A stretch of 64,000 nt of DNA from an uncultured Gemmatimonadales bacterium (GTDB lineage: Bacteria; Gemmatimonadota; Gemmatimonadetes; Gemmatimonadales; GWC2-71-9). The stretch lies in the NCBI GenBank assembly GCA_963705985.1, contig CAVPLK010000004.1:200173-264172 (forward strand), in the 5' to 3' direction. Shown in pieces: positions 1-64,000 of this stretch (within the stretch, counting starts at the first letter, position 1; each line of letters opens with the position of its first letter). The translations under genes and the position numbers were made by a program. The notes beneath the pieces were generated by a model, which worked only from the letters and a program-made list of their open reading frames with translations, had not been told where the DNA came from and did no database searches.

Positions 1-228
1 CGGTGTTCGGACCCGAGCTGGTGGAGCTCTTCCGTTCCATCAAGACCGCCTTCGATCCAGCCGGAATCCTCAACCCGGGGATCAAGCTCCCGGCCGGGGA
101 AGATGCCCATCGCTCGCCTCAAGGTCGGCGCCGCCGCCGCGAGCATTCCCGACGACATTGCCCGAGCCCTGCGGGACATCGAACGCACTGGCGGCTACGC
201 CCGCGCGCGCCTGGAGCTGGCCAGATGA
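1..228 (+). pseudogene. 3' end of an FAD-linked oxidase (GlcD-like) gene, cut by the window edge, apparent frameshift near 97-100
   Basis: Frame 3 reads [29 protein letters not shown], a typical FAD-oxidase C-terminal motif. A plausible tail ([40 protein letters not shown]) continues in frame 1 and stops at TGA 226-228, overlapping the thyA ATG (ATGA). The frame switch coincides with the GGGG run at 97-100. Confidence 0.4.
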
Positions 229-1019
229 AGCCCTACCTCGACCTCCTCTCCCGCATCCTCGACACCGGCGCCGCCAAGTCGGACCGAACAGGCACCGGCA
301 CACTCAGCGTGTTTGGTCACCAGATGCGGTTCGACCTGGCCGAGGGGTTTCCGCTGGTCACCACCAAGAAGCTCCACATGAAGTCGATCGTGTACGAGCT
401 GCTCTGGTTCCTGCGGGGAGACACCAACGTCAGGTACCTGCAGGAGCACGGCGTCAGCATCTGGGACGACTGGGCCGACCCGTCTGGCGAACTGGGCCCG
501 GTATACGGACGGCAGTGGCGCTCGTGGCCCACGCCGAACGGCGGGCACATCGACCAGATCACGCAGGTCGTCGAGGAAATCCACCGGAACCCCGATTCCC
601 GGCGGCTCATCGTGAGCGCCTGGAACCCCGCCGACATTCCCGACATGGCGCTGGCCCCCTGCCACGCCCTCTTCCAGTTCTACGTGGCCGACGGCCGCCT
701 CTCCTGCCAGCTCTACCAGCGGAGCGCCGACGCCTTCCTCGGCGTGCCGTTCAACATTGCCAGCTACGCCCTCCTGACCCTGATGGTGGCGCAGGTGACC
801 GGGCTCCGGCCCGGGGAGTTCATCCATACCTTCGGGGACGCCCACCTATATACCAACCATCTGGACGGGGCCCGGCTCCAGCTGTCGCGGACCCCGCGGC
901 CCCTGCCGACGATACGCCTGAACCCCGCCGTCACCTCCCTCTTCGATTTCCGCTTCGAGGACTTCGAGGTCGTCGGCTACGACCCGCACCCCCACATCCC
1001 CGGCAAGGTGGCGGTGTGA
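225..1019 (+). CDS. thyA: thymidylate synthase
   Basis: MKPYLDLL...[19 protein letters not shown]...[10 protein letters not shown]...[12 protein letters not shown]...[21 protein letters not shown]. This is full-length ThyA (264 aa) with the catalytic Cys motif PCH. Confidence 0.97.
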
Positions 1020-1513
1020 GCATCGCCCTGGTCGTGGCCGTCGCCGAGAACGGCGTCATCGGCCGGGACAACGCCCTGCCCTGGCGGCTCTCCGCCGACC
1101 TCCGCCGGTTCAAGGCGCTCACCCTGGGGCACACCGTCATCATGGGACGGAAGACCTTCGAGTCGATCGGGAAGGGACTGACCGGCCGACGGAACCTCGT
1201 CGTGAGCCGGAATCCGGAATTCCGCCCCGAAGGCGCCACTCGCGTACCGACCCTCGAGGCGGCGTTCACCGAGGCCGGCCCGACCGGCGAGGTGTTCGTG
1301 ATCGGCGGCGCCGACATCTACCGCCAGGCGATGCCGCGCGCCGAGAAGATCTACCTGACCCTGGTGCACGCCTCCCCCGAGGGGGACGCGCACTTCCCTC
1401 TCCCCGAGGGAAACGAGTGGGCGCTGGTCTCGACGGAACTCCGTGGCGCGGACGACAGGAACGAATTCTCCTCAGAGTTTCGGGTATACAAACGGAAAAG
1501 GACTGAGGACTGA
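1016..1513 (+). CDS. folA: dihydrofolate reductase
   Basis: GTG at 1016 overlaps the thyA stop (GTGA). [52 protein letters not shown]...[10 protein letters not shown] is a DHFR signature. The long upstream part of ORF 158..1513 is an out-of-frame overlap with thyA. Confidence 0.95.
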
Positions 1514-1575
1514 GGACTGAGAACAGCCGATCATACCGACCTCAGTCCTCAGTCCCCAGTCCTCAGTCCTAAGTC
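1501..1575. repeat. Heptamer tandem repeats arranged as a long inverted repeat at the folA 3' end
   Basis: GACTGAG x3 (1501-1521, containing the folA stop), a 19-nt spacer, then CTCAGTC-like x5 (1541-1575: ctcagtc ctcagtc cccagtc ctcagtc ctaagtc). The arms can pair over about 21 bp with one mismatch. Confidence 0.8.
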
Positions 1576-1711
1576 CTCCATCCCAACTTCAGTCCACCAA
1601 TCCGCCAAAAATCTATTGTGCTTCGCTCCCCTTTTTCTTAACTTAGTGTCCGACAACAGCAAGCACGTCGGCTCGCCGCAATTCGGTGGCAGCTTTTTTT
1701 AGGGGGAGTGT

Positions 1712-2818
1712 TTGGGAGTTCGTATCGGACTCGCCTACAACCTGAAGCCCCAAGCCGCAGCGATCGCTGGGGGAGACTTCGCCTCCCCTGTCGACCGGAA
1801 CACCGCCCTCCGCGCCCTCCGTACCGATCTCGACCAACCCGATCTCTACGCCGAGTGGGACGAACCCGGCACTATCGACGCCATCGAGCGCGCGTTGCAG
1901 CCGCTCGGCCAGGTCATTCGCCTGGAGGCCGACGCTTCGTTCCCGCAGAAGCTGGCCGATGCCCGTCCCGATTTCGTGTTCAACATTGCCGAAGGGCTCT
2001 ACGGCCCGAACCGCGAGGGGCACGTCCCCGCCATCTGCGAGTTCTACGGCATTCCCTGTCACGCCTCCGACCCGCTCGCACTCGGTCTCGCCCTCCACAA
2101 GGGGCGGGCCAAGGAGACGATGGTGGCGCGCGGCGTCCCGACGGCGCCGTTCCGGATCGCCGAGTCGGTGGCCGACGCCGCCACCTGCACCCTCCCCTTC
2201 CCGGTATTCGTCAAGCCGGCCTGCGAGGGATCGGGCAAGGGAATCACGGTCGACAACCTCTGCCACGACCGCGACGCCCTGGTCGGCCGGGTCGAGCACC
2301 TCCTGACCACCTACCGTCAGCCGGTACTCATCGAAGCCTGGCTGCCGGGCGCCGAGTTCACCGTCGCCGTGCTCGGCAACGGCGCCGAGGCGCGCTGCCT
2401 CCCAATCGTGGCCATGGACTACGCCGACCTCCCCGAGGGGGCCCCGCCCATCTACGGCTACGAGGCGAAGTGGCTCTGGGACACCCTCGACAATCCGCTC
2501 GACATCTATCAGTGCCCCGCGCCGATCCCGGAATCGCTGGCGCGCCGGATCCGTGAGGCTTCCCTCGGTGCCTACCACGCCCTCGGCTGCCGGGACTGGT
2601 GCCGGATCGACGTCCGCTGCGACGCCGACGGCAACCCGATGATCGTCGAGCTGAACCCGCTGCCGGGCGTCCTCCCCGATCCGCGCGACAATTCCTGCTT
2701 CCCCAAGGCGGCGCGGGCGGCCGGCCTGGACTACGACGAGCTGATCCAGACAGTGGCCGACATCGCCTGGCGGCGGATCACCGGCGGTCGGCGGCTCCTT
2801 GCCGAGGTCGCGGCGTGA
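1712..2818 (+). CDS. ATP-grasp ligase, D-Ala-D-Ala ligase-like family (paralog 1)
   Basis: TTG start after GGGGGAG. RIGLAYNLK...EWDEPGTIDAIERAL...DFVFNIAEG...PVFVKPACEGSGKGI...IVELNPLPG is the pre-ATP-grasp plus ATP-grasp pattern of the Ddl family. Confidence 0.85.
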   Translation: MGVRIGLAYNLKPQAAAIAGGDFASPVDRNTALRALRTDLDQPDLYAEWDEPGTIDAIERALQPLGQVIRLEADASFPQKLADARPDFVFNIAEGLYGPNREGHVPAICEFYGIPCHASDPLALGLALHKGRAKETMVARGVPTAPFRIAESVADAATCTLPFPVFVKPACEGSGKGITVDNLCHDRDALVGRVEHLLTTYRQPVLIEAWLPGAEFTVAVLGNGAEARCLPIVAMDYADLPEGAPPIYGYEAKWLWDTLDNPLDIYQCPAPIPESLARRIREASLGAYHALGCRDWCRIDVRCDADGNPMIVELNPLPGVLPDPRDNSCFPKAARAAGLDYDELIQTVADIAWRRITGGRRLLAEVAA

Positions 2819-3822
2819 GGGTTGCCCTCCTCCATGATGGCGGCAGCGACGAGTGGAGCGCGGCCGACGTCGCCGCCGTCCTCGCCAATGTCCGGGAAAT
2901 CGAGGGGATCCTGAAGGCGGCGGGCCACGCCACCGAGATGATCCCGGTGTACCTGGCGGACCTCGGCTGGATGGAGCGCTGCCAGAAGGCCGATCTGGTC
3001 TTCAACCTCTGCGAGGGCATCAACGGCCACGCGCGGTTCGAGGACTACGTGGTGGCCGCGCTCGAGCTGACCCGGGTGCCGTTTACCGGGTGCCGCTCCT
3101 GGCCGATCACGATCTGCCACCGGAAGCATGTGGCCAACACCCTCCTCCGGGAGGAGGGGCTCCCGGTCCCGGCCTTCGCGCTGGTGCACGAGCCGGTGGT
3201 ACCCGAGGGGCTGCGGTTCCCGGTCATCGTCAAGCCGTCAATGGAAGACGCCAGTGTCGGCATCGACGAAGGGTCCGTCTGCCACACCCCAGCGGCGCTC
3301 CTCGAACGGCTCGCCAAGGTGACAGCCACCTGGGAAGACGTCCTGGTGCAGGAGTATGTGGAAGGGCGCGAATTCAACGTCGGCTTCGTGGGGACCACCG
3401 CCCTGCCGATTTCCGAAATCGATTTTACCGGGCTCGGCGAAGGCAAGCCGCCCATCGTGACCTACGCCGCCAAGTGGAATGCGGGCAGCGACTACGACCT
3501 GCACACCATACCGGTCTGCCCCGCCAAGGTGGACCAGGCAACGGCAAAAAAGCTGGTAAGTGTTGCAGAACGCGCGTGGCGCGCTCTGGCAAAGTGCGAG
3601 GGATATGGACGAGTGGACCTGCGGCTCGATGCCGACGGCACGCCGTGGGTACTCGAACTGAATCCCGATCCTGACCTCTCGAGCGACGCCGGACTGGCGC
3701 GCATGGGTCGGGCATTCGGATGGGATTACTCGGCGCTGGTCCTCCAGATCGCCGACGAAGCGTTGGAGCGGGGCCGGATCGCGCTCGCGGAGGGCGCCCT
3801 TTCGGGGCGAGTCACTTCGTGA
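2815..3822 (+). CDS. ATP-grasp ligase, D-Ala-D-Ala ligase-like family (paralog 2)
   Basis: GTG 2815 overlaps the upstream stop (GTGA). VRVALLHDG...DLVFNLCEG...PVIVKPSMEDASVGI...VLELNPDPD has the same architecture as the upstream gene. The N-terminal part of ORF 2599..3822 is rejected as an overlap. Confidence 0.85.
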   Translation: MRVALLHDGGSDEWSAADVAAVLANVREIEGILKAAGHATEMIPVYLADLGWMERCQKADLVFNLCEGINGHARFEDYVVAALELTRVPFTGCRSWPITICHRKHVANTLLREEGLPVPAFALVHEPVVPEGLRFPVIVKPSMEDASVGIDEGSVCHTPAALLERLAKVTATWEDVLVQEYVEGREFNVGFVGTTALPISEIDFTGLGEGKPPIVTYAAKWNAGSDYDLHTIPVCPAKVDQATAKKLVSVAERAWRALAKCEGYGRVDLRLDADGTPWVLELNPDPDLSSDAGLARMGRAFGWDYSALVLQIADEALERGRIALAEGALSGRVTS

Positions 3823-4319
3823 CGCGGGCGGCGGTTGCCGGACGGCTCCGGGGGCTGACCACCGCCGACCGGAGCCGACTCGAGGAAATCACGCGGGCGG
3901 TCGGGCTCTTTCGAGACGACGAAGTGCCCGTGGCGCTGGAGGTCTTCGACGCCGCGGTGGCCGGCAGCCCGGACTACACGGCGCTCGGTGTCGAGGTGGA
4001 CGGTCGGCTGGCGGGCTGGATCTGCTGGGGACCGACCCCCTGCACCGTGGCCACCTGGGATCTCTACTGGATGGCGGTCGATCCGGCGCAGCACGGGCTC
4101 GGACTCGGCACGCTTCTGGTAGAGGAGATGGAGCGGCGCCTCGCGGGTGCGGCGCGGCTCATAGTGGTCGAGACGGCGGGCCGGGCGGACTACGCACCGA
4201 CACGCGCCTTCTACGAGGCCCGGGGGTACCGGGCCGTCGGATTGATCCCGGATTTCTACGCGCCGGGAGACGACCAGGTGACGTTCGTGAAGTACTTCGA
4301 GGTCCCCGCAACAACCTGA
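3819..4319 (+). CDS. GNAT family N-acetyltransferase
   Basis: GTG 3819 overlaps the upstream stop (GTGA). WMAVDPAQHGLGLGTLLVEEMERRL...AFYEARGY is the GNAT motif A/B region. Confidence 0.8.
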   Translation: MTRAAVAGRLRGLTTADRSRLEEITRAVGLFRDDEVPVALEVFDAAVAGSPDYTALGVEVDGRLAGWICWGPTPCTVATWDLYWMAVDPAQHGLGLGTLLVEEMERRLAGAARLIVVETAGRADYAPTRAFYEARGYRAVGLIPDFYAPGDDQVTFVKYFEVPATT

Positions 4320-4334
4320 GGATGGGGTACTGGC

Positions 4335-5510
4335 ATGGAGACTTGGCAGGAAGTCCTGCGTAAGAACTCGATCGCGTCGCTCGACACGCTCGCCAGCCGG
4401 TTTGGTGCCGAGAACTTCCCCGAGCTCGACCGACTCCGCCTGGCCGCGGAGAATTTCGAGTTCCGGATCTCGCCGGCGATGGTGGACCTGATCAAGTCCC
4501 CCGACGACCCGATCTGGCGCCAGTACGTGCCCACCGTCCAGGAGCTCGAGGTCCACGACGGCATCGTGGACTCGCTCAACGAGGACGAGGACAGCCCGGT
4601 GCCGAACATCACGCACCGCTATCCCGACCGGGCGCTCTTCCTGGTCAGCCCGGTCTGCGCCAGCTACTGCCGGTTCTGCACCCGGCGGCGCAAGGTGGGC
4701 GACCCCGAGAAGATCCCGATGTCGCAGTTCGAGTCGGCCTTCCAGTACCTGGAGAGCCCACACCGAAATCCGCGACGTCATCATGTCGGGCGGCGATCCG
4801 CTGCTCCTCAACGACCGGCGACTGGACGCCATTCTGTCCCGGCTGCGGAGCATCAAGCACATCGAGATCATCCGGATCGGGAGCCGCGTCCCCTGCCACC
4901 TGCCCGGAGCGGATCACGCCCGAGCTCTGTGCCACGATCAAGAAGTACCATCCGGTGTGGATCAACACCCACTTCAACCACCCCGACGAACTGACGCCGG
5001 CGGCGGTGAAGGGCCTCGGCATGCTGGCCGACGCCGGCATCCCGCTCGGCTGCCAGACGGTGCTCCTCCGGGGGGTCAACGACACCCCCGAGGTCATGAA
5101 GCAGCTGATGCACCGGCTGATGCTGGCCCGGGTGCGGCCCTACTACATCTACATGGCCGACCAGGTGGCCGGCGCCGAGCATTTCCGGACCAGCGTCCAG
5201 ACCGGCATCCAGATCATGGAGTCGCTGCGGGGCTGGACCAGCGGCCTGGCCAACCCGCAGTTCGTCATCGACGCCCCGGGCGGCGGCGGGAAGATCCCCC
5301 TGCTCCCCGAGTACGTCATTTCGATGAACGACGAGGAGGTGGTGCTCCGGAACTTCGCGGCGACCAGTTCGTGTACAGCAGCCCAACGAGGAAGAGGCGA
5401 TGGTGGCGATGGGCCGCCGCACCGATCCCGAGTATCTCTTCCAGCCGACGTTGCAGTTGAAGAAGCCGGCGAAGCGAACCAGCAAGACAGCGAAGCGAAA
5501 GCTGGCCTGA
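4335..5510 (+). pseudogene. KamA-family radical-SAM amino-acid 2,3-aminomutase, four frameshifts as assembled
   Basis: [28 protein letters not shown] (CxxxCxxC), then [72 protein letters not shown]. These segments lie in frames 0>1>2>1>0. The switches are at CCC 4757-4759 (+1), CCC 4903-4905 (+1), about 5356 (-1) and about 5382-5384 (-1). The stop is TGA 5508-5510. Confidence 0.85.
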
Positions 5511-5534
5511 GGCGTCGACAGCGCCGTTTCATCA

Positions 5535-5600
5535 GGTGCGGGCGTGAGCCCGCACCGTCCTGGAAGAGCCCGCCCGGCCGTTGCCGGGCGGGATTTTTCT
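5535..5600 (+). terminator. Two tandem hairpins after the aminomutase gene; the second is a canonical rho-independent terminator
   Basis: GGTGCGGGC-gtga-GCCCGCACC (5535-5556). Then CCCGCCCGGC-cgtt-GCCGGGCGGG followed by ATTTTTCT (5569-5600). Confidence 0.8.
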
Positions 5601-5664
5601 ATCCCTCTTGCCCTGCGTCACGCGGGGTTGAACGTTTGTAGGGAACCTGCATCGGAGGGGAGCC

Positions 5665-5973
5665 ATGGCGCTCGGCGGCAAGAGCTGGGAGGAGTGGATT
5701 GCGCAGTACGCCACCAGTCACCAGCACCCGGTCAACCGGGTGTGCCACACCATCGGCATCCCGCTGATCGTGGCCTCCATTCTGTTGCTCGTCCCGTCGA
5801 TCTGGATGCGCAGGCCTCTGGAAACTGGCCGCTGAGGCTCTTCGTGGTCGGGCTGGATCTTTCAGTTCATCGGCCATGCCTTCGAGGGGAAACCGCCCGA
5901 GTTCTTCAAGGACTGGCGATTCCTGTTCGTGGGCCTTCGCTGGTGGGTGGCCAAGCTGCAGGGCCGGACGTGA
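5665..5973 (+). pseudogene. DUF962 (Mpo1-like) small membrane protein, reading frame disrupted around 5810-5855
   Basis: GGAGGGGA RBS then ATG 5665. WEEWIAQYATSHQHPVNRVCHTIGIPLIV...WIFQFIGHAFEGKPPEFFKDWRFLFVGLRWW. The start frame has an in-frame TGA at 5833. Plausible sequence (LWKLAA, RLFVVG) sits in the other two frames between 5813 and 5852. Confidence 0.6.
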
Positions 5974-6825
5974 GGCTCTCCCGGCGGGAATTCATGCTTC
6001 GTCCGGGGCCGCCGGCCTCGGCGTCGCCCTGCCCCGTTCCCTCCTCGACCCCGACGCCGACAAGCTCAAGCGCATCGGCATCCAGCTCTACACCGTCCGG
6101 CAGGCGCTGGACGCCGACTTTGCCGGCACGCTGGAACGGCTCGCGGCCATCGGATACCAGGAGGTGGAGTTCGCGTGGAACCGCGGGACCTCCCCCTCGG
6201 ACACGAAGGAGATCCTGGCGAACGACTGGACTGACGGCTCCAGCGGTGCACCTCGTCCGTCGACGAATTCGAGTCGGGATGGAGCACCACCGTCGCCGCG
6301 CGCGCGGACTTTGGGGGGTCGAGTACCTGGTCCTCGCCTGGATCGACGCCGGGCAGCGGAAGACGCTCGACGATTATCACGCGGTGGGCCGAGCGGTTCA
6401 ACCGGTACGGGAAGGTGGCCCGCGAGGCGGGGTTCAGGTTCGCCTACCACAACCACGCCGCCGAACTGACGCCGATTGACGGCGAGATCCCCTACGACAT
6501 TCTGCTCGCGCGAGACGGACCCCGCGCACGTGATCGGCTTCGAGATGGACATCTACTGGGTGCTGGCGGGCGGTGGCGATCCCCTCGCCTATTTCGCCAA
6601 GTGGCCCGGGCGGCTTCCCGCTGCTGCACGTCAAGGGACGCGCCGCGGATGGCACGATGGTCGACGTCGGTGCCGGGTACCGTGGACTGGGCAGCCATCT
6701 TTGCCCACGCGAAGCAGGCTGGCGTCCGCCACAGCTTCGTCGAACACGATGACGCCACCGACCCCTTCGCCTCGGCGGCCGCCAGCTACGCCTACCTCCG
6801 ACAACTGCGGTTCAAGAATGAATAG
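5970..6825 (+). pseudogene. Tat-signal sugar phosphate isomerase/epimerase (xylose isomerase-like TIM barrel), about 9 frameshifts as assembled
   Basis: GTG 5970 overlaps the DUF962 stop. The Tat motif SRREFML is present. The pieces KRIGIQLYTVRQAL, GYQEVEFA, GLTAPAVHL, DEFESGWSTTVAA, EYLVLAWIDAGQRKTLDDYHAV, ERFNRYGKVAREAGFRFAYHNHAAEL, DPAHVIGFEMDIYW, FPLLHVK and TVDWAAIF...FVEHDD are spread over all three frames. 856 nt minus 8 insertions plus 1 deletion gives 849 nt, which is divisible by 3. Confidence 0.7.
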
Positions 6826-7910
6826 GCTCCTCGGCACATTGCTCCTGCTCCTCGTCGTGGCGGCTCCCGCCAGCGCCCAGTCCCCCCGACGGCACAACGT
6901 GGTCCTCATCGTGACCGACGGCTTCCGCTGGCAGGAGCTCTTCGGCGGCGCCGACCCGGCGCTCAACAACGCCGAGTACGGCGGCGTCGAGGACACCGCC
7001 GCGCTGCGGCGCGCCTTCCTGGTGGGCGACGCGGAGGCCAACCGCCGGGCGCTGATGCCGTTCATGTGGAGTGTCATCGCGAACCGAGGGCAGCTCTTCG
7101 GGGACCGGGCCCTCGGCAGCGATGTCGTGGTGACCAACGGGTACAAGTTCTCGTATCCCGGCTACAACGAGATGCTGACCGGCAAGGCCGACCCCCGCAT
7201 CGACCGGAACGACTACGGCCCCAACCCGAACGTGACGGTGTTCGAGTGGCTGGCGGGGCAGCCGGAATTCGCGGGACAAGGTGGCGGCGTTCGGCACCTG
7301 GGACGCGTTCGCGTCGATCTTTAACCAGGACCGCGCCCCGATGTGGGTCCGAGCCGGCTGGGATCCGCCATTTCCCGGCGACACCGCCCCTCGCCGAGTT
7401 CTGCTCGACACTCTCTACGCCACCACCACCCGCGTCTGGCAGGAAATGCCGTACGACGCCTTCATGCAGGCAGTGGTCATGGACTACGTCCAAACCGAGC
7501 GGCCCCAGGTGCTCTACATCGGCTATGGCGAGACCGACGAGTGGGCCCACGAAGGCCGATACGACCAGTACCTGGCCTCGGCGCACCGGGTGGACGGGTT
7601 CATCCGCGATCTCTGGAATACGATGCAGTCACTGCCAGAGTATGCCGACATGACGACCTTCATCATCACCACCGATCACGGGCGCGGGAGCGGGTTGAAG
7701 GCGTGGCGCAATCACGGCGCCAAGGTCGAAGGCGCGGAGTACATCTGGGTGGCGGTGCTTGGCCCCGAAACCCCGGGCCTCGGCGTCCGGCACAACCTGC
7801 CGGAGTTGACGCAGGCGCAGATCGCAGCGACGGTGGCGGCGGCGGTGGGGATGGATTGGGTGGCCGAGTCCGGCGCGGCGCCGCGGCTGCCGGTGTTTCG
7901 GAGTCGGTAA
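6818..7910 (+). pseudogene. Secreted alkaline-phosphatase-superfamily enzyme (type I phosphodiesterase-like), one frameshift near 7280
   Basis: Signal peptide MNRLLGTLLLLLVVAAPASAQ. VVLIVTDGFRWQE...FIITTDHGRGSG...WRNHG. The frame changes 2>0 at QPEFAGQ|VAAFGTWD. Confidence 0.7.
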
Positions 7911-7947
7911 CAGAAGCTCACGCGAAGGCGCGAAGCCGCGAAGGACG

Positions 7948-7987
7948 TCCCCCCTCTCCGCTTGCCGGAGAGGGGGACAGGGGGTGA
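7948..7987 (+). repeat. Intergenic hairpin element, family 1, copy A
   Basis: tCCCCCCTCTCC-gcttgcc-GGAGAGGGGGa-CAGGGGGTGA. It lies between convergent genes. The same element recurs at 8774-8815 and, inverted, at 12501-12543. Confidence 0.85.
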
Positions 7988-7995
7988 CATCTCGC

Positions 7996-8607
7996 CTAGA
8001 ACACGAACATCACCCCGCCACTGAGTTCCCCCTGCGTGAAGAAGACCCCGTCGGAGGATGTAATGACGCAGTAGCCCGGCAGGCTGCACCAGAACTCGGT
8101 GTTGGAGGAGAGGGTGCTCATCCAGAGCCGTATCTGGGCGCGGAAGCCGATGTGCTGGTTCACCCAGGTCTTGAGTCCGAGCGCGCCACCGAAGGAGAAG
8201 ACCCATTCGTCGCCGAGGTCGTCGTTCTGCGGGGCAAGGTGGGTCCCGCCCACGGTCAGGGCAAAGAACGGCTTGGTGTTCGGGTTGTTGCCGAACTCGA
8301 GTGCGCCGCCGATCTGGAGATATTCGATAGCGGCGTCGCCCACGGTGTATTTCCCGGCGGTGTCGGGCTTGAAGTCGATGCTGGTGGATTGCCGGCTGTA
8401 GACCAGCTCCACCAGCCCGTCACGCTTGACGCGAAACCCGATGGTTCCGCCCCAGGCGAGGTTGTCATTGGCCGAGAACTGGCCGGTCTCGCCGTTGACG
8501 GTGCCGCCAAAGCGGTAACCGATGGTGGGCGCAATCTCGAAGCTGGACTGCGCAGCGAGAGGTGAAGCGGCAATCAACAACATCCCGACAATCCCGAACC
8601 GTTGCAT
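7996..8607 (-). CDS. Outer-membrane beta-barrel protein (OmpW/porin-like)
   Basis: Signal peptide MQRFGIVGMLLIAASPLAAQ, alternating beta-strand pattern, C-terminal ...GGVMFVF (aromatic terminus). The start is taken at the second Met of the ORF. Confidence 0.75.
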   Translation of the reverse strand: MQRFGIVGMLLIAASPLAAQSSFEIAPTIGYRFGGTVNGETGQFSANDNLAWGGTIGFRVKRDGLVELVYSRQSTSIDFKPDTAGKYTVGDAAIEYLQIGGALEFGNNPNTKPFFALTVGGTHLAPQNDDLGDEWVFSFGGALGLKTWVNQHIGFRAQIRLWMSTLSSNTEFWCSLPGYCVITSSDGVFFTQGELSGGVMFVF

Positions 8608-8687
8608 GGATACCCCATTCAATAGTCATGAGTCCGTCCAAAGAATACGCGAACCGATCCTTCGGGAGGAGTCCTTTGCGCCGCTTT

Positions 8688-8723
8688 GCGTCTTTGCGGT
8701 GAAGCGCAGTTGACGCAAAGACG
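8688..8723. repeat. Perfect 11-bp-stem hairpin
   Basis: GCGTCTTTGCG-gtgaagcgcagttga-CGCAAAGACGC, flanked by CGCGAAG-type short repeats that also occur at 7921-7945 and 8877-8895. Confidence 0.7.
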
Positions 8724-8773
8724 CCAAGAAGCGCGAAGGGCGCAATGAACGATTGGGTGGCGCTGGCGCGGCG

Positions 8774-8815
8774 TCCCCCCTCTCCATATCATGGAGAGGG
8801 GGACAGGGGGTGAGG
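8774..8815 (+). repeat. Intergenic hairpin element, family 1, copy B
   Basis: tCCCCCCTCTCC-atatcat-GGAGAGGGGGa-CAGGGGGTGAgg. The stem and tail match copy A; the loop differs. Confidence 0.85.
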
Positions 8816-8820
8816 TGAAA

Positions 8821-8852
8821 GAAGCGGGGAAGCGGGGAAGCGGGGAAGCGGG
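8821..8852 (+). repeat. Tandem octamer array GAAGCGGG x4 (G-quadruplex-type motif)
   Basis: gaagcggg gaagcggg gaagcggg gaagcggg, read directly. GGG(G) tracts are separated by 4-5 nt. Confidence 0.85.
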
Positions 8853-8925
8853 AATGTAGGGTCGCGGAGGGCCTCACACGAAGCCGCGAAGCCGCTTGAT
8901 ACTTGCTGCACGCCCCTCTGGCCGG

Positions 8926-8946
8926 GCAGTACTTCGCGCAGTACTT
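8926..8946 (+). promoter_or_regulatory. Direct repeat GCAGTACTT-cgc-GCAGTACTT, 30 nt upstream of the GMC oxidoreductase start (candidate operator)
   Basis: Two identical 9-mers at 8926-8934 and 8938-8946, each containing the palindrome AGTACT. Confidence 0.3.
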
Positions 8947-8975
8947 TCCGACGTCCCCTCTCCCCGGAATTCTCG

Positions 8976-10671
8976 ATGACCCAACAGGACCAGTCGAAGG
9001 TGTACGACGTCTGCATCGTGGGCTCGGGCGCCGGCGGCGGGATGGCCGCCTACATGCTCACCAGGGCCGGGGCGGATGTCGTGCTCCTGGAGGCGGGCGG
9101 TCAGTGGGACAACACCACCGACTCCGCCATGCTCACCTGGCCCTTCAACACCCCGAAGCGCGGCGCCTCGACGAAGGAGCGCCCGTTCGGTGAGTTCGAC
9201 GCCTGCATCGGCGGCTGGGAGCTGCCCGGGGAGCCCTTCACGGTGGCGGAGGGCTCGAAGTTCGGGTGGTGGCGGGCCCGGATGGTGGGAGGGCGCACCA
9301 ACCACTGGGGCCGGATTTCCCTCCGCTTCGGACCGAATGACTTCCGCCGCAAGAGCCTCGACGGGCTGGGTGACGACTGGCCCATCAGCTACAACGACCT
9401 TGCCCCCTACTATGATCGGGTCGATGACCTGATTGGCATCTTCGGCAGCGCCGAGGGACTGCCGAACGAACCGGACGGCCACTTCCTCCCGGCGCCGAGG
9501 CCACGCTGCTACGAACTGCTGGTGAAACAGGCCTGCGACAACCTCAAGGTGGCCTGCATTCCCGCCCGACTCTCGATTCTGACCAAGCCGCTGGGTGACC
9601 GTGCCGCCTGTCACTACTGCGGCCAGTGCAACCGCGGCTGCTCCGTGAACGCCAATTTTTCCTCCACCAACGTCCTCATTCCTCCCGCGCTGGCCACCGG
9701 CAAGCTGACGCTGGTCACCAACGCCATGGCGCGTGAGGTGACGGTCGGTTCCAACGGGCTCTGCGACGGCGTGACCTACGTGGACAAGACGACCAACACC
9801 GACCGGCAGGTGCGCGCGAAGGTGGTGGTCCTGGCGGCCAGCGCCTGCGAGTCGGCCCGGCTCCTCCTCAACTCGAAGAGCGCCAGGTTTCCGCAGGGGC
9901 TGGCCAACTCGAGCGGCGTGGTGGGGAAGTACCTGACCGACACCACCGGCACCGACGTGGCGGGGTTCATCCCCAGGCTCGAGAACGGCATCCCCCACAA
10001 CGAAGACGGCGTGGGCGGGGGACACCTCTACGGCCCCTGGTGGCTCGACAACAGGAAGCTCGACTTCCCGCGCGGCTACCATATCGAGATCTGGGGCGGC
10101 CGCGGCCAGCCGTCATACGGCTTCATGGGCGGGATCCAGAATTATCCCGCGTTTGGCGGCTACGGAAAGGCGCTGAAGGATTCCTACCGGCGGCTCTACG
10201 GCACCACCATCGGCTTCAGCGGCCGCGGCGAGATGATTCCCGAACGCCGACTCCTACTGCGAGATCGACCCCGACATCAAGGATCAGTGGGGCATCCCGG
10301 TCCTCCGGTTCCACTGGAAGTGGAGCGACTACGAGTACAGGCAGGTCAAGCACATGCAGGAGACCTTTCGCGCGCTGATCGACGAGATGGGCGGCGAGGT
10401 GTTCAGTCCGATGCCCACGAAGGAGCAGGGCTATGGCATCGCCACCGGCGGACAGATCATCCACGAACTCGGCTGTGTCCGGATGGGCAACGACCCTGAC
10501 CGCTCGGTGGTCAACGCCAATTGCCAGGCGCACGACGTGAAGAATCTCTTCGTGGCCGATGGCGGGCCGTTCGTGTCCCAGGCGGACAAGAACCCGACCT
10601 GGACCATTCTCGCGCTCTCGATGCGCACCTCCGAGTACATCGCGGCGCAACGCCGCCAGGGGGCCCTGTGA
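8976..10671 (+). pseudogene. GMC-family FAD oxidoreductase (gluconate/glucoside dehydrogenase flavoprotein-like), one frameshift at about 10240
   Basis: YDVCIVGSGAGGGMAAYMLTRAG (GxGxxG), RMVGGRTNHWG, then the C-terminal HELGCVRMGNDPDRSVVNANCQAHDVKNLFVADGGPF in frame 1. The switch is at CCC 10239-10241 (GEMIP|NADSYCEIDP). Confidence 0.85.
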
Positions 10672-11245
10672 CCGATCTCTCCCGCCGCGACATGCTCGGC
10701 CTGCTGGGAGTGGCGCTCGCCGCCGGCGCCGCCGGGTGCCGCCCCGACACGATCCGCAAGGCCGCCAATCGCGCCACGCCCTATGTGCCGACCTTCTTCA
10801 CCGCCGAGGAATACGCCACGGTCGCGGTGCTCGCCGACCTCACGCTGCCGGCCGACGACCGCGGCCCCAGCGCCACCGAGGCGGGCGTGCCCGGAGTTCC
10901 TCGACTTCGTGATGTCGGAGGAGATGGACAACCGGGAACGGATGCGCACCGGGCTCGCCTGGCTCGACGACGAGTCACAGAAGCGGTATCAATCGTCCTT
11001 CGTCGCCGCATCCGAAACCGACCAGCAACTGATCCTCGACGACATTGCATGGCCGAAGAAGGCGAGTGAGGAGTTCAAGGAGCCGGTGGCCTTCTTCAAC
11101 CAGCTTCCGGAACCTGACCGCCACCGGCTATTGGACCAGCAAGGTCGGCGTCGAGGACATCAAGTACATCGGCAACACCTTCGTCCCCGAATGGACCGGC
11201 TGCCCCGAACCCCAGCTCAAGAAGCTGGGCGTCAGCTACACCTGA
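10668..11245 (+). pseudogene. Tat-signal small subunit (gluconate 2-dehydrogenase subunit 3 family), two frameshifts
   Basis: GTG 10668 overlaps the GMC stop (GTGA). Tat motif SRRDMLGLLGVALAAGAAGC. ...EAGVPEFLDFVM...GLAWLDDES...FFNQLRNLTATGYWTSKVG...GCP. The switches are at CCC 10890-10892 and CC 11107-11108. Confidence 0.75.
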
Positions 11246-11256
11246 GCGGAGTCATC

Positions 11257-12498
11257 ATGGCCAAGCGTCGCCTCGGCGTCGGATTCATCGGCAGCGGCTT
11301 CAACACCCGGTTCCACATGCAGGCCTGGCAGGGAGTCCGCGACGCCGACGTCCTCGGCGTCTGGAGCCCCAACCGGAAGAATGCCGCGGATGCCGCCGGC
11401 CTCGCCCGCCGACTCGACGTGGGCCGCGCCAGGGCATATGCGTCCATCACGGAGATGGTGGCCGACCCCGCCATCGACGCGATCTGGCTCTGCGGCCCGA
11501 ACCACGCCCGGGTCGAGAACGTCGAGGAGATCACCGACGCCGTCCTCCGCGGCAAGGGCGAGCTCCTCGGCCTCGCCTGCGAGAAGCCGCTGGCCCGCAC
11601 CGTCAAGGAGGCGAAGCAGGTGGCCGCCCTGACGCGGAAGGCGGGCATTCCGCACGGCTACCTCGAGAACCAGCTCTTCAGCCCGCAGGTGGAGCATGGC
11701 CGGATGCTCCTCTGGGCCCGCGGCGCCGCCACCACCGGCCGGCCCTACCTCGCGCGCGCGGCCGAAGAGCACAGCGGGCCCCACATGCCGTGGTTCTGGC
11801 AGGGGAAGCTCCAGGGCGGCGGGGTCCTCAACGACATGATGTGCCACTCGGTGGAGGTGGTGCGGCACCTCCTCACGAAGCCCGGCGCGCCCCGCTCCTC
11901 GGTGCGGCCGGTCGCCATCACCGGGCGGATCGCCAGTCTCAAGTGGTCCCGGCCGGAGTACGTCCGCCGGCTCAAGAAGTCGATGGGTCCCGCAGTAGAC
12001 TACGCTCGCCGCCCCGCCGAGGACTTCGCCAGCGTCACCATCGAGTTCGAGACCGAGAGCGGGCACACCGTGCTCGGCGAGGCGACCACGTCCTGGAGCT
12101 TTGTCGGCGCCGGGCTCCGGCTCTCGGCGGAGCTGCTCGGGCCGGAATATTCGATGACGTGGAACACCCTCGACAGCGGGCTCAAGCTCTTCTTCAGCCG
12201 GGAGGTGAAGGGACGGGAGGGGGAGGACCTGGTCGAGAAGCAAAACGCGGAGCAGGGACAGATGCCGGTGGTGGCCAACGAACCGATGGCCTACGGCTAC
12301 GAGGCGGAGGACCGCCACTTCGTGCGGGTCTTCCTCGGGCTCGAGAAGCCGAAGCTCACCTTCGATGACGGCGTGGAAGTGGTGCGGACGCTGATGGCGG
12401 CCTACATGAGCGCGGAGTCGGGGAAGACGGTCAAGTTCCCGCCGCGCGGGCTGGATGCGTTTGTGCCAAAGGTCGCGAAAGGGACCTGGAAGCCGTAA
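11257..12498 (+). CDS. Gfo/Idh/MocA family oxidoreductase
   Basis: LGVGFIGSGFNTRFHMQAW (Rossmann N-terminus), ACEKPLART, and a long C-terminal alpha/beta domain. 413 aa, intact. Confidence 0.9.
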   Translation: MAKRRLGVGFIGSGFNTRFHMQAWQGVRDADVLGVWSPNRKNAADAAGLARRLDVGRARAYASITEMVADPAIDAIWLCGPNHARVENVEEITDAVLRGKGELLGLACEKPLARTVKEAKQVAALTRKAGIPHGYLENQLFSPQVEHGRMLLWARGAATTGRPYLARAAEEHSGPHMPWFWQGKLQGGGVLNDMMCHSVEVVRHLLTKPGAPRSSVRPVAITGRIASLKWSRPEYVRRLKKSMGPAVDYARRPAEDFASVTIEFETESGHTVLGEATTSWSFVGAGLRLSAELLGPEYSMTWNTLDSGLKLFFSREVKGREGEDLVEKQNAEQGQMPVVANEPMAYGYEAEDRHFVRVFLGLEKPKLTFDDGVEVVRTLMAAYMSAESGKTVKFPPRGLDAFVPKVAKGTWKP

Positions 12499-12500
12499 TA

Positions 12501-12543
12501 CCTCACCCCCTGACCCCCTCTCCGGCAAGCGGAGAGGGGGGAA
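12501..12543 (-). repeat. Intergenic hairpin element, family 1, copy C (inverted orientation)
   Basis: The reverse complement reads ttCCCCCCTCTCC-gcttgcc-GGAGAGGGGGt-CAGGGGGTGAgg. The loop is identical to copy A. Confidence 0.85.
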
Positions 12544-12552
12544 TGCCCCCCC

Positions 12553-12609
12553 GTCACCCCCGCGAAAGCGGGGGTCCAGTTTCTGGATTCCCGCGTGCGC
12601 GGGAATGAC
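12553..12609. repeat. Family 2 hairpin plus an inverted variant, together forming a compound palindrome
   Basis: GTCA-CCCCCGC-gaaa-GCGGGGG-TCCAG-ttt-CTGGA-TTCCCGCG-tg-CGCGGGAA-TGAC. It sits between convergent genes (stops at 12498 and 12619). Confidence 0.85.
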
Positions 12610-12618
12610 GGCACCAAA

Positions 12619-13959
12619 CTACAGAGTCCACCCACTCCGGTATTTCGGTGTAATCCACTCCTCTGGCAGCTTCATGTTGGTCACATTCCCCGTGACCGGA
12701 TCGATCTGCAGCGTCTGGCCCGCCCGGATGGCCAGGCACCCGAGCAGCACCATTTCCGTCAGCCCACCCGCGTAACCGTCGAAGCTCGACAGCGTGGCCA
12801 GCCCACCTTTGCAGGCGTCGATCCACTCGTCGTATACCCCCTTCGACCGCTCGTACACCTTGACGGGCGGATTGGCCCGCACCTCGGCGTCGCGCTTGGG
12901 GTCGAGCAGTACCGGATCTTCGCCATACATCCCGGCGATCAGGGCGCCGTCATCGCCGATCCAGAGTTGGCCACCGATGTCGGCCGGCGGCCACTCCATC
13001 GTGATCGGCAAGCCCACCGGCTGCGGCGGCCGGAGGTCGCCGTCCCGCCAGACCACTTTCACCGCTGAACGCTTCCCCTTGGCCGGGAACTGGTACTCCA
13101 CACGCGTCGACTTCGGCGCCGTCTCGAGGTAGCGCTGTGTCGACTCGGGAATGATCCGTTCCGGGTAGCCGAGGTCGAGGATCCAGTAGGCGGCGTCCAT
13201 GCCGTGGCAGGCCATGTCACCGAGGGCACCGGTGCCGAAATCCCACCAGCCGCGCCAGCGGAACGGCGCGTAGGCCGGGTTGTAGGGGCGCTCCGGTGCG
13301 GGGCCCAGCCAGAGGTTCCAATCCATCGTGAGCGGCGGGGCGTGCAGGTCCGTTGGCCGGTCCATCCCCTGCGGCCAGATGGGGCGGTTGGTCCAGTACT
13401 GCACCTCCCGCACGGTGCCGATCACGCCGGCCTCGATCCACTCGCGGAGAATGCGGACCCCATCGCCGGTGTGCCCCTGATTGCCCATCTGGGTGGCCAC
13501 CTTGGTCTTGGCCGCCTGCGCCTTGAGCGTCCGGACCTCGGTCAGCGTCCGCGCCAGTGGCTTCTGGCAGTAGACGTTCTTGTTCATTCGCAGCGCCATC
13601 ATCGCGGCAGCGGCATGCCCGTGATCCGGAATCGTGATGGTCACGGCGTCGATGTTCTTCGCCTCCTGCGCGAACAGCTCGCGATAGTCGCGGTACTTCT
13701 TCGCGTCGGGGTACTTTCGAAAGGTGTCCTCCGACTGCTTCAGGTCCACGTCGCAGAGGGCGTAGATGTTCTGGCTCGACACTCCCTTCACGTCGCTCTC
13801 TCCCATGCCGCCCACGCCGATGCAGGCGATGTTGAGCAGATCGCTCGGCGCGGTGTAGCCGGGGCCGCCGAGCACGTGGCGCGGGACGATGGTAAAGGCG
13901 GTGCTCGCTGCCGCCATGCTGCCCACGAAGTCCCGCCGGGTCGGAAGGGTCTTGGTCAT
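12619..13959 (-). CDS. Tat-signal Gfo/Idh/MocA family oxidoreductase
   Basis: MTKTLPTRRDFVGSMAAASTAF (twin-arginine), IACIGVGGMG, YCQKPLART. The part of the ORF upstream of Met142 is rejected. Confidence 0.9.
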   Translation of the reverse strand: MTKTLPTRRDFVGSMAAASTAFTIVPRHVLGGPGYTAPSDLLNIACIGVGGMGESDVKGVSSQNIYALCDVDLKQSEDTFRKYPDAKKYRDYRELFAQEAKNIDAVTITIPDHGHAAAAMMALRMNKNVYCQKPLARTLTEVRTLKAQAAKTKVATQMGNQGHTGDGVRILREWIEAGVIGTVREVQYWTNRPIWPQGMDRPTDLHAPPLTMDWNLWLGPAPERPYNPAYAPFRWRGWWDFGTGALGDMACHGMDAAYWILDLGYPERIIPESTQRYLETAPKSTRVEYQFPAKGKRSAVKVVWRDGDLRPPQPVGLPITMEWPPADIGGQLWIGDDGALIAGMYGEDPVLLDPKRDAEVRANPPVKVYERSKGVYDEWIDACKGGLATLSSFDGYAGGLTEMVLLGCLAIRAGQTLQIDPVTGNVTNMKLPEEWITPKYRSGWTL

Positions 13960-13970
13960 GTCGGTGTCCG

Positions 13971-15164
13971 TCAGGCCGGAGTAGTGGCCCGCGTGGAGGC
14001 GGGCCGGAAGAGTAGTGCGAAGACAAGGAGAATGACGATGGCGCCGATGGCGGGCACCTGCCAGATGCCGCGCCAGTCGTGCCCACCGCCTGGGAGCATG
14101 AAGTACTGCACGACCCGCCCGGAGGCCCAGGCACCGATCAGGTACCCGACCCCCTGCGTGATGAACGCCAGGAATCCCTGCGCCGCCGCGCGGACCTTCG
14201 GCCCCGCCCGTTCGTCGGTGTAGATCTGGCCGGTCACGAAAAAGAAGTCGTAGCAGATGCCGTGGAGCAGGATGCCGGCGTAGAGCATCCACATCGAGGG
14301 CCCCGTGTCGCCGTAGGCGAAGAAGAAGTACCGCACCGCCCAGGCCAGCATGCCGACCAGCAAGATCCGCCGCACGCCCCACCGCCTCAGGAACCAGGGC
14401 AACAGCAGCATGAACCCGATCTCGGACATCTGTCCGAGGGTCATCTTGCTGGCCGGCTCCGCCATGCCGACTTCATTCAGGAAGAGATTGGTGAAGGCGT
14501 AGTAGAACTGGAGCGGAATGCAGAGGAGAAACGAGCCGACCACGAAGGTGGCGAAGGAGCGGTCCTTGAGGAGCGCCAGGGCGTCGAGGCCAAGGATGTC
14601 GCGGACGCTGAGCGGCTTGCCGGCGGCATGCGGCGGTGTGTGGGGCAGCAGGAAGGCGAAGAGTCCGAGAACCACGGACGCGGCGGCGGCCAGCCGCAAC
14701 GGCGTGGCGGTCGCCTCGAGCCCCATCTGGCCGACGACGACGCCGGCCACGATCCAGCCGATGGTGCCAAGGACCCGGATCGCGGGGAATTCCTTTGCCG
14801 GATCCTGCACGTGGTCGAAGGCGATCGAGTTGGTGAGCGCGAGCGTCGGCATGTAGCAGAGCCCGTAGCCGACGAGCACCAGGAAGAAGGGGAGAAACTC
14901 GGTCACCGTGGATGCCCACCAAAGCATCGCCGCGCCGAGCAGGTAGAGCACCGCCAGGATCCGCTCGGTGGCGAAGAAGCGGTCGGCCACCATCCCCACG
15001 AAGAAGGGGGAGATGATCGCGGCAATGGCGAGCGCGCCGTAGGCCAGGCCGATCTGTTCGCCGTCGAACTGAAGGGTGGTGCCGAGGTAGGTGCCCATGG
15101 TGACGAACCAGGCACCCCAGATGAAGAACTGGAGGAACATCATGATGGAGAGCTTCAGTTTCAC
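13971..15164 (-). CDS. MFS transporter, nucleoside:H+ symporter (NHS/YegT-like) family
   Basis: (V)[26 protein letters not shown] is a typical NHS N-terminus. About 12 hydrophobic segments. GTG start overlapping the DUF1080 stop. Confidence 0.85.
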
Positions 15165-15886
15165 GGAGTGACCTTAATCTTGATGCTCCGATACGCCACC
15201 CGGTCACCGTGATTCTGCAGCGCGATGTGTCCCGTGGCCGCCTTCCCGAAGGCAGGCCACTCGGAGAACTTGCTCTTCGCCACCCGCTCGTTGAAGTCGA
15301 CGCTGCCCAGCACGTATTCCGCGGCCAGCGTGCCGTTCAGCCAGTGCTGGACCTCGTTCCCCTTCACCAGGATCCGTGCCTCGTTCCACTCTCCCGCCGG
15401 GCGCGTCAGGCCCTCCCGTGCGGGATAGAGGGCGTAGACGGCCGCCGCCGCGATGGCGCGGGTGAGCCCCGACGACTGGCCCGCATCATCGAGCACCTGG
15501 TATTCCGGGCCGGTCCAGTAGGTGTTGGTCTCCGCCTCCGTCACCCGGTACAGGATGCCGCTGTTGCCCTTGGGCGCGATCATCCACTCGAGCGCCAGCT
15601 CGAAGCTCCCGTACATCTGCCGGGTGATGAGGTCGACGCCCTGGCCGACGCGGGTGAGCGCCCCGTCCACGACCTGCCACCCGTCGGGGACGGTGTCCAT
15701 CTGGTATCCCCGCCACCCGGCCGTCGTCGTTCCGTCGAACAGCAGCTGCCATCCCGCCGCGCGCTCGGCCTCGGTCAGCCGGTTCGGGGCCGCCTCCTGA
15801 GCGCAGGCCGGTGTGGAGGCGAGTGCGGCGAGGAGGAGAAGGAGAGGGATGGCTCCGGGGGCGATGCGGCGGCTCGGACAGGTCAT
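15161..15886 (-). CDS. DUF1080 (3-keto-disaccharide hydrolase family) secreted protein
   Basis: Signal peptide, then [17 protein letters not shown]...[20 protein letters not shown]...GPEYQVLDD...[19 protein letters not shown]. Confidence 0.85.
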
Positions 15887-16030
15887 CAGGAACTCGGAGG
15901 CGGGAATCGGGTGGTGTATCGGCCTCCGATACGTTCGCACGCGAACGGCGGCTCCGCAAGCGCCGGGGGCTGGTGCTTCCGCCGTTCACCGTGCATTTTC
16001 TCTCCTCCACTTATCCCTCACGGAGCCCGC

Positions 16031-16510
16031 ATGCGCCGCCTGTTCGCTTCTCTCCTCCTGCTTCCCGTCCTGGCCGCCTGTCAGCCGGCAGCACCCGCGG
16101 TCGACCTCGTGGCCGAGGAGGAGGCGATCCTGGCCCAGGTCGTGGCGTTCAACGCCGCCGTCAAGGCCTATGACGAGGCTGGAGTTCTGGCCGTGTACGC
16201 CCCCGACGCCGTCGTCTTCGCCCCCAATCAGGAGCGGATGACCGAATCGGCGCAGTTGAACGACTACTTCAGTGGGATGGAACAGCTGGGGATCCAGATG
16301 GCCGTGACGCCGCTGGAAGTGACCGTGGCCGCGTCGGGAGAGATGGCGGTGGAAGTCGGGACCTGGGCCCTCACCCTCCCCATGCCGGACGGCGGGGCGT
16401 TCAACGACAACGGGAAGTACCTCGCGGTGTGGACCAAGGCCAGCGGCACCTGGCTCATGAAGTACGACATCTGGAACAGCGACAACGCGCCACCAGCCCC
16501 GTCCAAGTAA
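16031..16510 (+). CDS. NTF2-fold (SnoaL/DUF4440-like) lipoprotein
   Basis: Lipobox LLPVLAAC. ...GKYLAVWTKASGTWLMKYDIWNSD. Only the last 159 codons of ORF 15209..16510 are accepted. Confidence 0.7.
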   Translation: MRRLFASLLLLPVLAACQPAAPAVDLVAEEEAILAQVVAFNAAVKAYDEAGVLAVYAPDAVVFAPNQERMTESAQLNDYFSGMEQLGIQMAVTPLEVTVAASGEMAVEVGTWALTLPMPDGGAFNDNGKYLAVWTKASGTWLMKYDIWNSDNAPPAPSK

Positions 16511-16525
16511 CTTCCCGCCCTCCTG

Positions 16526-16553
16526 CCCCGGACCAAACGGTCCGGGGCTTTCG
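16526..16553 (+). terminator. Hairpin terminator candidate
   Basis: CCCCGGACC-aaac-GGTCCGGGG followed by CTTTCGT. It starts 16 nt after the stop at 16510. The T tract is short. Confidence 0.5.
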
Positions 16554-16622
16554 TCCCTCCGTGACCCCGACATACCTTCCCGGGTCCGCCGGCGTGCTGT
16601 GCCGGTATCTCCGTGAGGCTGC

Positions 16623-17378
16623 ATGACACCCTGGGTCGCCCGACTGATCTTCCTCAACGTGCTGATGTTCGGCCTGACGATTGTCGTACCGGGGCTGGGC
16701 GATGCGCTGATGTTCGTGCCGGCGCTCTTCCTCGTCCGGCCGTGGACCATCGTCACCTACATGTTCCTGCACGGCGGGCTGGGGCACATCTTCTTCAACA
16801 TGTTCGCGCTCTTCTTCTTCGGGCCGCGGCTCGAAGCGAGGCTGGGGAGCCGGCGGTTCCTCGGGCTCTACCTGGCGAGCGGTGTGATGGGCGGCCTGCT
16901 GTCCTTCACCAGCCCGATGATCGGTGTCATCGGCGCCTCGGGCGCGGTGTACGGCGTGATGTTCGGCTTCGCTTACTTCTGGCCCCGCGAAGTGGTCCAC
17001 ATCTGGGGGGTGCTGCCGGTGGAGGTGCGGTGGTTGGTCGTGGCACTGACCGTGTTGTCGCTGGTCTCCGGCTTTGGCGGCGCGGGGGACGGCATCGCAC
17101 ACTTCGCACACCTCGGCGGCTTCCTCGGCGCCTGGGTCTACCTCAAGGTGATGGAGCGGACCAGCGGGGCGCGGCAGTTCCAGACCCGGGCAACCGCCAC
17201 CGCACCCTCGATTTCCTCCACCGCGGCGGTGGCCCGCTGGGCTCACATCCAGCGGGAGGGGCTGCACCCCGTCAACCTCGAGGAGCTAGACCGGGTCATG
17301 GCCAAGCTGCAGCAGGAAGGGGTGGCGCGACTGACGGACGGCGAAAAGGAGTTCCTGGAGCGGTTCAGCCAGCGGTAG
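16623..17378 (+). CDS. Rhomboid family intramembrane serine protease
   Basis: FLHGGLGHIFFNM, GASGAVYG (catalytic Ser), HFAHLGGFLGAW (catalytic His), and a soluble C-terminal tail. Confidence 0.9.
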   Translation: MTPWVARLIFLNVLMFGLTIVVPGLGDALMFVPALFLVRPWTIVTYMFLHGGLGHIFFNMFALFFFGPRLEARLGSRRFLGLYLASGVMGGLLSFTSPMIGVIGASGAVYGVMFGFAYFWPREVVHIWGVLPVEVRWLVVALTVLSLVSGFGGAGDGIAHFAHLGGFLGAWVYLKVMERTSGARQFQTRATATAPSISSTAAVARWAHIQREGLHPVNLEELDRVMAKLQQEGVARLTDGEKEFLERFSQR

Positions 17379-17382
17379 GCGG

Positions 17383-17464
17383 GGCAGGGAGGCAGGGAGG
17401 CAGGGAGGCAGGGAGGCAGGGAGGCAGGGCAAATGTCGTCACCCCGGCGAAAGCCGGGGTCCAG
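17383..17464 (+). repeat. Composite element: octamer array GGCAGGGA x5 plus a family 2 GNRA hairpin
   Basis: ggcaggga x5 (17383-17422) plus a partial unit, spacer caaatgtc, then GTCA-CCCCGGC-gaaa-GCCGGGG-TCCAG (17438-17464). It begins 5 nt after the rhomboid stop. Confidence 0.9.
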
Positions 17465-17534
17465 TTCTCGGCCCACGAGTCGTTGCATCCGCGCTTCACT
17501 GGCACTTCACGGTACCGCAGCGTACCTTGCACTC

Positions 17535-17912
17535 ATGATCGGACGCAGATTGGTCTCCGGATTGATGACCCTGATGGCGGTGCAGTTTGCCGCCCTGGGG
17601 GCCCAGCCGTTGTGCGCCGGTGATCATCACGGGGCGTCGACCGCGAGTGCGGGCGCCATGGGCGACATGTCCCACGACGGCCCGATGGACCATGGACCGA
17701 CGGAGCCTTGCGCCCCGACCGCACCAGACTCGAATTCCCCGCACTCACTGTCGAGCTGCCTCGCCATGACGGGGTGTGCCCCCACCGGCCTCACCTCACT
17801 CGGCGCCGTGGATGTGGTCGCTCCCCCAGTGACTTCTCACGCTGTCGGTTGCGAACCCGCGGCCCTGCGTTCCACCATCCCGACTCCGGAAACACCCCCT
17901 CCCATCGCCTGA
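17535..17912 (+). CDS. Small exported His/Met/Cys-rich protein (candidate periplasmic metal-binding protein, in the position CzcI holds in czc operons)
   Basis: Signal-like MIGRRLVSGLMTLMAVQFAALGAQ, then CAGDHHGASTASAGAMGDMSHDGPMDHG...SSCLAMTGCAP. It lies directly upstream of cusC. I recognise no family signature. Confidence 0.5.
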   Translation: MIGRRLVSGLMTLMAVQFAALGAQPLCAGDHHGASTASAGAMGDMSHDGPMDHGPTEPCAPTAPDSNSPHSLSSCLAMTGCAPTGLTSLGAVDVVAPPVTSHAVGCEPAALRSTIPTPETPPPIA

Positions 17913-17983
17913 TCCGCATTTGTTGGTGATTTCGCCGAGTGCGCCAACGACGCACTCGGCACCACACAAACCAGGATCAGGAA

Positions 17984-19327
17984 ATGAATACGCGCTCCCC
18001 CTCCCCGGGGTGTCGCGCCGCGTGGCTGCTTCGGGCCGTGCGACGCATGCTCCCAACCATTCTCGTCGGCACGTGGCTGGCCCTGCCGCTGGCCGGCCAG
18101 AGCCCGTCCGATCCACTCACCATCGACGCGCTCTACCGCGCGGTGGACAGCCTGAGCCCCAGGATCGCGGCGGCGCGTGCATCGGCCGATGCCGCACTGG
18201 CCCGCGTCCCGGGCAACCGCCGCCTTCCCGACCCCAGGCTGCAGCTCTCCACCATGAACCGTCAGCTCCCGGGATTCGAGCTCCAGCAGCCGCTGGGGAT
18301 GAACCAGATCCTGGTGAGCCAGATGTTCCCCATTCCAGGGACCGGCAAACTCGGCCTGGCGGGCGACGTTGCACAGTCGCGGGCCGATGCCGAGCAGGCT
18401 TGGGTGGGAGAGTCGATATGGGAGCAGCGCACTCGCGCAGCGATGGCGTTCTACGATCTCTACCAGGCGGAGGGGACGCTGGTCGTGATGCGTGAAACGC
18501 TCCAGTTACTCGAAGCGGTGTCTTCCACCGTGAACGGAATGTATTCGGTGGGGGAGGCGAGGCAGGCCGATGTCCTCCGGGCTCAACTCGAGATTGGCAG
18601 GATGACCGGGCAGGTAGCGGAGATGGAGGCCATGCGCCGGACCATGGCCACCCGGCTCAACACGGTGTTGGACCGCCCGCCGAACGCATCGACCGGCATA
18701 CCGGTGCTGCCCCAGTTTCCCGAGGCCATCCTCCCGACGGATTCGTTGACGATCGCAGCGATGGGCTCCCGGGGCATGCTGCAGGCCGCCGCCGACCAGG
18801 TCCGTGCCGCCACGGCCGCGGAACAACTCGCGCGGCGCGAGATCTGGCCGGACCTCGAACTCGGGGTGAGCTACGGACGACAGCCCATGGCGGACGGCGG
18901 CACCGGCCAGATGATGAGCTTTATGCTCGGGGCCTCCGTGCCGATCTGGGCGGGAAGCCGCCAGTTGAAGATGCGGGACGAGACGACGGCGATGCGCCAA
19001 ATGGCCGCCGATGACCTGAAGGCGATGCAGGCCGATACGCGCGGCCGTGTCGCCGAACTCGTCGCCGAACTCGAACGGACCCGGGTCCTGCGCGCCATCT
19101 ATGCCCGGACCCTCCTTCCCCAGGCCGATGCGACCCTCAATTCCGCCCGCGCCGCCTACCAGGTGGGAAATGTGGATTTCATGACCTTTCTCGACGCATT
19201 CACGGCGGTATACGGCTATCACATCCAGGTGATCCGGCTGGACGCCGCCCAGGGACAGGCGCTGGCCGAACTCGAAATGGTCACTGCACACCCGATCGTC
19301 ACCTCCGCGCCCGGAGGCGCCCAATGA
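17984..19327 (+). CDS. cusC: TolC-family outer-membrane efflux protein of the heavy-metal RND system
   Basis: AGGAAATG start. The two-repeat OEP pattern (..LYRAVDSLSPRIAAARA.., ..DQVRAATAAEQLARREIWPDLELGVSY..). ATGA overlap with cusB. Confidence 0.85.
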   Translation: MNTRSPSPGCRAAWLLRAVRRMLPTILVGTWLALPLAGQSPSDPLTIDALYRAVDSLSPRIAAARASADAALARVPGNRRLPDPRLQLSTMNRQLPGFELQQPLGMNQILVSQMFPIPGTGKLGLAGDVAQSRADAEQAWVGESIWEQRTRAAMAFYDLYQAEGTLVVMRETLQLLEAVSSTVNGMYSVGEARQADVLRAQLEIGRMTGQVAEMEAMRRTMATRLNTVLDRPPNASTGIPVLPQFPEAILPTDSLTIAAMGSRGMLQAAADQVRAATAAEQLARREIWPDLELGVSYGRQPMADGGTGQMMSFMLGASVPIWAGSRQLKMRDETTAMRQMAADDLKAMQADTRGRVAELVAELERTRVLRAIYARTLLPQADATLNSARAAYQVGNVDFMTFLDAFTAVYGYHIQVIRLDAAQGQALAELEMVTAHPIVTSAPGGAQ

Positions 19328-20628
19328 CCACTTCCCCCTTTTCCAGCCGTATCAACTCACCGGGCCGTCGTCGGCTGCTGGCCGGCCTGGCCGTCGTACT
19401 GCTCCTGGCAACCGCGGCGGTCGCGTACTGGGCGACCCGCATCCCCGCGCCGGGGGGGGCCTCCGTCGAACACAACCACGCTGCCGCCGCGATCGCCGAC
19501 AGCGCACAGCCGATCATGCTCTCGGCCGAGGACGCCAGTCGCATCGGTGTCACGGTCGCGGAGGTGACGCGTGACCCCATGGAGCGCGAGGTCCGGACCG
19601 TGGCTCAGGTGGCGTACGACGAGACCCGGGTAACCACCGTCGCCCTCAAGATCGACGGCTGGGTGGAGCGATTGTACGTGAACATCACCGGCCAGCCGGT
19701 GCGCAAGGGCGAACCGCTGCTTGACCTCTATTCGCCGATGCTGGTGAGCGCGCAAGAGGAACTGCTGATCGCGCTACGGCTCTCGGCCGACGTGGCGGCG
19801 GGGACAGCTTCCGCGCGAGCCGGAGCGGAGGATCTGCTGCAATCGGCCCGGCGCCGTCTGGCCTATTGGGATGTGGGGCCGGACGTCCTTGCGGCCATTG
19901 AGCAGGGTGGGAAGGCGCGAAAGGCGGTTCCGTTCGCATCTCCTGTCTCGGGCATCGTCATCGAGAAGCCGGTGCTGGCGGGTCAGCGCGTCATGGCGGG
20001 AGAGCCGCTCTATCAGATCGCCGACCTGAGCCGGGTCTGGCTGGAAGGCGAGGTCTTTGAACCGGACCTCGTGGCGGCGCGCGTCGGCCTCGAGGTGACC
20101 GCCGAGTTTCCGGCGATCCCTGGGGCGCAACGGAGCGGTCGCATCACCTACGTCTACCCGACGCTTGATTCGGAGACCCGGACCGGTCGCATCCGGGTGG
20201 AGTTGCCAAACACGGACCTGGCCCTGAAGCCGGGGATGTACGCCACGATCCGGTTTCGCGGCCAGCCCCGCCAGGCTCTCGCGGTTCCAAGATCCGCGGT
20301 CCTGGCCACTGGAGAACGGAACTTCGTGTTCGTCGTCGATCCCGACGGGATGTTCACGCCCCGCGACGTGACGATCGGCGCGGCCACCGACGATCGCATC
20401 GAAATTCTCGGAGGCCTCTCGCCCGGCGAGCGGGTGGTGGCGTCAGGCACCTTCTTGCTCGACGCCGAGTCGAACCTCGGTGCCGCGATGGGAGGGATGG
20501 GAGACATGCCGGGGATGGACATGAAAGCGCCGAGCAAGCGCAGCACCCCGCGGGACAGCGCGACCATGCCAGGAATGACACTGCCGGCTCCGGCGAAGGG
20601 AGGAGCCGATGCTCAAATGGATCATTGA
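19324..20628 (+). CDS. cusB: RND periplasmic adaptor (CusB/CzcB-like) with a Met-rich C-terminal tail
   Basis: VAYDETRVTTVALKIDGWVERLYVN..GQPVRKGEPLLDLYSP...SPVSGIVIEK. Tail GAAMGGMGDMPGMDMK...TMPGMTLP. Confidence 0.85.
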   Translation: MTTSPFSSRINSPGRRRLLAGLAVVLLLATAAVAYWATRIPAPGGASVEHNHAAAAIADSAQPIMLSAEDASRIGVTVAEVTRDPMEREVRTVAQVAYDETRVTTVALKIDGWVERLYVNITGQPVRKGEPLLDLYSPMLVSAQEELLIALRLSADVAAGTASARAGAEDLLQSARRRLAYWDVGPDVLAAIEQGGKARKAVPFASPVSGIVIEKPVLAGQRVMAGEPLYQIADLSRVWLEGEVFEPDLVAARVGLEVTAEFPAIPGAQRSGRITYVYPTLDSETRTGRIRVELPNTDLALKPGMYATIRFRGQPRQALAVPRSAVLATGERNFVFVVDPDGMFTPRDVTIGAATDDRIEILGGLSPGERVVASGTFLLDAESNLGAAMGGMGDMPGMDMKAPSKRSTPRDSATMPGMTLPAPAKGGADAQMDH

Positions 20629-23600
20629 CTGGTCGCTGCAGAACCGCGCGATCGTCCTGCTTTTCGCGCTGGCGGCCGTGGTCGGGGGCATCTTCGCTCT
20701 CCGCGCCACGCCCCTCGAGGCCCTCCCTGACCTGAGCGATGTGCAGGTCATCGTCCAGGCGGAATTCAGCGAACAGGCACCCCGGATCGTGGAAGACCAG
20801 GTCACGTATCCGATCGCCGCGGAGATGCTGAAGGTGCCGGGCGCCCGCGTGGTGCGTGGATACTCCTTCTTCGGCATCTCGTTCGTGTACGTGATCTTCG
20901 AGGACGACACCGATCTCTACTGGGCCCGCTCCCGGGTGCTGGAGTACTTGAACGGCATCCAGGGGAAGCTCCCCGCAAACGTGTCCCCCATCCTGGGACC
21001 CGACGCCACCGGCCTCGGCTGGGTGTTCCAGTACAGCATCGAGGACACCACCGGGCGGATGACGCTCGCGGAGCTCCGCAGTCTCCAGGACTGGCAATTG
21101 CGCTACGCCCTGACGGCGGTGCCCGGGGTGTCGGAAGTGGCGAGCATCGGCGGGTTCGAGAAGCAATACCAGGTCGACCTCGACCCGGCGCGCCTCCTAG
21201 CCTATCGGGTTCCGATCACCGCCGTGATGACCGCCATCCAGAACGCCAATTCCGATGTCGGTGCCATGGTGGTCGAGCTGACCGAGCGGGAGTACATGGT
21301 CCGCGGGCTGGGCTACCTCAAGAGCCTGAGCGATATCGAGAACGTCGTCGTGGGGGCCACGCGGAGCGGGACACCAATCCGTGTCGCGGAGCTCGGCCGC
21401 GTCAGCGTCGGGCCGGCGGTGCGCCGGGGGATCGCCGAACTCGACGGCCGGGGCGACGCGGTGGGCGGCATCGTCGTCATGCGGTCGGGGCAGAATGCCC
21501 TGGCCACCATCGACCGCGTCAAGGCGAAGCTCGCGGAGATCCAGGCGGGGCTTCCGCCCGGAGTGATCGTACGGCCGGTCTACGATCGCAGCGACCTGAT
21601 TCTGCGCGCCATCGAGACCCTGCGGGAGAAGCTTCTCGATGAGAGTCTCATTGTGGCATTGGTCTGCATCGTCTTTCTCCTGCACGCCCGGTCGGCGCTG
21701 GTGGCCATTCTCACCCTTCCGATCGGCATCCTGATGGCGTTCATCGCCATGCGGTGGGTGGGCGTGGGGGCCGACATCATGTCGCTCGGTGGAATTGCCA
21801 TTGCCATCGGGGCGATGATTGACGCCGCCATCGTGATGATCGAAAACCTGCACAAGCACCTGGAGCGTGCGGTAGATGCCAAGCGGCGCCAGGCGGGACA
21901 TCCGGTGACGGGGGCGTCGTACGACACCGCCGTGCTCTCGCAGGGAGAACGATGGCGGATCGTGGGCGCATCGGCGCGAGAGGTCGGGCCAGCGCTCTTC
22001 TTTTCCCTGCTCATCATCACCGTCTCCTTCATCCCGGTCTTCACCCTCGAAGGCCAGGAGGGGCGCCTCTTTCACCCGCTGGCCTATACCAAGACGTTTT
22101 CGATGGCCGCCGCCAGCCTGCTTGCCATCACGCTCGTCCCAGTCACGATGGGGCTGTTCATCCGGGGTCGGTTGTACCGCGAAACAGCCAACCCGGTCAA
22201 TCGGTTTCTCATCCGGCTCTACCGCCCCATGATCGCGTCCGTGCTCCGGCACCGATGGGCCGTCGTGACGGTGGCCGGGATGGCGGTGATGCTGAGCTGG
22301 ATTCCCTGGAAGCGACTGGGGAGCGAGTTCATGCCACCATTGCATGAGGGAACCATTCTCTACATGCCGACGACCCTCCCCGGCATCAGCATCGCGAGGG
22401 CCCGGGAGCTCCTGCGGATCCAGGACCAGATCCTCAAGAGCTTCCCCGAGGTAGACCATGTGTGGGGGAAAGCGGGCCGGGCCAACACCGCGACCGACCC
22501 GGCCGGGCTCGATATGTTCGAGACGACGATCACCCTCAAGCCCGAATCGGAATGGCGTCCCGGTATGACCAGTGAACGACTCGTGGCCGAAATGGACTCG
22601 GCGCTGCGCCTGCCCGGCACGACCAACGCCTGGACGATGCCGATCAAGGGGCGCATCGATATGCTTGCCACCGGCATCCGCACGCCCGTCGGCGTCAAGA
22701 TTTTCGGTCCCGATCTTGGCGAACTTGAACGATTGGGGCGGGAAGTCGAGGACGCCGTCCGCATGGTTCCGGGGACCCGCTCGGCATTCGCCGAGCGCGC
22801 GGTGTCGGGATACTACCTCGATATCGACATCGATCGCGCCGAAGCGGCGCGTCACGGCCTCAACGTCGGTGATGTCCAGACTGTCATCGCGACGGCCGTC
22901 GGCGGAATGACTGTCACCCAGACGGTTGAGGGACGGGAACGCTACGGCGTCCGTATCCGCTACCCCCACGAACTGCGCGACACTCCCGAGCGCCTCGCCT
23001 CGGTCCTGATTCCTGTGAGTCATGGACTTGGCGGCAGCCCAGGCACGGCCATGTCCGGCGGCATGGGCAGCGCCTCGGCTGTGGGGTTGGCACCCGGAGC
23101 GGAGACATTCGTCCCGCTGGGGCAGATCGCCACGATCAGGCAGGAGGCGGGGCCGATGGTCGTGCGAACAGAAGGCGCACAACCGACCGCCTGGGTCTTC
23201 ATCGACGTGGGTGACCGCGATATCGGTAGTTACGTCGCCGAGGCCCGCGCCATGGTGGAGCGGGCGGTGACACTGCCGACGGGGTACACAATGGTCTGGA
23301 GCGGCCAGTACGAGTACATGCAGCGCGCGGCGGCCAAGCTGAAGGTGGTCGTGCCAGCGACACTCGGAATTATCCTACTGCTGCTCTTCTTCAATTTCGG
23401 CCGCCTGGGTGAAACGGCGATCGTGATGCTGTCGCTCCCGTTTTCGCTCGTCGGCGGACTCTGGTTCATCTGGCTTCTCGACTACAACTGGTCGGTAGCC
23501 GTCGCCATCGGGTTCGTGGCCCTCGCCGGCGTCGCGGCGGAAACCGGGGTGATCATGCTCATCTATCTCGACCACGCCTGGCAGGCGAAGCGTGCCGCGG

Positions 23601-23854
23601 GCCGCACCCCCAGCTTGGATGACTTGTACGAGGCAGTGATGGAGGGGGCGGTCGAGCGCGTCCGCCCGAAACTGATGACGGTGACCGCCATCATGGCGGG
23701 CCTGCTGCCTATCCTCTGGGGGACGGGCGCGGGTGCCAGTGTCATGAAGCGGATCGCGGCACCGATGGTGGGAGGGATGATCAGCAGCTCCATCCTGACC
23801 CTCCTCGTCATTCCCGCCATCTACTCACTCTGGAAGGAACGGGAGATCACATGA
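20609..23854 (+). CDS. cusA: Heavy-metal efflux RND pump, CusA/CzcA family
   Basis: MLKWIIDWSLQNR...LEALPDLSDVQVIVQAEFSEQAPRIVEDQVTYPI...FFGISFVYVIFEDDTDLYWARSRVLEYLNG. 1081 aa, intact. Confidence 0.95.
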   Translation: MLKWIIDWSLQNRAIVLLFALAAVVGGIFALRATPLEALPDLSDVQVIVQAEFSEQAPRIVEDQVTYPIAAEMLKVPGARVVRGYSFFGISFVYVIFEDDTDLYWARSRVLEYLNGIQGKLPANVSPILGPDATGLGWVFQYSIEDTTGRMTLAELRSLQDWQLRYALTAVPGVSEVASIGGFEKQYQVDLDPARLLAYRVPITAVMTAIQNANSDVGAMVVELTEREYMVRGLGYLKSLSDIENVVVGATRSGTPIRVAELGRVSVGPAVRRGIAELDGRGDAVGGIVVMRSGQNALATIDRVKAKLAEIQAGLPPGVIVRPVYDRSDLILRAIETLREKLLDESLIVALVCIVFLLHARSALVAILTLPIGILMAFIAMRWVGVGADIMSLGGIAIAIGAMIDAAIVMIENLHKHLERAVDAKRRQAGHPVTGASYDTAVLSQGERWRIVGASAREVGPALFFSLLIITVSFIPVFTLEGQEGRLFHPLAYTKTFSMAAASLLAITLVPVTMGLFIRGRLYRETANPVNRFLIRLYRPMIASVLRHRWAVVTVAGMAVMLSWIPWKRLGSEFMPPLHEGTILYMPTTLPGISIARARELLRIQDQILKSFPEVDHVWGKAGRANTATDPAGLDMFETTITLKPESEWRPGMTSERLVAEMDSALRLPGTTNAWTMPIKGRIDMLATGIRTPVGVKIFGPDLGELERLGREVEDAVRMVPGTRSAFAERAVSGYYLDIDIDRAEAARHGLNVGDVQTVIATAVGGMTVTQTVEGRERYGVRIRYPHELRDTPERLASVLIPVSHGLGGSPGTAMSGGMGSASAVGLAPGAETFVPLGQIATIRQEAGPMVVRTEGAQPTAWVFIDVGDRDIGSYVAEARAMVERAVTLPTGYTMVWSGQYEYMQRAAAKLKVVVPATLGIILLLLFFNFGRLGETAIVMLSLPFSLVGGLWFIWLLDYNWSVAVAIGFVALAGVAAETGVIMLIYLDHAWQAKRAAGRTPSLDDLYEAVMEGAVERVRPKLMTVTAIMAGLLPILWGTGAGASVMKRIAAPMVGGMISSSILTLLVIPAIYSLWKEREIT

Positions 23855-25908
23855 CCGCCCAGCACGCTCGCGCGCATCATCACGATAACATGCCAGGCTC
23901 GGCACGCGCGGCGAGCCACGACCATGCCTCCATGATGGCCGACCCGAACATGGCCAAGGAGATGGAGAAGGACATGCGCCGCCGCTTCTGGGTGGCGCTC
24001 GCCTTCACCATCCCCGTCACCCTCCTGGCCGGGCACATCCCGGGAGTGCCGATGCTCCTCCACCCGCCGCTGGTGGGCTGGGTCGAGCTGGTGCTCTCGA
24101 TTCCCGTGGTCTGGTGGGCGGGCTGGGTCTTCATCAGCGGCAGCTACCACGCGCTGAGCAGTCGAAAGCTCGACATGTCGGTGCTGATCGCCACCGGCGT
24201 CCTCGCGGCCTGGCTGTCGAGTCTCTACCTGACGATCATCGCGGAACCGACGTCGTACTACGAGGCGGCGTGCATGCTCGTCACGTTCGTGCTGTTCGGG
24301 CACTGGATGGAGATGAAGTCGCGCAGGGGGACCTCGGACGCACTCCGCGCCCTTTTCGCCCTGGTGCCGCCCACCGCGCGGGTGCTGCGAGACGGCAGGG
24401 AGGTGGAGGTACCGACGAGTGAGGTGGTCGTGGGGGACCTGCTCCGGCTCCGCCCGGGCGACAAGATCCCGGTGGACGGGGAACTCACCGAGGGAGCGAC
24501 CGACGTCGACGAGGCGCTGGTGACCGGCGAGAGCCTGCCGGTCAAGCGAAACCCGGGGGATCCCCTCGTCGGTGGGGCGATCAACGTGACCAGCGCCGTC
24601 ACCATGCGCGCCACACGGGTCGGCAAGGACACCGTGCTGGCGCAAATTGCCGACCTGGTGTCCAAGGCCCAGAACTCGAAGGCGCCACGGCAGCGACTCG
24701 CCGACAAGGCCGCGGCGATCCTCGTCGTCGTGGCCGTGAGCGCGGGCGTGCTGACGTTCGCCGGCTGGAGCCTCCTTGCCGACGCGCCATTCCTCACCGC
24801 CCTGACCTTTTCCATCTCCGCCGTCGTCATCGCATGCCCAGATGCTTTCGGGCTGGCCACCCCCACCGCGGTGGCAGTCGGCACCGGCCTCGGCGCGAAA
24901 CACAACATCCTGATCAAGGACGCAGCCACCCTCGAGGGACTCAGCCGGATCGAGGTGCTCGTCCTCGACAAGACCGGGACCATCACCGAGGGGACGCCGA
25001 GTGTGACGGACATTCTCCCGGCCCATGGGCACACGAAGAATGAACTGCTGATTCGGGCGGCCGCCCTGGCGGGCAAGTCCACCCATCCGTTGTCACGCGC
25101 CATCTCGGCCGCCGCGGAGGCAAAGCGCCTTGCCATTGCCGACCAGGTGTCTGAGGTAGCCGACCGCCCCGGCAGGGGGATGGAGGGGTTGATCGGGGGA
25201 GCCCGGGTGTTGCTCGGCAACGCAGCGCTCCTTCACGACAACCTGGTGGATCGCACCGAGCTCAAGTCCGCTGCCTCGGACCTGGCGGCCCAGGGGCGGT
25301 CGCTGGTCTGGGTCGCCTCCGGAGGCGAGGCGGTGGGCGTCATCGGCATCACCGACGCGGTACGACCGACGTCGGCCGGGGCGATCGAGGAGCTGAAGGC
25401 CATGGGCATCGAACCGGTGCTCATGAGCGGCGATCTGCGGGAAACCGCCGAGCGCGTGGCAACGAGCGTGGGCATTGCCCGCGTGCTGGCCGAGGTGCGA
25501 CCGGAGCAGAAGGCAGCGCAGGTGAACGCGCTCCAGGCGGAGGGACAGTTCGTGGCGATGGTGGGCGACGGCGTCAACGATGCGCCGGCGCTGGCGCAGG
25601 CGGACATCGGGATCGCCATCGGCAAGGGAACGGACGTGGCAATCGAGGCGGCGCAGGTGGTGCTGATGCGCTCCGATCCGGCAGATATCGCGCGCGCCAT
25701 CCGCTTGAGCAGGGCCACCGTGCGGAAGATGAAGCAGAATCTCGTGTGGGCCAGCGTCTACAACCTGCTGGCCATCCCCGTGGCGGCGGGAGTGTTCTAC
25801 AACTCCCTCGGCTGGTCGCTGCGGCCGGAGGTGTCGGCGTTGCTGATGTCGGCCTCGTCGATCATCGTGGCGCTGAACGCGGTATCATTGAGGTGGGCAA
25901 AGATCTGA
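23851..25908 (+). CDS. P1B-type heavy-metal ATPase with a His-rich N-terminus and a CPD transmembrane motif
   Basis: ATGA overlap with cusA. MTAQHARAHHHDNMPGSARAASHDH; TGESLPV; ACPDAFGLATP (tgc cca gat at 24835-24843); DKTGTITEG; MVGDGVNDAPAL; MSASSIIVALNA. Confidence 0.95.
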   Translation: MTAQHARAHHHDNMPGSARAASHDHASMMADPNMAKEMEKDMRRRFWVALAFTIPVTLLAGHIPGVPMLLHPPLVGWVELVLSIPVVWWAGWVFISGSYHALSSRKLDMSVLIATGVLAAWLSSLYLTIIAEPTSYYEAACMLVTFVLFGHWMEMKSRRGTSDALRALFALVPPTARVLRDGREVEVPTSEVVVGDLLRLRPGDKIPVDGELTEGATDVDEALVTGESLPVKRNPGDPLVGGAINVTSAVTMRATRVGKDTVLAQIADLVSKAQNSKAPRQRLADKAAAILVVVAVSAGVLTFAGWSLLADAPFLTALTFSISAVVIACPDAFGLATPTAVAVGTGLGAKHNILIKDAATLEGLSRIEVLVLDKTGTITEGTPSVTDILPAHGHTKNELLIRAAALAGKSTHPLSRAISAAAEAKRLAIADQVSEVADRPGRGMEGLIGGARVLLGNAALLHDNLVDRTELKSAASDLAAQGRSLVWVASGGEAVGVIGITDAVRPTSAGAIEELKAMGIEPVLMSGDLRETAERVATSVGIARVLAEVRPEQKAAQVNALQAEGQFVAMVGDGVNDAPALAQADIGIAIGKGTDVAIEAAQVVLMRSDPADIARAIRLSRATVRKMKQNLVWASVYNLLAIPVAAGVFYNSLGWSLRPEVSALLMSASSIIVALNAVSLRWAKI

Positions 25909-25911
25909 CAA

Positions 25912-25989
25912 CAGCGGGGCAGCGGGGCAGCGGGGCAGCGGGGCACGAAGATGGGACGCTCGTCACCCCGGCGAAAGCCGGGGTCCAAG
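25912..25989 (+). repeat. Composite element: octamer array CAGCGGGG x4 plus a family 2 GNRA hairpin
   Basis: cagcgggg x4 (25912-25943), an 18-nt spacer, then GTCA-CCCCGGC-gaaa-GCCGGGG-TCCAAG (25962-25989). It begins 4 nt after the ATPase stop. Confidence 0.9.
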
Positions 25990-26018
25990 TCAAGCTACCT
26001 AGTGAACGGACAACCGCG

Positions 26019-26627
26019 ATGTGGGATGCACGGTACGCGTCACCTGACTTTGTGTACGGCACCGAGCCGAACGATTTTCTGGCCTCGGTCGCATCACACA
26101 TTCCGAAGGGCCGGGTGCTCTCCATCGCCGATGGCGAGGGCCGGAACGGCGTCTACCTGGCCACGCTCGGCCACGACGTCACCTCGATTGATGCCTCGCC
26201 CGTGGGGTTGGCCAAGGCGCAGCGCCTTGCCGGCGCGCGCGGCGTCCATATTACCACCACCGTCGCCGACCTCGCCGAGTATCCCATCGCACCGGGCGCG
26301 TGGGAAGGGATCGTCTCGATCTTCTGTCACCTTCCGGCGCCGTTGCGGCAAGCGGTACACACCCAGGTCGTCCGCGGACTGGCGCCAGGCGGGGTCTATG
26401 TGATGGAAAGCTACTCGGTGGACCAGCTCCGCCACGGAACCGGCGGCCCGAGTTCAGCCGACTTGCTGCTGACGCTCAAGCTGGCGCGTGCCGAGTTGCC
26501 CGGGCTCGAGTTCCTGCATGCGGCGGAACTCGAACGCGATGTGCAGGAGGGGGCGTGTCACAGCGGCCGCAGCGCCGTCGTTCAGGTGCTCGCCCGGAAG
26601 CGCCGACGCCGACTCAGGATGTTGTAA
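26019..26627 (+). CDS. Class I SAM-dependent methyltransferase (TehB-like)
   Basis: MWDARYASPDFVYGTEPNDFL...VLSIADGEGRNGVYLA..GHDVTSIDASPVGL. This includes the SAM-binding motif I. Confidence 0.8.
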   Translation: MWDARYASPDFVYGTEPNDFLASVASHIPKGRVLSIADGEGRNGVYLATLGHDVTSIDASPVGLAKAQRLAGARGVHITTTVADLAEYPIAPGAWEGIVSIFCHLPAPLRQAVHTQVVRGLAPGGVYVMESYSVDQLRHGTGGPSSADLLLTLKLARAELPGLEFLHAAELERDVQEGACHSGRSAVVQVLARKRRRRLRML

Positions 26628-26693
26628 ACGTGAGCTGGACACTGCCGTGTGCGACGGAGGTGTCAGGGGAACGGCCTCGCGAGTGACATCACC

Positions 26694-27849
26694 TCACATC
26701 CTCCGCCAGAGCCAGTCCTTTTCCAACATCACCTTGACGCCGTGCCAGAGCCGTCCAGGCGGCCGCAATGTGATCTGGGGGACTGGCTCGGCATAGAAGT
26801 TCCCTTTCCCAAATCCTGCCTTGCCGTCGCCCACTTCAATGAAGCAGCCACCATCCCCCGTGAACATGCCCGGCTTCCCTTTGCCGGTAATGCGGTGCGC
26901 GATATTGCCGGCTACTACCTCGGCCTGGGCGCCGGCGAACACACCGGCCTTCGGCAGCGGCTTCCCAAGGGCGAGGGGAATGGACACGACATCTCCCAAT
27001 GCGAAGACCCCCGCATAGTCGGTTTGCATGGTGCTCCGGTCGACCGAGACCCACCCACCGGCGCTGGCAAGCCCCGACGCACGCACCACGGCGGGCACCC
27101 GGTGCGGCGGCACATAGGCCAGCAGGTCGTAGCTCGCCTCAGCCCCATTCGCGAATTGGAGGCGCCGAGCAGCAGCGTCCACGCTCAGAACCTGGTGTTC
27201 CGGATGGTAGCCGATGCCCTTGGCCTCGATCATCTGGCGAACAGCCGCAGACACCGATGCACCGGCGACGCCCATGGGGCCGGGTTCCGCTGCGTAGAGC
27301 ACGAGTTCCGTCGCGTCACGGATACGCCGCTTGCGGCAGGCAGCCTCGAGCAGCATGGCGGTCTCATACGGCGCCGCCGGACACTTGTAGGCCGGCGCGG
27401 CAGTCAGGACGATCAACCTTCCGCCCGACAAAGCTGGCGAACGCATCTCGAAACCCCTTCGCGCCTTCCAGCGTGTAGACATTGTGCCCCGCGCTGGCCA
27501 GACCGGGAATGGACTCCGGCGCGAGTTCGGCTCCGAGGGCGATGATCAGGACATCGCCGATGAGCCGGCGCCCGGACACCGTGACCTCCCTCGCCTCGGG
27601 GTCGATGCGTTCAATCTCGCCGTGGACGACTTCGATTCCCTGTCGCACCAGCCCGTTAAGCGACTTCGAAATCTGATTCTCCGTCCGATCGCCGGTCGTC
27701 AGCCAGATCAGGGACGGCGCAAACACGAACGACGGGGCTCGTTCAATGAGGACCACCCGGTGGGGTTTGGGAAGCAGAGCACGGAGCCTGGTGGCCGCCG
27801 CGATCCCGCCGATTCCACCGCCGAGCACCAGGATAATCCGTGTAGGCAT
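26694..27849 (-). pseudogene. SQR-like FAD-dependent pyridine nucleotide-disulfide oxidoreductase, one frameshift at about 27425
   Basis: RIILVLGGGIGGIAAA (GxGxxG)...DAFASFVG|GRLIVLTAAPAYKCPAAPYE...VFALGDV. The switch coincides with the CCC run at 27424-27426 (plus strand). Confidence 0.8.
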
Positions 27850-27858
27850 CGACCCTCC

Positions 27859-28209
27859 CTAGAACACCAGTGTCTGGTCCGCTTCCGCGGTCCAGGTGGT
27901 CCATTCCTCGAGCGAGCTGCGGCGAGCACCATCGAGGAGCTCCGGTTCGGCGATTCCTCTCGCGTCCATGCAGGTACCGCAGACGCCGACCTGTCCGCCC
28001 TGCCGGATCACCGCGCTGAGCATGGTTTGGATGTTGTAGTAGCCGTTGGGAACCTTCTGGCCGCTCTTGGCGCAACTGGCGGCATCCCCAGCCAGGAAGA
28101 CGCGCACCTCGACGCCAGGACGTTTGGCCAACGAGCCCGCCAGTCGCAGCCCGTTGTACGAGCGCTCCGATCCGTACGGGCCATCGTTGAGGGTGACAAG
28201 GAACATCAT
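27859..28209 (-). CDS. DsrE/TusD-family sulfur-relay protein
   Basis: AGGAGG RBS. MMFLVTLNDGPYGSERSYNGLRLAGSL...VFLAGDAASCAKSGQKVPNGYYN...VCGTCMDARGI. ATGA overlap with the upstream regulator. Confidence 0.8.
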   Translation of the reverse strand: MMFLVTLNDGPYGSERSYNGLRLAGSLAKRPGVEVRVFLAGDAASCAKSGQKVPNGYYNIQTMLSAVIRQGGQVGVCGTCMDARGIAEPELLDGARRSSLEEWTTWTAEADQTLVF

Positions 28210-28886
28210 GCGGCCTCCTCTTTTCCCCTGACCTCGACCGGAAGCCCGGCAGCGCGCCATTCCGGAAACCCGTCCCTGAGTCGCCTGGCCGAGCGTCCAC
28301 GTTTCCTGAGCAACTCGACCGCCTGGAATGCCATGACGCAATACGGCCCTCGGCAGTATGCGACAAACTCGCCATCGACGGGAAGCTGGCGCATGCGCTT
28401 CTCCAGTTGATTGATCGGAATCGACACGGCACCAGGAATGTGCCCCGAGCGGTACTCCTCGACCGGCCGAACGTCCAGGACGGTGACCGTCCCTGCACGG
28501 GCCCTCTCCAGCAGGCCCTCGCGGGCTACCGGCTCGAGATGATCCCGATCAGTGAAGTACATCTCGACCATGGCGCCCACCTCGGACACGTGGCGCTCGG
28601 CGAGCGCGCGGATCATCCGTGCAAGGTCATACACCCCGGGTTCTGTCAGGCGGTAGAAGACATAAAGCCCGGCTTTCCGGGCCTGGACCAGGCCGGATTC
28701 GCGGAGGACTTGCAGATGATGGGAGGTGTTCGCGACGGATTGCCCCGTCTCCCGGGCGAGCACCTCGACGACACGCTCTCCCTGGGCAAGCACTTCAAGC
28801 AGTTCCAGTCGTCGAGGGCTGGCGGCCGCCTTTCCGACCCGGGCGAGCTGCGCGTAGAGGAGGTTCTTGGGCCTGCGGTGGGACAT
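28206..28886 (-). CDS. ArsR/SmtB-family transcriptional regulator fused to a rhodanese domain
   Basis: PRRLELLEVLAQGERVVEVLARETGQSVANTSHHLQVLRESGLV (wHTH), then VLDVRPVEEYRSGHIPGAVSIP...VAYCRGPYCVMA (rhodanese active-site Cys loop). Confidence 0.9.
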   Translation of the reverse strand: MSHRRPKNLLYAQLARVGKAAASPRRLELLEVLAQGERVVEVLARETGQSVANTSHHLQVLRESGLVQARKAGLYVFYRLTEPGVYDLARMIRALAERHVSEVGAMVEMYFTDRDHLEPVAREGLLERARAGTVTVLDVRPVEEYRSGHIPGAVSIPINQLEKRMRQLPVDGEFVAYCRGPYCVMAFQAVELLRKRGRSARRLRDGFPEWRAAGLPVEVRGKEEAA

Positions 28887-28905
28887 GGAGGAACCCTTGA
28901 CGGAG

Positions 28906-28927
28906 TATTCAAAAGAGTATTTGAATA
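28906..28927. promoter_or_regulatory. AT-rich inverted repeat, candidate ArsR operator
   Basis: TATTCAAA-agagta-TTTGAATA, 20-41 nt upstream of the regulator start (28886) in an otherwise GC-rich region. Overlapping GAGTATT direct repeats are present. Confidence 0.45.
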
Positions 28928-29102
28928 TACTGAATTGTCAAGAACGGGATGTGCCGGAAGCCGGGACGGATGGGGAGGATGGTGGGGGCCGCTCGACAGT
29001 GGCGGTGGGCAAGTGCGGAGGGCTGCGCTGCAGCGCGCCCTCCGCGACCCTCGCCGATGACGGCCGAGGGCTTGAAGCGGCATCCGGCCATGGGCAGGCT
29101 GC

Positions 29103-29507
29103 TTATTGCATCTGCACCGCGAAATTGATGGTGCCCGTGTAGTGCGCGAGCGTCACACCGATCTTCCAGGGGCCAGCCGATCCGGTCGGAGGTGTGATAT
29201 CACCGCTGGCTGGAACGTTGCCGTTGTAGATGACGGCCCCGCCGGCGTCCTTGATACTGAGGGTGACGGTCCCGGAAGTAGTGTTCGTGGCGGGGTGAAT
29301 CACGACGCTGCCGGAGGAGGCGTTCCAAGTGTACGAAACGGCGTCGCTGACGTCTGCGAGCCCGGTCGCCTGAAAGCTGAAGGCGATGTTGGGCGTATTC
29401 ACGACCTCGGGCTGGAACTGGGGGCCCAGGGCGTTGTCACTACCGCAGGCCGCTGCCAACAACGCCAGCGCCAGCGTAGACAGGGTGAGGCGAAAGTTGG
29501 TGCGCAT
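29103..29507 (-). CDS. Lipoprotein, unknown function
   Basis: Lipobox LALLAAAC and a beta-rich 134-aa body. I recognise no family motif. Confidence 0.6.
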   Translation of the reverse strand: MRTNFRLTLSTLALALLAAACGSDNALGPQFQPEVVNTPNIAFSFQATGLADVSDAVSYTWNASSGSVVIHPATNTTSGTVTLSIKDAGGAVIYNGNVPASGDITPPTGSAGPWKIGVTLAHYTGTINFAVQMQ

Positions 29508-29632
29508 GGGACAATCCTCCGTAAGTGAGTATGATCCGCCAAATCGCGAATCTCACTTCGCTGGCGGTAGTGCCGGGAAATGAGGCAATCCACAGACCGG
29601 ACCGAGCCGAAAGAGGTTTGCGGCGCTAACGG

Positions 29633-29648
29633 GATGTTGCACAACATC
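29633..29648. promoter_or_regulatory. Perfect 16-bp palindrome GATGTTGCACAACATC
   Basis: Read directly. It lies about 125 nt upstream of the lipoprotein start (29507) in a lower-GC intergenic region. Confidence 0.3.
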
Positions 29649-29697
29649 TTGCGTGAGCGGGCAACCGATTCAACCGAGGTGTTTCTGTTATGGGGGA

Positions 29698-29714
29698 TGT
29701 ATCGACACGATACA
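29698..29714. promoter_or_regulatory. Perfect palindrome TGTATCG-aca-CGATACA
   Basis: Read directly, in the same intergenic region. Confidence 0.3.
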
Positions 29715-29763
29715 AACATTTCATATCGATGCAGGCGGACCGTGCGAACCGCCGGAGTGACGA

Positions 29764-29793
29764 CAGCAAAAGGGGCGCATCATTGTGCGCCCC
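29764..29793 (-). terminator. Rho-independent terminator of the membrane-protein/exonuclease operon
   Basis: The minus strand reads GGGGCGCA-caatga-TGCGCCCC-TTTTGCTG. It starts about 36 nt after the stop at 29829. Confidence 0.7.
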
Positions 29794-29828
29794 CCACACC
29801 GCGGCCGCAGATGGGCTCTGCCGCTCCG

Positions 29829-30323
29829 CTACGCGCCGAGAAGATTCCGCCCAATCCCCGGATGCTTCCGCCGCAGGTAGGACCCCGCCACCCATACCGC
29901 CACCGAATTCGCAACGACGATCGACCACCAGGGTAACAGCGCGCGCATCGGCGCCGTCAGCATCCCCACCGCCACGATCGTCACCACGAATCCCGCCACG
30001 ATGGTGAACAGCATCGCCTTCGCCTGCGACGGGTGCGCCTCGGCCTGTGCGATGAGTCGCACCACGATCAACCCGATGGCGAGCGACATAACCAGGTGCA
30101 GGGCGTTGTACCAGAAGATGACGCCCAGGTCGACCGGAATCGGACGCTGCAGGATGCTCGGATCGCGGACCCCTTCGAAGACCGCCAGCCCGAGCAGGTT
30201 GACGGTGAAGAGCGGCCCCCGCGCGGCCAGGAAATCAAAGGCGGCGTAGAAAACGGCGACAGCCGCATAGGCGACCAATCCAACCCGCAATCCCTCCCGC
30301 ATGACCCTGATCTCACCTGACAT
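29829..30323 (-). CDS. Integral membrane protein, unknown function
   Basis: Four to five hydrophobic segments (VGLVAYAAVAVFYAAF.., LHLVMSLAIGLIVVRLI.., MLFTIVAGFVVTIVAVGML..). The start is taken at MSGEIRV. No family is recognised. Confidence 0.55.
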   Translation of the reverse strand: MSGEIRVMREGLRVGLVAYAAVAVFYAAFDFLAARGPLFTVNLLGLAVFEGVRDPSILQRPIPVDLGVIFWYNALHLVMSLAIGLIVVRLIAQAEAHPSQAKAMLFTIVAGFVVTIVAVGMLTAPMRALLPWWSIVVANSVAVWVAGSYLRRKHPGIGRNLLGA

Positions 30324-30361
30324 GGCAACCCCCGATGTGAGTCTCCCGCTGCAGGGCGGGA

Positions 30362-31252
30362 CTAGCCTGCCTCCGTGTATCTGCTTCGCGCATCCAGACG
30401 ATCCACCCGCCACCCCTTGCCGCCTCCGTACACCTCCGCGGAGAGCCACGCCTGCTCTTCCTCCAGCTCGCTCTCGGAGATGGAGATATACCATGCCTTC
30501 GGCAGTCCACCCTCGCCACCGCTCCAGCGATACCGCCGCTGCTTCAGCACGTCCTTCTTGTCGTATGCGGAGTTCAGCGCCCAGACCTTGAACGACGGGG
30601 TTCGGGCCGAGGCAAGAAGAAGTTGCATCGGGAGCCTGCCATCGTCAAACGGTTCCTGCAGCAGCCGGAGCACGGCGTGGCAATCGGCGTCGGCGCGGTG
30701 CCCGTCGAAAAAGAGCCCGCACCGCTTCATCAGGAGGAACTCGAGCGCCCCGGAGCTGGCGCCCAGTGCCTTCCACGGGACTTCACGTTGAGAACAGGCC
30801 CATGCCTTTCCCTTGAAGACCGGGAGCCGACGGTCCACGAACGGCCGGTCGAATCCGGCGTTGTGAGCGATCACCAGCCCGACATCGGTCAGCATGGCGC
30901 CCACTGCCTCGACGTCGATCGACTTCCCGGCCACCATGCCGTCGGTGATGCTGGTGAGCCGTGTCACCTCGGCCGGGATCGGGCGGCCAGGGTCCTCGAG
31001 GTGGCTGACCGCCGCTCCCACAGTGAGGATCCGGCCGCTCTCCTTTTCGAACTCGAACGGCACGCCGCAGAACTCGATGATCTTGTCGCGCGCCGTGTCG
31101 AGCCCCGTCGTCTCCACATCCACCACGACACCCTTGGCCGTGGCCGTACCGTCGCCCTCATGATACCGCGCGGGCGGCACGAAGCGACGGAGCACCCGAT
31201 AGTCCGGTGACGCCTCGAGTTTCGTGGCAACCGCTTCAAGCTTGTCGGTCAT
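30362..31252 (-). CDS. DEDDh (DnaQ-like) 3'-5' exonuclease with a C-terminal extension
   Basis: VVVDVETTGLD (Exo I), IAHNAGFDRPF (Exo II), HRADADCHA (Exo III, DEDDh). The start is taken at the Met giving an ATGA overlap with the upstream SBP stop. Confidence 0.8.
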   Translation of the reverse strand: MTDKLEAVATKLEASPDYRVLRRFVPPARYHEGDGTATAKGVVVDVETTGLDTARDKIIEFCGVPFEFEKESGRILTVGAAVSHLEDPGRPIPAEVTRLTSITDGMVAGKSIDVEAVGAMLTDVGLVIAHNAGFDRPFVDRRLPVFKGKAWACSQREVPWKALGASSGALEFLLMKRCGLFFDGHRADADCHAVLRLLQEPFDDGRLPMQLLLASARTPSFKVWALNSAYDKKDVLKQRRYRWSGGEGGLPKAWYISISESELEEEQAWLSAEVYGGGKGWRVDRLDARSRYTEAG

Positions 31253-32859
31253 CGGCGTGGCCCCACTCGCCACCCGGAGAGATCGCTCAGCCAGGAGTAG
31301 GGGTTGATGGTGACCCCCTCGACCCTGCGCGACACACCGGCCACCTGCATCGGCGCATACAGGAAGAGCGCCGGGGCGTCGGCGTTCAGGGTATCCATGG
31401 CGGCGCGGTACAGGGGACCGGCCGCCGCCGTGTCTGGTGCAGCGACCGCCCGGGCGAAGAGTGCGTCAAACTGCGGGTTGTCGTAGCGCCCGAAGTTGAG
31501 CTTGCCCCAGCCGCTTCGTGCCCACTGGTCGGCCAGGCCGCGCGGGCTCGGCTCATCGAGCCAGGCGCCGACGTAGCTGTCGAAGGCGCCCGCCGCCAGC
31601 CGCTGGCTGAAGACCGGGAAGTCCACCGCGGTGACCGTCACCTCCACGCCAAGCAGCTTCCACGACTGCTGCAGTGCCTGGGCGAGGTCCTTCCGTGTCG
31701 GGCTGGTGCCGGGGACAAGGATGTCAAACGTGAGCATCTCCGATCCGCGCCGCCGCACGCCGTCGCCGCCGCGGGTCCACCCGATCGAATCGAGCAGGCG
31801 ACCGGCGGCGGCAGAATCAAAGGGCAGGACGTGAATATCGGGGCTGTTGATCCAGAGCAACTGCGACATCGGACCGGAGGGCGCCACGGTCCCGTCGCCA
31901 AAAATGCCGACGGCCAGCAGCGGACGGTCGATGCCCAGGGCAAGCGCGCGGCGGAGGGCCCGGTCCCCCAGCAGCGGATGCCGCCTGTCCTTGGGGTTCA
32001 TGAGCTGGAATCCCAGGAACCCGTAGGCCGCCGAGGGATAGTGAATCAATTGAATGTTGGTATCGGAGGCCACGCGGGCCACGCGGGACGGCGGGCCGAG
32101 TTGCTCGACCAGATCGGCTTCGCCCGAGAGGAGGAGGTTGACGGCGGCATCGGGATCAGGCACGAAGCGCCAGATGACACGATCAATCGCGCCCCCGCTA
32201 CTCTGGTCCGCCTCGAGCCGGAGCGACTGCGCCGGCACCCACTCGGCCACCCGGAACCTGCCGCTTCCCACCACATGTGAAAGCGCGGTGTCCCCTTCCC
32301 ACTGTTCACGCGGAATCGCCTCCCAGATGTGCGCCGGGAGAATCCGTACGTGCCAGGTCGCGTCGTACCACTGTTCGGGATAAGTGCGGGCAAAGCGAAC
32401 CAGTACGGTGGAGGAGTCCACGGCCTCGACCGTTGCCTGGCCGGTGAGCGCCGGCCCCGCTTCCGTATCGAGCGCCGGATCAGTGTAGACGGCAAACGAG
32501 AACACCACGTCCTGGGCAGTCACGGGCACACCGTCCTGCCACACCGCATCGGGCCGCAGGTGGAAACGGAGCGTCAGGCTGTCCATCCGCTCCCATCGGT
32601 CGGCAAGCGCCGGGCGGTAGCCGGCGGGATCGATTGGCGCGGCCCCCGGCGCCAGGTCTGCGAGCCGCTCGAAAACCTGGTCGGTGATGTCGCGCCCGAC
32701 CGTCTCATAGACCAGCGGAGGGAACAGCGACGACGGTTCGCCTGCGGCCGCGATGACCAGGGTGCCGCACTCCTCGCACGCCAGCGACCGGTCCGACGCG
32801 CAACCCGCCAGCGCCGTCAGGAGGGCCAGCGCAGCCCCGGCGCGTCTTGCGACAGTCAC
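31249..32859 (-). CDS. ABC transporter substrate-binding lipoprotein, family 5 (peptide/nickel type)
   Basis: GTG start (GTGA overlap with the PspC stop). Lipobox LTALAGC. ...LADRWERMDSLTLRFHLRPDAVWQDGVPVTAQDVVFSF... Confidence 0.85.
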   Translation of the reverse strand: MTVARRAGAALALLTALAGCASDRSLACEECGTLVIAAAGEPSSLFPPLVYETVGRDITDQVFERLADLAPGAAPIDPAGYRPALADRWERMDSLTLRFHLRPDAVWQDGVPVTAQDVVFSFAVYTDPALDTEAGPALTGQATVEAVDSSTVLVRFARTYPEQWYDATWHVRILPAHIWEAIPREQWEGDTALSHVVGSGRFRVAEWVPAQSLRLEADQSSGGAIDRVIWRFVPDPDAAVNLLLSGEADLVEQLGPPSRVARVASDTNIQLIHYPSAAYGFLGFQLMNPKDRRHPLLGDRALRRALALGIDRPLLAVGIFGDGTVAPSGPMSQLLWINSPDIHVLPFDSAAAGRLLDSIGWTRGGDGVRRRGSEMLTFDILVPGTSPTRKDLAQALQQSWKLLGVEVTVTAVDFPVFSQRLAAGAFDSYVGAWLDEPSPRGLADQWARSGWGKLNFGRYDNPQFDALFARAVAAPDTAAAGPLYRAAMDTLNADAPALFLYAPMQVAGVSRRVEGVTINPYSWLSDLSGWRVGPRR

Positions 32860-33065
32860 GTCGCGTCCTGATCTTCGGGAATCACCATCCAGAGGACGAT
32901 GTACACCAGGATGCCGGGGAATGCCGCGGAGACAATGGACGCCACGACATAACCAGCCCGCACCAGCGTGGGATCGAGGTCAAAGTACTCGGCGAGCCCG
33001 CCGAGGACGCCAGCGATCATGCGGTTCTTGCGGGACCGGTGAAGGGGGCGGGTTGAACTGGACAT
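32856..33065 (-). CDS. PspC-domain membrane protein
   Basis: LHRSRKNRMIAGVLGGLAEYFDLDPTLVRAGYVV...ILVYIVLWMVIP. 69 aa. The start is taken at MSSSTRP. Confidence 0.8.
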   Translation of the reverse strand: MSSSTRPLHRSRKNRMIAGVLGGLAEYFDLDPTLVRAGYVVASIVSAAFPGILVYIVLWMVIPEDQDAT

Positions 33066-33152
33066 CGAAGGGTCCTTGTGAGGGATTGGACTCAATATAA
33101 GGAGTGCCGGGGGTGGACCGTGGGCTCGCGTCGGACCCCCACGCGGGCCAAA

Positions 33153-33188
33153 CCGCTTGCCCTCGTTGCAACGTATCATTACAAGCGG
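33153..33188. promoter_or_regulatory. Nested inverted repeat, candidate enhancer (UAS) for the sigma-54 activator
   Basis: CCGCTTG-N22-CAAGCGG enclosing the 10-bp palindrome CGTTGCAACG (33164-33173). It lies 90-125 nt upstream of the -24/-12 element. Confidence 0.3.
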
Positions 33189-33277
33189 TATTCTTCCGAT
33201 GCGATTCTCGAGGACAATCAACCTGGCAGAATTGCGTAACTCACCATATGACAACATGTTAGTCCTGACGGCATTGC

Positions 33278-33292
33278 TGGCACCCGGGTTGC
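33278..33292 (+). promoter_or_regulatory. Sigma-54 (-24/-12) promoter
   Basis: TGGCAC-ccggg-TTGC matches TGGCAC-N5-TTGC, with GG to GC spacing of 12 nt. It lies 54 nt upstream of ATG 33346, with AGGAGG at 33333-33338. A sigma-54 activator is encoded in the operon it precedes. Confidence 0.75.
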
Positions 33293-33345
33293 CCTTGAGG
33301 GAGTCGAAACCATTGGCTCTTCGCACTTCTTCAGGAGGTCATAGC

Positions 33346-34116
33346 ATGTCACGCAATCGTCAGCTGGTCGGTGCCCTCGTCATTGCCGGCGCGCTCGCCG
33401 CGTGTGATTCTTCCGGCCCCGCCAGCCAGAACCCCGCAGTCTCGCTCAACATCGCCACGCGCGGTACCGCCGCAGCCGCAGCACCTGGCCTGCAGCTGAG
33501 CGGGGGGCCGGTGGAATACACCGACGGCACCAACACGCTGGTGATCAATAGCGTCGAGATGGTGGTCAAGGAAGTCGAACTCAAGCGCTCCGAGTTCAAC
33601 AGCCAGTGCGACAGCACGGCCTCGGAGGATGAATGCGAGGAGCTCGAGTCGGGTCCCTACCTGCTCGACCTGCCGCTTTCCGCCGGCGCCACCTCGGTAG
33701 TGACCGTGGACGTGCTGCCGGGGACCTATGACGAATTCGAGTTCAAGATTCACACCCCCTCTGACGACGCGGAGAACGCCGCCTTCCTGGCCGCCCATCC
33801 CGATTTCGAGGGCGTCAGCATCCGGGTGACCGGCACGTGGAACGGCGCCGCGTTCACCTACGAGACCGACGTCAGTGCCGAGCAGGAGATGGACCTGGTG
33901 CCGCCGCTCGTCGTCACCGATGCCGGGACCTCCGACTTCACCCTGTACATTGATATCGGCACCTGGTTCCGCGCCAACGACAACTCGCTCATCGACCCGT
34001 CCAGCGCCAACAACGGCGGTCCGAACGAGAGTATCGTCAACAGCAACATCACCAACTCGTTCGACGCTTTCGAGGACGAAGACCACGACGGCCACGACGA
34101 CCACGGAGGGGATTGA
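33346..34116 (+). CDS. Lipoprotein (DUF4382-like) with an acidic/His-rich C-terminal tail
   Basis: Lipobox AGALAAC. ...LVINSVEMVVKEVELK...YLLDLPL...VLPGTYDEFEFKI... Tail FEDEDHDGHDDHGGD. Confidence 0.7.
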   Translation: MSRNRQLVGALVIAGALAACDSSGPASQNPAVSLNIATRGTAAAAAPGLQLSGGPVEYTDGTNTLVINSVEMVVKEVELKRSEFNSQCDSTASEDECEELESGPYLLDLPLSAGATSVVTVDVLPGTYDEFEFKIHTPSDDAENAAFLAAHPDFEGVSIRVTGTWNGAAFTYETDVSAEQEMDLVPPLVVTDAGTSDFTLYIDIGTWFRANDNSLIDPSSANNGGPNESIVNSNITNSFDAFEDEDHDGHDDHGGD

Positions 34117-34133
34117 CCTGACCACGGCACGGC

Positions 34134-35471
34134 ATGGCTGAACGCACCCCGATTGTGGAGGCTGTCGTCATCAGCGACAGCTTCCATGGGTCGCTCGCCG
34201 ACCTGGTGAAGGAGGTGGGGGGGCGACTGTCCACACGGACAGCCGGGGGCGAAGCCCCGGCCGAAATCCCGGCAGCGGTGATCGTGATGGCAGGAGGACG
34301 GGAGGGGGAGGCGCTGGCACAGTTGCCTCCGCTCGGCGCCGCTCCCTGGTATTTCATCGGCTCGACGGTGGACCACCGCATTGCGGCCGCGGCCGTCCGG
34401 GCCGGTGCGAGCGACTACCTGGTCCTGCCGGAAGACCTCGACGTCCTGCGGCGCTCGCTCGAGCGGGACATCCGGACCGCGCGCGCCCGGGTGGACGCGG
34501 CGGAATTTGCCGCCGAGGAGGGTACTGGCGCCGGCTTCGCGGCCATCGTGGGCCAGAGCCCCGACCTGGTCGCCGTACTCGACCAGGCAAAACGGGTCGC
34601 CCGCCACGCCGATGTCACGGTCCTCCTTGGCGGCGAGACCGGCACCGGCAAGGAGCTCCTGGCGCGGGCCATTCACTACGCGAGCCCCCGCGCCGCCCAA
34701 CCGTTCGTGGAGGTGAATTGCGCGGCGATTCCGGCCAACCTCCTCGAGAGCGAGCTGTTCGGGCATGAGCGCGGCGCCTTCACGGGCGCGGTGGCCGCCA
34801 AGCCCGGACTGTTCGAGCAGGCACATGGCGGGACGCTCTTTCTCGACGAGATCGGGCAGCTACCGCTCGAGCTCCAGGGAAAGCTGCTGCGGGCGCTGGA
34901 AAACCGGGAGATTCGGCGGGTCGGCGGCACCACCACCAAGAAGGTGGACATTCGGCTCCTGGCCGCCACGCATCTCGACCTGGCTCGCGCAGTACGCGAC
35001 CAGACCTTTCGGGAGGACCTGTACTACCGGCTCAACGTCGTCCGGCTGGTGCTGCCGCCGCTACGGGACCGCGGCGCCGACCTCGTGACGCTGGCGGAGA
35101 CGTTCGCCGCCGAATTGGCGGATCGGTATGGACTCCCGATACCTGCGAGCGGCCCCGAGTTCCGTCACGCACTGCGGGCCCACGCCTGGCCGGGCAATGT
35201 GCGCGAACTGCGCAATGCGATCGAACGAGCACTGGTGCTCTCCAAGCCCGGCACGCTGGATGTCTCCGCGCTCGACTTCGGCGCGGCGCCGACTGCAGAC
35301 GAGGGGACGCCCGGCGGTGCACTTCCCTTCCCCGCCGACCTGGCCACGATCACCATGGCCGCCGTGCGGGCAACGCTCGATCTCTGCGGCGGCAACAAGA
35401 GCGCCGCCGCGCGTCAACTCGGCATTTCGCGCCCCCGGCTGCAGCGGGTGCTCGACCAGACGGACGACTGA
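34134..35471 (+). CDS. Sigma-54-dependent transcriptional activator (bEBP) with a degenerate receiver-like N-terminal domain
   Basis: GETGTGKE (Walker A), ESELFGHERGAFTGA (GAFTGA), WPGNVRELRN, HTH GGNKSAAARQLGISRPRLQRVL. The N-terminal domain has AVIVMAGGREGE where D-x-x-M-P-x-x-D-G is expected, and DYLVLP instead of DYLxKP. Confidence 0.9.
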   Translation: MAERTPIVEAVVISDSFHGSLADLVKEVGGRLSTRTAGGEAPAEIPAAVIVMAGGREGEALAQLPPLGAAPWYFIGSTVDHRIAAAAVRAGASDYLVLPEDLDVLRRSLERDIRTARARVDAAEFAAEEGTGAGFAAIVGQSPDLVAVLDQAKRVARHADVTVLLGGETGTGKELLARAIHYASPRAAQPFVEVNCAAIPANLLESELFGHERGAFTGAVAAKPGLFEQAHGGTLFLDEIGQLPLELQGKLLRALENREIRRVGGTTTKKVDIRLLAATHLDLARAVRDQTFREDLYYRLNVVRLVLPPLRDRGADLVTLAETFAAELADRYGLPIPASGPEFRHALRAHAWPGNVRELRNAIERALVLSKPGTLDVSALDFGAAPTADEGTPGGALPFPADLATITMAAVRATLDLCGGNKSAAARQLGISRPRLQRVLDQTDD

Positions 35472-35500
35472 TGCATTTCGACTTCGTGAAAGGACTTTCC

Positions 35501-36115
35501 ATGCGACCCGCCCGATTCCTTCCGCTCCTCCTGGCCGCCGCCCTGGCGGCGTGCAGCGACTCCGGCGGGCCGGACACCAGCGGCGTGAAGCCACCGAGCG
35601 AGCTGACCATCATCCGGCTCCCGGCCGGCAGTACGCCGATCTGGAATCCGGTAGACTCGTTCTACGCCAAGAAGGGCGCGGATCGCGAGCTGCGGATCTA
35701 CTTCACCAATGCCAACGGCAACGGTCCCGGCGAAGAGTACCTTCGACTGCGCGTCGACGCCCCGACCCTGCTGGCGCGCCCCGACGGGACCCTGTTCCAG
35801 GTGGGCGACTCGGTGCTCATCACAGTGCGGGTGCAGGATCCCGCGCTCGTGCAGTTCGAATTCCAGCCGGCCGGGCTCACCTTCAATCCGAGCGTGCCGG
35901 CCCAGCTCAAGATCGAGTACGGGGAGACCGGCGGCGACCTGGACGACGATGGCGACGTCGACGCCGAAGACGCGACCATCGAGCAGATCATGGGGCTCTG
36001 GCGCCAGGAACAGCCGGGTGACTCGTACCTGAAGCTCGGCAGCGTCAAGGTCGAGGAGCTCGAGGAGATCGAGGCGGACATCCTCGGCTTCACCCGGTAC
36101 GCGATCGCCTACTGA
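35501..36115 (+). CDS. Lipoprotein with an acidic DDDGDVD segment, unknown function
   Basis: Lipobox LAAALAAC. GETGGDLDDDGDVDAEDATIEQ. The alternative start ATG 35471 (TGATG overlap with the EBP stop) adds 10 aa. Confidence 0.6.
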   Translation: MRPARFLPLLLAAALAACSDSGGPDTSGVKPPSELTIIRLPAGSTPIWNPVDSFYAKKGADRELRIYFTNANGNGPGEEYLRLRVDAPTLLARPDGTLFQVGDSVLITVRVQDPALVQFEFQPAGLTFNPSVPAQLKIEYGETGGDLDDDGDVDAEDATIEQIMGLWRQEQPGDSYLKLGSVKVEELEEIEADILGFTRYAIAY

Positions 36116-36122
36116 CGACCCG

Positions 36123-37016
36123 ATGACCACGCCTCCCGCCGCCGATCCCGGCACCGTGCTCCGCGACGCCACCGCCGCGATGCGCCAGGGCGACCTGCCC
36201 GGCGCCGCCGCGCTGGCGGCGGCGGCCGAAGCGCGCTTCCGCGCGCGGGGGGACGCGGACGGCCGGATGCGTTCCGAAAACCTGCTCGGCGCGGTCGCCT
36301 GGGAAACCGGACACGTCGGGGACGCGGAGCGGTATTTCGGGGCGGCGCTGGAGCTCGCTCACACGCTCGACGACAGCCTGATGACGGCCCGCGCCTCGAA
36401 CAACCTCGCCTCCGTGGCGCACCTGACCGGCCGCCCTGACCTCGCGTTGAGTCTCTACCGGACCGCCCTGCTTTCCTATCAGCGGCTCGGCGATCGGCGT
36501 GGCATGGCGGAGACGTCGCACAATCTCGGCATCGCCTTCCGGCAGCTAGGGCAGTGGACCGATGCGGAACGGGCCGCGGAGGAAGCTGTGCGGCATGCCG
36601 AGCAGCTCGGCGACGCCGCCCTCCGCGGCCTGGCCCTGGTGGGATTGGCCGAACTGCACCTGGAGCTGAAGGCGTGGCCGCTGGCCGAGCGCGAAATCGA
36701 GCGCGCCGCCACCCTCGCCGCCGAAGGCGATGACCCCGTCGGCGTCGTGGAGGCGCGTCGGCTGCGGGCGGCGCTGCACCTGGGGCTTGGCCACGCGGTC
36801 GCTGCACTCGACGAGGCGGAGCGAGCGCGCGCGGAGGCCCGAGATCTTGGAACCGCCCTGCTGGAGGCGGAGTGCACCACCGTGGCCGCCCGCGCGGCGC
36901 GAGTCCTCGAACGCCACGAACTGGCCGAGTCGTTGCGGGCCGAGGCCGAGGCGGGGCTGACAGGGCTCGGCGCCGCCGGACTGCTCGACCAGCTCACAAA
37001 CGAGTGGGGCGCCTGA
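36123..37016 (+). CDS. TPR-repeat protein
   Basis: Repeated about 40-aa units of the type A..NLA.V....G....AL.LY..AL..Y..LGD..G.A....NLG.A. 297 aa. Confidence 0.75.
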   Translation: MTTPPAADPGTVLRDATAAMRQGDLPGAAALAAAAEARFRARGDADGRMRSENLLGAVAWETGHVGDAERYFGAALELAHTLDDSLMTARASNNLASVAHLTGRPDLALSLYRTALLSYQRLGDRRGMAETSHNLGIAFRQLGQWTDAERAAEEAVRHAEQLGDAALRGLALVGLAELHLELKAWPLAEREIERAATLAAEGDDPVGVVEARRLRAALHLGLGHAVAALDEAERARAEARDLGTALLEAECTTVAARAARVLERHELAESLRAEAEAGLTGLGAAGLLDQLTNEWGA

Positions 37017-37030
37017 TCGGCGCCCCGTTT
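37006..37030. terminator. GC hairpin between convergent genes (bidirectional terminator candidate)
   Basis: GGGGCGCC-tgatc-GGCGCCCC then GTTTCG. It overlaps the TPR stop codon and lies 12 nt from the EF-G paralog stop. Confidence 0.5.
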
Positions 37031-37041
37031 CGTCCGGCAGG

Positions 37042-39081
37042 TCAGTGCCCCTGCTCCTCCTTGTGCTCGTCTGCCACCCGGGTCGCCACGTCCGGCGGCG
37101 CCTCCACATATCCGTGGAAACTATGGCGGAAGGTACCGCGCCCGTGGGTGATCGAATACAGGGTCGTGGTGTACCGATAGAGCTCCGACTCCGGCACCAC
37201 GGCCTGCACCTTGGTCAGCCGACCATCGACTGCCGTCCCCAGAATTTGCCCGCGGCGTGCGCTCAGGTCGCCCATGACGTCGCCGAGCACATCGTCCGGT
37301 GTCCACACCTCCAGGTCGGCCAGCGGCTCGAGGAGCACCGGCCGGGCGTTTGGCGCCACGGTGCGGAACGCCAGGATGCCAGCCATCTTGAACGACATCT
37401 CGTTCGAATCCACATCGTGATACGACCCGTCGTAACACTCCACCTTGAAGTCCACCACCGGGTACCCGGCGACCACGCCCCGCTCCGCCGATTCCTGGAT
37501 GCCCCGATCCACGGCCGGGATGTACTTGTTCGGGATGACCCCGCCGACGATCTTGTCCACGAACTCGTAGCCTGAGCCGCGCACCTTCGGCGCGATGCGA
37601 ATCTTGCAGTCGCCATACTGGCCGCGGCCGCCGCTCTGCTTCTTGTGCTTCCCCTGCCCTTCGGCCTTCCCCTTGAACGTCTCGCGGTAGGCGATCCGCG
37701 GCCTCGCCAGGTCGGCGTGCACGCCGTACTTCTGCGTGAGGCGCCCGAGCAGGATCTCGAAGTGCCGCTCGCCCATGCCGTGGATCAGCGTCTGGCGCAG
37801 TTCGGAGTTGTACTCGAAGTGGAAGGTCGGATCCTCCTCGTGCAGCTTGTGGAGCCCGGCGGCGAGCTTGTCTTCCTCACCGCGCTGCTTGACCACCACG
37901 GCGGCCGAGGCCACCGCCTCGGGAAACGGAATCGGTGCGAGCCGGACCGGCGCGTCCCGGAGGCAGAAGGTGTCACCGGTATGGGTGTCGCGCAGCTTGG
38001 CGACCGAGCCGATATCGCCGGCGTGCAGTTCGCTCACTTCGGTGCGCTCCCGGCCCTGTTGTACCGAGAGGTGGTTCAGCTTCTCGCCCACCTCGTGGTC
38101 GGCGTTCCAGACGTCGGCACCGCTCTTCAGCGAGCCCGCATAGAGCCGGAACAGGGTGACATCGCCCACGTGCGGCTCGGACGTGGTCTTGAAGACCCGG
38201 CCGAGGAGCGGGGCGTCCACCGGGGGGGTGATCTCGGCAGCCGAGGGGAAAAGTTCGACCATCTTGGTGAGCAGCGCCCGCATGCCGAAGGTGAGCTGCG
38301 CGCTGCCGACGAAGAGCGGCACGATCGTGCCGGCAAGCACCGCCTTCTTGAGCGCCGCGATCACCTCGCTCAGCGGGAACGCTTCGCCGCTGAGATAGCG
38401 CTCGATCAGCGCGTCGTCGGTGGCCGCCACCGTCTCGATCAGCAGGTCGGTGTATTTCTTGACCACGGCCTGATAGGCCGCGGGGACGTCGACCTCTTCG
38501 TACTCTCCGGACTTGGTCCCGGCGGTGTAGAGGTGCGCCTTGCCGGAAAAGAGGTTCACGATGCCGCCGAACTGGGAGCCGCCTCCGATCGGGATTTCGA
38601 CCGGCAGGACCTTGGGCGTCAGGTGCACCTTGATGTCGGCAAACACCCGCTCGAAATCGGCGTTGTCCTTGTCCATCTGGCCCACGAAAAGCAGCCGCGG
38701 CAGATGCAGCTGATCGCAGACTTCCCAGACTTTTTCCGTCCCGACCTCGACGCCGCTCATGCCGCTCACCACCACGACCGCCGCGTCCGCGGCGTGCAGC
38801 GCGGTGATCGCCTCCCCGAAGAAGTCGAGATAGCCGGGGGTATCGAGCAGGTTGAGCTTGGTGTCCATCCACTCGGCATAGGCCAGGCCCAGGCTGATCG
38901 AGTGCTGGCGGGAGATTTCGTCGGGAGTGTAGTCGGTGAGGGTCGTGCCGTCCTTGATGTTCCCGTGGCGCCGGCTGGCACCAGACACAAAGGCGAGAGC
39001 GTCAACCAGGGTGGTCTTGCCGCTCCCGCCGTGGCCGACAAACGCCACGTTGCGGATCGCGTCCGAACCATAGACACGCAT
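37042..39081 (-). CDS. Elongation factor G paralog (EF-G-like GTPase) with a non-canonical G4 motif
   Basis: AAGGAGG RBS 8 nt before ATG 39081. G1 GHGGSGKTT, G3 DTPG, and domains II-V (…HVGDVTLFRLYAGSL…, …GMGERHFEILLGRL…, …SNEMSFKMAG…). G4 reads GQMD (ggc cag atg gac, 38671-38682) instead of NKxD. Confidence 0.9.
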   Translation of the reverse strand: MRVYGSDAIRNVAFVGHGGSGKTTLVDALAFVSGASRRHGNIKDGTTLTDYTPDEISRQHSISLGLAYAEWMDTKLNLLDTPGYLDFFGEAITALHAADAAVVVVSGMSGVEVGTEKVWEVCDQLHLPRLLFVGQMDKDNADFERVFADIKVHLTPKVLPVEIPIGGGSQFGGIVNLFSGKAHLYTAGTKSGEYEEVDVPAAYQAVVKKYTDLLIETVAATDDALIERYLSGEAFPLSEVIAALKKAVLAGTIVPLFVGSAQLTFGMRALLTKMVELFPSAAEITPPVDAPLLGRVFKTTSEPHVGDVTLFRLYAGSLKSGADVWNADHEVGEKLNHLSVQQGRERTEVSELHAGDIGSVAKLRDTHTGDTFCLRDAPVRLAPIPFPEAVASAAVVVKQRGEEDKLAAGLHKLHEEDPTFHFEYNSELRQTLIHGMGERHFEILLGRLTQKYGVHADLARPRIAYRETFKGKAEGQGKHKKQSGGRGQYGDCKIRIAPKVRGSGYEFVDKIVGGVIPNKYIPAVDRGIQESAERGVVAGYPVVDFKVECYDGSYHDVDSNEMSFKMAGILAFRTVAPNARPVLLEPLADLEVWTPDDVLGDVMGDLSARRGQILGTAVDGRLTKVQAVVPESELYRYTTTLYSITHGRGTFRHSFHGYVEAPPDVATRVADEHKEEQGH

Positions 39082-39336
39082 GGTCTGCACCTCCTTGAAT
39101 CAGTGTACAGGGATAGTGCGGCGCAGGAGGCGTGTTGTCAAATGGACCCTCCGGCGGACTTCGGATGAGCGAATGGAGAGCTGTGAAGCGAGTGTGAAGG
39201 AGAGAGGAAGGAGAAGGAGGACCGAGGGCCGCTGCCCATTCATTGCATGTCATCCCGTGGGCCGCCCGCCTCCATCCCGGCCGTGAAAACCCCCTCCCCG
39301 CTTCCCCGCCTCTCCACATTCCGCTAGCCTTCCACG

Positions 39337-40914
39337 ATGCCGTTCCCCACGCCCAAACGACTGCGCCGGCTGCTCTCCCCGGGCGCCCTGACGGCCCTCG
39401 CGATGCTCAGCGGGTGGGCAGGCGTGTACCTCGTCTGGCGACAGAGCCTCGTTGGGCTGGCGCTGGCGGTGGTGACGACCGCCCTCGCGTGGGCCGGCTA
39501 CCGCCGGGGCCGGACGCTGGCTCGCCGCCAGGCGCGGTCACTCCGCGACGCCCTCTCGGCGGCCGCCGCACGCAACCGGGAGCTGGAACGGCTCCGGCAG
39601 CTGGCCGCCAGCCTCCTCGCCGGACGGAGCCTCGAGAGCATCCTCACCGAGGTGACCCAGGCGGCGGCGGACCTGCTCGAAAGCGAGGCCGCGCTCGTCG
39701 CCCTCGTCGTCGAGGAAGGCCGGTTTCTCCGCATTGCCGCGGGCTCTGGCCCGCTTGCCCCGGTCATCGGGCAATTGCTCCCGGTGGACCACTCGCTTTC
39801 CGGCTGGGTCGTGGTGAATGACCAGTCGCTCCTGAGCGAGAACATGGACGCCGACCCGCGGAGCTTTCGGCCGGAGGGCACCCCGGCATCGCTCCGGAGC
39901 GCCGCGCTGGTCCCGCTTCGCTCGGCGGGACTCGTGATCGGGACGCTGAGCGTCCACAACCGCCGCGACGGCCGTCAGTACGATGACGACGCGCTCCAGC
40001 TGCTCCAGACCCTCGGCGACCAGGTGGTCGTGGCGCTCGACCGTACCAACGTGCTCGAGGAAAGCCGCCGGAACGAACATGCGCTCGCCGTCAAGAACCA
40101 GGAGCTGGTGCGCGCCACCCAACTCAAGAGCCAGTTTCTCGCCAACATGTCCCACGAGCTCCGCACTCCGCTCAACGCCATCAACGGATTCTCCGACCTC
40201 CTGCTGACGGAGGCGGTCGGACCGGTCAACCCCGAACAGCGGGAGTTTCTCGATGCGGTGCTGCGCAATGGCCAGCACCTGCTCGAGATGATCAACAGCG
40301 TCCTCGACCTTTCCAAGATCGAGGCGGGGGCGATGAGCCTGCAGCTCGCGCCGACGGATCTCCGGGAGGCCGTCACCGCCGCGGTCGCCGACACCGCCAG
40401 CCTCCGCACGGTCCGGCGCCAGACCTGCACCGTGGAGCTCGACGACGAGGCGCTGGTCGCCGTGACCGACGAGCTGCGGGTCAAGCAGGTGCTGATCAAC
40501 CTGCTCTCCAACGCCTCCAAGTTCACCCCGGAGGGAGGACAGATCCGTCTCGCGGTCGTCCGCACCCGTGCGCCGCTCCCGATTTCTTCGGGCATCGAGG
40601 GCGAGGGGGCACGACTCCTCTCCCGCGACGCCATCTGGGTCTCGGTCAGCGACACCGGCATCGGATTCCGGCCTGAGGACGCGGCCCGGCTTTTCCTCGA
40701 GTTCAGCCAGGTCGACAGCTCCGCCAGCCGGCAGCAGCAGGGCACCGGACTCGGCCTGGCGCTGAGCAAACGCTTCGTGGAATTGCACGGGGGCACCATC
40801 GGGGCGGAGTCGATTTTCGGTCGGGGGAGCACCTTCTGGTTCATTCTCCCGGTGGACGGCCCCCTCCCCGTCCAGGCCCCGACCGCCTTGCCCCACGCCG
40901 GCAAAGGCGTCTGA
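39337..40914 (+). CDS. Membrane-anchored GAF-domain sensor histidine kinase
   Basis: Two N-terminal TM segments, a GAF-like region, HisKA FLANMSHELRTPLNAI, and HATPase N/G boxes (LINLLSNASKF, DTGIGF, GTGLGLALSK). No response regulator is adjacent. Confidence 0.9.
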   Translation: MPFPTPKRLRRLLSPGALTALAMLSGWAGVYLVWRQSLVGLALAVVTTALAWAGYRRGRTLARRQARSLRDALSAAAARNRELERLRQLAASLLAGRSLESILTEVTQAAADLLESEAALVALVVEEGRFLRIAAGSGPLAPVIGQLLPVDHSLSGWVVVNDQSLLSENMDADPRSFRPEGTPASLRSAALVPLRSAGLVIGTLSVHNRRDGRQYDDDALQLLQTLGDQVVVALDRTNVLEESRRNEHALAVKNQELVRATQLKSQFLANMSHELRTPLNAINGFSDLLLTEAVGPVNPEQREFLDAVLRNGQHLLEMINSVLDLSKIEAGAMSLQLAPTDLREAVTAAVADTASLRTVRRQTCTVELDDEALVAVTDELRVKQVLINLLSNASKFTPEGGQIRLAVVRTRAPLPISSGIEGEGARLLSRDAIWVSVSDTGIGFRPEDAARLFLEFSQVDSSASRQQQGTGLGLALSKRFVELHGGTIGAESIFGRGSTFWFILPVDGPLPVQAPTALPHAGKGV

Positions 40915-41546
40915 TGCGTCCTTTGATCATCGGCGTCGCCGGCGGATCCGGCTCGGGCAAGACGACCGTCGCCATGGCCATTCACGCCCGGCTTGGTGTG
41001 GACGCCGTCTTCCTCGACCAGGACGCCTACTACGCCGACCTCGGGCACCTGCCGCTCGAAGAGCGGGTCCGGACCAACTTCGACCACCCCGACGCCCTCG
41101 ACACCGACCTGATGGTCGAGCATCTCGAGGCGCTCGCGGCCGGACAGGCAATCGACAAACCCACCTACGACTTTGCCCAGCACACCCGGGCCGCCACGAC
41201 CGTGCGGCTGGAACCGCGGGATGTCATCCTGGTGGACGGCATCCTCATCTTTGCCGACGCGCGGCTCCGGAGGCTCTTCGATGTGAAGGTGTTCGTGGAC
41301 GTGGCCGACGACCTGCGCTTCATCCGCCGGATGCAGCGGGATGTCTCGGAGCGCGGGCGCTCGGTGGAATCGATCGTCACCCAGTATCTGGGCACGGTCC
41401 GCCCGATGCACCTGGAGTTCGTGGAACCCTCCAAGCGGTATGCCGACATCATCGTGCCCGAAGGCGGCCGGAACACCATCGCCATCCAGATGCTCGAGGC
41501 CCGGGTAGCGGCGGAAATCGTGCGCCGCCGGGCCCCACAGCGGTAG
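40914..41546 (+). CDS. udk: uridine kinase
   Basis: IIGVAGGSGSGKTTVA...NFDHPDALD...YDF..H.R...V.....DVILVDGILIF...DVKVFVD...RFIRRMQRDV.ERGR. The ATG overlaps the kinase stop by 1 nt (TGATG). Confidence 0.95.
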   Translation: MRPLIIGVAGGSGSGKTTVAMAIHARLGVDAVFLDQDAYYADLGHLPLEERVRTNFDHPDALDTDLMVEHLEALAAGQAIDKPTYDFAQHTRAATTVRLEPRDVILVDGILIFADARLRRLFDVKVFVDVADDLRFIRRMQRDVSERGRSVESIVTQYLGTVRPMHLEFVEPSKRYADIIVPEGGRNTIAIQMLEARVAAEIVRRRAPQR

Positions 41547-41628
41547 CATCCCCAGATTTTACCCCAGCGCGCGGTGGGGGTATCTTTGGGGCTGTCCCTT
41601 AATTGTCACCCCCCACGGAGATTGTCCC

Positions 41629-42096
41629 ATGCGTCGCTCTACTTCGCTGCTTGCCCTCGCCGCCCTGCTGGCCCTGCCGGCCGCGGCCTCCGCACAGGCC
41701 GCAACCGATATCGCGGTCACCCGCCAGCAGATCCAGGCCGACCGCCAGGCCATCGTCGCGGAAAACCTGCCGCTGACCGACGCCCAGGCCACCGCCTTCT
41801 GGCCGCTGTACCAGCAGTACCGTACGGAAGTCGGCAAGATCATGGACCAGCGCATCAACGCGATCATGACCCCCACGGCTGGCGACACGGCCACCGACAA
41901 GGAGCTCGAGAACTTCCTCACCACATGGGTTAAGGCAGGCGAGGACTACGCCAAGCTCCAGAGTGCGTGGATCAAGAAGTTCCAGCCCGTCCTCGGCACC
42001 ACAGGCACCATTCGGTTCTACCAGATCGAATTCCGCCTCGACCTGATCGTCCAGGCGTCGCTGGCCTCGGCAATCCCGCTCGTGCCGGTGAAGTAA
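41629..42096 (+). CDS. Secreted protein, unknown function
   Basis: Signal peptide MRRSTSLLALAALLALPAAASAQ and a helical body with FWPLYQQYRTEV. GGAG RBS. No family is recognised. Confidence 0.6.
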   Translation: MRRSTSLLALAALLALPAAASAQAATDIAVTRQQIQADRQAIVAENLPLTDAQATAFWPLYQQYRTEVGKIMDQRINAIMTPTAGDTATDKELENFLTTWVKAGEDYAKLQSAWIKKFQPVLGTTGTIRFYQIEFRLDLIVQASLASAIPLVPVK

Positions 42097-42140
42097 CCCT
42101 GCGCGCGTCACACGAACCGCCCCGGCGTGGCCTCCTGGCC

Positions 42141-44408
42141 ATGGCCGGGGCGGTTTGCATCCTGACCCTCGGCGCCTGCGAGCCCGACACGGCGCCAAGG
42201 GCCGAGTTCGTCGGCCGTGCTGCCTGCGCCTCCTGCCACCAGGCTCAGGACTCGAACTGGCAGACTTCGCACCACGCGCAGGCCATGGCCGTGGCCGACA
42301 GCACCACCGTCCTCGGCAACTTCGAGAACGCCACCTACACGTACAACGGTCTCACCTCCCGCTTCTTCCGCCGGGATGGGACGTACTGGGTCAACACCGA
42401 GGGTCCCGACGGCGCGCTGGTCGACTATCCGATCAGCTACACGTTCGGCGTCTACCCCCTGCAGCAGTACCTCATCGCCTTCCCACGCGGGCGCTACCAG
42501 GCGCTCGGCATCGCGTGGGACACGCGCACCGCCGCCGAAGGGGGCCAGCGCTGGTACCATCTGTATCCCAGTGAACAGGTGGACCACCGCGACGTGCTCC
42601 ACTGGACCGGCGTGCTCCAGAACTGGAACTTCATGTGCGCCCAGTGCCACTCGACCAACCTGCAGAAGGGGTACAGCGAGGCGGCAGACAGTTATGCCAC
42701 GACCTGGTCGGAAATCGACGTCTCGTGCGAGGCGTGCCACGGCCCGGGCAGCACGCACGTGGCGCTCGCCGAGCGCCGGAAGGGGAAGTCCAGCCCCTGG
42801 AGCGGGCAGAGCGGGCTGACCGTTGCGTTCCGCGACAGCGCGGCGACGAGCTGGACGATGGACACCGTCACCGGCATCGCCCAGCGCGGCGGAGCCCGAC
42901 CCAATCGCATGGAAGTCGAAACCTGCGGGCTTTGTCACGCGCGTCGGGGGCAGGTCTGGCCGGATTCCGCAGCAGGCCAGATGCTGGCGCAGACGCAGCG
43001 GGTGGCGCTGCTCGAAGACGGTCTCTACTACGCCGACGGCCAGCAGCTGGACGAGGTGTACGAGTACGGCTCGTTCCTGCAGAGCAAGATGTACCGCGCC
43101 GGCGTGACCTGCAGCGATTGCCACGATGCGCACCGGAGCACTACCAGGGCGACGGGGAATGCCGTCTGTGCCACATGCCACCTCTTGTCGCGCTACGATA
43201 CCACGGCGCACACCCACCATGCGACCGGCACCGCCGGCGCAGGATGCGTCGATTGCCATATGACGCCGCGGAACTACATGGTCGTGGACGCCAGGCGCGA
43301 CCACGGAATGAAGATCCCCCGTCCCAACCTCACGCCGGTAACCGGGGCGCCGAACGCCTGCACCGCATGCCACGCGGACAAGTCCGCGGCATGGGCCGCC
43401 ACCGCCGCCGCCGCGTGGTATGGGGCCCCCGACAGCACACCGATGCCCACGGCAGTTGCCATCGCCGCCGCGTGGTCGCAGACGCCCGGTGCCGGGGAGG
43501 CGCTGGTCGCGATGTCGCGGGACTCCGCTCAGCCCGGGATCGTCCGGGCCACTGCCATCTCCCTGATGGCCGGGAATCCGTCCCGCTACGCCCTGAGCGC
43601 CATCCAGATGGCGCTGAGTGCGCGCGACCCCATCGTCCGTCGTACGGCCGCCGAGCAACTCGAGTTGTTCGAGCCGACGATGCGCGAGCGGATGGCGCTC
43701 CCGCTCCTCGACGACACCGTGCGCACGGTCCGGCTCGCGGCGCTCCCCGCCCTGGCCGGCCTGCCGGATTCCGGCTGGTCTTCCGCGCAGCGCGCCTCGT
43801 TCGCGCGGGTCCTCGCGGAGTACCGCGCCTCGCAGCACTTCAACGCCGACCGCCCCGAGTCCTGGGCCAACCTCGGCAACCTCGAGCGACGTCTGGGCAA
43901 CCCGACCGAGGCGGTGGCCGACTATCGCCACGCGCTCCGCCTCGCCGCGCAGTTTGTGCCGGCCTACTTGCAGCTCGCCGAGGTGTACCGCACCTCCGGA
44001 CAGGACGCGACGGCCGATTCGGTCCTCCGGGCCGGCCTCGACCGGGTCCCGGGCACGACCGACCTGCAGTACCAGCTGGGCCTGACGCTGATCCGGCAGC
44101 GACGCATGGCCGACGCACTGTCGTACCTCAAGGCAGCGGCCGCCTCCGGCGTGGCGCACTACGGCTACGTGTATGGCGTGGCGCTGTACGAGGCCGGACA
44201 GGCGGGACCCGCTATTGCGGAGTTTCAGAAGGCGCTCGTCTCGGCGCCCGACGATCAGGAACTGCTCTATGGGCTGGCGTCGATCGCCGCCTCGGCCGGG
44301 AAGCCTCAGGTCGCGCTGCCGGCGGCGCGCCGGCTGGCGGCGCTGAATCCTGGCAACCAGGAGATCGACCAACTCGTCAGCCGCCTCGAAGCCGCCGGCG
44401 GGCGGTAG
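42141..44408 (+). CDS. Octaheme c-type cytochrome lipoprotein fused to C-terminal TPR repeats
   Basis: Eight CxxCH motifs (CASCH, CAQCH, CEACH, CGLCH, CSDCH, CATCH, CVDCH, CTACH). Lipobox LTLGAC. The C-terminal third is TPR-like. The start is uncertain (ATG 42141 chosen). Confidence 0.85.
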   Translation: MAGAVCILTLGACEPDTAPRAEFVGRAACASCHQAQDSNWQTSHHAQAMAVADSTTVLGNFENATYTYNGLTSRFFRRDGTYWVNTEGPDGALVDYPISYTFGVYPLQQYLIAFPRGRYQALGIAWDTRTAAEGGQRWYHLYPSEQVDHRDVLHWTGVLQNWNFMCAQCHSTNLQKGYSEAADSYATTWSEIDVSCEACHGPGSTHVALAERRKGKSSPWSGQSGLTVAFRDSAATSWTMDTVTGIAQRGGARPNRMEVETCGLCHARRGQVWPDSAAGQMLAQTQRVALLEDGLYYADGQQLDEVYEYGSFLQSKMYRAGVTCSDCHDAHRSTTRATGNAVCATCHLLSRYDTTAHTHHATGTAGAGCVDCHMTPRNYMVVDARRDHGMKIPRPNLTPVTGAPNACTACHADKSAAWAATAAAAWYGAPDSTPMPTAVAIAAAWSQTPGAGEALVAMSRDSAQPGIVRATAISLMAGNPSRYALSAIQMALSARDPIVRRTAAEQLELFEPTMRERMALPLLDDTVRTVRLAALPALAGLPDSGWSSAQRASFARVLAEYRASQHFNADRPESWANLGNLERRLGNPTEAVADYRHALRLAAQFVPAYLQLAEVYRTSGQDATADSVLRAGLDRVPGTTDLQYQLGLTLIRQRRMADALSYLKAAAASGVAHYGYVYGVALYEAGQAGPAIAEFQKALVSAPDDQELLYGLASIAASAGKPQVALPAARRLAALNPGNQEIDQLVSRLEAAGGR

Positions 44409-44422
44409 GCTGGCCCCTGGCG

Positions 44423-45220
44423 TCAGGGTGGGGGCGGGACCGCCGCCGGCCGCGCAGGCGGATTCCACGGGGCAGCGAGGTAGGCGATCGCGGCCGGACG
44501 GTCGGGCAGGAATCCCTGATAGTCCCGTTCGAGGTCGAAGGTCTCAGGGTTGTGGGGACGCTCGGTGACCAGCGCATCGTGCAGGCACCACTTTGCCCCA
44601 GGCTGGCAGCCGGAGCGTGACGCATTCACGGCCAGAACGCCGCCGGCCGCAGCGTACCGGGTCCCCAGCGCAATCATCGTGGCCGCGTTGGCCGACCGGG
44701 TGCCTGTGGTGCTGTCTTCGGCATAGACGAAATAGGCCCGGCGCAGGGAGTCGATGATCGCCGTGGTCAGGCCCGACTCCCCGCCGTCGAGATCGTAGTA
44801 AACGACTCGCCGAAGCAGCCCCGCTCCCCCCGGACCCATCTGCCCCAGCTCCGCGAGGAGTTCGTGGGCCACAAAGCTCCCGCTCGAGTGCGCCGCCACG
44901 ATCACGAGACCGCGCGGCCGGGTCAGCAGGTGGGCGGCAAGTGCCGAATTGCTGATTTCCCGGCCGGCGTAGTCCACGGTCGCGGGGCCGCGGACCGCGC
45001 AGAGATACCGGATTCCCCGCCTGGCCAGCGCGGCACGGTACACCTCCTCGACCCAGGCACGGGCCCACGTCTCCCTGACGCCCCAGCCGCCATACGCGAC
45101 GAACGTCCCGTACACGCCGGTCCGCCCGGTATCCCGGCAGGAGATGCCGGCGCCCACCGTGATCCAGCCCGGACGCGCCGTCGAGAGCGCAAGACCCAGT
45201 ACGACCAACGTCCCCATCAT
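44423..45220 (-). CDS. Secreted alpha/beta-hydrolase-like protein, unknown function
   Basis: AAGGAG RBS. Signal-like MMGTLVVLGLALSTA. IVAAHSSGSF resembles a nucleophile elbow (A-H-S-S-G). The assignment is weak. Confidence 0.45.
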   Translation of the reverse strand: MMGTLVVLGLALSTARPGWITVGAGISCRDTGRTGVYGTFVAYGGWGVRETWARAWVEEVYRAALARRGIRYLCAVRGPATVDYAGREISNSALAAHLLTRPRGLVIVAAHSSGSFVAHELLAELGQMGPGGAGLLRRVVYYDLDGGESGLTTAIIDSLRRAYFVYAEDSTTGTRSANAATMIALGTRYAAAGGVLAVNASRSGCQPGAKWCLHDALVTERPHNPETFDLERDYQGFLPDRPAAIAYLAAPWNPPARPAAVPPPP

Positions 45221-45362
45221 TCCCCGGACACTCTCCTTGCTTTCGTGCTTGACGGCGCTCTGGCGGAGGGCCACTTTCCCCTGTTCGCAGGCCCACTCGT
45301 CGCCCCCACGAAACGTAACCGTCCCGGCGGTGGCGAATCGGACTCTACCCGAGGAAGCACTC

Positions 45363-46517
45363 GTGCCCTCTCTGACACCCACGTGGCGGTCCCTGGCCGG
45401 TCTCGGGCTGGTGGTGGGGCTCGCCGCCTGCGGCGACAAGACCGCTCCGCAGATGCCGCCTCCCAACGTCACCATCGTGACCACTGCCCCCCAGGACATC
45501 CCGGCCCGCATCGAGCTGGTCGGCCAGGGGGCGGCCTCGAAATTCATCGAGGTCCGCTCCCAACTCAACGGCGTGATCATCGAGCGGCCGTATGCCGAGG
45601 GGAGCGATGTTGCCAAGGGCACCCTGCTCTTTCGGCTCGACCCCACCACATACGAGGCGGCCTACCGGAGCACCCAGGCCGCGTCCGACAACGCCCAGGC
45701 CCGGCTGGACAACGCCCAGCGAACCCTGAAGCGGCTGGTTCCGCTCCTCGCCGAGGGGGCGGTCTCGCAAAAAGACGTGGACGACGCGACGACCGAACTC
45801 CAGCAGGCGCAGGCCGGGCTGGCACAGGCCCAGGCAAACGCCGACCGCGCCAAGAAGGACTTCGACGACACCTTCATTCGTGCCGAGATTCCGGGCCGGG
45901 CAGGCCGCGCGGCGCTTCCGCTCGGCGCGCGAGTGACCGGTCCCGCCGACATCCTCACCGACCTGCAGCAGATCGATCCCATTTACGTCTACTTCAGCCC
46001 CTCCGACCTCGAGTTGCTGCGTCTCCGCCGCGAGCGGGCGGAAGGCAAGCTGGTGTTCCCCACCGGCAAGCTGCAGGTGGAGGTCCGGCTCTCCGACGGG
46101 ACGCCGCTGCCGTCCAGGGGGAAGCTGGACTTCGCCGACCTGTCGCTCGACTCGCGCACCGGCACGCAGCAGTACCGGGCCGAATTCCGGAATCCAGACC
46201 GGATCCTCCTCCCGGGGCAGTTCGTTCGGGTGCGGATCCTCGGGGTCACACGACGCGGCGCCCTCCTCGTGCCGCAACGGGCGGTGCTCCAGGGCCTCGG
46301 GGGCGCGTTCGTGTACGTGGCCACAGAGGGCGATACCGCACGCGCCCGCACCGTCAGGGCCACGACGTGGGAAGGCGGCGGCTGGGTCATCGACAGCGGC
46401 CTCACCGCCGGTGAGCGGGTGGTGGTGGACGGCACCCAGCGGGTTATTCCCGGACAGCCGGTCACGATCGTGACCGGCGCGGACTCCGCGGCGACCTCAG
46501 CGGGCGCGACGCCATGA
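45363..46517 (+). CDS. Multidrug RND periplasmic adaptor lipoprotein (AcrA/MexA family)
   Basis: GTG start after GAGGAAG. Lipobox VVGLAAC. ...RSQLNGVIIERPYAEGSDVAKGTLLFRLD..., a coiled-coil hairpin, ...IRAEIPGRAG... Confidence 0.85.
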   Translation: MPSLTPTWRSLAGLGLVVGLAACGDKTAPQMPPPNVTIVTTAPQDIPARIELVGQGAASKFIEVRSQLNGVIIERPYAEGSDVAKGTLLFRLDPTTYEAAYRSTQAASDNAQARLDNAQRTLKRLVPLLAEGAVSQKDVDDATTELQQAQAGLAQAQANADRAKKDFDDTFIRAEIPGRAGRAALPLGARVTGPADILTDLQQIDPIYVYFSPSDLELLRLRRERAEGKLVFPTGKLQVEVRLSDGTPLPSRGKLDFADLSLDSRTGTQQYRAEFRNPDRILLPGQFVRVRILGVTRRGALLVPQRAVLQGLGGAFVYVATEGDTARARTVRATTWEGGGWVIDSGLTAGERVVVDGTQRVIPGQPVTIVTGADSAATSAGATP

Positions 46518-49500
46518 GCGGACGCCCTCCGGCATCGGGGGACGGCGCGCCATACGTCGCAAAGAACCTGTTCATCCGGCGGCCGATCCTGGCCTCGGTC
46601 ATCTCGATCGTCATCCTCCTCCTCGGCGTGGCATCCATCGTCAGCCTGCCGATCACGCTCTATCCCCGCATCAGTCCGCCCAGCGTCGACGTGACGGCGG
46701 TGTACCCAGGCGCCACGGCGGAAGACGTCGCGGAGTCTGTGGCCGCGCCGATCGAGCAGCAGCTCTCCAGCATGGACGGCCTGCTCTACTTCAAGTCGTC
46801 GAATGGCAGCGACGGCACGATGAATCTGTCGATCTTCTTCGACATCAGCCGCGACCAGGACCTCGCCGCCGTGGACGTCCAGAACCAGGTCAAGCTGGCC
46901 GAACCGCAGCTCCCCGAGGAAGTCCGCCGCCAGGGCATTACCGTCAAGAAGTCGCAGCCGGACATCCTGCTGATGATCGCCCTCAGCTCGGGCGACCCGC
47001 GCTACGACGCGGAATACCTGAGCAATTATTCGAAGATCAACCTCGAGGACGAGGCCAAGCGCATCCAGGGCGTCGGCGACGCCTACACCTTCGGGCAGCT
47101 CGAGTTCTCGATGCTGCTGCAGCTCGACCCCGACCGGATGGCGCAGCTCGGCGTGACCGTAGCCGACGTCCAGAACGCCGTTCGGGAGCAGAACGCCACC
47201 AATCCAGGAGGACGGGTAGGGCGGGAACCGTCGCCGCCGGGCACCGACCTGACGCTCCCGGTCACCGCCAAGGGCCGCCTCAAGACCGCGGCGGAATTCG
47301 GGAACATCATCCTGCGCACCGGACGCGACGGTGCCGTGCTCCGGCTGTCCGACCTGGCCAACGTGAAGCTTGGCGCCCGCAACTACGACCTGCAGGGCCG
47401 GCTGAACGGTCAGCCCACCGCCCTGCTGCTGGTGAAGCTCCGCGCCGGCGCCAATGCGCTCGAGGTGAAGGACAACCTGCTGGCGCGCCTGGACGAGCTG
47501 GCCGCCAACTTCCCTCCCGGCGTCGGCTACACCGTGGCATACGATACGACCCCGTTCATCACCGCCTCCATCGAGGAAGTGCTCCACACCCTCGCCGAGG
47601 CGATGCTGCTGGTCACGCTGGTGGTGTTCCTGTTCCTCCAGAGCTGGCGCACCACGCTGATTCCCCTCCTGGCCGTGCCCGTGTCCATCGTTGGGACCTT
47701 TGCCGGGATGGCGATGCTCGGCTTCTCCATCAACATCCTGACCTTGTTCGGGCTGGTGCTGGCCATCGGCATCGTGGTGGACGACGCGATCATCGTCATC
47801 GAGAACGTCGAGCGCATCATGGCCACGGAGCACGTGGGTGTGGTCGAGGCCACCGACAAGGCGATGTCCCAAGTCGCCGGCGCGCTCATCGCGATCGTGC
47901 TGGTACTGGCGGCGGTGTTCATCCCGGTCGGGTTCATGGGGGGCGTCACCGGCTCGATGTTCATGCAGTTCGCGGTGACGATCGTCGTGTCGGTCATCCT
48001 CTCAGGTGTTGTGGCCCTGACCCTGACGCCCGCGCTTTGCACCATGCTGATCAAGGACGAACACCCGACCAAAGGACGGTTCTTCACCAAGTTCAACGAC
48101 GTGTTCGACCGGTTCACCGAGACCTATCTCGGCGGCGTGCGCGGCGTGCTCGGCCGCCCCAAGACCTTCCTCACGATGTTCGCCGTCATCCTTGTCCTGA
48201 TCGTGGCGCTCTTCAAGACGATTCCCGGCGGATTCGTGCCGACCGAGGACAAGGGGTACTTCGCGCTGGCCGTCTCGCTCCCCTCCGGCGCCTCGCGGCA
48301 GCGGGCGGACTCGGTCGTGGCCCAGGTCGAACGCGTCGTGGCTGCGAAGGCCGGCGTCAAGAACGTTATCTCCCTCGTCGGCTTCGACTTCATCATGAAC
48401 GCCAACCTGACGAACATGGCGACCATCTTCGTGATGCTCGAACCCTGGGACGAACGCACCGACGAGGCCACCGGGATCAACGCCATCATCGCCGCCGTCA
48501 ACCGCGACCTCTCCCAGCTGCCGGAGGCCACAGCCGTTGCGTTCAACCTGCCGGAAATCACCGGCATGGGCACCACGGCCGGCCTCGAAATGAACCTGCT
48601 CGATCGCTCCGGCGGCAGCGTCAAGGAGTTTGCCGGGGTCGTCGGCGAGTACGTCGCCGCCACGCGGCAGTCGCCTGACGTGGCCCGGCCGCGCGCCCTC
48701 ATCAGCGTCAACACGCCGCAGGTGTACGTCACCGTGGATCGCGAAAAAGTGAAGAGCCTCGGCGTCTCGCTGACCGACGTGTTCCAGACCCTCCAGACCA
48801 TGCTCTCGGCGTCGTACATCAACGACTTCAATCTCTTCGGGCGCACCTACCGGGTGCAGGCCGAGGCGCAGCCCCAGTTCCGGGTCAATCCCGGGGACAT
48901 CGGCGAGCTCTACGTGGCGGCCCCCGGCGGCGCCATGGTGCCGATTTCCTCCCTCACCACCACGGAGTTCATCGGCGGCCCGTCGGTCGTGAGTCGCTTC
49001 AACGGCTTTACCTCCTCCCTCATCACGGCGGAGCCCGCCCCCGGCAAGAGTACCGGGCAGATGATGCGCGCGGTGGAAGCGGCCGCCGTGCCGTTTGCCG
49101 ACCGCGGCGTGGCCTATGCCTACAGCGGCCAGTCGTACCAGGAGAAGCTGGCCCAGGGGCAAGGGAACACCGTCTTCCTGCTCGGCATTATCCTGGTCTT
49201 CCTGGTGCTCGCCGCGCAGTACGAGAGCTGGTCCATCCCGTTCGGCGTCATTCTCGGGGTGCCCTTCGGCGTCATCGGCGCGCTCCTCGGCATCCTCATT
49301 CGCGGCGTCCCCAATGACATCTACTTCCAGATCGGGCTGGTCACCGTCATCGGGCTGGCGGCCAAGAACGCCATCCTGATCGTCGAGTTCGCCAACGCCC
49401 TCCGGGTAGCCGGACACAGCGTGCGCGAGGCAACCCTGGAGGCCGCCAAGGACCGGTTTCGACCCATTCTCATGACGTCGTTCGCCTTCATCCTCGGCGT

Positions 49501-49675
49501 CGTCCCGATGGTGATCGCCAGCGGGGCCGGCGACCAGAGCCGGCATTCGCTCGGGACCGGCGTCTTTGCCGGGATGCTCATCGCCACCGCCGTCGGCGTG
49601 CTCTTCATCCCGCTCTTCTTCTACCTGATCGCCGGCGCCGGAGAGAAAAAGCCTGCTGAAGGAGCGGAGGCCTGA
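46514..49675 (+). CDS. Multidrug efflux RND permease (AcrB/MexB, HAE1 family)
   Basis: NLFIRRPILASVISIVILLLG...YPGATAEDVAESVAAPIEQQL...1053 aa, intact. ATGA overlap with the adaptor. Confidence 0.95.
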   Translation: MSGRPPASGDGAPYVAKNLFIRRPILASVISIVILLLGVASIVSLPITLYPRISPPSVDVTAVYPGATAEDVAESVAAPIEQQLSSMDGLLYFKSSNGSDGTMNLSIFFDISRDQDLAAVDVQNQVKLAEPQLPEEVRRQGITVKKSQPDILLMIALSSGDPRYDAEYLSNYSKINLEDEAKRIQGVGDAYTFGQLEFSMLLQLDPDRMAQLGVTVADVQNAVREQNATNPGGRVGREPSPPGTDLTLPVTAKGRLKTAAEFGNIILRTGRDGAVLRLSDLANVKLGARNYDLQGRLNGQPTALLLVKLRAGANALEVKDNLLARLDELAANFPPGVGYTVAYDTTPFITASIEEVLHTLAEAMLLVTLVVFLFLQSWRTTLIPLLAVPVSIVGTFAGMAMLGFSINILTLFGLVLAIGIVVDDAIIVIENVERIMATEHVGVVEATDKAMSQVAGALIAIVLVLAAVFIPVGFMGGVTGSMFMQFAVTIVVSVILSGVVALTLTPALCTMLIKDEHPTKGRFFTKFNDVFDRFTETYLGGVRGVLGRPKTFLTMFAVILVLIVALFKTIPGGFVPTEDKGYFALAVSLPSGASRQRADSVVAQVERVVAAKAGVKNVISLVGFDFIMNANLTNMATIFVMLEPWDERTDEATGINAIIAAVNRDLSQLPEATAVAFNLPEITGMGTTAGLEMNLLDRSGGSVKEFAGVVGEYVAATRQSPDVARPRALISVNTPQVYVTVDREKVKSLGVSLTDVFQTLQTMLSASYINDFNLFGRTYRVQAEAQPQFRVNPGDIGELYVAAPGGAMVPISSLTTTEFIGGPSVVSRFNGFTSSLITAEPAPGKSTGQMMRAVEAAAVPFADRGVAYAYSGQSYQEKLAQGQGNTVFLLGIILVFLVLAAQYESWSIPFGVILGVPFGVIGALLGILIRGVPNDIYFQIGLVTVIGLAAKNAILIVEFANALRVAGHSVREATLEAAKDRFRPILMTSFAFILGVVPMVIASGAGDQSRHSLGTGVFAGMLIATAVGVLFIPLFFYLIAGAGEKKPAEGAEA

Positions 49676-51111
49676 TGCGGTTCTCCTTCGTTCCCGTTGC
49701 GGCGACCCTGGCGCTCGGCGCCTGCGCCGTGGGGCGCAGCTATGAACGCCCGGCCACGCCGATGCCCAACGAGTGGCGCGGCGACACCCTGCAGATCGTC
49801 CGGGACACGGCCGCCGTCATCGCTCCGCTGGTGCCACCGGCCACGACGCCGGCCGATACCGTCGCCCCCACGTGGAACCAGACCCTGGGCGACAGCGTCC
49901 TCCTGGCGCTCATGGACACCGCCCGCGCCCACAACCAGGACCTGATCGCGACCATCGCCGTCACGCGCGAGTTCCAGGCGCGCTACGCCATCGACCGGAG
50001 CGGATTCTTTCCCCAGGTGAACGTCACCGGCGCCGGCGGGACCATCGATTCCAAGATCCCGGGCGTCAGCGGCGACCTCTTTTCCGCTTCCGCGGACGCC
50101 GCCTGGGAACTCGACCTCTGGGGTCGCATCCGGCGGACCAGCGAGGCCGGCAAGGCGTCCTACTTCGCGCGGACCGAAGAGCTCCGCGGCGCCGAGTTGA
50201 GCCTCTCCGCCGCGGTGGCCACCGGCTACTTCGCCCTGCTTCAGTACGATCGGCAGCTGGCGGTCGCCGAGCGGACCCTCGCGTCACGCCAGGAAACGGC
50301 GGCGCTCTCCCGCGCCCGGTTCCGCGAGGGGCAGGTGTCGCGGCTGGATGTGCTGCAGTTCGAGTCCCAGGTGCAGGAGGCACAGGCGCAGCTGGCCGCC
50401 ATCGCCCGGCTTCGCTCGGAACAGGAGAACGCGCTGAGCGTGCTCGTCGGCCTGCCGCCCCGCGGGTTGCCGCGGGGCGTGCCGCTCGATCAACAGGTGG
50501 CGAATTTCGATGTGCCCGAAGGGCTTCCCTCGGACCTCCTCGCCCGGCGGCCCGACGTCCGCGCCGCCGAGGAGGACCTGCGCGCCGCCAACGCCCGGAT
50601 CGGCGTCGCGTGGGGAAATCGCCTGCCGCAGGTCGTGCTGACCGGTGAGTATGGCTACGTGAGCAACGATCTCTCAACACTTTTCGAAAGCCAGAACAAC
50701 ACCAATCGCCTCTTCCTCGGCATTGCCGTCCCGATCTTCACCGGCGGACGGCTGCAGGGGGAACTCACCGTTGCGGAGGCCCAGTCCGAGCAGGCCGCCG
50801 CCCGATACCAGCAAGTCGTCCTGCGCGCATTGCAGGATGTGGAGGACGCGCTGGTGGCCATCCGCACCAGCCGCGACCAGGTCGTGGCCCAGGCCGCGCA
50901 GGTCGAGACGCTGTCCACCTCGCTCCAGCTGGTGCAGCACCGGTATGAGAACGGATTATCCACCTACCTCGAAGTCCTCGACGCACAGCGAACGCTCTTC
51001 AACGCCGAACTGAGCCTCGCCCAGGTCCAGGCATTGCAACTGGCCAGCGGAGTTCGGCTCTACAAGGCGTTGGGCGGACCATGGTCGGAGCTGGGTACCG
51101 CGCGCAATTGA
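49675..51111 (+). CDS. RND outer-membrane factor lipoprotein (NodT/OprM family)
   Basis: Lipobox TLALGAC, then AVGRSYERP...W. Two OEP repeats. 1-nt overlap (TGATG) with the pump stop. Confidence 0.9.
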   Translation: MRFSFVPVAATLALGACAVGRSYERPATPMPNEWRGDTLQIVRDTAAVIAPLVPPATTPADTVAPTWNQTLGDSVLLALMDTARAHNQDLIATIAVTREFQARYAIDRSGFFPQVNVTGAGGTIDSKIPGVSGDLFSASADAAWELDLWGRIRRTSEAGKASYFARTEELRGAELSLSAAVATGYFALLQYDRQLAVAERTLASRQETAALSRARFREGQVSRLDVLQFESQVQEAQAQLAAIARLRSEQENALSVLVGLPPRGLPRGVPLDQQVANFDVPEGLPSDLLARRPDVRAAEEDLRAANARIGVAWGNRLPQVVLTGEYGYVSNDLSTLFESQNNTNRLFLGIAVPIFTGGRLQGELTVAEAQSEQAAARYQQVVLRALQDVEDALVAIRTSRDQVVAQAAQVETLSTSLQLVQHRYENGLSTYLEVLDAQRTLFNAELSLAQVQALQLASGVRLYKALGGPWSELGTARN

Positions 51112-53585
51112 TGCCGGTCTCCTCCCGGGCGGCCTGGCGGTGGGTGCCCGGCGCTCTGCTCCTGGTGCTCGCCGTCCCCCCCGCGGCCCTCGCGCAGGAT
51201 CGGGCCGACACCACTGTCGCTGCGGCATCTGAGTACCGGTTCCGGGGCGTGTTTGCCGGCGTGGAACGGGTGCTGTACGGGAGCCGGTACCGTTCGCTCT
51301 GGGCCACTCCCGTTGCCGCCCCCCCACTTCCGGACCACCTCGCCGACGGCGCGCCCGATACCAGCTCGCGAATCGGCGCGCGGTGGTTCTGGTCGCCCGA
51401 CGGCGCGCTCTGGGAGTATCGCCCGCTCAATCGCGATCTCGTCGCGGTGACTCCTCCCGCCATCCGGCAGAACCTCCTCCCCTCCGCCATCCAGGGCCTC
51501 AACGCCTCCCGCCACCCCGGCGCGGCGCCGGTGGTTGCCTCACTGGCGGAGACGCTGGGACTGCGGGTCGCCCCATCGGAACTGGTCCGGATCGTCGACT
51601 CGGCACGGACGCCTGGTGGAGGTGAACTCGGGTACCTGGTCGCGGCCGCGACCGAGGGCCGGTCCACCGCCGAGGTGCTCGACAGCCTCCGCGCGGGCGG
51701 TGGGCGCGAGGTGGACGCCGTCGCGTACCTGCGCGAACGCCTCTTCGATACCTACGTCGGGTCGGTTGACGACCGCCCCAACGAGTGGCGATGGATGCGC
51801 CGCGAGCCGTCCGGCCGCTGGGCGCCGGTGCCGCGGGATCGCGAGCGCGCGTTCGCGAAGTATGACGGGTTTCTGGTCGGGTTGGCCCGAGGGAAGGTCC
51901 CCGCGTTCGTGAACTTCGGTGGGGACTACCAGGAACGCCTCGGCGTCATGAGCTACCAGCGCACCCTCGATCGGCAGCTGCTGTCGCTGCTGGACTGGTC
52001 GGTCTGGGAGTGTGTCGTCGGCGAGATGCAGGCAGCGCTGAGTGACGCAGCGATCAGGAGGGCCGTCGAGCAGCTCCCCCCGGAATTCCAGGCGGCCAAC
52101 GCGGAACCGCTGGCCGCGGCGCTGCGGGCGCGGCGGGACCAGCTCCCCAAGGCAGCCTGGGGGCTGTACCGCCTGGTCAACCAGGAGGCTGCCTTCTTCG
52201 GCACCGCTGCCGCCGACACGGTGACTGTAACGCGCGGGAACGACGGCTCGCTCGCGCTGGTGTTTCAGGACGGGTTCAAGCGGTGGTATGGCCCAGGTGA
52301 GACCGATGCAGTGGCGCTCTACCTGGGCGGGGGAAAGGACAGGATCCTGCTGGAGGGACCCGGCCTGGCGGGTCCGCTCCTGGACGTGGCCTGGCAGCCG
52401 GGGCTTACCGTGACCGGGGAGCGCGGTACCGGGCAGCGCACCGCGATCTACGGTGCCACATCGCACTTCGGCAGGACCCGGGCGGAGGTCGTGCTGGACA
52501 CCCTGCGTGTCCCGGAGGCCGAGGACCTCGACCTCACCCGCCCTCCCCCGGTTCCGCTCCACGGCACCGACGTCGGCCCGAACATCTGGTTCGACGTCAA
52601 TTCGGACGTCGGGCTCCTGATCGGTGGTGGTGTCACCCTGACCACCTATCGGGCGGGGCACAATCCCTACTATCGCAAGCTGATCTTCCGGTCGGCCTAC
52701 GCCACGGCCACCGAGAACTACGCGATCGAGGTGAAAGGTGAGTTCCGGCGGTGGCGGTCTCGCGAGGCGCTCACCCTCAATGCCGGGCTCTCGGAAATCG
52801 CAGTGCTGCACTTTTTCGGATACGGCAACACGACGCCGTTCACCCAACCGGCTGATTTCTACCTGGCGCGACAGCGCCAGCTCTACGTCTATCCGGCGTG
52901 GAACTATCAGATGACACCGAGCAGCCGCCTCGCGGTCGGCCCGGTGTTCAAGCATGTCCGGACCGACACATCGGCGGTGAATCTCATCAACCTCACCCGC
53001 CCCTACGGAGTGCCGGAGTTCGCGCAGGTCGGTGTCGCCGCCACCGCCAGCTACGACACGCGGGACGCCGTTGGGTTCACCCGGACCGGGATGTACCTGC
53101 TCGCCGGCGGGAGCTTCTACCCCATCCTCTTCGGGTCCGGCACCCCCTTCGGCGCCATGCATGCGTCGATCGCCACGTACGTCACTCTCCCGGAATTCTC
53201 CCGGGTGACGCTCGCCACCCGCGTGAGCGGCCGCCTGACCATGGGCGACCCGCCGGTGCATGAGGCGGCATTCGTCGGGGGGTCGAACACCGTGCGCGGC
53301 TACGAGTCAGGGCGCTACGCCGGAGAGGCTTCGGCGTTCGGTAACGCAGAGCTGCGCATCCACGTCGCGACGTTTCCGTTCGTGGTGCCGTGGCAGTTTG
53401 GCGTCGCAGCCATCGGAGACCTGGGGCGGGTGTTCAACGCGGCCGACGGCGACAACGTCTGGCATGGCGGGGCGGGCGGCGGCATCTGGTTCGCGCTTCC
53501 CGACCGCTCCCTGGGCGGTGTGATGACGATCGTCGGCAGCCCAGAGGGCTCCTCGCTCTGGCTGAGCAGCGGATTCATGTTCTAG
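51111..53585 (+). CDS. Omp85/BamA-family outer-membrane protein with a large non-POTRA N-terminal domain
   Basis: Signal peptide ...LLLVLAVPPAALAQ. C-terminal surface-antigen barrel (…VRGYESGRYAGEASAFGNAELR…GGGIWFALP…SSGFMF). The N-terminal region carries DDRPNEWRWMRRE/PVPRDRERAF motifs. TGATG overlap with the oprM-like stop. Confidence 0.8.
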   Translation: MPVSSRAAWRWVPGALLLVLAVPPAALAQDRADTTVAAASEYRFRGVFAGVERVLYGSRYRSLWATPVAAPPLPDHLADGAPDTSSRIGARWFWSPDGALWEYRPLNRDLVAVTPPAIRQNLLPSAIQGLNASRHPGAAPVVASLAETLGLRVAPSELVRIVDSARTPGGGELGYLVAAATEGRSTAEVLDSLRAGGGREVDAVAYLRERLFDTYVGSVDDRPNEWRWMRREPSGRWAPVPRDRERAFAKYDGFLVGLARGKVPAFVNFGGDYQERLGVMSYQRTLDRQLLSLLDWSVWECVVGEMQAALSDAAIRRAVEQLPPEFQAANAEPLAAALRARRDQLPKAAWGLYRLVNQEAAFFGTAAADTVTVTRGNDGSLALVFQDGFKRWYGPGETDAVALYLGGGKDRILLEGPGLAGPLLDVAWQPGLTVTGERGTGQRTAIYGATSHFGRTRAEVVLDTLRVPEAEDLDLTRPPPVPLHGTDVGPNIWFDVNSDVGLLIGGGVTLTTYRAGHNPYYRKLIFRSAYATATENYAIEVKGEFRRWRSREALTLNAGLSEIAVLHFFGYGNTTPFTQPADFYLARQRQLYVYPAWNYQMTPSSRLAVGPVFKHVRTDTSAVNLINLTRPYGVPEFAQVGVAATASYDTRDAVGFTRTGMYLLAGGSFYPILFGSGTPFGAMHASIATYVTLPEFSRVTLATRVSGRLTMGDPPVHEAAFVGGSNTVRGYESGRYAGEASAFGNAELRIHVATFPFVVPWQFGVAAIGDLGRVFNAADGDNVWHGGAGGGIWFALPDRSLGGVMTIVGSPEGSSLWLSSGFMF

Positions 53586-53650
53586 ATTGCTGCTGACCGC
53601 GGAATGGACGACCCTCCCCGCGGCACACCAACTTCCTTGGGGGCACGCCG

Positions 53651-54115
53651 ATGCGACTACCCATCCTGACCCGGTCAATCGGAGCGCTGGCGCTGCTCCT
53701 CCTGCAGGTGGCGTGCGGGGACGGCGGTCCCACCACCACTGGGATCAGCGGCGGCACTTCCTATCCGGCCACCATCGACGGCACATATCGCGCCTCGACT
53801 CTGACCCTGACCGAGGCCGGTGGCAACACCGACCTGGTCGCGGAAGGCGTCGCCATTACGCTCGTGCTGACACCGGCAGGCGCGACGACGGGAACCATGA
53901 CCGTGCCCGCCGCATACTCGGAATCCGGCGAGGAGGAAATTCTCTCACTCCTCGGCACCTACAACTACGATGCGACGACCGGCATCGCCACGTTCACCCA
54001 CGCAGCGGACACCTTCCTGCGCGACACAACCCTGCATGCGAAGGGGACGCAACTGACCGGCACCTTCGACGGCGGGACCTACACGATCACCGTGACGCTC
54101 GAGAGCGGCACCTAG
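53651..54115 (+). CDS. Lipoprotein, unknown function (Thr/Gly-rich beta protein)
   Basis: Lipobox LLLQVAC. 154 aa. No family is recognised. Confidence 0.55.
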   Translation: MRLPILTRSIGALALLLLQVACGDGGPTTTGISGGTSYPATIDGTYRASTLTLTEAGGNTDLVAEGVAITLVLTPAGATTGTMTVPAAYSESGEEEILSLLGTYNYDATTGIATFTHAADTFLRDTTLHAKGTQLTGTFDGGTYTITVTLESGT

Positions 54116-54116
54116 G

Positions 54117-55106
54117 CTAGCGGCCGGGGCGCAGCCCCTCCAGCGCCCGGCGCACGAACACCGACGCCATTTCCTTCCGCCATCCGAGGGTGAAGTCGGT
54201 GTTGTCGAGCGGCTTGGCGAGCTTGCTCGCCAGCCGCACCGACTCATCGAGTTGCTCGTCGGCGAGCGTGCCCCCCACAAGCACCGCCGCGGCATCCGGC
54301 ACCGGCTTCGGGTACGACCCGACCGCGCCCAGAACGATCCGCGCCTCCGTCACTGTCCCCGCCGCATCGAACGACGCCCACGCCGCCACCCCAAGGACGG
54401 GAAAGTCGAAGGCGCCCCGCCGCCGGAGTTTGCGGTAACTGGCGCGGGCACCACCGAGTGCCGGGACTTCCACCCGCACCAGCAGCTCTTCCGGGCGCTT
54501 GGTCAGGAAGGCCATGCCGTCGTCGTGATAGAGCGCCGACGCGGGAATCGTCCGTTCACCATCGGGCCCGGCAAGCACCACCCGCGCCTCCAGCGCCACC
54601 ATCACCGGCGCCAGGTCGCTCGACTGCACCGCCCAGCAGCGCGGACTGGAGGGCGCCACCCAGCAGGTGTCGCCATCCTTCTTCATGCAGAAGTTGATGG
54701 CCTTCCGCCACTCGTACCCCTGGTCGTAGTAGTTGCACCGGGTGTCGAGCAGCAGGTTGCCGCCCACTGTCCCCATGTTCTGGAGGAGCGGTGTGGAGAT
54801 CTCACTCGCGGCATGCGCCAGCGCGGGCCAGCCCGCACGGACCCGCGCGTCGCGCATGAACCGCGTCAGGGTGACGCCGGCGCCAACGATGATGGTTCCG
54901 TCCGCCGTCACTTCGAGCCGACTCAGTTCTGGTATCCGCCGCACATCGATGACCCGCATCGGCTCCTGCTGGCGGCGCTTCATGTTGGGATAGAGGTCGG
55001 TTCCCCCCGCGACGTAGGCGCCCGCCGCACCCGCAGAGACACGCTGCGCGACCGCGTCGGCGATCGACGTGGGGAAGGAGGATTCGTGCGGTGGTAGTCT
55101 CAACAT
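54117..55106 (-). CDS. FAD-binding subunit of a xanthine-dehydrogenase-family enzyme, HcrB-like, with a four-Cys insertion loop
   Basis: YVAGGTDLYPNMK (FAD-binding), GTVGGNL, then DTRCNYYDQGYEWRKAINFCMKKDGDTCWVAPSSPRCWA (C-x15-C-x7-C-x8-C, 54636-54737). GAGGA RBS. Confidence 0.85.
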   Translation of the reverse strand: MLRLPPHESSFPTSIADAVAQRVSAGAAGAYVAGGTDLYPNMKRRQQEPMRVIDVRRIPELSRLEVTADGTIIVGAGVTLTRFMRDARVRAGWPALAHAASEISTPLLQNMGTVGGNLLLDTRCNYYDQGYEWRKAINFCMKKDGDTCWVAPSSPRCWAVQSSDLAPVMVALEARVVLAGPDGERTIPASALYHDDGMAFLTKRPEELLVRVEVPALGGARASYRKLRRRGAFDFPVLGVAAWASFDAAGTVTEARIVLGAVGSYPKPVPDAAAVLVGGTLADEQLDESVRLASKLAKPLDNTDFTLGWRKEMASVFVRRALEGLRPGR

Positions 55107-55409
55107 GCGTTCAGGTCCTCGGTCTTCGGTTCGATCCGGTGTGATTCGGCAAGATGGTCGCCCGACTCGGGACGGTCCTCCGGAGAGGATGGTCCGCGAG
55201 TGGTCGGCGAGTTGGTAACATCGCACAACTGCTCACCAACTCTCCTCCGGACCGCTCCCATCGTCGGGCTCCACAGCTGTAGTTCACGATTCTGCGCGCC
55301 GATGACCGGGCTGCTCCGGAGGCACGTGAGGTCCCTGTCCGATGCTGGCGCTTTCCATCGAGTGGACCTCCAGTGCCGGAGGAGCGGGCCGGTCGCGGGG
55401 TAAACGAGC

Positions 55410-57854
55410 TCAGTCTTTCCCATTCCCGCCTTGCGCAGGAGTGCGGACGTAGGTCCGCTCCGGCCACGGCACCGTGGGTGTGCCGCTGGGTCCAAAACGC
55501 GGTTCCTTGCCTTTCAGCTTCGCCTGGATCGCCTTCAGCACCTTCGGCGCGCTCATCGGCACCTCGTCGATCCGCACTCCCACCGCATCGTAGATCGCGT
55601 TGGCGATGGCCGGCATGACCGGATTGAGCGGCCCCTGCCCCGCCTCCTTGGCGCCGAACGGTCCGTTCGGGTCGGGATCCTCGATCAGGTAGGTGACGAC
55701 ATCGCACATTTCCATGGTGGTCGGGCTCTTGTACTCGAGCATCGACGGCCACTTGTGCACCAGACCGAGCTTCTCGCGATACGCCATCTCCTCCATCAGC
55801 GCCTCGCCGAGTCCCATGTACACGCCCCCTTCGACCTGGCCCATCACGAGCGCCGGGTTGATGCACTGCCCGATGTCATGGCCGATCCAGATCGTGGGCA
55901 CCCGCACGACGCCGGTCTCGGGGTCCACCTCGACCTCCGCCACCGCGGCGGAATAGCTGTACGCCGCAGAGGGACCGACGCCGGCGCCGCGATAGCGCCC
56001 GGGTGATCGCGGCGGCGTGTAGCTCCCCACCGCGCCCAGCGTTCCGTGCTTCGCCTCGGCGACGCCGAGTGCTTCACGAAAGCTCAGCCCGGTGTCTGGG
56101 TCCTGCGCGTCGAACACCCGCCGCCCGCCGAACACCAGCCGCTCCACCGGGACATCGAGCCTGGTCGCGACAGCGGAGGCGATCAGGTCGCGCACCCGCG
56201 TGGCGGCCTGCATCGCCGCCTGTCCGGTCATCAGCGTCACCCGCGAGGAGTAGCTGCCGAGGTCGACCGGGGTCAGGTCGGTGTCGGCGGTGACCACCTT
56301 GATGTCCGCCGGCTCGATGCCGAGGACCTCGGCGGTCACGTAGGCGAGGACCGACTCGGACCCCTGCCCGATGTCGGTGGACCCGCAGAAGACGGTGACA
56401 CCACCGCCCCGGTCACACTTGATCTGTGCGCCGGAGTGCGGCATGTCGTTCCAGTAAATCGGCAGCCCGGCGCCGGTGATATAGGAGGAGCAGGCCAGGC
56501 CAAGTCCTCGGCCGTAGGGCAGCTTCCGGAAACGCTTCTTCCAGCCCGAGCCCTCGACCACCTTGTGAATGCACGCCTCCAGGCCAACGGTGCCAAGCTG
56601 CAGCCAGTTGGCGGTGACCTCATTCGGCTTGACCAGATGCCGGAGCCGGAGCTCCGCCGGGTCCATCTTGAGCTCCTCGGCCAGTTTGTCGAGGTGCACC
56701 TCGACGGCAAAGCGTGGCTGCGTGGTGCCGTGCCCGCGCTTCGGCCCGCCCGGAGGCTTGTTGGTGAAGGCGCGGGCACCACGAAACCGATAGGTGGGCA
56801 CGTCGTAGGTGACCGTCTGCAACGCGCCGGTGTAGTAGAGCGAGGCAACGCCGTACGAGCCGTAGGCGCCACCGTCGAGGTAGGACTCGAAGTCCATGGC
56901 GGTGATGGCGCCGTCCTTCGTGACCCCGGTGCGGATCTTCATCAATGCCTGGTGCCGGCCGCGGTGGCAGTAGAAGACCTCTTCGCGCGTGAGGCCGATC
57001 TTGACGGGCCGCCCGGTCACGAGGCTCAACTTGGCCACGACGATTTCGTGGTTGAAGGGGTCGCTCTTGCCGCCGAACCCGCCGCCGTTCGGCGTGGCGA
57101 TGACACGAATCCGGGACGGGGCGAAGTCGAGCACCTTCGAGAGGGCGCGGTGGAGGTAGTGGGGAGTCTGGGTGCTGGACCAGACGGTGACGCGTCCGTC
57201 CGGAGTCGCGTGCGCGATGCTGGCGTGCTGCTCCATCGGGAGGTGGGTATTGCCCTCGTAGAGAAAGAGGTCTTCCCGAACCAGGTCGGCCCGCTGGAAT
57301 CCCTCGTCGAGTTCGCCGAATTGCAGGTGCACCAGCTTGTGCCAGTTGCCCTCATCGGCGTACGCGTGCAGCTGTGGCGACGGAAGGGCTGCCGCGTCGT
57401 CCACGGACGCCACGACCGGGAGTGGCGCGTAGGTCACATCGATCAGGCCGCACGCGGCGAGTGCCGTCTCCTCGTCGAGGGCCGCCACGGCGGCGACCGG
57501 GTCGCCGACGAAGCGGACCACGTCGGGGCAGAGGGCGTGCTCGTCCTGACTGACCGGGAGGATGCCGAAGGGAATCGGCAGGTCGGCGCCGGTGATGACC
57601 GCCTCGACGCCTGGCAGGGCCAGCGCGCGGCTGGCGTCGATCGAGAGGATGCGCGCGTGCGGGTGCGGACTCCGCAGCAGCTTGGACCAGAGCATGCGCG
57701 GCAGCACGATGTCGTCGGCAAACAGGGTTTGCCCCGCGACCTTTCCGGGTGCATCCGTCTTCGGTCGCGGTGTTCCTATCACCGCGTAGGCAGGCTCAGT
57801 CGCGGCGTCACCCCGGCGAAAGCCGGGGTCCAGGGTTCTTTCCTCAGTACCCAT
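55410..57854 (-). CDS. Molybdopterin-binding large subunit of a xanthine-dehydrogenase-family enzyme (HcrA-like)
   Basis: ...GTPRPKTDAPGKVAGQTLFADD...GGGFGGK...GQGSESVLA...PFGAKEAGQGPLNP. ATG 57854 has a GGGAGA RBS, but the alternative GTG 57782 would leave the repeat at 57807-57833 intercistronic. Confidence 0.9.
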   Translation of the reverse strand: MGTEERTLDPGFRRGDAATEPAYAVIGTPRPKTDAPGKVAGQTLFADDIVLPRMLWSKLLRSPHPHARILSIDASRALALPGVEAVITGADLPIPFGILPVSQDEHALCPDVVRFVGDPVAAVAALDEETALAACGLIDVTYAPLPVVASVDDAAALPSPQLHAYADEGNWHKLVHLQFGELDEGFQRADLVREDLFLYEGNTHLPMEQHASIAHATPDGRVTVWSSTQTPHYLHRALSKVLDFAPSRIRVIATPNGGGFGGKSDPFNHEIVVAKLSLVTGRPVKIGLTREEVFYCHRGRHQALMKIRTGVTKDGAITAMDFESYLDGGAYGSYGVASLYYTGALQTVTYDVPTYRFRGARAFTNKPPGGPKRGHGTTQPRFAVEVHLDKLAEELKMDPAELRLRHLVKPNEVTANWLQLGTVGLEACIHKVVEGSGWKKRFRKLPYGRGLGLACSSYITGAGLPIYWNDMPHSGAQIKCDRGGGVTVFCGSTDIGQGSESVLAYVTAEVLGIEPADIKVVTADTDLTPVDLGSYSSRVTLMTGQAAMQAATRVRDLIASAVATRLDVPVERLVFGGRRVFDAQDPDTGLSFREALGVAEAKHGTLGAVGSYTPPRSPGRYRGAGVGPSAAYSYSAAVAEVEVDPETGVVRVPTIWIGHDIGQCINPALVMGQVEGGVYMGLGEALMEEMAYREKLGLVHKWPSMLEYKSPTTMEMCDVVTYLIEDPDPNGPFGAKEAGQGPLNPVMPAIANAIYDAVGVRIDEVPMSAPKVLKAIQAKLKGKEPRFGPSGTPTVPWPERTYVRTPAQGGNGKD
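57807..57833 (+). repeat. Family 2 GNRA hairpin copy inside the hydroxylase operon
   Basis: GTCA-CCCCGGC-gaaa-GCCGGGG-TCCAG, identical to the 17438 and 25962 copies. On the minus strand it would be translated as LDPGFRRGD if ATG 57854 is used. Confidence 0.9.
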
Positions 57855-58392
57855 GAAGCGTCTCCCGTCTCGGCTCCGCTGCCTCTCCACGCATCCGTGC
57901 GGCGGCCAATGCAATCGCTTCGTAGATCTTGATGTAGCCGGTACAGCGGCAGAGGTTGCCGGAGAGCGCGAGCCTGATGTCGTCGCGCGTCGGGGTGGCG
58001 TTCTCCACGAGCAGCGCCTCCGCGGCCAGGAGGACGCCGGGCGTGCAGTAGCCACACTGCGCCGCGCCGAGTTCCACGAACGCCTGCTGCAGTGGGTGCA
58101 GGGTGGGCCCGTCGGCCATTCCCTCGATGGTCGACACCTCCTGCCCCTCCACCGCCTGCGCCAGCACCAGGCAGGAGAGGACCGGCACGCCGTCCAGCAG
58201 CACGGTGCAGGCGCCGCACTCGCCGAGTTCGCAGCCGTGCTTGGTGCCGGTGAGCTGCAGATCCTCGCGCAACAACTCGAGCAACGTGACATGCGGGCGA
58301 TACAATGCCTCGCGCGTCTCACCGTTGACGCAAAACGTGCCGCGCACCCGTTCCGGCGCGGGGGTCAGGAAAACCAGCGTCTCATCACTCAT
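57844..58392 (-). CDS. [2Fe-2S] small subunit of a xanthine-dehydrogenase-family enzyme (HcrC-like)
   Basis: GTKHGCELGECGACTV (plant-type 2Fe-2S) and QCGYCTPG...NLCRCTGY (second 2Fe-2S). Confidence 0.9.
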   Translation of the reverse strand: MSDETLVFLTPAPERVRGTFCVNGETREALYRPHVTLLELLREDLQLTGTKHGCELGECGACTVLLDGVPVLSCLVLAQAVEGQEVSTIEGMADGPTLHPLQQAFVELGAAQCGYCTPGVLLAAEALLVENATPTRDDIRLALSGNLCRCTGYIKIYEAIALAAARMRGEAAEPRRETLHGY

Positions 58393-58405
58393 CGTGCGGC
58401 CCCGA

Positions 58406-58726
58406 TCACAGTGGCTTGAGCTTGGCGAGTACATCGTCGACGACGGCCTGCGGTACCCGACCGGCAATCTCAGCCCCGCGCGCCTCCCAGTCGGCGCTCC
58501 GCAGGTGGTCCGCCAGCACGACCCCTGCCATCGGAAGGCCGGATGGAAGCGCCACCTCGAAGGGATACCCCTTGGCTTCCCGGCCAACGGCGCACATCAG
58601 CGCCAGCCCGGATCGCGCGTTGTAGAGAGCCGGCGAGACCACCAGCGCGGGACGCCGGAACGCCTTGCCACCGTCGCCGGGTTCGATGGTCACCCAGACG
58701 AGATCGCCGCGGTCCGGGGCTACCAT
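58406..58726 (-). CDS. mazF: MazF/PemK-family type II toxin (mRNA interferase)
   Basis: PDRGDLVWVTIEPGDG...RPALVVSP..YN...GLALMCAV....KGYPFEV...AGVVLADHLRS.DW. It ends 13 nt before the hcrC-like start. Confidence 0.85.
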   Translation of the reverse strand: MVAPDRGDLVWVTIEPGDGGKAFRRPALVVSPALYNARSGLALMCAVGREAKGYPFEVALPSGLPMAGVVLADHLRSADWEARGAEIAGRVPQAVVDDVLAKLKPL

Positions 58727-58959
58727 CCCTCGCGCCCCCTGGGACGCCCCCAGTCCGATTCCTGGTGTCGATTCTCCACGGTGATGCCGTCGACCAGCTC
58801 CTCGAGCGCGTATTCGCGGCTGGCCGCCACCAAGATGAGTCGGCCCTCACGCAGGGTCAGCTCGACCTCGGTACCCTCACCAAGCCCCAGTTCATCCGCG
58901 AACGGCTTGGGGAGCCTGACGGCTAAGCTGTTGCCCCATTTGGATATACGCGTTCGCAA
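58720..58959 (-). CDS. mazE: MazE/AbrB-family antitoxin
   Basis: ISKWGNSLAVRLPK (SpoVT/AbrB fold). TTG 58959 is preferred (GAGG 6 nt upstream, 79 aa). ATG 58986 is the ORF-track alternative. It overlaps mazF by 7 nt. Confidence 0.8.
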   Translation of the reverse strand: MRTRISKWGNSLAVRLPKPFADELGLGEGTEVELTLREGRLILVAASREYALEELVDGITVENRHQESDWGRPRGREGW

Positions 58960-59100
58960 TTGTCGCCTCAGATTAAGTAGATACATTAAAGATACACAAC
59001 ATAATGCCCCGGTACAAGTCGCTACCCACGCGCCAATTGTATCGACCCCCTATTAGGATTGAGCGAGTTCCTCCCCATTGCTACCACCGTGAGGCGCACG

Positions 59101-59634
59101 ATGACCAACCGGACCCGCGCAGCACTCCTTCCAGTCGCCGCCCTCCTCGCCCTCGCTGGCTGCACAAGACCGGCCGCGCCCGCCGCCGAGGCTCCGGAGT
59201 TCATGTTCGTGCAGCTCGCCGAGGACTTTCAGGCGGACACCGCGTCGAGCACACTCCGGCTGGGGGACGTGAGCAACCAGGTCGTCTACTTCTCGGATCG
59301 ACCCAATCGCATCGCGGGCCACCTCACGATGAAACAGTACCTGGCTGAATGGACCGCGGCGGCCGGGGAGGACAATCTGAGCGCGGATAATCCCAACGCG
59401 ACGCTTTCAGTCTATGAGGCAGGGAATCCCAACAACTCCATCGCCATCCTCGAAATCGGCAACCCGCACCTCGACGGAGCCGACATCGTGTACAGCTACA
59501 AACTGCTCGACGGGAGCATTCCCGCGAGCGGCGGCGCGACGGCCCTCTTCATCGACAAGGTCGGAGTTGGTGGCGGCGTCGGGGCGGGCTATCACGGCGT
59601 GGGCGTCGGCGGCCGGGGCCCGGGGGTCCGCTAG
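59101..59634 (+). CDS. Lipoprotein, unknown function, Gly-rich C-terminus
   Basis: Lipobox LLALAGC. ...VVYFSDRPNRIAGHL...DNPNATLSV... Tail VGVGGGVGAGYHGVGVGGRGPG. Confidence 0.55.
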   Translation: MTNRTRAALLPVAALLALAGCTRPAAPAAEAPEFMFVQLAEDFQADTASSTLRLGDVSNQVVYFSDRPNRIAGHLTMKQYLAEWTAAAGEDNLSADNPNATLSVYEAGNPNNSIAILEIGNPHLDGADIVYSYKLLDGSIPASGGATALFIDKVGVGGGVGAGYHGVGVGGRGPGVR

Positions 59635-59736
59635 CGGGCACGGGAACGCAGGGCGGGAGACTGTGCTTGCGCTTTCGGCGGGCAAGGGTACTGTAGTGTA
59701 GCCTGAAGGTTCCTTCACCTTTTCTCGGAAGCCCCC

Positions 59737-60366
59737 ATGAACAACGCGACTCGCTTGCTGGCCACACGGCCCTTGCGTTGCCTTCTCGCCGCAACCACCA
59801 TCGCACTGCTGACGACAGGCTCGGTCGCGCAGGCCCAGGGTGGCGCGTCGGGTCTCTCGCCGGAGTTGCAGACCGTGCGCGCCGGGCTGGAGAAATATCA
59901 GGACCCGATCGTGGCCGTGGCCGACGGGTTTCTCTCGACCCTCATCTGCGTGGACTTTCCGAAGGGCCACACCGATGGCAGCATGAACTATGTGGCCGGC
60001 GGCATGGGCGTCCATTTCCTCAACCTTGGAAACATCGGCCCGACCCTCGATCCGGCCAAACCACAGGTCCTTATTTATGAGCCGGTTGGCGACACGCTCA
60101 AGCTCGTGGCGGCCGAGTGGTTCGCGCCGGTAGCGGCTGTCGGGGACACTCCACCGTCGATTTTCGGCAAGCAGCTCGAGGGACCGATGGAGGGGCACGA
60201 GCCGATCATGCCGCCTGGCCTGCACCACTACGACCTGCACGTCTGGCTCTGGAAAACCAACCCTGCCGGCGTCTTTTCTCCCACCAACCCGGCCATCACT
60301 TGCCCGAAGGGCCCGTATTCCCACTCGGGAGAGCCACCCAAGATGGTGGGCGGCCACGCGCACTAG
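59737..60366 (+). CDS. Secreted protein, unknown function
   Basis: Signal peptide ...TTGSVAQAQ. LEKYQDPIVAVADGF...GGMGVHFLN...HHYDLHVWLWKTNPAGVFSPTNP. His-rich C-terminus. Confidence 0.55.
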   Translation: MNNATRLLATRPLRCLLAATTIALLTTGSVAQAQGGASGLSPELQTVRAGLEKYQDPIVAVADGFLSTLICVDFPKGHTDGSMNYVAGGMGVHFLNLGNIGPTLDPAKPQVLIYEPVGDTLKLVAAEWFAPVAAVGDTPPSIFGKQLEGPMEGHEPIMPPGLHHYDLHVWLWKTNPAGVFSPTNPAITCPKGPYSHSGEPPKMVGGHAH

Positions 60367-60429
60367 CCCGAAGGACCGCTGGGCCGGCGCGCCTTGTCCC
60401 CTGCGCGCCGACCCGGCACATTCCATCCC

Positions 60430-60765
60430 GTGAGTTCCCTGACCGCCCGACTCCGTTCGGCCCTGCTCTTCGGCCTCTTCCTGCTCGGAACGCTCGGCGT
60501 CCCGCTGGCCGATGCCGCCTTGTTTCATCGGGCCGGCCAGGACCCCTGCGCGGGGGTCACCCACGTCGAACCGCACGGCGGCTCGCATCACGCCGATCGG
60601 TGTTCCATCGCCCAGCCGGCCGCCGCGCAGCGCGCGGCCCTCGGCAGTGCCAAGGCCATCCGGGTCGCCCCATCATTGCCGGAACGCGGCCTCGCACCCA
60701 CCGCCGTCCTCCCCACGGACCTCGAGTCCACCACCCTCGAGCATTCCCGGGCCCCACCCGCCTGA
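60430..60765 (+). CDS. Small membrane-anchored His/Cys-containing protein (hypothetical)
   Basis: GTG 60430. TM segment LRSALLFGLFLLGTLGV, then DAALFHRAG.DPCAGVTHVEPHGGSHHADRC. Coding status is uncertain. Confidence 0.35.
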   Translation: MSSLTARLRSALLFGLFLLGTLGVPLADAALFHRAGQDPCAGVTHVEPHGGSHHADRCSIAQPAAAQRAALGSAKAIRVAPSLPERGLAPTAVLPTDLESTTLEHSRAPPA

Positions 60766-60840
60766 CCCTCCTCGACGCACCCTGCATGTGACATCGGAGC
60801 CATCGCACGCGGCTCTCCAACAACAGGAAAGAGGAGGCCT

Positions 60841-62233
60841 ATGCGGCTAGTCATCCGCACGGCACTCGTGATTACCGCCCTCGCCGGGGGCGTGTCGGCC
60901 AATGCCATGGGACAGGGAGTGCCCACCTCCACGGTGGACTCACTGCAACGGGCAGTGCAAACACTCACGGCCCGGCTCGATTCACTCGATGCCGGGTTCT
61001 GCCCCGCGGCCCCGCTCCCTCCACCGGCCCCGCCGAGGAAGACCGGCAACGCCGCGGTGGATTCGCTCGCCCTCACGGTCGCGTCGCTCACCGCCCGCGT
61101 CAACGCCACCGTAGCCGCGCGGTGCAACCTCGCCGCGACCCCGGCGGTGAGCGATGCGGCGGACCCGCTGGCCGCCATCCGCGCGGCAGCCGACAGCGCC
61201 GCCGCGGCCGGTGGCGTCCCCGTCACCCCCGACTCCGTGCCCGCCGCGCCGACCCAGTTCGTGAGCCGGCAGCGCGACCAGTCCGCCATGAACCCGGAGA
61301 TCTCCGCAACCGCGAACGTGCAGTTCTCCGCCGAAACGGGCGATGCAGGGACTGGCGCTCGAGCTCGCGGAAGTGGAGGTGTCGCTGCAGGCCGCGCTCG
61401 ATCCCTACTCGGCCACCAAGATCTACCTCACCTGGGGCGCGGAGGAGATTGGCGTGGAGGAGGCGTACATCTACTGGACGGGATTGCCCGGGAAGTTCCG
61501 CGCCGACCTAGGGAAATTTCGCATGGCCGTGGGCGAATTGAACCGCTGGCACCCGCACGCCCTGCCCGAGACGAACTATCCGTTGGTGTACCAGGCCTTC
61601 CTCTCCCCGGAGGGACTGGCCGGCACCGGTGCGAGCCTCTACACCATCCTCCCCGTCTCGCTCGTCGGCGGAACGTCCGAGATCTTCCTGCAGGGGGCCG
61701 CGGTCGAGAGCGAGCCGCTCAACGACGGCGGGTTCCAGCCCGCCTTGCTCGGCCGGCTGCAGAATTTCTGGCAGGTGTCGCGCAATACGTACATGGAACT
61801 CGGGTTCACCGGACTGGGCGCGCAGAACGGCGACTCCGGCCTCACCAGCAACCTCCTCGGCGCCGACCTGCGCTTCACGTACCGCCCGCCGAACGCCGGC
61901 AACCGGCAGGACATCACCTGGCGGACGGAAGGGTACCGGCTCCAGCGGGTTGGCCCCGACCCGACCACCACCCGGTACGGCATGTACTCCGACCTGAGCT
62001 GGCGCCTGAGCCGGCGCTGGATCGTCGGCGGCCGCTACGACTACGTGGAGGCGCCCACCGGGCCGGAGGATCCGACATGGCGCGTCACCGCCGTCGCTAC
62101 CTGGTGGCAGAGCGAGTTCGTGTACCTCCGCCTCCAGGCGTTCCGCAACCATCTCGAGTCCACCGGATCGCTCGACAACCTGACGCTCCAGGTCGTCTGG
62201 GCAATGGGTCCCCATAAACATGAGAACTACTGA
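60841..62233 (+). pseudogene. Outer-membrane beta-barrel protein associated with the metal ABC transporter, one frameshift at about 61349
   Basis: AAGAGGAGG RBS and signal peptide. MNPEISATANVQF...|LALELAEVEVSLQAALDPYS...LRLQAF...LQVVWAMGPHKHENY. The switch 1>2 is at the GGG run 61348-61350. Confidence 0.6.
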
Positions 62234-62234
62234 C

Positions 62235-63260
62235 ATGCGCTCTGCGACGCTGTTCCTTTTCGCCCTGCTCTGGGCAGCGCCCGCCGGGGCCCAGGTGAAA
62301 GTTGTCACCAGCCTGACCACCTACGGGTCCATCGCCCGGGAAATCGTCGGCGACCGCGGCACCGTCGCCTCCATCGCCCAGGGCGACGAGGATCCGCACT
62401 TCGTGCAGCCGAAGCCGAGCTTCGTGGCCCTGCTCCGCGACGCCGATCTCTTCGTGACCACCGGCCTCGATCTCGAGCTCTGGGTGCCCACCCTCCTCGA
62501 CCGCGCGGGGAACCGGAAGATCATGGAGGGAGCGCCGGGGTATGTGGCGGCGTACGTCGGCATCACGCTGCTGGAGGTGCCGACGTCCCTCAGCCGCGCC
62601 GGCGGCGACGTCCATGCCGACGGAAATCCACACCTCCATACCGACCCGATCAACGGGATCATCATCGGCCGGAACATCCTTACCGGCCTGACCAGGGTGG
62701 ACCCGGCCGGCGCCGAGTACTATCGCGCGCGAGAACTCGAGTTCGAGAAGAGGGTCCTCGAGGCCACGATCGGCAAGGAGCTGGTGGACGTGCTGACGCC
62801 CGCCACCGCGTTCAACCTTCTCAAGACGGGGCAGTTCGACGGGTTCGTCACGAAGACGATGCTGCACGGCAAGCCGCTCGCCGACCAGCTCGGCGGCTGG
62901 CTCCGGGCAGGCAGCGACTTCCGAGGCAGGGAAATCGCCTGTTACCACAAGGAGTGGTCCTACTTCGGCGTCCGGTTCCAGGTGACCTGCGTGGCCTACG
63001 TGGAAGCGAAACCCGGCATCCCGCCGACCCCGGGCCATGTCGAGGAGGTCATCGCCCTCATGAAGGCGCGGCAGATACCCGCCCTGTTCGCGTCCAACTA
63101 CTACCCGAAGTCACAGATCGACCAGGTCGCGGCCAAGACCGGCGCCACCGCAGTCGTCGTCCCGGAAAACACCTTCGGCGCGCCCGGCGTGACTACCTAT
63201 CTCGAGCTCGTCGATGCCTGGGTGAACAGCCTCGCCGCCGCCTTCCGAAAGAAGGGATGA
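62235..63260 (+). CDS. Metal ABC transporter substrate-binding protein (ZnuA/TroA cluster-9 family)
   Basis: Signal MRSATLFLFALLWAAPAGAQ. VKVVTSLTTYGSIAREI.G......SIAQGDEDPHFVQPKPS...GGDVHADGNPHLHTDP. Confidence 0.85.
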   Translation: MRSATLFLFALLWAAPAGAQVKVVTSLTTYGSIAREIVGDRGTVASIAQGDEDPHFVQPKPSFVALLRDADLFVTTGLDLELWVPTLLDRAGNRKIMEGAPGYVAAYVGITLLEVPTSLSRAGGDVHADGNPHLHTDPINGIIIGRNILTGLTRVDPAGAEYYRARELEFEKRVLEATIGKELVDVLTPATAFNLLKTGQFDGFVTKTMLHGKPLADQLGGWLRAGSDFRGREIACYHKEWSYFGVRFQVTCVAYVEAKPGIPPTPGHVEEVIALMKARQIPALFASNYYPKSQIDQVAAKTGATAVVVPENTFGAPGVTTYLELVDAWVNSLAAAFRKKG

Positions 63261-63264
63261 GCCG

Positions 63265-64000
63265 ATGCTCGACCTGATCCTGCCGCCGCTGGCGGCCTGC
63301 ATGGTGATCGTGGCCATCCACTCCTACCTCGGCCTCCACATCATCGCGCGCGAGGTCATTTTCGTGGATCTCTCGCTCGCGCAGATGGCGGCGCTCGGCT
63401 CGACCGTGGCCATCTTTGCCGGCTCCGAGCCCGGTTCGACGATGTCCTACGTCTACGCGCTCGGGTTCACCACCATCGGCGCGGCGCTCTTCGCGCTCAC
63501 CCGCACCCACAACAAGGGACGGGTGCCGCAGGAAGCGATCATCGGCATCGTGTACGTCGTCGCGTCGGCGGCGGCCATCCTCGTGGCCGACCGCGTCCCC
63601 CGGGGAGGCGAGGCGATCAAGGACATCCTGGTGGGCAGCCTGCTCTGGGTTACCTGGCCCGCCATTCTCAAGATGGCGGCCGTGTACGCCGCGTTGGGTG
63701 TGTTCCACTTCGTCCTGCGGAACCGCTTCCTTACCATCTCCTTCGAGCCCGCAACCGCGCTCGCCAAGGGATGGAGCATCCGGTGGTGGGACTTCTGGTT
63801 CTATTTGAGCTTCGGCGTCGTCATCACCTTCTCGGTCCCGATCGCGGGGGTGCTGCTGGTCTTCTCCTTCCTCGTGGTTCCCGCCGCCGCCGCGTTCCAG
63901 TTCACGAGCAACCAGAAGTATCTGGCCGTCACGTCGTGGCTGACCGGCATTCTGGCGTCGGCCGCTGGCATCGCCGTCTCGTTCAAGTACGATCTGCCGA
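63265..64000 (+). CDS. Metal ABC transporter permease (ABC-3, ZnuB/TroC-like), 3' end cut by the window
   Basis: My own translation from ATG 63265 (absent from the ORF track because there is no stop): MLDLILPPLAACMVIVAIHSYLGLHIIAREVIFVDLSLAQMAALG...VVPAAAAFQF... It is open to position 64000. Confidence 0.85.
   Translation, partial: MLDLILPPLAACMVIVAIHSYLGLHIIAREVIFVDLSLAQMAALGSTVAIFAGSEPGSTMSYVYALGFTTIGAALFALTRTHNKGRVPQEAIIGIVYVVASAAAILVADRVPRGGEAIKDILVGSLLWVTWPAILKMAAVYAALGVFHFVLRNRFLTISFEPATALAKGWSIRWWDFWFYLSFGVVITFSVPIAGVLLVFSFLVVPAAAAFQFTSNQKYLAVTSWLTGILASAAGIAVSFKYDLP

What the first reader, a model, noticed from the sequence alone, without database searches (positions are those of the whole stretch)
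1712..5600. Operon of two Ddl-like ATP-grasp ligases, a GNAT and a KamA-family aminomutase: possible beta-amino-acid peptide pathway
Seen in sequence: the ATP-grasp 1, ATP-grasp 2 and GNAT genes are joined by GTGA start/stop overlaps (2815-2818, 3819-3822). The radical-SAM aminomutase (CASYCRFC) follows after 15 nt. The unit ends with two hairpins, including a canonical terminator (5569-5600). The two ligases are paralogs with the same motif order. Established knowledge: KamA-type enzymes make beta-lysine (relatives make beta-glutamate or beta-arginine), and a KamA plus GNAT pair (AblA/AblB) makes the osmolyte N-epsilon-acetyl-beta-lysine in methanogens. Inference: adding two amide-forming ATP-grasp enzymes to this pair suggests ribosome-independent synthesis of an acetylated beta-amino-acid di/tripeptide or oligomer (a compatible solute or small metabolite). 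I cannot match this to a characterised pathway. Caveat: the aminomutase carries four frameshifts in this assembly.
Basis: partly seen in the sequence, partly recalled or inferred. Interest (0 to 1): 0.7.

Follow-up and report, generated by a model that had tools for sequence, protein, structure and literature searches.

The report
Conserved beta-lysine peptide-ligase gene cassette
This four-gene operon (two D-Ala-D-Ala-ligase-like enzymes that are not cell-wall ligases, an acetyltransferase and a lysine 2,3-aminomutase) recurs, often as fused genes, in at least five bacterial phyla and most likely makes an unknown acetylated beta-lysine-containing small peptide.

Summary
Window 1712-5510 holds ATP-grasp 1, ATP-grasp 2 and a GNAT joined by GTGA overlaps. 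A KamA-family aminomutase follows after 15 nt, and a canonical terminator closes the unit.

The window comes from a Gemmatimonadales MAG. All 76 related loci with enough DNA carry AG1-AG2-GNAT. KamA follows directly in 45 of 71 loci.

Outside this order the same four parts recur in Nitrospirota, Omnitrophota, Spirochaetota, Gammaproteobacteria and Deltaproteobacteria MAGs. There they are fused pairwise or in threes: KamA-AG1, AG1-AG2, AG2-GNAT and AG-AG-GNAT. These fusions tie the four enzymes to one pathway.

The aminomutase keeps every lysine-binding residue of Clostridium LAM, so beta-lysine is the likely intermediate. Both ligases keep the ATP-grasp catalytic residues. They lack the D-Ala-binding Glu15 and score far below the curated Ddl cut-offs, so they are not cell-wall Ddl. 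HDAC-like deacetylases and S51 or M14 hydrolases recur beside the cassette, which suggests the product is turned over.

The four frameshifts are unique to this assembly. Orthologues are intact, and the shifts fall in a zone where identity to the closest relative starts to drop, so assembly error is likelier than gene death.

No characterised pathway, NCBIfam model or paper matches the cassette. The product is still unknown.

The parts
1616..1646 (+). Conserved promoter-like motif: TTGTGC (1616-1621), 17-nt spacer, TAACTTAG (1639-1646)
   Evidence: The motif pair T[AT]TTGT[GA] ... TTCTTA[AC][CT]TT occurs at a fixed 21-nt offset upstream of AG1 in 59 of 78 loci. The sigma-70 consensus scan did not call it. 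It resembles the TAnnTTTG type known from Bacteroidota (own knowledge).
1673..1700 (+). Leader hairpin plus T-run (terminator-like) inside the 5' UTR, immediately before the ribosome-binding site
   Evidence: Called by the terminator scan. It is conserved across loci. RNAalifold finds 8 pairs, 2 of them with compensatory changes. Any attenuator role is inferred, not shown.
1701..1708 (+). Shine-Dalgarno-like AGGGGGAG, 3 nt before the TTG start
   Evidence: Read directly from the sequence.
1712..2818 (+). AG1: Ddl-like ATP-grasp ligase, 368 aa. This is the type found fused to KamA in other phyla.
   Evidence: Pfam PF07478 at 8e-34. The Ddl models score below cut-off. Catalytic residues are conserved, but E15 is absent and Y216 is W. 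The AF2 model has pLDDT 83, and the best PDB matches are Ddl at TM 0.65-0.81. The KamA-AG fusions P0138, P0171, P0202 and P0156 match AG1 best.
2815..3822 (+). AG2: second Ddl-like ATP-grasp ligase, 335 aa. This is the type found fused to the GNAT in other taxa.
   Evidence: Pfam PF07478 at 1e-25. It is 32% identical to AG1. Catalytic residues are conserved, while S150, S281 and L282 are replaced by A, A and G. The AG2-GNAT fusion P0246 supports the link. The second ligase in other phyla matches AG2 better than AG1.
3819..4319 (+). GNAT N-acyltransferase, 166 aa
   Evidence: Pfam Acetyltransf_1 at 5e-11. PDB 2R7H, 'putative D-alanine N-acetyltransferase', matches at E 3e-26. The GNATs of cassettes in other phyla are 30-41% identical, E 1e-22 to 1e-38.
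4335..5510 (+). KamA-family lysine 2,3-aminomutase, about 391 aa after repair. It is broken by four single-base indels in this assembly.
   Evidence: TIGR00238 scores 289 bits against a cut-off of 199. TIGR03820 AblA scores 454 bits against a cut-off of 525. It scores 376 bits to LAM 2A5H, and C125, C129, C132, R134, D293, D330 and K337 are all conserved.
4757..5378 (+). Frameshift cluster: +1 at 4757, +1 at about 4902, -1 at about 5355, -1 at about 5378
   Evidence: The indels are unique to the window when compared with L001, L003, L005 and L010. A GC3 frame scan finds the switches independently. KamA has no window-specific amino-acid changes outside the junctions. The cluster sits in the zone where identity to L001 begins to fall.
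5535..5601 (+). Two 3' hairpins. The second is a canonical intrinsic terminator (stem 5569-5592 plus T-run).
   Evidence: Free energy is -61 kcal/mol for 5505-5605, z = -5.5.

Best explanation
This is a four-enzyme biosynthetic operon for a small beta-lysine-containing amide or peptide, transcribed from its own conserved promoter.

Step 1: the KamA-type radical-SAM/PLP enzyme converts L-lysine to beta-lysine. This is inferred from fully conserved lysine-binding residues.

Steps 2 and 3: two Ddl-fold ATP-grasp ligases each make one amide bond through an acyl-phosphate. AG1 probably handles beta-lysine directly, because AG1 is the type fused to KamA elsewhere. AG1 and AG2 probably act as a Ddl-like heterodimer, because they are a single polypeptide in many taxa. 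The catalytic machinery is shown to be intact. The substrates are inferred.

Step 4: the GNAT acetylates a remaining free amine, most plausibly the epsilon-amino group of the beta-lysine moiety. This is inferred from recurrent HDAC/acetyl-polyamine-amidohydrolase-like partners.

The product would be an N-acetylated di- or tripeptide-like cytoplasmic metabolite. Associated deacetylases and peptidases in some lineages would control its level. A compatible-solute or stress-protectant role is the leading guess, and it is the weakest link.

The KamA frameshifts in this window are most likely consensus errors of the assembly.
For: - **Conservation in the order.** AG1-AG2-GNAT is present in 76 of 76 Gemmatimonadales loci with room for it. 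KamA follows immediately in 45 of 71.
- **Conservation across phyla.** Ca. Magnetoovum and Omnitrophota have KamA.AG|AG|GNAT. All five AG.AG-fusion contexts, which were chosen without regard to KamA, have KamA upstream. Four have a GNAT gene downstream and the fifth has it fused to the ligase.
- **Domain fusions.** Architectures seen are KamA-AG1, AG1-KamA, AG1-AG2 (about 40 of the 150 best 50%-identity cluster representatives), AG2-GNAT, AG-AG-GNAT and S51-AG-KamA.
- **Orthology.** The GNAT and AG2 partners in other phyla are specific homologues of the window's GNAT and AG2.
- **Lysine-type aminomutase.** R134, D293, D330 and K337 are conserved in the window. They are also conserved in all four stand-alone cassette KamAs and in nearly all fusion and other KamA sequences aligned.
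- **Competent ligases that are not Ddl.** ATP-grasp catalytic residues are intact in both ligases, but the D-Ala1 site is not. Ddl models score below cut-off.
- **Turnover enzymes.** An HDAC-like gene sits inside the operon in L174 and is fused to GNAT domains in L091. An AstE/AspA deacylase, M14 peptidases and S51 peptidases sit adjacent or fused.
- **Operon signals.** These are overlapping stop/start codons, one conserved promoter-like motif and one strong terminator.
Against: - No product has been observed, and no characterised homologue exists for AG1, AG2 or the GNAT.
- KamA is missing next to the trio in 26 of 71 Gemmatimonadales loci. I could not search whole genomes for a copy elsewhere.
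- KamA scores below the AblA equivalog cut-off (454 against 525 bits). Conserved acidic residues would not by themselves exclude another basic substrate such as arginine or ornithine.
- Variants with three ATP-grasp domains (L081, L088), an adenylating-enzyme-like gene plus an S51 peptidase (L086), or an Orn/DAP/Arg decarboxylase (L087) show that the chemistry differs between lineages.
- A divergently transcribed MFS transporter in L090 and L091, with a weaker MFS hit in L089, could point to export rather than a cytoplasmic solute.
- Four of about ten frameshift candidates in 64 kb fall in KamA. Recent pseudogenisation in this genome is therefore not excluded.
Confidence: 0.55

Rival explanations
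1. The functional unit is only AG1-AG2-GNAT and uses ordinary amino acids, in the manner of an N-acetyl-dipeptide synthetase. On this view KamA is an optional accessory or a neighbour with a separate role, such as making free beta-lysine or N-acetyl-beta-lysine.
For: 26 of 71 Gemmatimonadales loci have the trio followed by unrelated genes. AG1 in these loci keeps the same invariant motifs.
Against: KamA is physically fused to AG1-type ligases in several phyla. It is adjacent in all five independently chosen AG.AG-fusion contexts. KamA may simply lie elsewhere in the KamA-less genomes, which I could not test.
Confidence: 0.15
2. The cassette builds a polymer or oligomer, such as a cyanophycin-like or poly-beta-lysine-type storage material. 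One ATP-grasp would make the repeating unit and the other would polymerise it. S51 (cyanophycinase-family) peptidases would mobilise it.
For: Peptidase_S51 is fused to AG-KamA in P0279 and encoded next to AG-KamA in L086. M14 peptidases are adjacent in L090 and L174. Some lineages have three ATP-grasp domains.
Against: The ligases have the Ddl fold, and Ddl is a small-molecule dipeptide ligase. The S51-linked variants lack AG2 and GNAT, so they may make something different. A capping acetyltransferase fits a small molecule better. There is no primer or carrier gene.
Confidence: 0.1
3. The ligases modify a protein or carrier peptide with beta-lysine or other residues. Models for this are RimK or LysX/LysW-like tailing, or an alternative to EpmA/EpmB beta-lysylation of EF-P.
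For: ATP-grasp enzymes of other families do this. A weak LysW-type zinc-ribbon gene lies about 500 nt upstream in the Omnitrophota locus L088. KamA-family EpmB supplies beta-lysine for EF-P (established knowledge).
Against: The window KamA scores 229 bits against a cut-off of 369 for EpmB, and it has the LAM_C domain. The Gemmatimonadales cassette has no substrate or carrier gene, because its genes overlap or abut. The closest fold relatives are all small-molecule ligases.
Confidence: 0.08
4. AG1 and AG2 are spare or alternative cell-wall D-Ala-D-X ligases, for peptidoglycan remodelling or glycopeptide-resistance-like functions, and the gene neighbours are unrelated.
For: The best sequence and fold matches are Ddl. 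Public annotation calls them D-alanine--D-alanine ligase.
Against: Their scores are about half the curated Ddl cut-offs. The D-Ala1-binding Glu15 and its GGxSxExxVS loop are absent, and Y216 is W. Fusions to KamA and GNAT make no sense for cell-wall synthesis. No mur, dcw or van genes are nearby.
Confidence: 0.03
5. In this particular genome KamA is a recently inactivated pseudogene, so the local cassette runs without beta-lysine or is being lost.
For: There are four indels in 1.2 kb, against about six elsewhere in 64 kb. None occur in the 2.6 kb of AG1-AG2-GNAT. KamA has been lost from this position in 37% of related species.
Against: There are no window-specific amino-acid replacements outside the junctions. 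At least two indels are at short C runs. Other genes in the window are frameshifted too. The cluster falls where identity to L001 starts to drop, from about 99% before 4500 to about 85% after 5500. That is the pattern expected from collapsed strain variants.
Confidence: 0.2

Closest known systems
AblA/AblB pathway for N-epsilon-acetyl-beta-lysine (methanogens and some bacteria)
   Same: A KamA-type lysine 2,3-aminomutase is encoded together with a GNAT acetyltransferase. The aminomutase's best NCBIfam match is the AblA model, and its lysine-binding residues are conserved.
   Different: Two ATP-grasp ligases are added and are tightly coupled by overlaps and fusions. The aminomutase scores below the AblA equivalog cut-off (454 against 525 bits). 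The 166-aa GNAT gives no AblB-type hit. The product must therefore carry extra amide bonds.
D-alanine--D-alanine ligase (Ddl/Van family)
   Same: Same fold and same ATP/Mg2+ and transition-state residues: K97, K144, E187, K215, R255, D257, E270 and N272. Identity is 30-33%.
   Different: There is no Glu15 or GGxSxExxVS loop, and an invariant E-W-D motif occurs instead. Y216 is W. S281/L282 are altered (S/C in AG1, A/G in AG2). Scores are far below the curated cut-offs. There is no cell-wall gene context, and the ligases are fused to KamA or GNAT in other taxa.
NAGGN synthesis (Ngg/AsnO): the N-acetylglutaminylglutamine amide osmolyte of Pseudomonas and Sinorhizobium (own knowledge)
   Same: A GNAT acetyltransferase is combined with an ATP-grasp peptide ligase to make an N-acetylated dipeptide solute without ribosomes or NRPS.
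   Different: The ATP-grasp family differs, no aminomutase is involved, and there is one ligase domain rather than two. No sequence relationship was detected in the NCBIfam scan.
Carnosine synthase and bacterial L-amino-acid ligases (BacD/YwfE, RizA, TabS) (own knowledge)
   Same: These are ATP-grasp enzymes that join free amino acids into di- or oligopeptides. Carnosine synthase joins a beta-amino acid (beta-alanine).
   Different: These belong to other ATP-grasp subfamilies. AG2 reaches only 25 bits on ATP-grasp_4, below its cut-off of 27. None is paired with a KamA enzyme.
Cyanophycin synthetase and cyanophycinase
   Same: This is ATP-grasp-dependent non-ribosomal amide synthesis involving a basic amino acid, paired with an S51 peptidase for breakdown. 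S51 is fused or adjacent to AG-KamA in L083 and L086.
   Different: There is no Mur-ligase-like domain and no CphA architecture. The S51-linked variants lack AG2 and GNAT. A polymer is not indicated for the Gemmatimonadales form.
PDB 2R7H, 'putative D-alanine N-acetyltransferase of GNAT family'
   Same: It is a direct homologue of the window GNAT (E 3e-26, aligned over residues 6-156).
   Different: It is a structural-genomics entry with no functional study found. Its name appears to derive from a Ddl-like neighbour rather than from an assay (inference).

Membership tests
D-alanine--D-alanine ligase (Ddl, EC 6.3.2.4) | ATP-grasp fold with the Dala_Dala_lig_C domain and catalytic K/E/R/D/E/N residues | tested here: met
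   PF07478 scores 8e-34 and 1e-25. K97, K144, E187, K215, R255, D257, E270 and N272 are conserved in AG1 and AG2. Foldseek top hits are Ddl, at TM 0.65-0.81 depending on normalisation.
D-alanine--D-alanine ligase (Ddl, EC 6.3.2.4) | Score at or above the curated NCBIfam Ddl cut-offs | tested here: not met
   On NF002378, AG1 scores 166 bits and AG2 124 bits against a cut-off of 243. On TIGR01205 they score 139 and 109 bits against 246.
D-alanine--D-alanine ligase (Ddl, EC 6.3.2.4) | D-Ala1 site triad Glu15-Ser150-Tyr216, and D-Ala2 site Ser281/Leu282 | tested here: not met
   E15 and its loop are absent in both. Y216 is W in both. S150 is A in AG2. S281/L282 become S/C in AG1 and A/G in AG2. 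The E. coli DdlB sequence and residue roles are from my own knowledge.
D-alanine--D-alanine ligase (Ddl, EC 6.3.2.4) | Cell-wall (mur/dcw or van) gene context | tested here: not met
   The flanking genes are thyA-folA upstream and unrelated genes downstream. In other phyla the ligases are flanked by KamA and GNAT.
KamA family / lysine 2,3-aminomutase | CxxxCxxC radical-SAM cluster motif, PLP-binding Lys337 and the LAM_C domain | tested here: met
   CASYCRFC is present, K337 is conserved and PF12544 scores 3.5e-22. TIGR00238 scores 289 bits against a cut-off of 199.
KamA family / lysine 2,3-aminomutase | Lysine-binding residues Arg134 (carboxylate) and Asp293 plus Asp330 (epsilon-ammonium) | tested here: met
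   All three are conserved in the window, in orthologues, in all four stand-alone cassette KamAs and in most fusion proteins. The residue roles come from the 2A5H structure paper (own knowledge; the paper was not retrievable).
KamA family / lysine 2,3-aminomutase | Equivalog-level score for AblA-type LAM (TIGR03820) | tested here: not met
   It scores 454 bits against a cut-off of 525. It is still the best of the specific models: Glu-type scores 390 against 650, Arg-type 316 against 600 and EpmB 229 against 369.
KamA family / lysine 2,3-aminomutase | Uninterrupted reading frame | tested here: not met
   This assembly has four single-base indels. The frame is intact in L001, L003, L005, L010 and all other KamA-positive loci.
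AblA/AblB N-epsilon-acetyl-beta-lysine system | AblB-type beta-lysine acetyltransferase next to AblA | tested here: not met
   The GNAT's only NCBIfam hits are weak RimI and AAC(6') matches below cut-off, with no AblB-type model among them. It is 166 aa.
Known anti-phage defence systems (PADLOC) | Any protein matching a PADLOC-DB model | tested here: not met
   None of the four proteins has a hit at E <= 0.001.
ATP-grasp peptide ligase acting on beta-lysine (proposed new family) | Beta-lysine-dependent ATP hydrolysis and amide formation | not testable with these tools
   This needs enzyme assays. Only genomic linkage and fusion evidence is available.

The most novel reading that the evidence does not exclude
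The cassette defines an undescribed, multi-phylum class of beta-lysine-based, reversibly acetylated peptide metabolites, possibly short polyamides. A dedicated double ATP-grasp synthetase makes them, working as a Ddl-like heterodimer or a single fused chain. HDAC-like deacetylases and S51/M14 peptidases control their abundance. This would be a new family of stress-protectant or nitrogen-storage compounds, common in soil Gemmatimonadales and in anaerobic sediment bacteria.
Probability: 0.35. Interest if true: 0.8.

Novelty: new variant of a known kind. Interest (0 to 1): 0.63.

Why it matters
Gemmatimonadales are abundant soil bacteria that are hardly ever cultured, and they are known for tolerating dry soils. 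A conserved pathway of theirs to an unknown beta-lysine peptide would add to the short list of ribosome-independent, non-NRPS peptide metabolites.

It could also reveal a new compatible solute or storage compound. It would give function to several hundred clusters of proteins, in at least five phyla, that are now mis-annotated as 'D-alanine--D-alanine ligase'.

The natural fusions (KamA-ligase, ligase-ligase and ligase-GNAT) give ready-made constructs for biochemical reconstitution. The existing GNAT crystal structure (2R7H) would gain a substrate.

Tried and rejected
- **Riboswitch control.** Rfam at E <= 1 over window 1-8000 gave only spurious miRNA hits on a hairpin at 1497-1572. Nine cassette loci from other phyla gave no riboswitch upstream of the cassette.
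- **Defence system.** No PADLOC hits.
- **Literature.** Ten full-text searches found no paper describing the cassette. They combined aminomutase, KamA, beta-lysine, ATP-grasp, GNAT, D-alanine ligase, Gemmatimonad* and 2R7H. One hit on KamA plus ATP-grasp (PMC11237513) was unrelated. The Iyer/Aravind 2009 amidoligase survey and the LAM and glutamate-aminomutase papers are not held. Prior mention there cannot be excluded.
- **A divergent KamA as the replacement in KamA-less loci.** A 462-aa KamA-family gene follows the GNAT in L033 and lies 2.7 kb away in L025. A metagenome scan, however, showed only 2 of 80 loci of that family next to AG1-AG2-GNAT. I rejected it as a general explanation.
- **Structure search for a closer characterised relative.** Only Ddl structures were found. 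The AlphaFold-database library was unavailable.
- **A true ddl elsewhere in the window, for comparison.** None was found.
- **Random assembly errors as the full explanation for the frameshifts.** The GC3 frame scan shows they are enriched in KamA. I therefore examined lineage-specific substitutions and identity profiles instead.

Full report
**1. What is in the sequence**

The ORF list and the raw sequence show four same-strand genes:
- AG1: TTG 1712 to TGA 2818, 368 aa.
- AG2: GTG 2815 to TGA 3822, 335 aa.
- GNAT: GTG 3819 to TGA 4319, 166 aa.
- KamA-family gene: ATG 4335 to TGA 5510.

The GTGA start/stop overlaps are exactly at 2815-2818 and 3819-3822, and the spacer before KamA is 15 nt.

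Pfam assigns Dala_Dala_lig_C to AG1 (8e-34) and AG2 (1e-25). It assigns Acetyltransf_1 to the GNAT, and Radical_SAM plus LAM_C to the aminomutase. AG1 and AG2 are paralogues at 32% identity. Each is about 30-33% identical to E. coli DdlB (the DdlB sequence is from memory).

The 3' end folds into hairpins. The last one (stem 5569-5592 plus a T-run) is the only strong terminator-like site in the region.

**2. Source and the frameshifts**

The window is from a Gemmatimonadales MAG. The closest locus is L001, from a Gemmatimonadales MAG whose name suggests a long-read survey (my reading of the name). It is 99% identical in AG1.

The aminomutase reading frame changes four times. Alignment with four intact orthologues pins this to single-base indels unique to the window: +1 at 4757, +1 at about 4902, -1 at about 5355 and -1 at about 5378. 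At least two are at short C runs.

Other genes in the window are also frameshifted. The gene ending near 222 shifts at about 95. A 547-aa gene shifts at about 7277.

A GC3-based Viterbi frame scan recovers the KamA switches independently. It adds candidates at 10237, 10889, 41645 and 61334. KamA therefore holds 4 of about 10 frameshift candidates in 64 kb, which is an enrichment.

Two observations argue against real decay:
- KamA has no window-specific amino-acid replacement outside the junctions. Its per-segment identity to L010 is 96-100% over the conserved core and 83% in the variable C-terminal tail.
- Identity to L001 is about 98-99% up to about 4500 and falls to about 85% beyond 5500. 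The indel cluster sits in the zone where this decline begins, as expected where a consensus collapses two strains.

I rate assembly error at about 0.8 and recent pseudogenisation at about 0.2. Only reads can settle it.

**3. The ligases are not cell-wall Ddl**

Both keep the ATP-grasp catalytic set: K97, K144, E187, K215, R255, D257, E270 and N272 in DdlB numbering. Both lack the GGxSxExxVS loop with Glu15 that holds the first D-alanine. Both have Trp for Tyr216. The second D-Ala site is changed, with S281/L282 becoming S/C in AG1 and A/G in AG2.

Curated NCBIfam Ddl models score them at 166 and 124 bits against a cut-off of 243.

An AlphaFold model of AG1 (pLDDT 83, pTM 0.84) has the Ddl fold. 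Its best PDB matches are all Ddl, at TM 0.65-0.81 depending on normalisation. No closer characterised relative exists.

Across phyla the AG1 family has an invariant E48-W-D50...T54 motif just before helix 1, where Ddl has Glu15. A pair of acidic residues there would suit a diamino substrate. This is inference.

**4. The aminomutase is lysine-type**

Against Clostridium subterminale LAM (2A5H, 376 bits), the following are all conserved: the three cluster cysteines, Arg134, Asp293, Asp330 and the PLP lysine 337. They are equally conserved in the Gemmatimonadales orthologues and in most KamA-ligase fusion proteins. The same holds for the stand-alone KamA genes of cassettes in other phyla.

From established knowledge, Asp293 and Asp330 bind the epsilon-ammonium group of lysine and are replaced in glutamate 2,3-aminomutase. 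I could not retrieve the papers.

The best specific NCBIfam model is AblA, at 454 bits and below its cut-off of 525. It is ahead of the Glu, Arg and EpmB types. Beta-lysine is the most likely product.

**5. Conservation within the order**

tblastn of the four proteins was run on 80 genome loci. AG1-AG2-GNAT is present in all 76 loci with enough DNA. KamA follows directly in 45 of 71 informative loci and is absent there in 26, where unrelated genes follow.

In Gemmatimonadales the strict core is therefore the trio. Whether the KamA-less genomes encode KamA elsewhere could not be tested.

A divergent 462-aa KamA-family gene follows the GNAT in L033 and lies nearby in L025. That family is only rarely next to the trio, in 2 of 80 metagenome loci. 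It is not a general substitute.

**6. Conservation and fusions across phyla**

An exhaustive HMMER search of 1.84 billion cluster representatives found 947 relatives of AG1 at E <= 1e-30. The 150 best include these architectures:
- About 40 double-ligase proteins (AG-AG, 600-790 aa).
- KamA-AG1 fusions (P0138, P0171, P0202).
- One AG1-KamA fusion (P0156).
- AG-GNAT fusions (P0242, P0246).

Follow-up searches added AG-AG-GNAT triple fusions (P0438, P0457) and an S51-peptidase-AG-KamA protein (P0279).

Gene neighbourhoods are as follows. A dot marks a fusion within one protein and a bar separates adjacent genes.

| Locus | Source | Arrangement |
|---|---|---|
| L084 | Ca. Magnetoovum | KamA.AG, AG, GNAT |
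| L088 | Omnitrophota | KamA.AG, AG, GNAT, then a RimK-like ATP-grasp |
| L081 | Deltaproteobacteria MAG | KamA.AG, AG, AG |
| L090 | ENA/NCBI assembly, taxon not given (synteny matches L091) | MFS (divergent), KamA, AG.AG, GNAT |
| L091 | Gammaproteobacteria MAG | MFS (divergent), KamA, AG.AG, GNAT-HDAC-GNAT |
| L092 | Spirochaetota | KamA, AG.AG, GNAT |
| L093 | metagenome | KamA, AG.AG.GNAT |
| L174 | metagenome | KamA, HDAC-like, AG.AG, GNAT, then a convergent M14 peptidase |

All five nevertheless have KamA upstream. Four have a GNAT gene downstream and the fifth has it fused to the ligase.

The GNAT and the second ligase in these loci are specific homologues of the window's GNAT (30-41% identity) and of AG2. 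This is strong fusion-plus-synteny evidence that the four enzymes act in one pathway. It also indicates that AG1 is the partner of KamA and AG2 the partner of the GNAT.

**7. Variants and turnover enzymes**

Some lineages replace AG2 and GNAT:
- An adenylating-enzyme-like gene plus an S51 (cyanophycinase/PepE family) peptidase, in L086 and L083.
- An Orn/DAP/Arg decarboxylase, in L087.

HDAC/acetyl-polyamine-amidohydrolase-like domains occur inside the operon (L174) or fused to the GNAT (L091). An AstE/AspA-family deacylase and M14 peptidases lie adjacent.

HDAC-family enzymes deacetylate epsilon-acetyl-lysine or acetylated alkylamines. From my own knowledge, DoeB of ectoine catabolism belongs to the AstE/AspA family. 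Both facts fit an N-acetylated alkylamine, such as the epsilon-amine of a beta-lysine residue, that is made and removed on demand. All of this is inference.

**8. Proposed mechanism**

- Lysine is converted to beta-lysine by KamA.
- AG1 and AG2 carry out two successive acyl-phosphate-mediated amide ligations. They probably form a heterodimer that mirrors the Ddl homodimer, because the two are so often one chain.
- The GNAT carries out N-acetylation.

The product would be an acetylated di- or tripeptide-like metabolite containing beta-lysine.

*Shown:* the gene set, its conservation and fusions, the intact catalytic residues and the lysine-type pocket. *Inferred:* the substrates of AG1 and AG2, the acetylation site, and the cellular role.

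The compatible-solute idea has only weak support:
- The analogy to AblAB and to NAGGN.
- A TreT-like glycosyltransferase near the Omnitrophota cassette.
- An rloABC-like operon next to the cassette in L090 and L091. In Pseudomonas aeruginosa that operon is required for hypo-osmotic tolerance (PMC11957051).

The divergent MFS transporters could equally indicate export.

**9. Regulation**

An A-tract, then TTGTGC, a 17-nt spacer and TAACTTAG (window 1616-1646) lie upstream of AG1. This motif is conserved at fixed spacing in 59 of 78 loci.

The 65-95-nt leader contains a conserved terminator-like hairpin with a U-run immediately before the ribosome-binding site (window 1673-1700). It has modest covariation support: 8 pairs, 2 with compensatory changes. 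This could be an attenuator. No Rfam family matches.

**10. Comparison with known systems and novelty**

The closest known systems are:
- AblA/AblB: same aminomutase-plus-GNAT logic, but no ligases and a different GNAT.
- Ddl: same fold, different substrate site and context.
- NAGGN synthesis, carnosine synthase and L-amino-acid ligases: same kind of chemistry, but other ATP-grasp families.
- Cyanophycin synthetase and cyanophycinase: the S51 link.

The only solved relative of the accessory proteins is PDB 2R7H, a structural-genomics GNAT named 'putative D-alanine N-acetyltransferase' with no functional study found.

No NCBIfam model, PADLOC model or paper in the searchable library describes the cassette. 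I file it as a new variant of a known kind: an aminomutase/GNAT pathway extended by a dedicated double ATP-grasp ligase.

Interest is moderately high. The cassette is widespread, consistently mis-annotated, supported by multiple independent fusions, and directly testable. Its product remains unknown.

Noticed in passing
window 1497-1572: A long near-perfect hairpin lies between folA and the cassette promoter. It is built from tandem heptamers: (GGACTGA)n on one arm and (TCAGTCC)n on the other. Free energy is -45.6 kcal/mol (z = -7.6) and it is unique in the window. It produced spurious miRNA hits in Rfam. About 30 nt of gaps against L001 fall in 1000-1999, so the copy number may vary.
   Followed up: partly
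window 1616-1700; same position in L001-L080: There is a conserved promoter-like motif: TTGTGC, a 17-nt spacer, then TAACTTAG, resembling the Bacteroidota-type TAnnTTTG. It is followed by a 65-95-nt leader with a conserved terminator-like hairpin and U-run directly before the Shine-Dalgarno sequence. This may be an attenuator of unknown trigger. No Rfam match.
   Followed up: partly
window ~95, ~7277, 10237, 10889, 41645, 61334: Further same-strand frame switches occur without a nearby stop. Two are confirmed by homology to L010 and four come from the GC3 scan only. The assembly carries indel errors beyond the aminomutase.
   Followed up: partly
window 1-8000 vs L001: DNA identity to the closest relative is about 98-99% for 1-4500 and falls to about 85% after 5500. 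This is either a recombination or strain-switch boundary or an assembly chimera. The KamA indel cluster lies in the zone where the decline begins.
   Followed up: partly
L033 10706-12094; L025 ~13357-14568; L094-L173: A divergent 462-aa KamA-family protein scores below all NCBIfam cut-offs and is 27% identical to the window KamA. It is common in soil metagenomes and often sits next to a second KamA-like gene (for example L106, L107, L114, L137). Its function is unknown.
   Followed up: partly
L090 10385-15974; L091 11610-15998: An AstE/AspA-type deacylase plus an rloABC-like operon lies on the opposite strand right after the cassette in L090 and the gammaproteobacterial MAG L091. The operon comprises an ATP-grasp RloC, a 7TM inactive transglutaminase RloB and a retropepsin-like RloA. 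In P. aeruginosa rlo is linked to hypo-osmotic tolerance (PMC11957051).
   Followed up: partly
L086 5368-5451: A c-di-GMP-I riboswitch (51.6 bits against a gathering score of 35) lies just downstream of the S51 peptidase gene of an AG-KamA variant cassette and upstream of a hybrid histidine kinase.
   Followed up: no
L088 6287-6472 and 12028-15264: In the Omnitrophota locus a weak LysW-type zinc-ribbon gene lies about 500 nt upstream of KamA.AG. A TreT-like glycosyltransferase plus a sugar nucleotidyltransferase lie downstream. These are possible links to carrier-protein chemistry or to solute synthesis.
   Followed up: no
L030 (MAG labelled Bacillota), L046 (MAG labelled Solirubrobacterales): Contigs in MAGs assigned to other phyla carry an AG1 gene (L030 the whole cassette; L046 is too short) at 71-72% AG1 identity to the window, like true Gemmatimonadales loci. 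Binning contamination is likely.
   Followed up: no
window 5665-5835: A small membrane-protein ORF (MALGGKSWEEWIAQYATSHQHPVNRVCHTIGIPL...) lies just after the cassette terminator. It is conserved in L010 at the same position. No link to the cassette is evident.
   Followed up: no

Follow-up and report, generated by a model that had tools for sequence, protein, structure and literature searches.

The four-gene cassette in this window (the whole 64-kb stretch of DNA analysed) is a real operon, apparently specific to Gemmatimonadota, the name on nearly all genome records among the best 80 of 278 matches, and it lies behind a conserved sigma-54 promoter. We hold with moderate confidence that it is a self-activating, kinase-independent sigma-54 operon in which a TPR protein is the likely partner of the activator (EBP) and lipoproteins are the output. 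The preliminary description did not recognise the four-gene composition as a known system, and no account of it was found in the literature searched. The cassette and the elements ahead of it are as follows.

33152..33189: inverted repeat around site 1, outer arms ACCGCTTG / CAAGCGGT, 8-nt arms, 100% complementary
33167..33183: site 1, distal putative activator site, 17-bp palindrome TGCAACGTATCATTACA, proposed EBP dimer site
33187..33203: proximal, degenerate second site GGTATTCTTCCGATGCG, beginning 20 bp after site 1
33228..33265, plus strand: AT-rich block between activator sites and promoter, with IHF-like core CAACATGTTAG at 33252-33262
33278-33292, plus strand: sigma-54 -24/-12 promoter TGGCAC-ccggg-TTGC, TGGCACCCGGGTTGC, unique exact match at a conserved position
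33333-33338, plus strand: AGGAGG ribosome-binding site of g1, read from the sequence, 7 nt before ATG 33346
33346-37016, plus strand: cassette g1-EBP-g3-TPR (lipoprotein, sigma-54 activator, lipoprotein, TPR protein)
33346..34116, plus strand: g1, 256-aa acidic lipoprotein with beta-sandwich core, remotely DUF4382-like (homologues, structure model)
34134..35471, plus strand: EBP, pseudo-receiver, AAA+ sigma-54 activator domain and Fis-type HTH (Pfam, motifs)
35501..36115, plus strand: g3, 204-aa acidic lipoprotein with EF-hand/dockerin-like loop DLDDDGDVDAED (homologues, structure model)
36123..37016, plus strand: g4, 297-aa cytoplasmic all-TPR protein (TPR_12, 68.8 bits)
37006..37026: GC-rich hairpin GGGGCGCC-gatca-GGCGCCCC, eight G-C pairs

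Conserved gene order and sigma-54 promoter

Sixty evaluable species-level Gemmatimonadota loci were compared, and the order g1-EBP-(g3)-TPR is kept across them, bearing out the co-occurrence of the four genes in relatives. The EBP lies directly 3′ of g1 in 53/60 loci. The TPR gene is present in 56 and accompanies the EBP in all 55 loci that have one, whilst g3 is found in 46 and is missing from 10 of the 55 EBP loci. The intergenic gaps are 17, 29 and 7 nt as first described, the second becoming a 1-nt overlap if g3 begins at ATG 35471; we favour the start at 35501, since the 'KG' codons conserved ahead of it fall on an AAAGGA ribosome-binding site. The AGGAGG site before g1 was also seen on re-reading, as were the other sequence statements of the preliminary description, apart from three corrections that concern the hairpin end, a kinase and the inverted repeat. 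The hairpin, earlier placed at 37006-37030, is present but ends at 37026. It overlaps the stop codon of g4 and lies between g4 and a convergent EF-G paralogue, which it also serves; its T-run is on the minus strand, the plus strand having only GTTTCG after the hairpin.

The -24/-12 element with exact spacing had been noted previously, and it proves to be the sole exact match to TGGCAC-N5-TTGC on both strands of the window (0.08 expected; at least one match in 8/100 shuffled sequences). Elements were then scored across g1 genes within a 90-nt window (minimum score 8 of 10, GG and GC both retained). An element is kept ahead of 77/91 independent g1 genes, where approximately 0.02 are expected per 90-nt window, at a median offset of -126 nt relative to the g1 lipobox Cys codon. 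This far exceeds chance, and the sigma-54 promoter claimed earlier is real and conserved phylum-wide. Tandem second copies of g1 are preceded by the element in only 1 of 13 cases. Transcription would be expected to start near 33304, around 12 nt past 33292. We found rpoN neither in the window nor in the relatives' loci fetched, and its presence in this genome is therefore assumed. A sigma-54 homologue is recorded for Gemmatimonas aurantiaca (PMC3162934, additional file 1), the adjacent figures there, as read, giving one sigma-54 and nine EBPs.

Upstream palindromes and neighbouring genes

An inverted repeat at 33153-33188 had been placed at enhancer distance. The repeat exists, with arms at 33152-33159 and 33182-33189, but these outer arms are specific to this window and absent in relatives; the conserved part is formed by the palindromes at 33167-33183 and 33187-33203, which do sit upstream at that range. 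The distal site has one mismatch to TGYAACG-N3-CGTTRCA, and the proximal site is nearly base-for-base conserved among close relatives. Palindromes scoring at least 8 of 10 occur in 58/60 aligned promoters, compared with about 10% of shuffles, and they are concentrated at -112 and -92, counted from where the -24 element begins. In 49 of 57 loci the two sites of a pair start 19-20 bp apart. Loci with a duplicated g1 have the same palindrome type ahead of both promoters. Their position and conservation suggest that this EBP binds these palindromes; co-variation between HTH and palindrome across loci is weak. Between sites and promoter, A+T content is 0.51-0.61 in the stretch 50 to 20 nt before the -24 element and approximately 0.35 in the flanks (60 promoters), and a CAA-N4-TTR core recurs in the AT-rich block, to which a DNA-bending protein may bind. 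Taken together with the EBP gene lying inside its putative target operon, the palindromes at enhancer distance sustain the earlier proposal of autoregulation, and the EBP most likely activates the operon that encodes it.

Two genes near the cassette bear on how the EBP might be controlled.

33065..32856, minus strand: PspC-domain gene (PF04024, 1e-24), divergent from the cassette
39337-40914: membrane GAF-HisKA-HATPase kinase, 2.3 kb downstream of the cassette

The divergent PspC-domain gene is present as first reported. In E. coli, the psp operon depends on sigma-54 and PspF, and the cassette had been linked to it; the PspC-domain protein would then be a membrane sensor of the EBP in a Psp-type envelope-stress regulon. 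However, PspC adjoins the cassette in only 9/60 loci, and in this window it is the first gene of a minus-strand operon of its own, where it overlaps the start of an SBP_bac_5 gene. Neither pspA nor pspB was found near the cassette. Moreover, PspF lacks the N-domain that the EBP carries, and the EBP reaches 271.9 bits on the PspF model against a cut-off of 443.55. Synteny largely refutes the Psp reading, which we regard as very improbable. The earlier statement that no kinase is adjacent holds in the strict sense, but it overlooks the GAF kinase downstream, found near the cassette in 11/60 loci. Neither PspC nor this kinase is part of the module.

The pseudo-receiver, its candidate partners and the lipoproteins

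The EBP is complete, as had been claimed, with Sigma54_activat (1.3e-70), AAA_lid_14 and HTH_8 domains, a Walker A motif and GAFTGA at 34773, and all its NCBIfam equivalog scores are far under cut-offs. Its N-domain has no Response_reg match in Pfam; the domain's profile matches almost solely receiver domains in the PDB (best E 5.5e-4), and the domain is a diverged receiver. The acceptor Asp, replaced by [LM]AGG, and the 'KP' Lys, replaced by Leu, are absent from 65/65 aligned sequences, which extends to all family members examined what had been seen in this one. As both residues have been lost, phosphorylation cannot be the switch. Phospho-control might still act on a non-canonical residue, with the GAF kinase as one candidate: this kinase has no adjacent response regulator and is conserved in close relatives, and D15 and the invariant E57 persist near the old active site. 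However, no family member has either canonical residue and the kinase is seldom linked to the cassette, making this the least probable of the readings considered.

The loops around the former active site are the best-conserved part of the N-domain, the invariant residues sitting in four receiver active-site loops (S14, S16, F17; G55, E57; G76, H81, R82; P99, D101). Owing to this conservation, the loops probably bind a partner or ligand. A small ligand or metal ion at the remodelled face might switch the EBP alone, leaving the TPR protein as a non-regulatory accessory. The clustering of invariant residues agrees with this, as does the weak co-variation of EBP N-domain and TPR protein described below, and the context of a CDF gene and acidic lipoproteins suggests a cation signal. 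Against it, an N-domain with one invariant His and no Cys pairs makes a poor metal site, and retention of the TPR gene in 55/55 EBP loci, even after loss of g3, would go unexplained. We consider direct ligand control unlikely.

We prefer control by the TPR protein. All of g4 is TPR, as stated before, and no signal peptide was found in it. The solved chains closest to it are Pins/LGN and kinesin-light-chain TPR scaffolds and its Asn ladder is conserved, which points to a peptide-binding scaffold of the LGN/kinesin-light-chain type. Its homologues reach 40-41 bits on TPR_MalT, under the 45-bit cut-off, and g4 also matches TPR regions of AfsR and NsdA. Cytoplasmic and present in every EBP locus, g4 plausibly regulates the EBP and is its likely partner. 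No g4-EBP fusion was seen among the best 120 matches, and a crude mirror-tree test with shared phylogeny removed did not single out the EBP-N/TPR pair (partial r 0.17), TPR distances tracking g1 (0.56) and g3 (0.43) better.

Those values favour a mechanistic form of the earlier model, in which the TPR protein would bind both the EBP and unexported or tail segments of g1 and g3, whose export or occupancy state would determine how much TPR protein is free for the EBP. The operon might then sense envelope biogenesis, analogous to type III secretion TPR chaperones turned co-activators once substrates leave. The TPR protein is always encoded alongside g1 and EBP, and its fold is of the peptide-binding type. 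However, the crude mirror-tree signal could come from shared expression level, lipoprotein export is co- or post-translational, no precedent ties lipoproteins to a cytoplasmic TPR protein, and g3 is not always present. We find such a switch doubtful, and rank it below direct ligand control.

Control of the EBP by the lipoproteins had also been proposed, and this part of the model found no support. Their assignment as lipoproteins was confirmed, each having a LAAC lipobox, and with signal peptides and lipoboxes both should leave the cytoplasm; no membrane-spanning protein is encoded by the operon's four genes, and g3 is dispensable. They are more simply read as operon output. We counted 1007 homologues of g1 (clusters at 50% identity: 1904), which has no match in Pfam or NCBIfam, and 569 of g3. 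Structure models reached pLDDT 76 and pTM 0.73 for g1 and pLDDT 88 for g3, and fold searches gave weak matches (g1 to MbnP, E 0.011, TM 0.30; g3 to ZU5, E 0.04, TM 0.44). Mature pI is 4.05 and 4.19, respectively. DxDxDG-type loops are conserved in both, although in secreted proteins such loops often have just a structural role: g1 has a C-terminal FEDExHDGxDDH, and in the g3 loop, where Dockerin_1 matches are sub-threshold, D146, D150 and D157 are invariant, with conservation of 90% or more at G151 and D154. His-rich inserts occur in some g1 paralogues. Moreover, in eight loci, a minority, two g1 copies flank a CDF cation-efflux gene (MamB/FieF type), which is under the same promoter type as g1. 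For the lipoproteins, a part in divalent-cation or envelope homeostasis is only hinted at.

In the mechanism we propose, EBP dimers would occupy the two 17-bp palindromes, approximately 130 and 110 nt ahead of where transcription is expected to start, the AT-rich IHF-like segment would allow the DNA to loop, and the AAA+ ring would open the sigma-54 closed complex. The N-domain would be switched at its old active-site loops, most likely by the co-transcribed TPR protein, in a feedback loop comparable to that of PspA with PspF or of FliX with FlbD. The exported acidic lipoproteins would be the output.

Comparison with known systems

Activators of the NtrC/DctD/NtrC1 type share the receiver-like N-domain, GAFTGA AAA+ domain and Fis-type HTH. 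NtrC systems with tandem sites (e.g. glnAp2) also have a pair of dimer sites separated by some two helical turns and placed about 110-130 nt ahead of -24/-12, a bendable segment between and the activator gene inside its own target operon. However, the present EBP lacks acceptor Asp, Lys and cognate kinase, and falls far below the equivalog cut-offs. For g1, the nearest family is DUF4382 (PF14321), also lipoproteins, with which it shares a beta-sandwich core. Sub-threshold matches occur in 5/36 members of the g1 family and in two relatives further removed, but the g1 of this window has none, no member reaches the 25-bit cut-off and DUF4382 itself has no known function.

In ZraPSR, which responds to zinc and envelope stress, a sigma-54 EBP likewise controls a periplasmic metal-binding acidic/His-rich protein, metal binding here being only putative, and the eight CDF loci extend the likeness; unlike ZraPSR, the cassette has no ZraS kinase, no ZraP homology and no phosphorylatable receiver. 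The sensor TPR arms of MalT/AfsR (STAND) resemble g4 as superhelical TPRs gating an oligomerising NTPase activator, and the type III secretion co-activators (IpgC-MxiE, SicA-InvF) as TPR modules switching partners, whereas g4 is a separate protein paired with an AAA+ EBP, not with a STAND or AraC-type regulator. PspF-PspA shares an envelope theme and an activator driving the operon of its probable cytoplasmic antagonist, but here PspA and PspB are missing, the PspC neighbour is unconserved, and PspF itself has no N-domain. Finally, FleQ (with FleN) and FlbD (with FliX) have N-domains driven by a partner protein with no dedicated kinase, and the AAA+ domain is close to that of FleQ (2.3e-69), as to many EBPs. 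The putative partner here is a TPR protein rather than a MinD-type ATPase or FliX, and the output is lipoproteins rather than flagella, but the logic we propose is the same.

Cassette organisation and distribution

Four plus-strand genes spanning 33346-37016, with intergenic gaps of 17, 29 and 7 nt, form a conserved operon encoding two predicted lipoproteins (g1 and g3), a sigma-54 activator (EBP) and a TPR protein (g4), referred to here as the cassette.

Features of the cassette and its flanks (window positions)
33065..32856, minus: PspC-domain gene, 69 aa, overlapping the start of the SBP_bac_5 lipoprotein gene
33167-33183: site 1, candidate activator site, TGCAACGTATCATTACA, one mismatch to TGyAACG-N3-CGTTrCA
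33187-33203: site 2, candidate activator site, GGTATTCTTCCGATGCG, degenerate
33278-33292: -24/-12 element, TGGCACCCGGGTTGC
33333-33338, plus: AGGAGG ribosome-binding site of g1, downstream of the -24/-12 element
33346-34116, plus: g1, 256 aa, signal peptide ending LAAC, no Pfam/NCBIfam model matched
34134-35471, plus: EBP (gene 2), 445 aa, complete sigma-54 activator
35501-36115, plus: g3, 204 aa, signal peptide ending LAAC, no Pfam/NCBIfam model matched
36123-37016, plus: g4, 297 aa, all TPR, without signal peptide
37006-37026: hairpin between g4 and the convergent EF-G paralogue, common to both
37042-39090, minus: EF-G paralogue (NF009381 subfamily, 823 bits; EF-G2-like, 621 bits)
39337-40914, plus: membrane-anchored GAF-HisKA-HATPase histidine kinase, no response regulator adjoining

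On the minus strand, a DEDD exonuclease gene comes after the SBP_bac_5 lipoprotein gene. The exact EBP sequence of the window has no record in public assemblies. Homologues numbered 1007 for g1, 569 for g3 and 510 for g4, with 1904 clusters of g1 at 50% identity, and the organism names listed among the homologues were all Gemmatimonadota. A scan at one genome per species yielded 278 genomes, and the best 80 of the 278 loci, nearly all titled Gemmatimonadota MAGs, were fetched. Six-frame ORFs were called on these and searched with the window proteins; 60 loci were evaluable.

Cassette architectures among the 60 evaluable loci
g1-EBP-g3-TPR: 32
g1-g1-EBP-TPR, without g3: 10
g1-g1-EBP-g3-TPR: 9
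EBP-g3-TPR-g1: 2
Other, broken or g1 only: 7

The TPR gene lies downstream of EBP in all 55 loci having EBP, g3 was found in 46/60, and the PspC gene (9/60) and the kinase gene (11/60, downstream of the EF-G paralogue) are confined to close relatives, so that g1, EBP and TPR make up the invariant core. The four genes, whose co-occurrence the preliminary description wished to see checked across genomes, are syntenic in relatives, with g3 joining the core in 46 of the 60 loci. The preliminary description did not recognise the four-gene composition as a described system, and our literature searches returned no paper on the cassette, nor on any function of DUF4382, a domain discussed below for g1. 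The frequent opposite-strand neighbours are SBP_bac_5 (43/60) and the EF-G paralogue (30/60). Neighbouring genes were otherwise mostly housekeeping (RNase HII, L19, TrmD), the exceptions being a CDF gene and one iron permease.

Several loci and gene calls depart from the common pattern. One contig (L051, 1-9075) carries two cassettes, EBP-g3-TPR followed by g1-EBP-g3-TPR, with an opposite-strand SBP_bac_5 gene between them. In another locus (L003, 5437-8451) the EBP call, 664 aa long, extends into g3 and three ORFs stand in place of one TPR gene, probably through frameshifts that stem from assembly error or decay. Many database entries of g3 share an apparently conserved N-terminal extension, MxFDxxKG, which falls on the AAAGGA ribosome-binding site that serves ATG 35501 (window 35471-35500), and many public g3 calls probably start 10 codons too early. 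Elsewhere in the window, a FAD/NAD-type oxidoreductase-like frame (26694-27849, minus) is seemingly split in two, with the ORFs 27364-27849 and 26694-27482 overlapping; either a frameshift or an error in sequencing could explain this. The adjoining ORF (28206-28886, minus), as read from the ORF list, resembles a fusion of an ArsR-type HTH with a rhodanese domain.

The sigma-54 promoter and candidate activator sites

The element at 33278-33292 is the sole exact match to TGGCAC-N5-TTGC in the 64 kb, where 0.08 would be expected. The stretch from 170 to 80 nt before the lipobox Cys codon of each g1 was searched for GG-N10-GC, scored against TGGCAC-N5-TTGC. A site scoring at least 8/10 precedes 77 of the 91 g1 genes that come first or are placed separately, with 7/10 in ten more, at a median offset of -126 nt from the Cys codon; the background of GG-N10-GC is 2.4e-4 per nt, or ~0.02 per 90-nt window. 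Of 13 second g1 copies that directly abut another g1, only one has a site, and where two copies are separated by a gene a promoter stands before each. The sigma-54 promoter with exact -24/-12 spacing noted from the window alone is thus both unique there and kept in position across the family; the element is conserved and not a chance match. One locus (L002, on the same contig as L017; 6931-8822) shows a tandem g1 duplication, ~300 nt apart, each copy with an exact TGGCAC-N5-TTGC and its own palindromes.

A simple scan of 32800-37300 gave no sigma-70-like promoter. The RpoN-box pattern was absent from the window and from 83 loci, and we assume that the source genome encodes sigma-54. In additional file 1 of PMC3162934, the entry for the phylum's type strain, Gemmatimonas aurantiaca, lists a sigma-54 homologue, and the figures beside that entry appear to be one sigma-54 and nine EBPs.

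Alignment of 60 promoters on the -24 element revealed two 17-bp palindromes, TGyAACG-N3-CGTTrCA. A palindrome scoring at least 8/10 occurs in 58/60 promoter regions, against ~10% of shuffles, with best-site positions clustering at -112 and -92; in 49 of the 57 good pairs the two sites start 19-20 bp apart. A nested inverted repeat had been described at enhancer distance in the window; it encloses the conserved site 1, and its outer arms are not conserved. Between sites and promoter the A+T content rises to 0.51-0.61, against about 0.35 in the flanks, and a CAA-N4-TTR core recurs in this stretch. Candidate activator sites, putative bend and -24/-12 promoter together follow the classical arrangement.

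We infer that EBP binds the two palindromes. Its recognition helix is nearly invariant (SRPRLQR), and a clade with an SR[SA]RLQR helix has sites with CCCG...CG inner bases, the correlation being loose only.

Separately, a perfect 17-bp palindrome, TGTATCGACACGATACA, lies at 29698-29714, ~190 nt upstream of a lipoprotein-like ORF of 134 aa (29103-29507, minus), with two mismatches to the cassette consensus. It was rejected as a second EBP target: there is no correctly spaced GG-N10-GC before the ORF, where the only candidate, GGCAC...GC, is spaced by 11 nt, and the window contains the motif about as often as chance predicts (6 found, 4.6 expected).

The activator with a putative pseudo-receiver, and the TPR protein

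EBP matches Sigma54_activat (PF00158) at 1.3e-70 over model positions 1-167 of 168, and its translation carries the Walker A/B motifs GETGTGKE and LFLDEIG, the GAFTGA loop that contacts sigma-54 (ERGAFTGA at nt 34773), an AAA_lid_14 and a Fis-type HTH_8 (PF02954, 29 bits against a cut-off of 22), whose stretch GNKSAAARxLGISRPRLQR is conserved throughout the family. The nearest solved relatives are NifA, ZraR and FleQ. Assignment as the PEP-CTERM regulator PrsR (TIGR02915) was discarded, the score of 329.9 bits falling short of the cut-off (502.6); the NifA, AtoC and NtrC models give similar scores. A motif [LI]PFPA, preceded by a variable low-complexity linker, is kept right before the HTH in almost all family EBPs (window 35320-35345, residues about 396-404); it could cap the DNA-binding domain or serve as a docking peptide.

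Searched against Pfam at E up to 10, the N-terminal domain (EBP-N, residues 1-136) had no match, Response_reg included. In the PDB, a profile built from 21 family N-domains weakly matched 44 sequences, almost all of them receiver domains, headed by a two-component response regulator (5.5e-4), LuxO (8.9e-4) and KdpE (3e-3). The acceptor Asp position at the end of beta3 aligns to M52/A53 of V-M-A-G-G; almost all of the 65 aligned EBPs read [LMAI]AGG here, with one ACGG and one AAAG, and acidic residues are absent from the acceptor position throughout. The alignment of DY[LF]xLP with DYLxKP places Leu (Leu98 in the window EBP, F once in the family) at the beta5 Lys. The absence of both residues, first noticed in the window protein, is therefore a family trait. 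Invariant residues (S14, S16, F17, G55, E57, G76, H81, R82, G91, D94, Y95, P99, D101, L105) map to the four receiver active-site loops plus alpha4-beta5; judged from the alignment, the active-site face appears to be under selection although the phosphorylation chemistry is gone. EBP-N is followed by a long helical linker like that of NtrC1 and DctD (alignment to 1ny5 from residue 82), which suggests that an N-domain dimer may repress assembly of the EBP ring. The preliminary description saw no adjacent kinase: the cassette itself encodes none, and the nearest lies 2.3 kb off, linked in 11/60 loci.

The TPR protein g4 scores 68.8 bits on TPR_12 (cut-off 30.1). Its sequence is closest to the peptide-binding TPRs of Pins/LGN and kinesin light chain (3.9e-12), and an Asn ladder (N53, N93, N94, N134) is kept in at least 90% of 63 sequences. 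It matches the TPR regions of AfsR and NsdA, and with the model of MalT-like sensor TPRs (cut-off 45) its homologues score up to 40-41 bits. All of the 120 best homologues, out of 510, are free-standing. The peptide-binding type, the ladder, these matches and the free-standing form make the cytoplasmic g4 a plausible regulatory partner of EBP. No Rosetta-stone fusion of TPR and EBP was found among the 120 best TPR matches, and an apparent g1-EBP fusion in one homologue (P0330) looks like a frameshifted call. Co-evolution was assessed by a mirror-tree (distance-matrix) test controlled for SBP_bac_5 and the AAA+ domain.

Mirror-tree partial correlations (r) of the TPR protein
With g1: 0.56
With the HTH segment: 0.50
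With g3: 0.43
With EBP-N: 0.17

The weak value for EBP-N gives no support in this test to a specific EBP-N/TPR pairing; the test hints weakly that the TPR protein and the lipoproteins evolve together.

The lipoproteins and the proposed circuit

Both lipoproteins carry a lipobox (L-A-[AG]-C; LAAC|D in g1, LAAC|S in g3), whose Cys never varies across the g1 family and is kept at 90% or more in that of g3. Structure models predict a beta-sandwich plus C-terminal helix for g1 (pLDDT 76, pTM 0.73) and a likewise mostly beta fold for g3 (pLDDT 88, pTM 0.79). Foldseek of both models against the PDB gave no match below E 1e-3, the best being MbnP for g1 (E 0.011, TM 0.30) and ankyrin ZU5 for g3 (E 0.04, TM 0.44). 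A DUF4382 (PF14321) assignment for g1 was not adopted: 5 of 36 members match below threshold (best E 0.0012) and the window g1 is unmatched. Two distant relatives also give sub-threshold DUF4382 matches, one at 20 bits against a cut-off of 25, and g1 may be remotely DUF4382-like. Paralogy of g1 and g3 is unproven; hhalign gives a probability of 89.7%, but signal peptides and first strands drive the alignment.

The mature proteins are very acidic (pI 4.05 for g1 and 4.19 for g3), with 44 Asp+Glu against 7 Lys+Arg in g1. The C-terminal end of g1 has a conserved FEDExHDGxDDH, and a variable acidic loop, which has His-rich inserts in some paralogues, ends in a Cys that is invariant (C97 of the window g1). 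In g3 the loop D-L-D-D-D-G-D-V-D-x-x-D is largely invariant and gives sub-threshold Dockerin_1 matches. Patterns of the DxDxDG type, which in EF-hand/dockerin-type Ca2+ loops have acidic ligands at positions 1, 3, 5 and 9/12, are conserved in both, as D146-x-D-x-D150-G151-x-V-D154-x-x-D157 in g3 and D244-x-[ND]-x-D248-G249-x-D251-D252 in g1. Moreover, eight loci (L041, at 7792-8703, and L032, L038, L042, L045, L060, L071 and L079) place a CDF cation-efflux gene (Cation_efflux 2.6e-43; closest to MamB, MamM, FieF and MntE) downstream of the first sigma-54 promoter and flanked on either side by a g1 copy; promoter and palindromes precede each copy, and the second often has a His-rich insert. A solitary g1 paralogue (L058, 7883-8386, minus) adjoins a low-affinity iron permease gene (PF04120, 7.7e-53). 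Acidity, DxDxDG loops, His-rich inserts and these two kinds of neighbour together point to divalent-cation binding, as hints only. Elements resembling GGCCC-N5-CTTGC, without palindromes, accompany the solitary paralogues of L058, L082 and L068, which were not assigned to the regulon.

With a conserved operon, its cis-elements and an activator that has lost its phosphorylation residues, the cassette is most likely a circuit in which EBP would positively autoregulate from the two palindromes and be controlled without a kinase, the lipoproteins would be the output, and the TPR protein would be the feedback partner of EBP. A bolder version, which we consider rather unlikely, has the free-standing MalT/AfsR-like TPR protein switching EBP in trans with the receiver as docking module. 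Such a partner switch, free of a kinase and "split STAND-like" or of chaperone type, would make the transcription of two acidic, cation-binding surface lipoproteins (in some species together with a CDF exporter) depend on their own state, as a Gemmatimonadota-specific circuit of envelope or cation homeostasis.

Gemmatimonadota are abundant in soil and, to our knowledge, almost nothing is known of their gene regulation. The locus offers a complete sigma-54 unit for the phylum, with promoter, two candidate sites, bendable spacer, activator and probable partner. EBP-N appears to be a clean natural case of a receiver without phosphorylation whose active-site face is still conserved, and should the TPR protein turn out to be the switch, it would represent a new class of EBP modulator. 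Moreover, g1 and g3 are two large unannotated lipoprotein families, for which the conserved acidic loops and, in some loci, the CDF partner make cation handling a possible lead.

Lastly, the divergent PspC gene had suggested a link to the phage shock (Psp) envelope-stress response. This reading requires a conserved linkage, contrary to the 9/60 loci with PspC, and no PspA domain occurs among the genes flanking the cassette. EBP scores 271.9 bits on the PspF model against a cut-off of 443.55 and, unlike PspF-type EBPs, which lack an N-terminal domain, has one of 130 aa; the Psp link was abandoned on these grounds. Compared with known systems, the regulatory machinery of the cassette is classical, and what is new is the pairing of a putative pseudo-receiver with a TPR protein, the two lipoprotein families and the restriction to one phylum.
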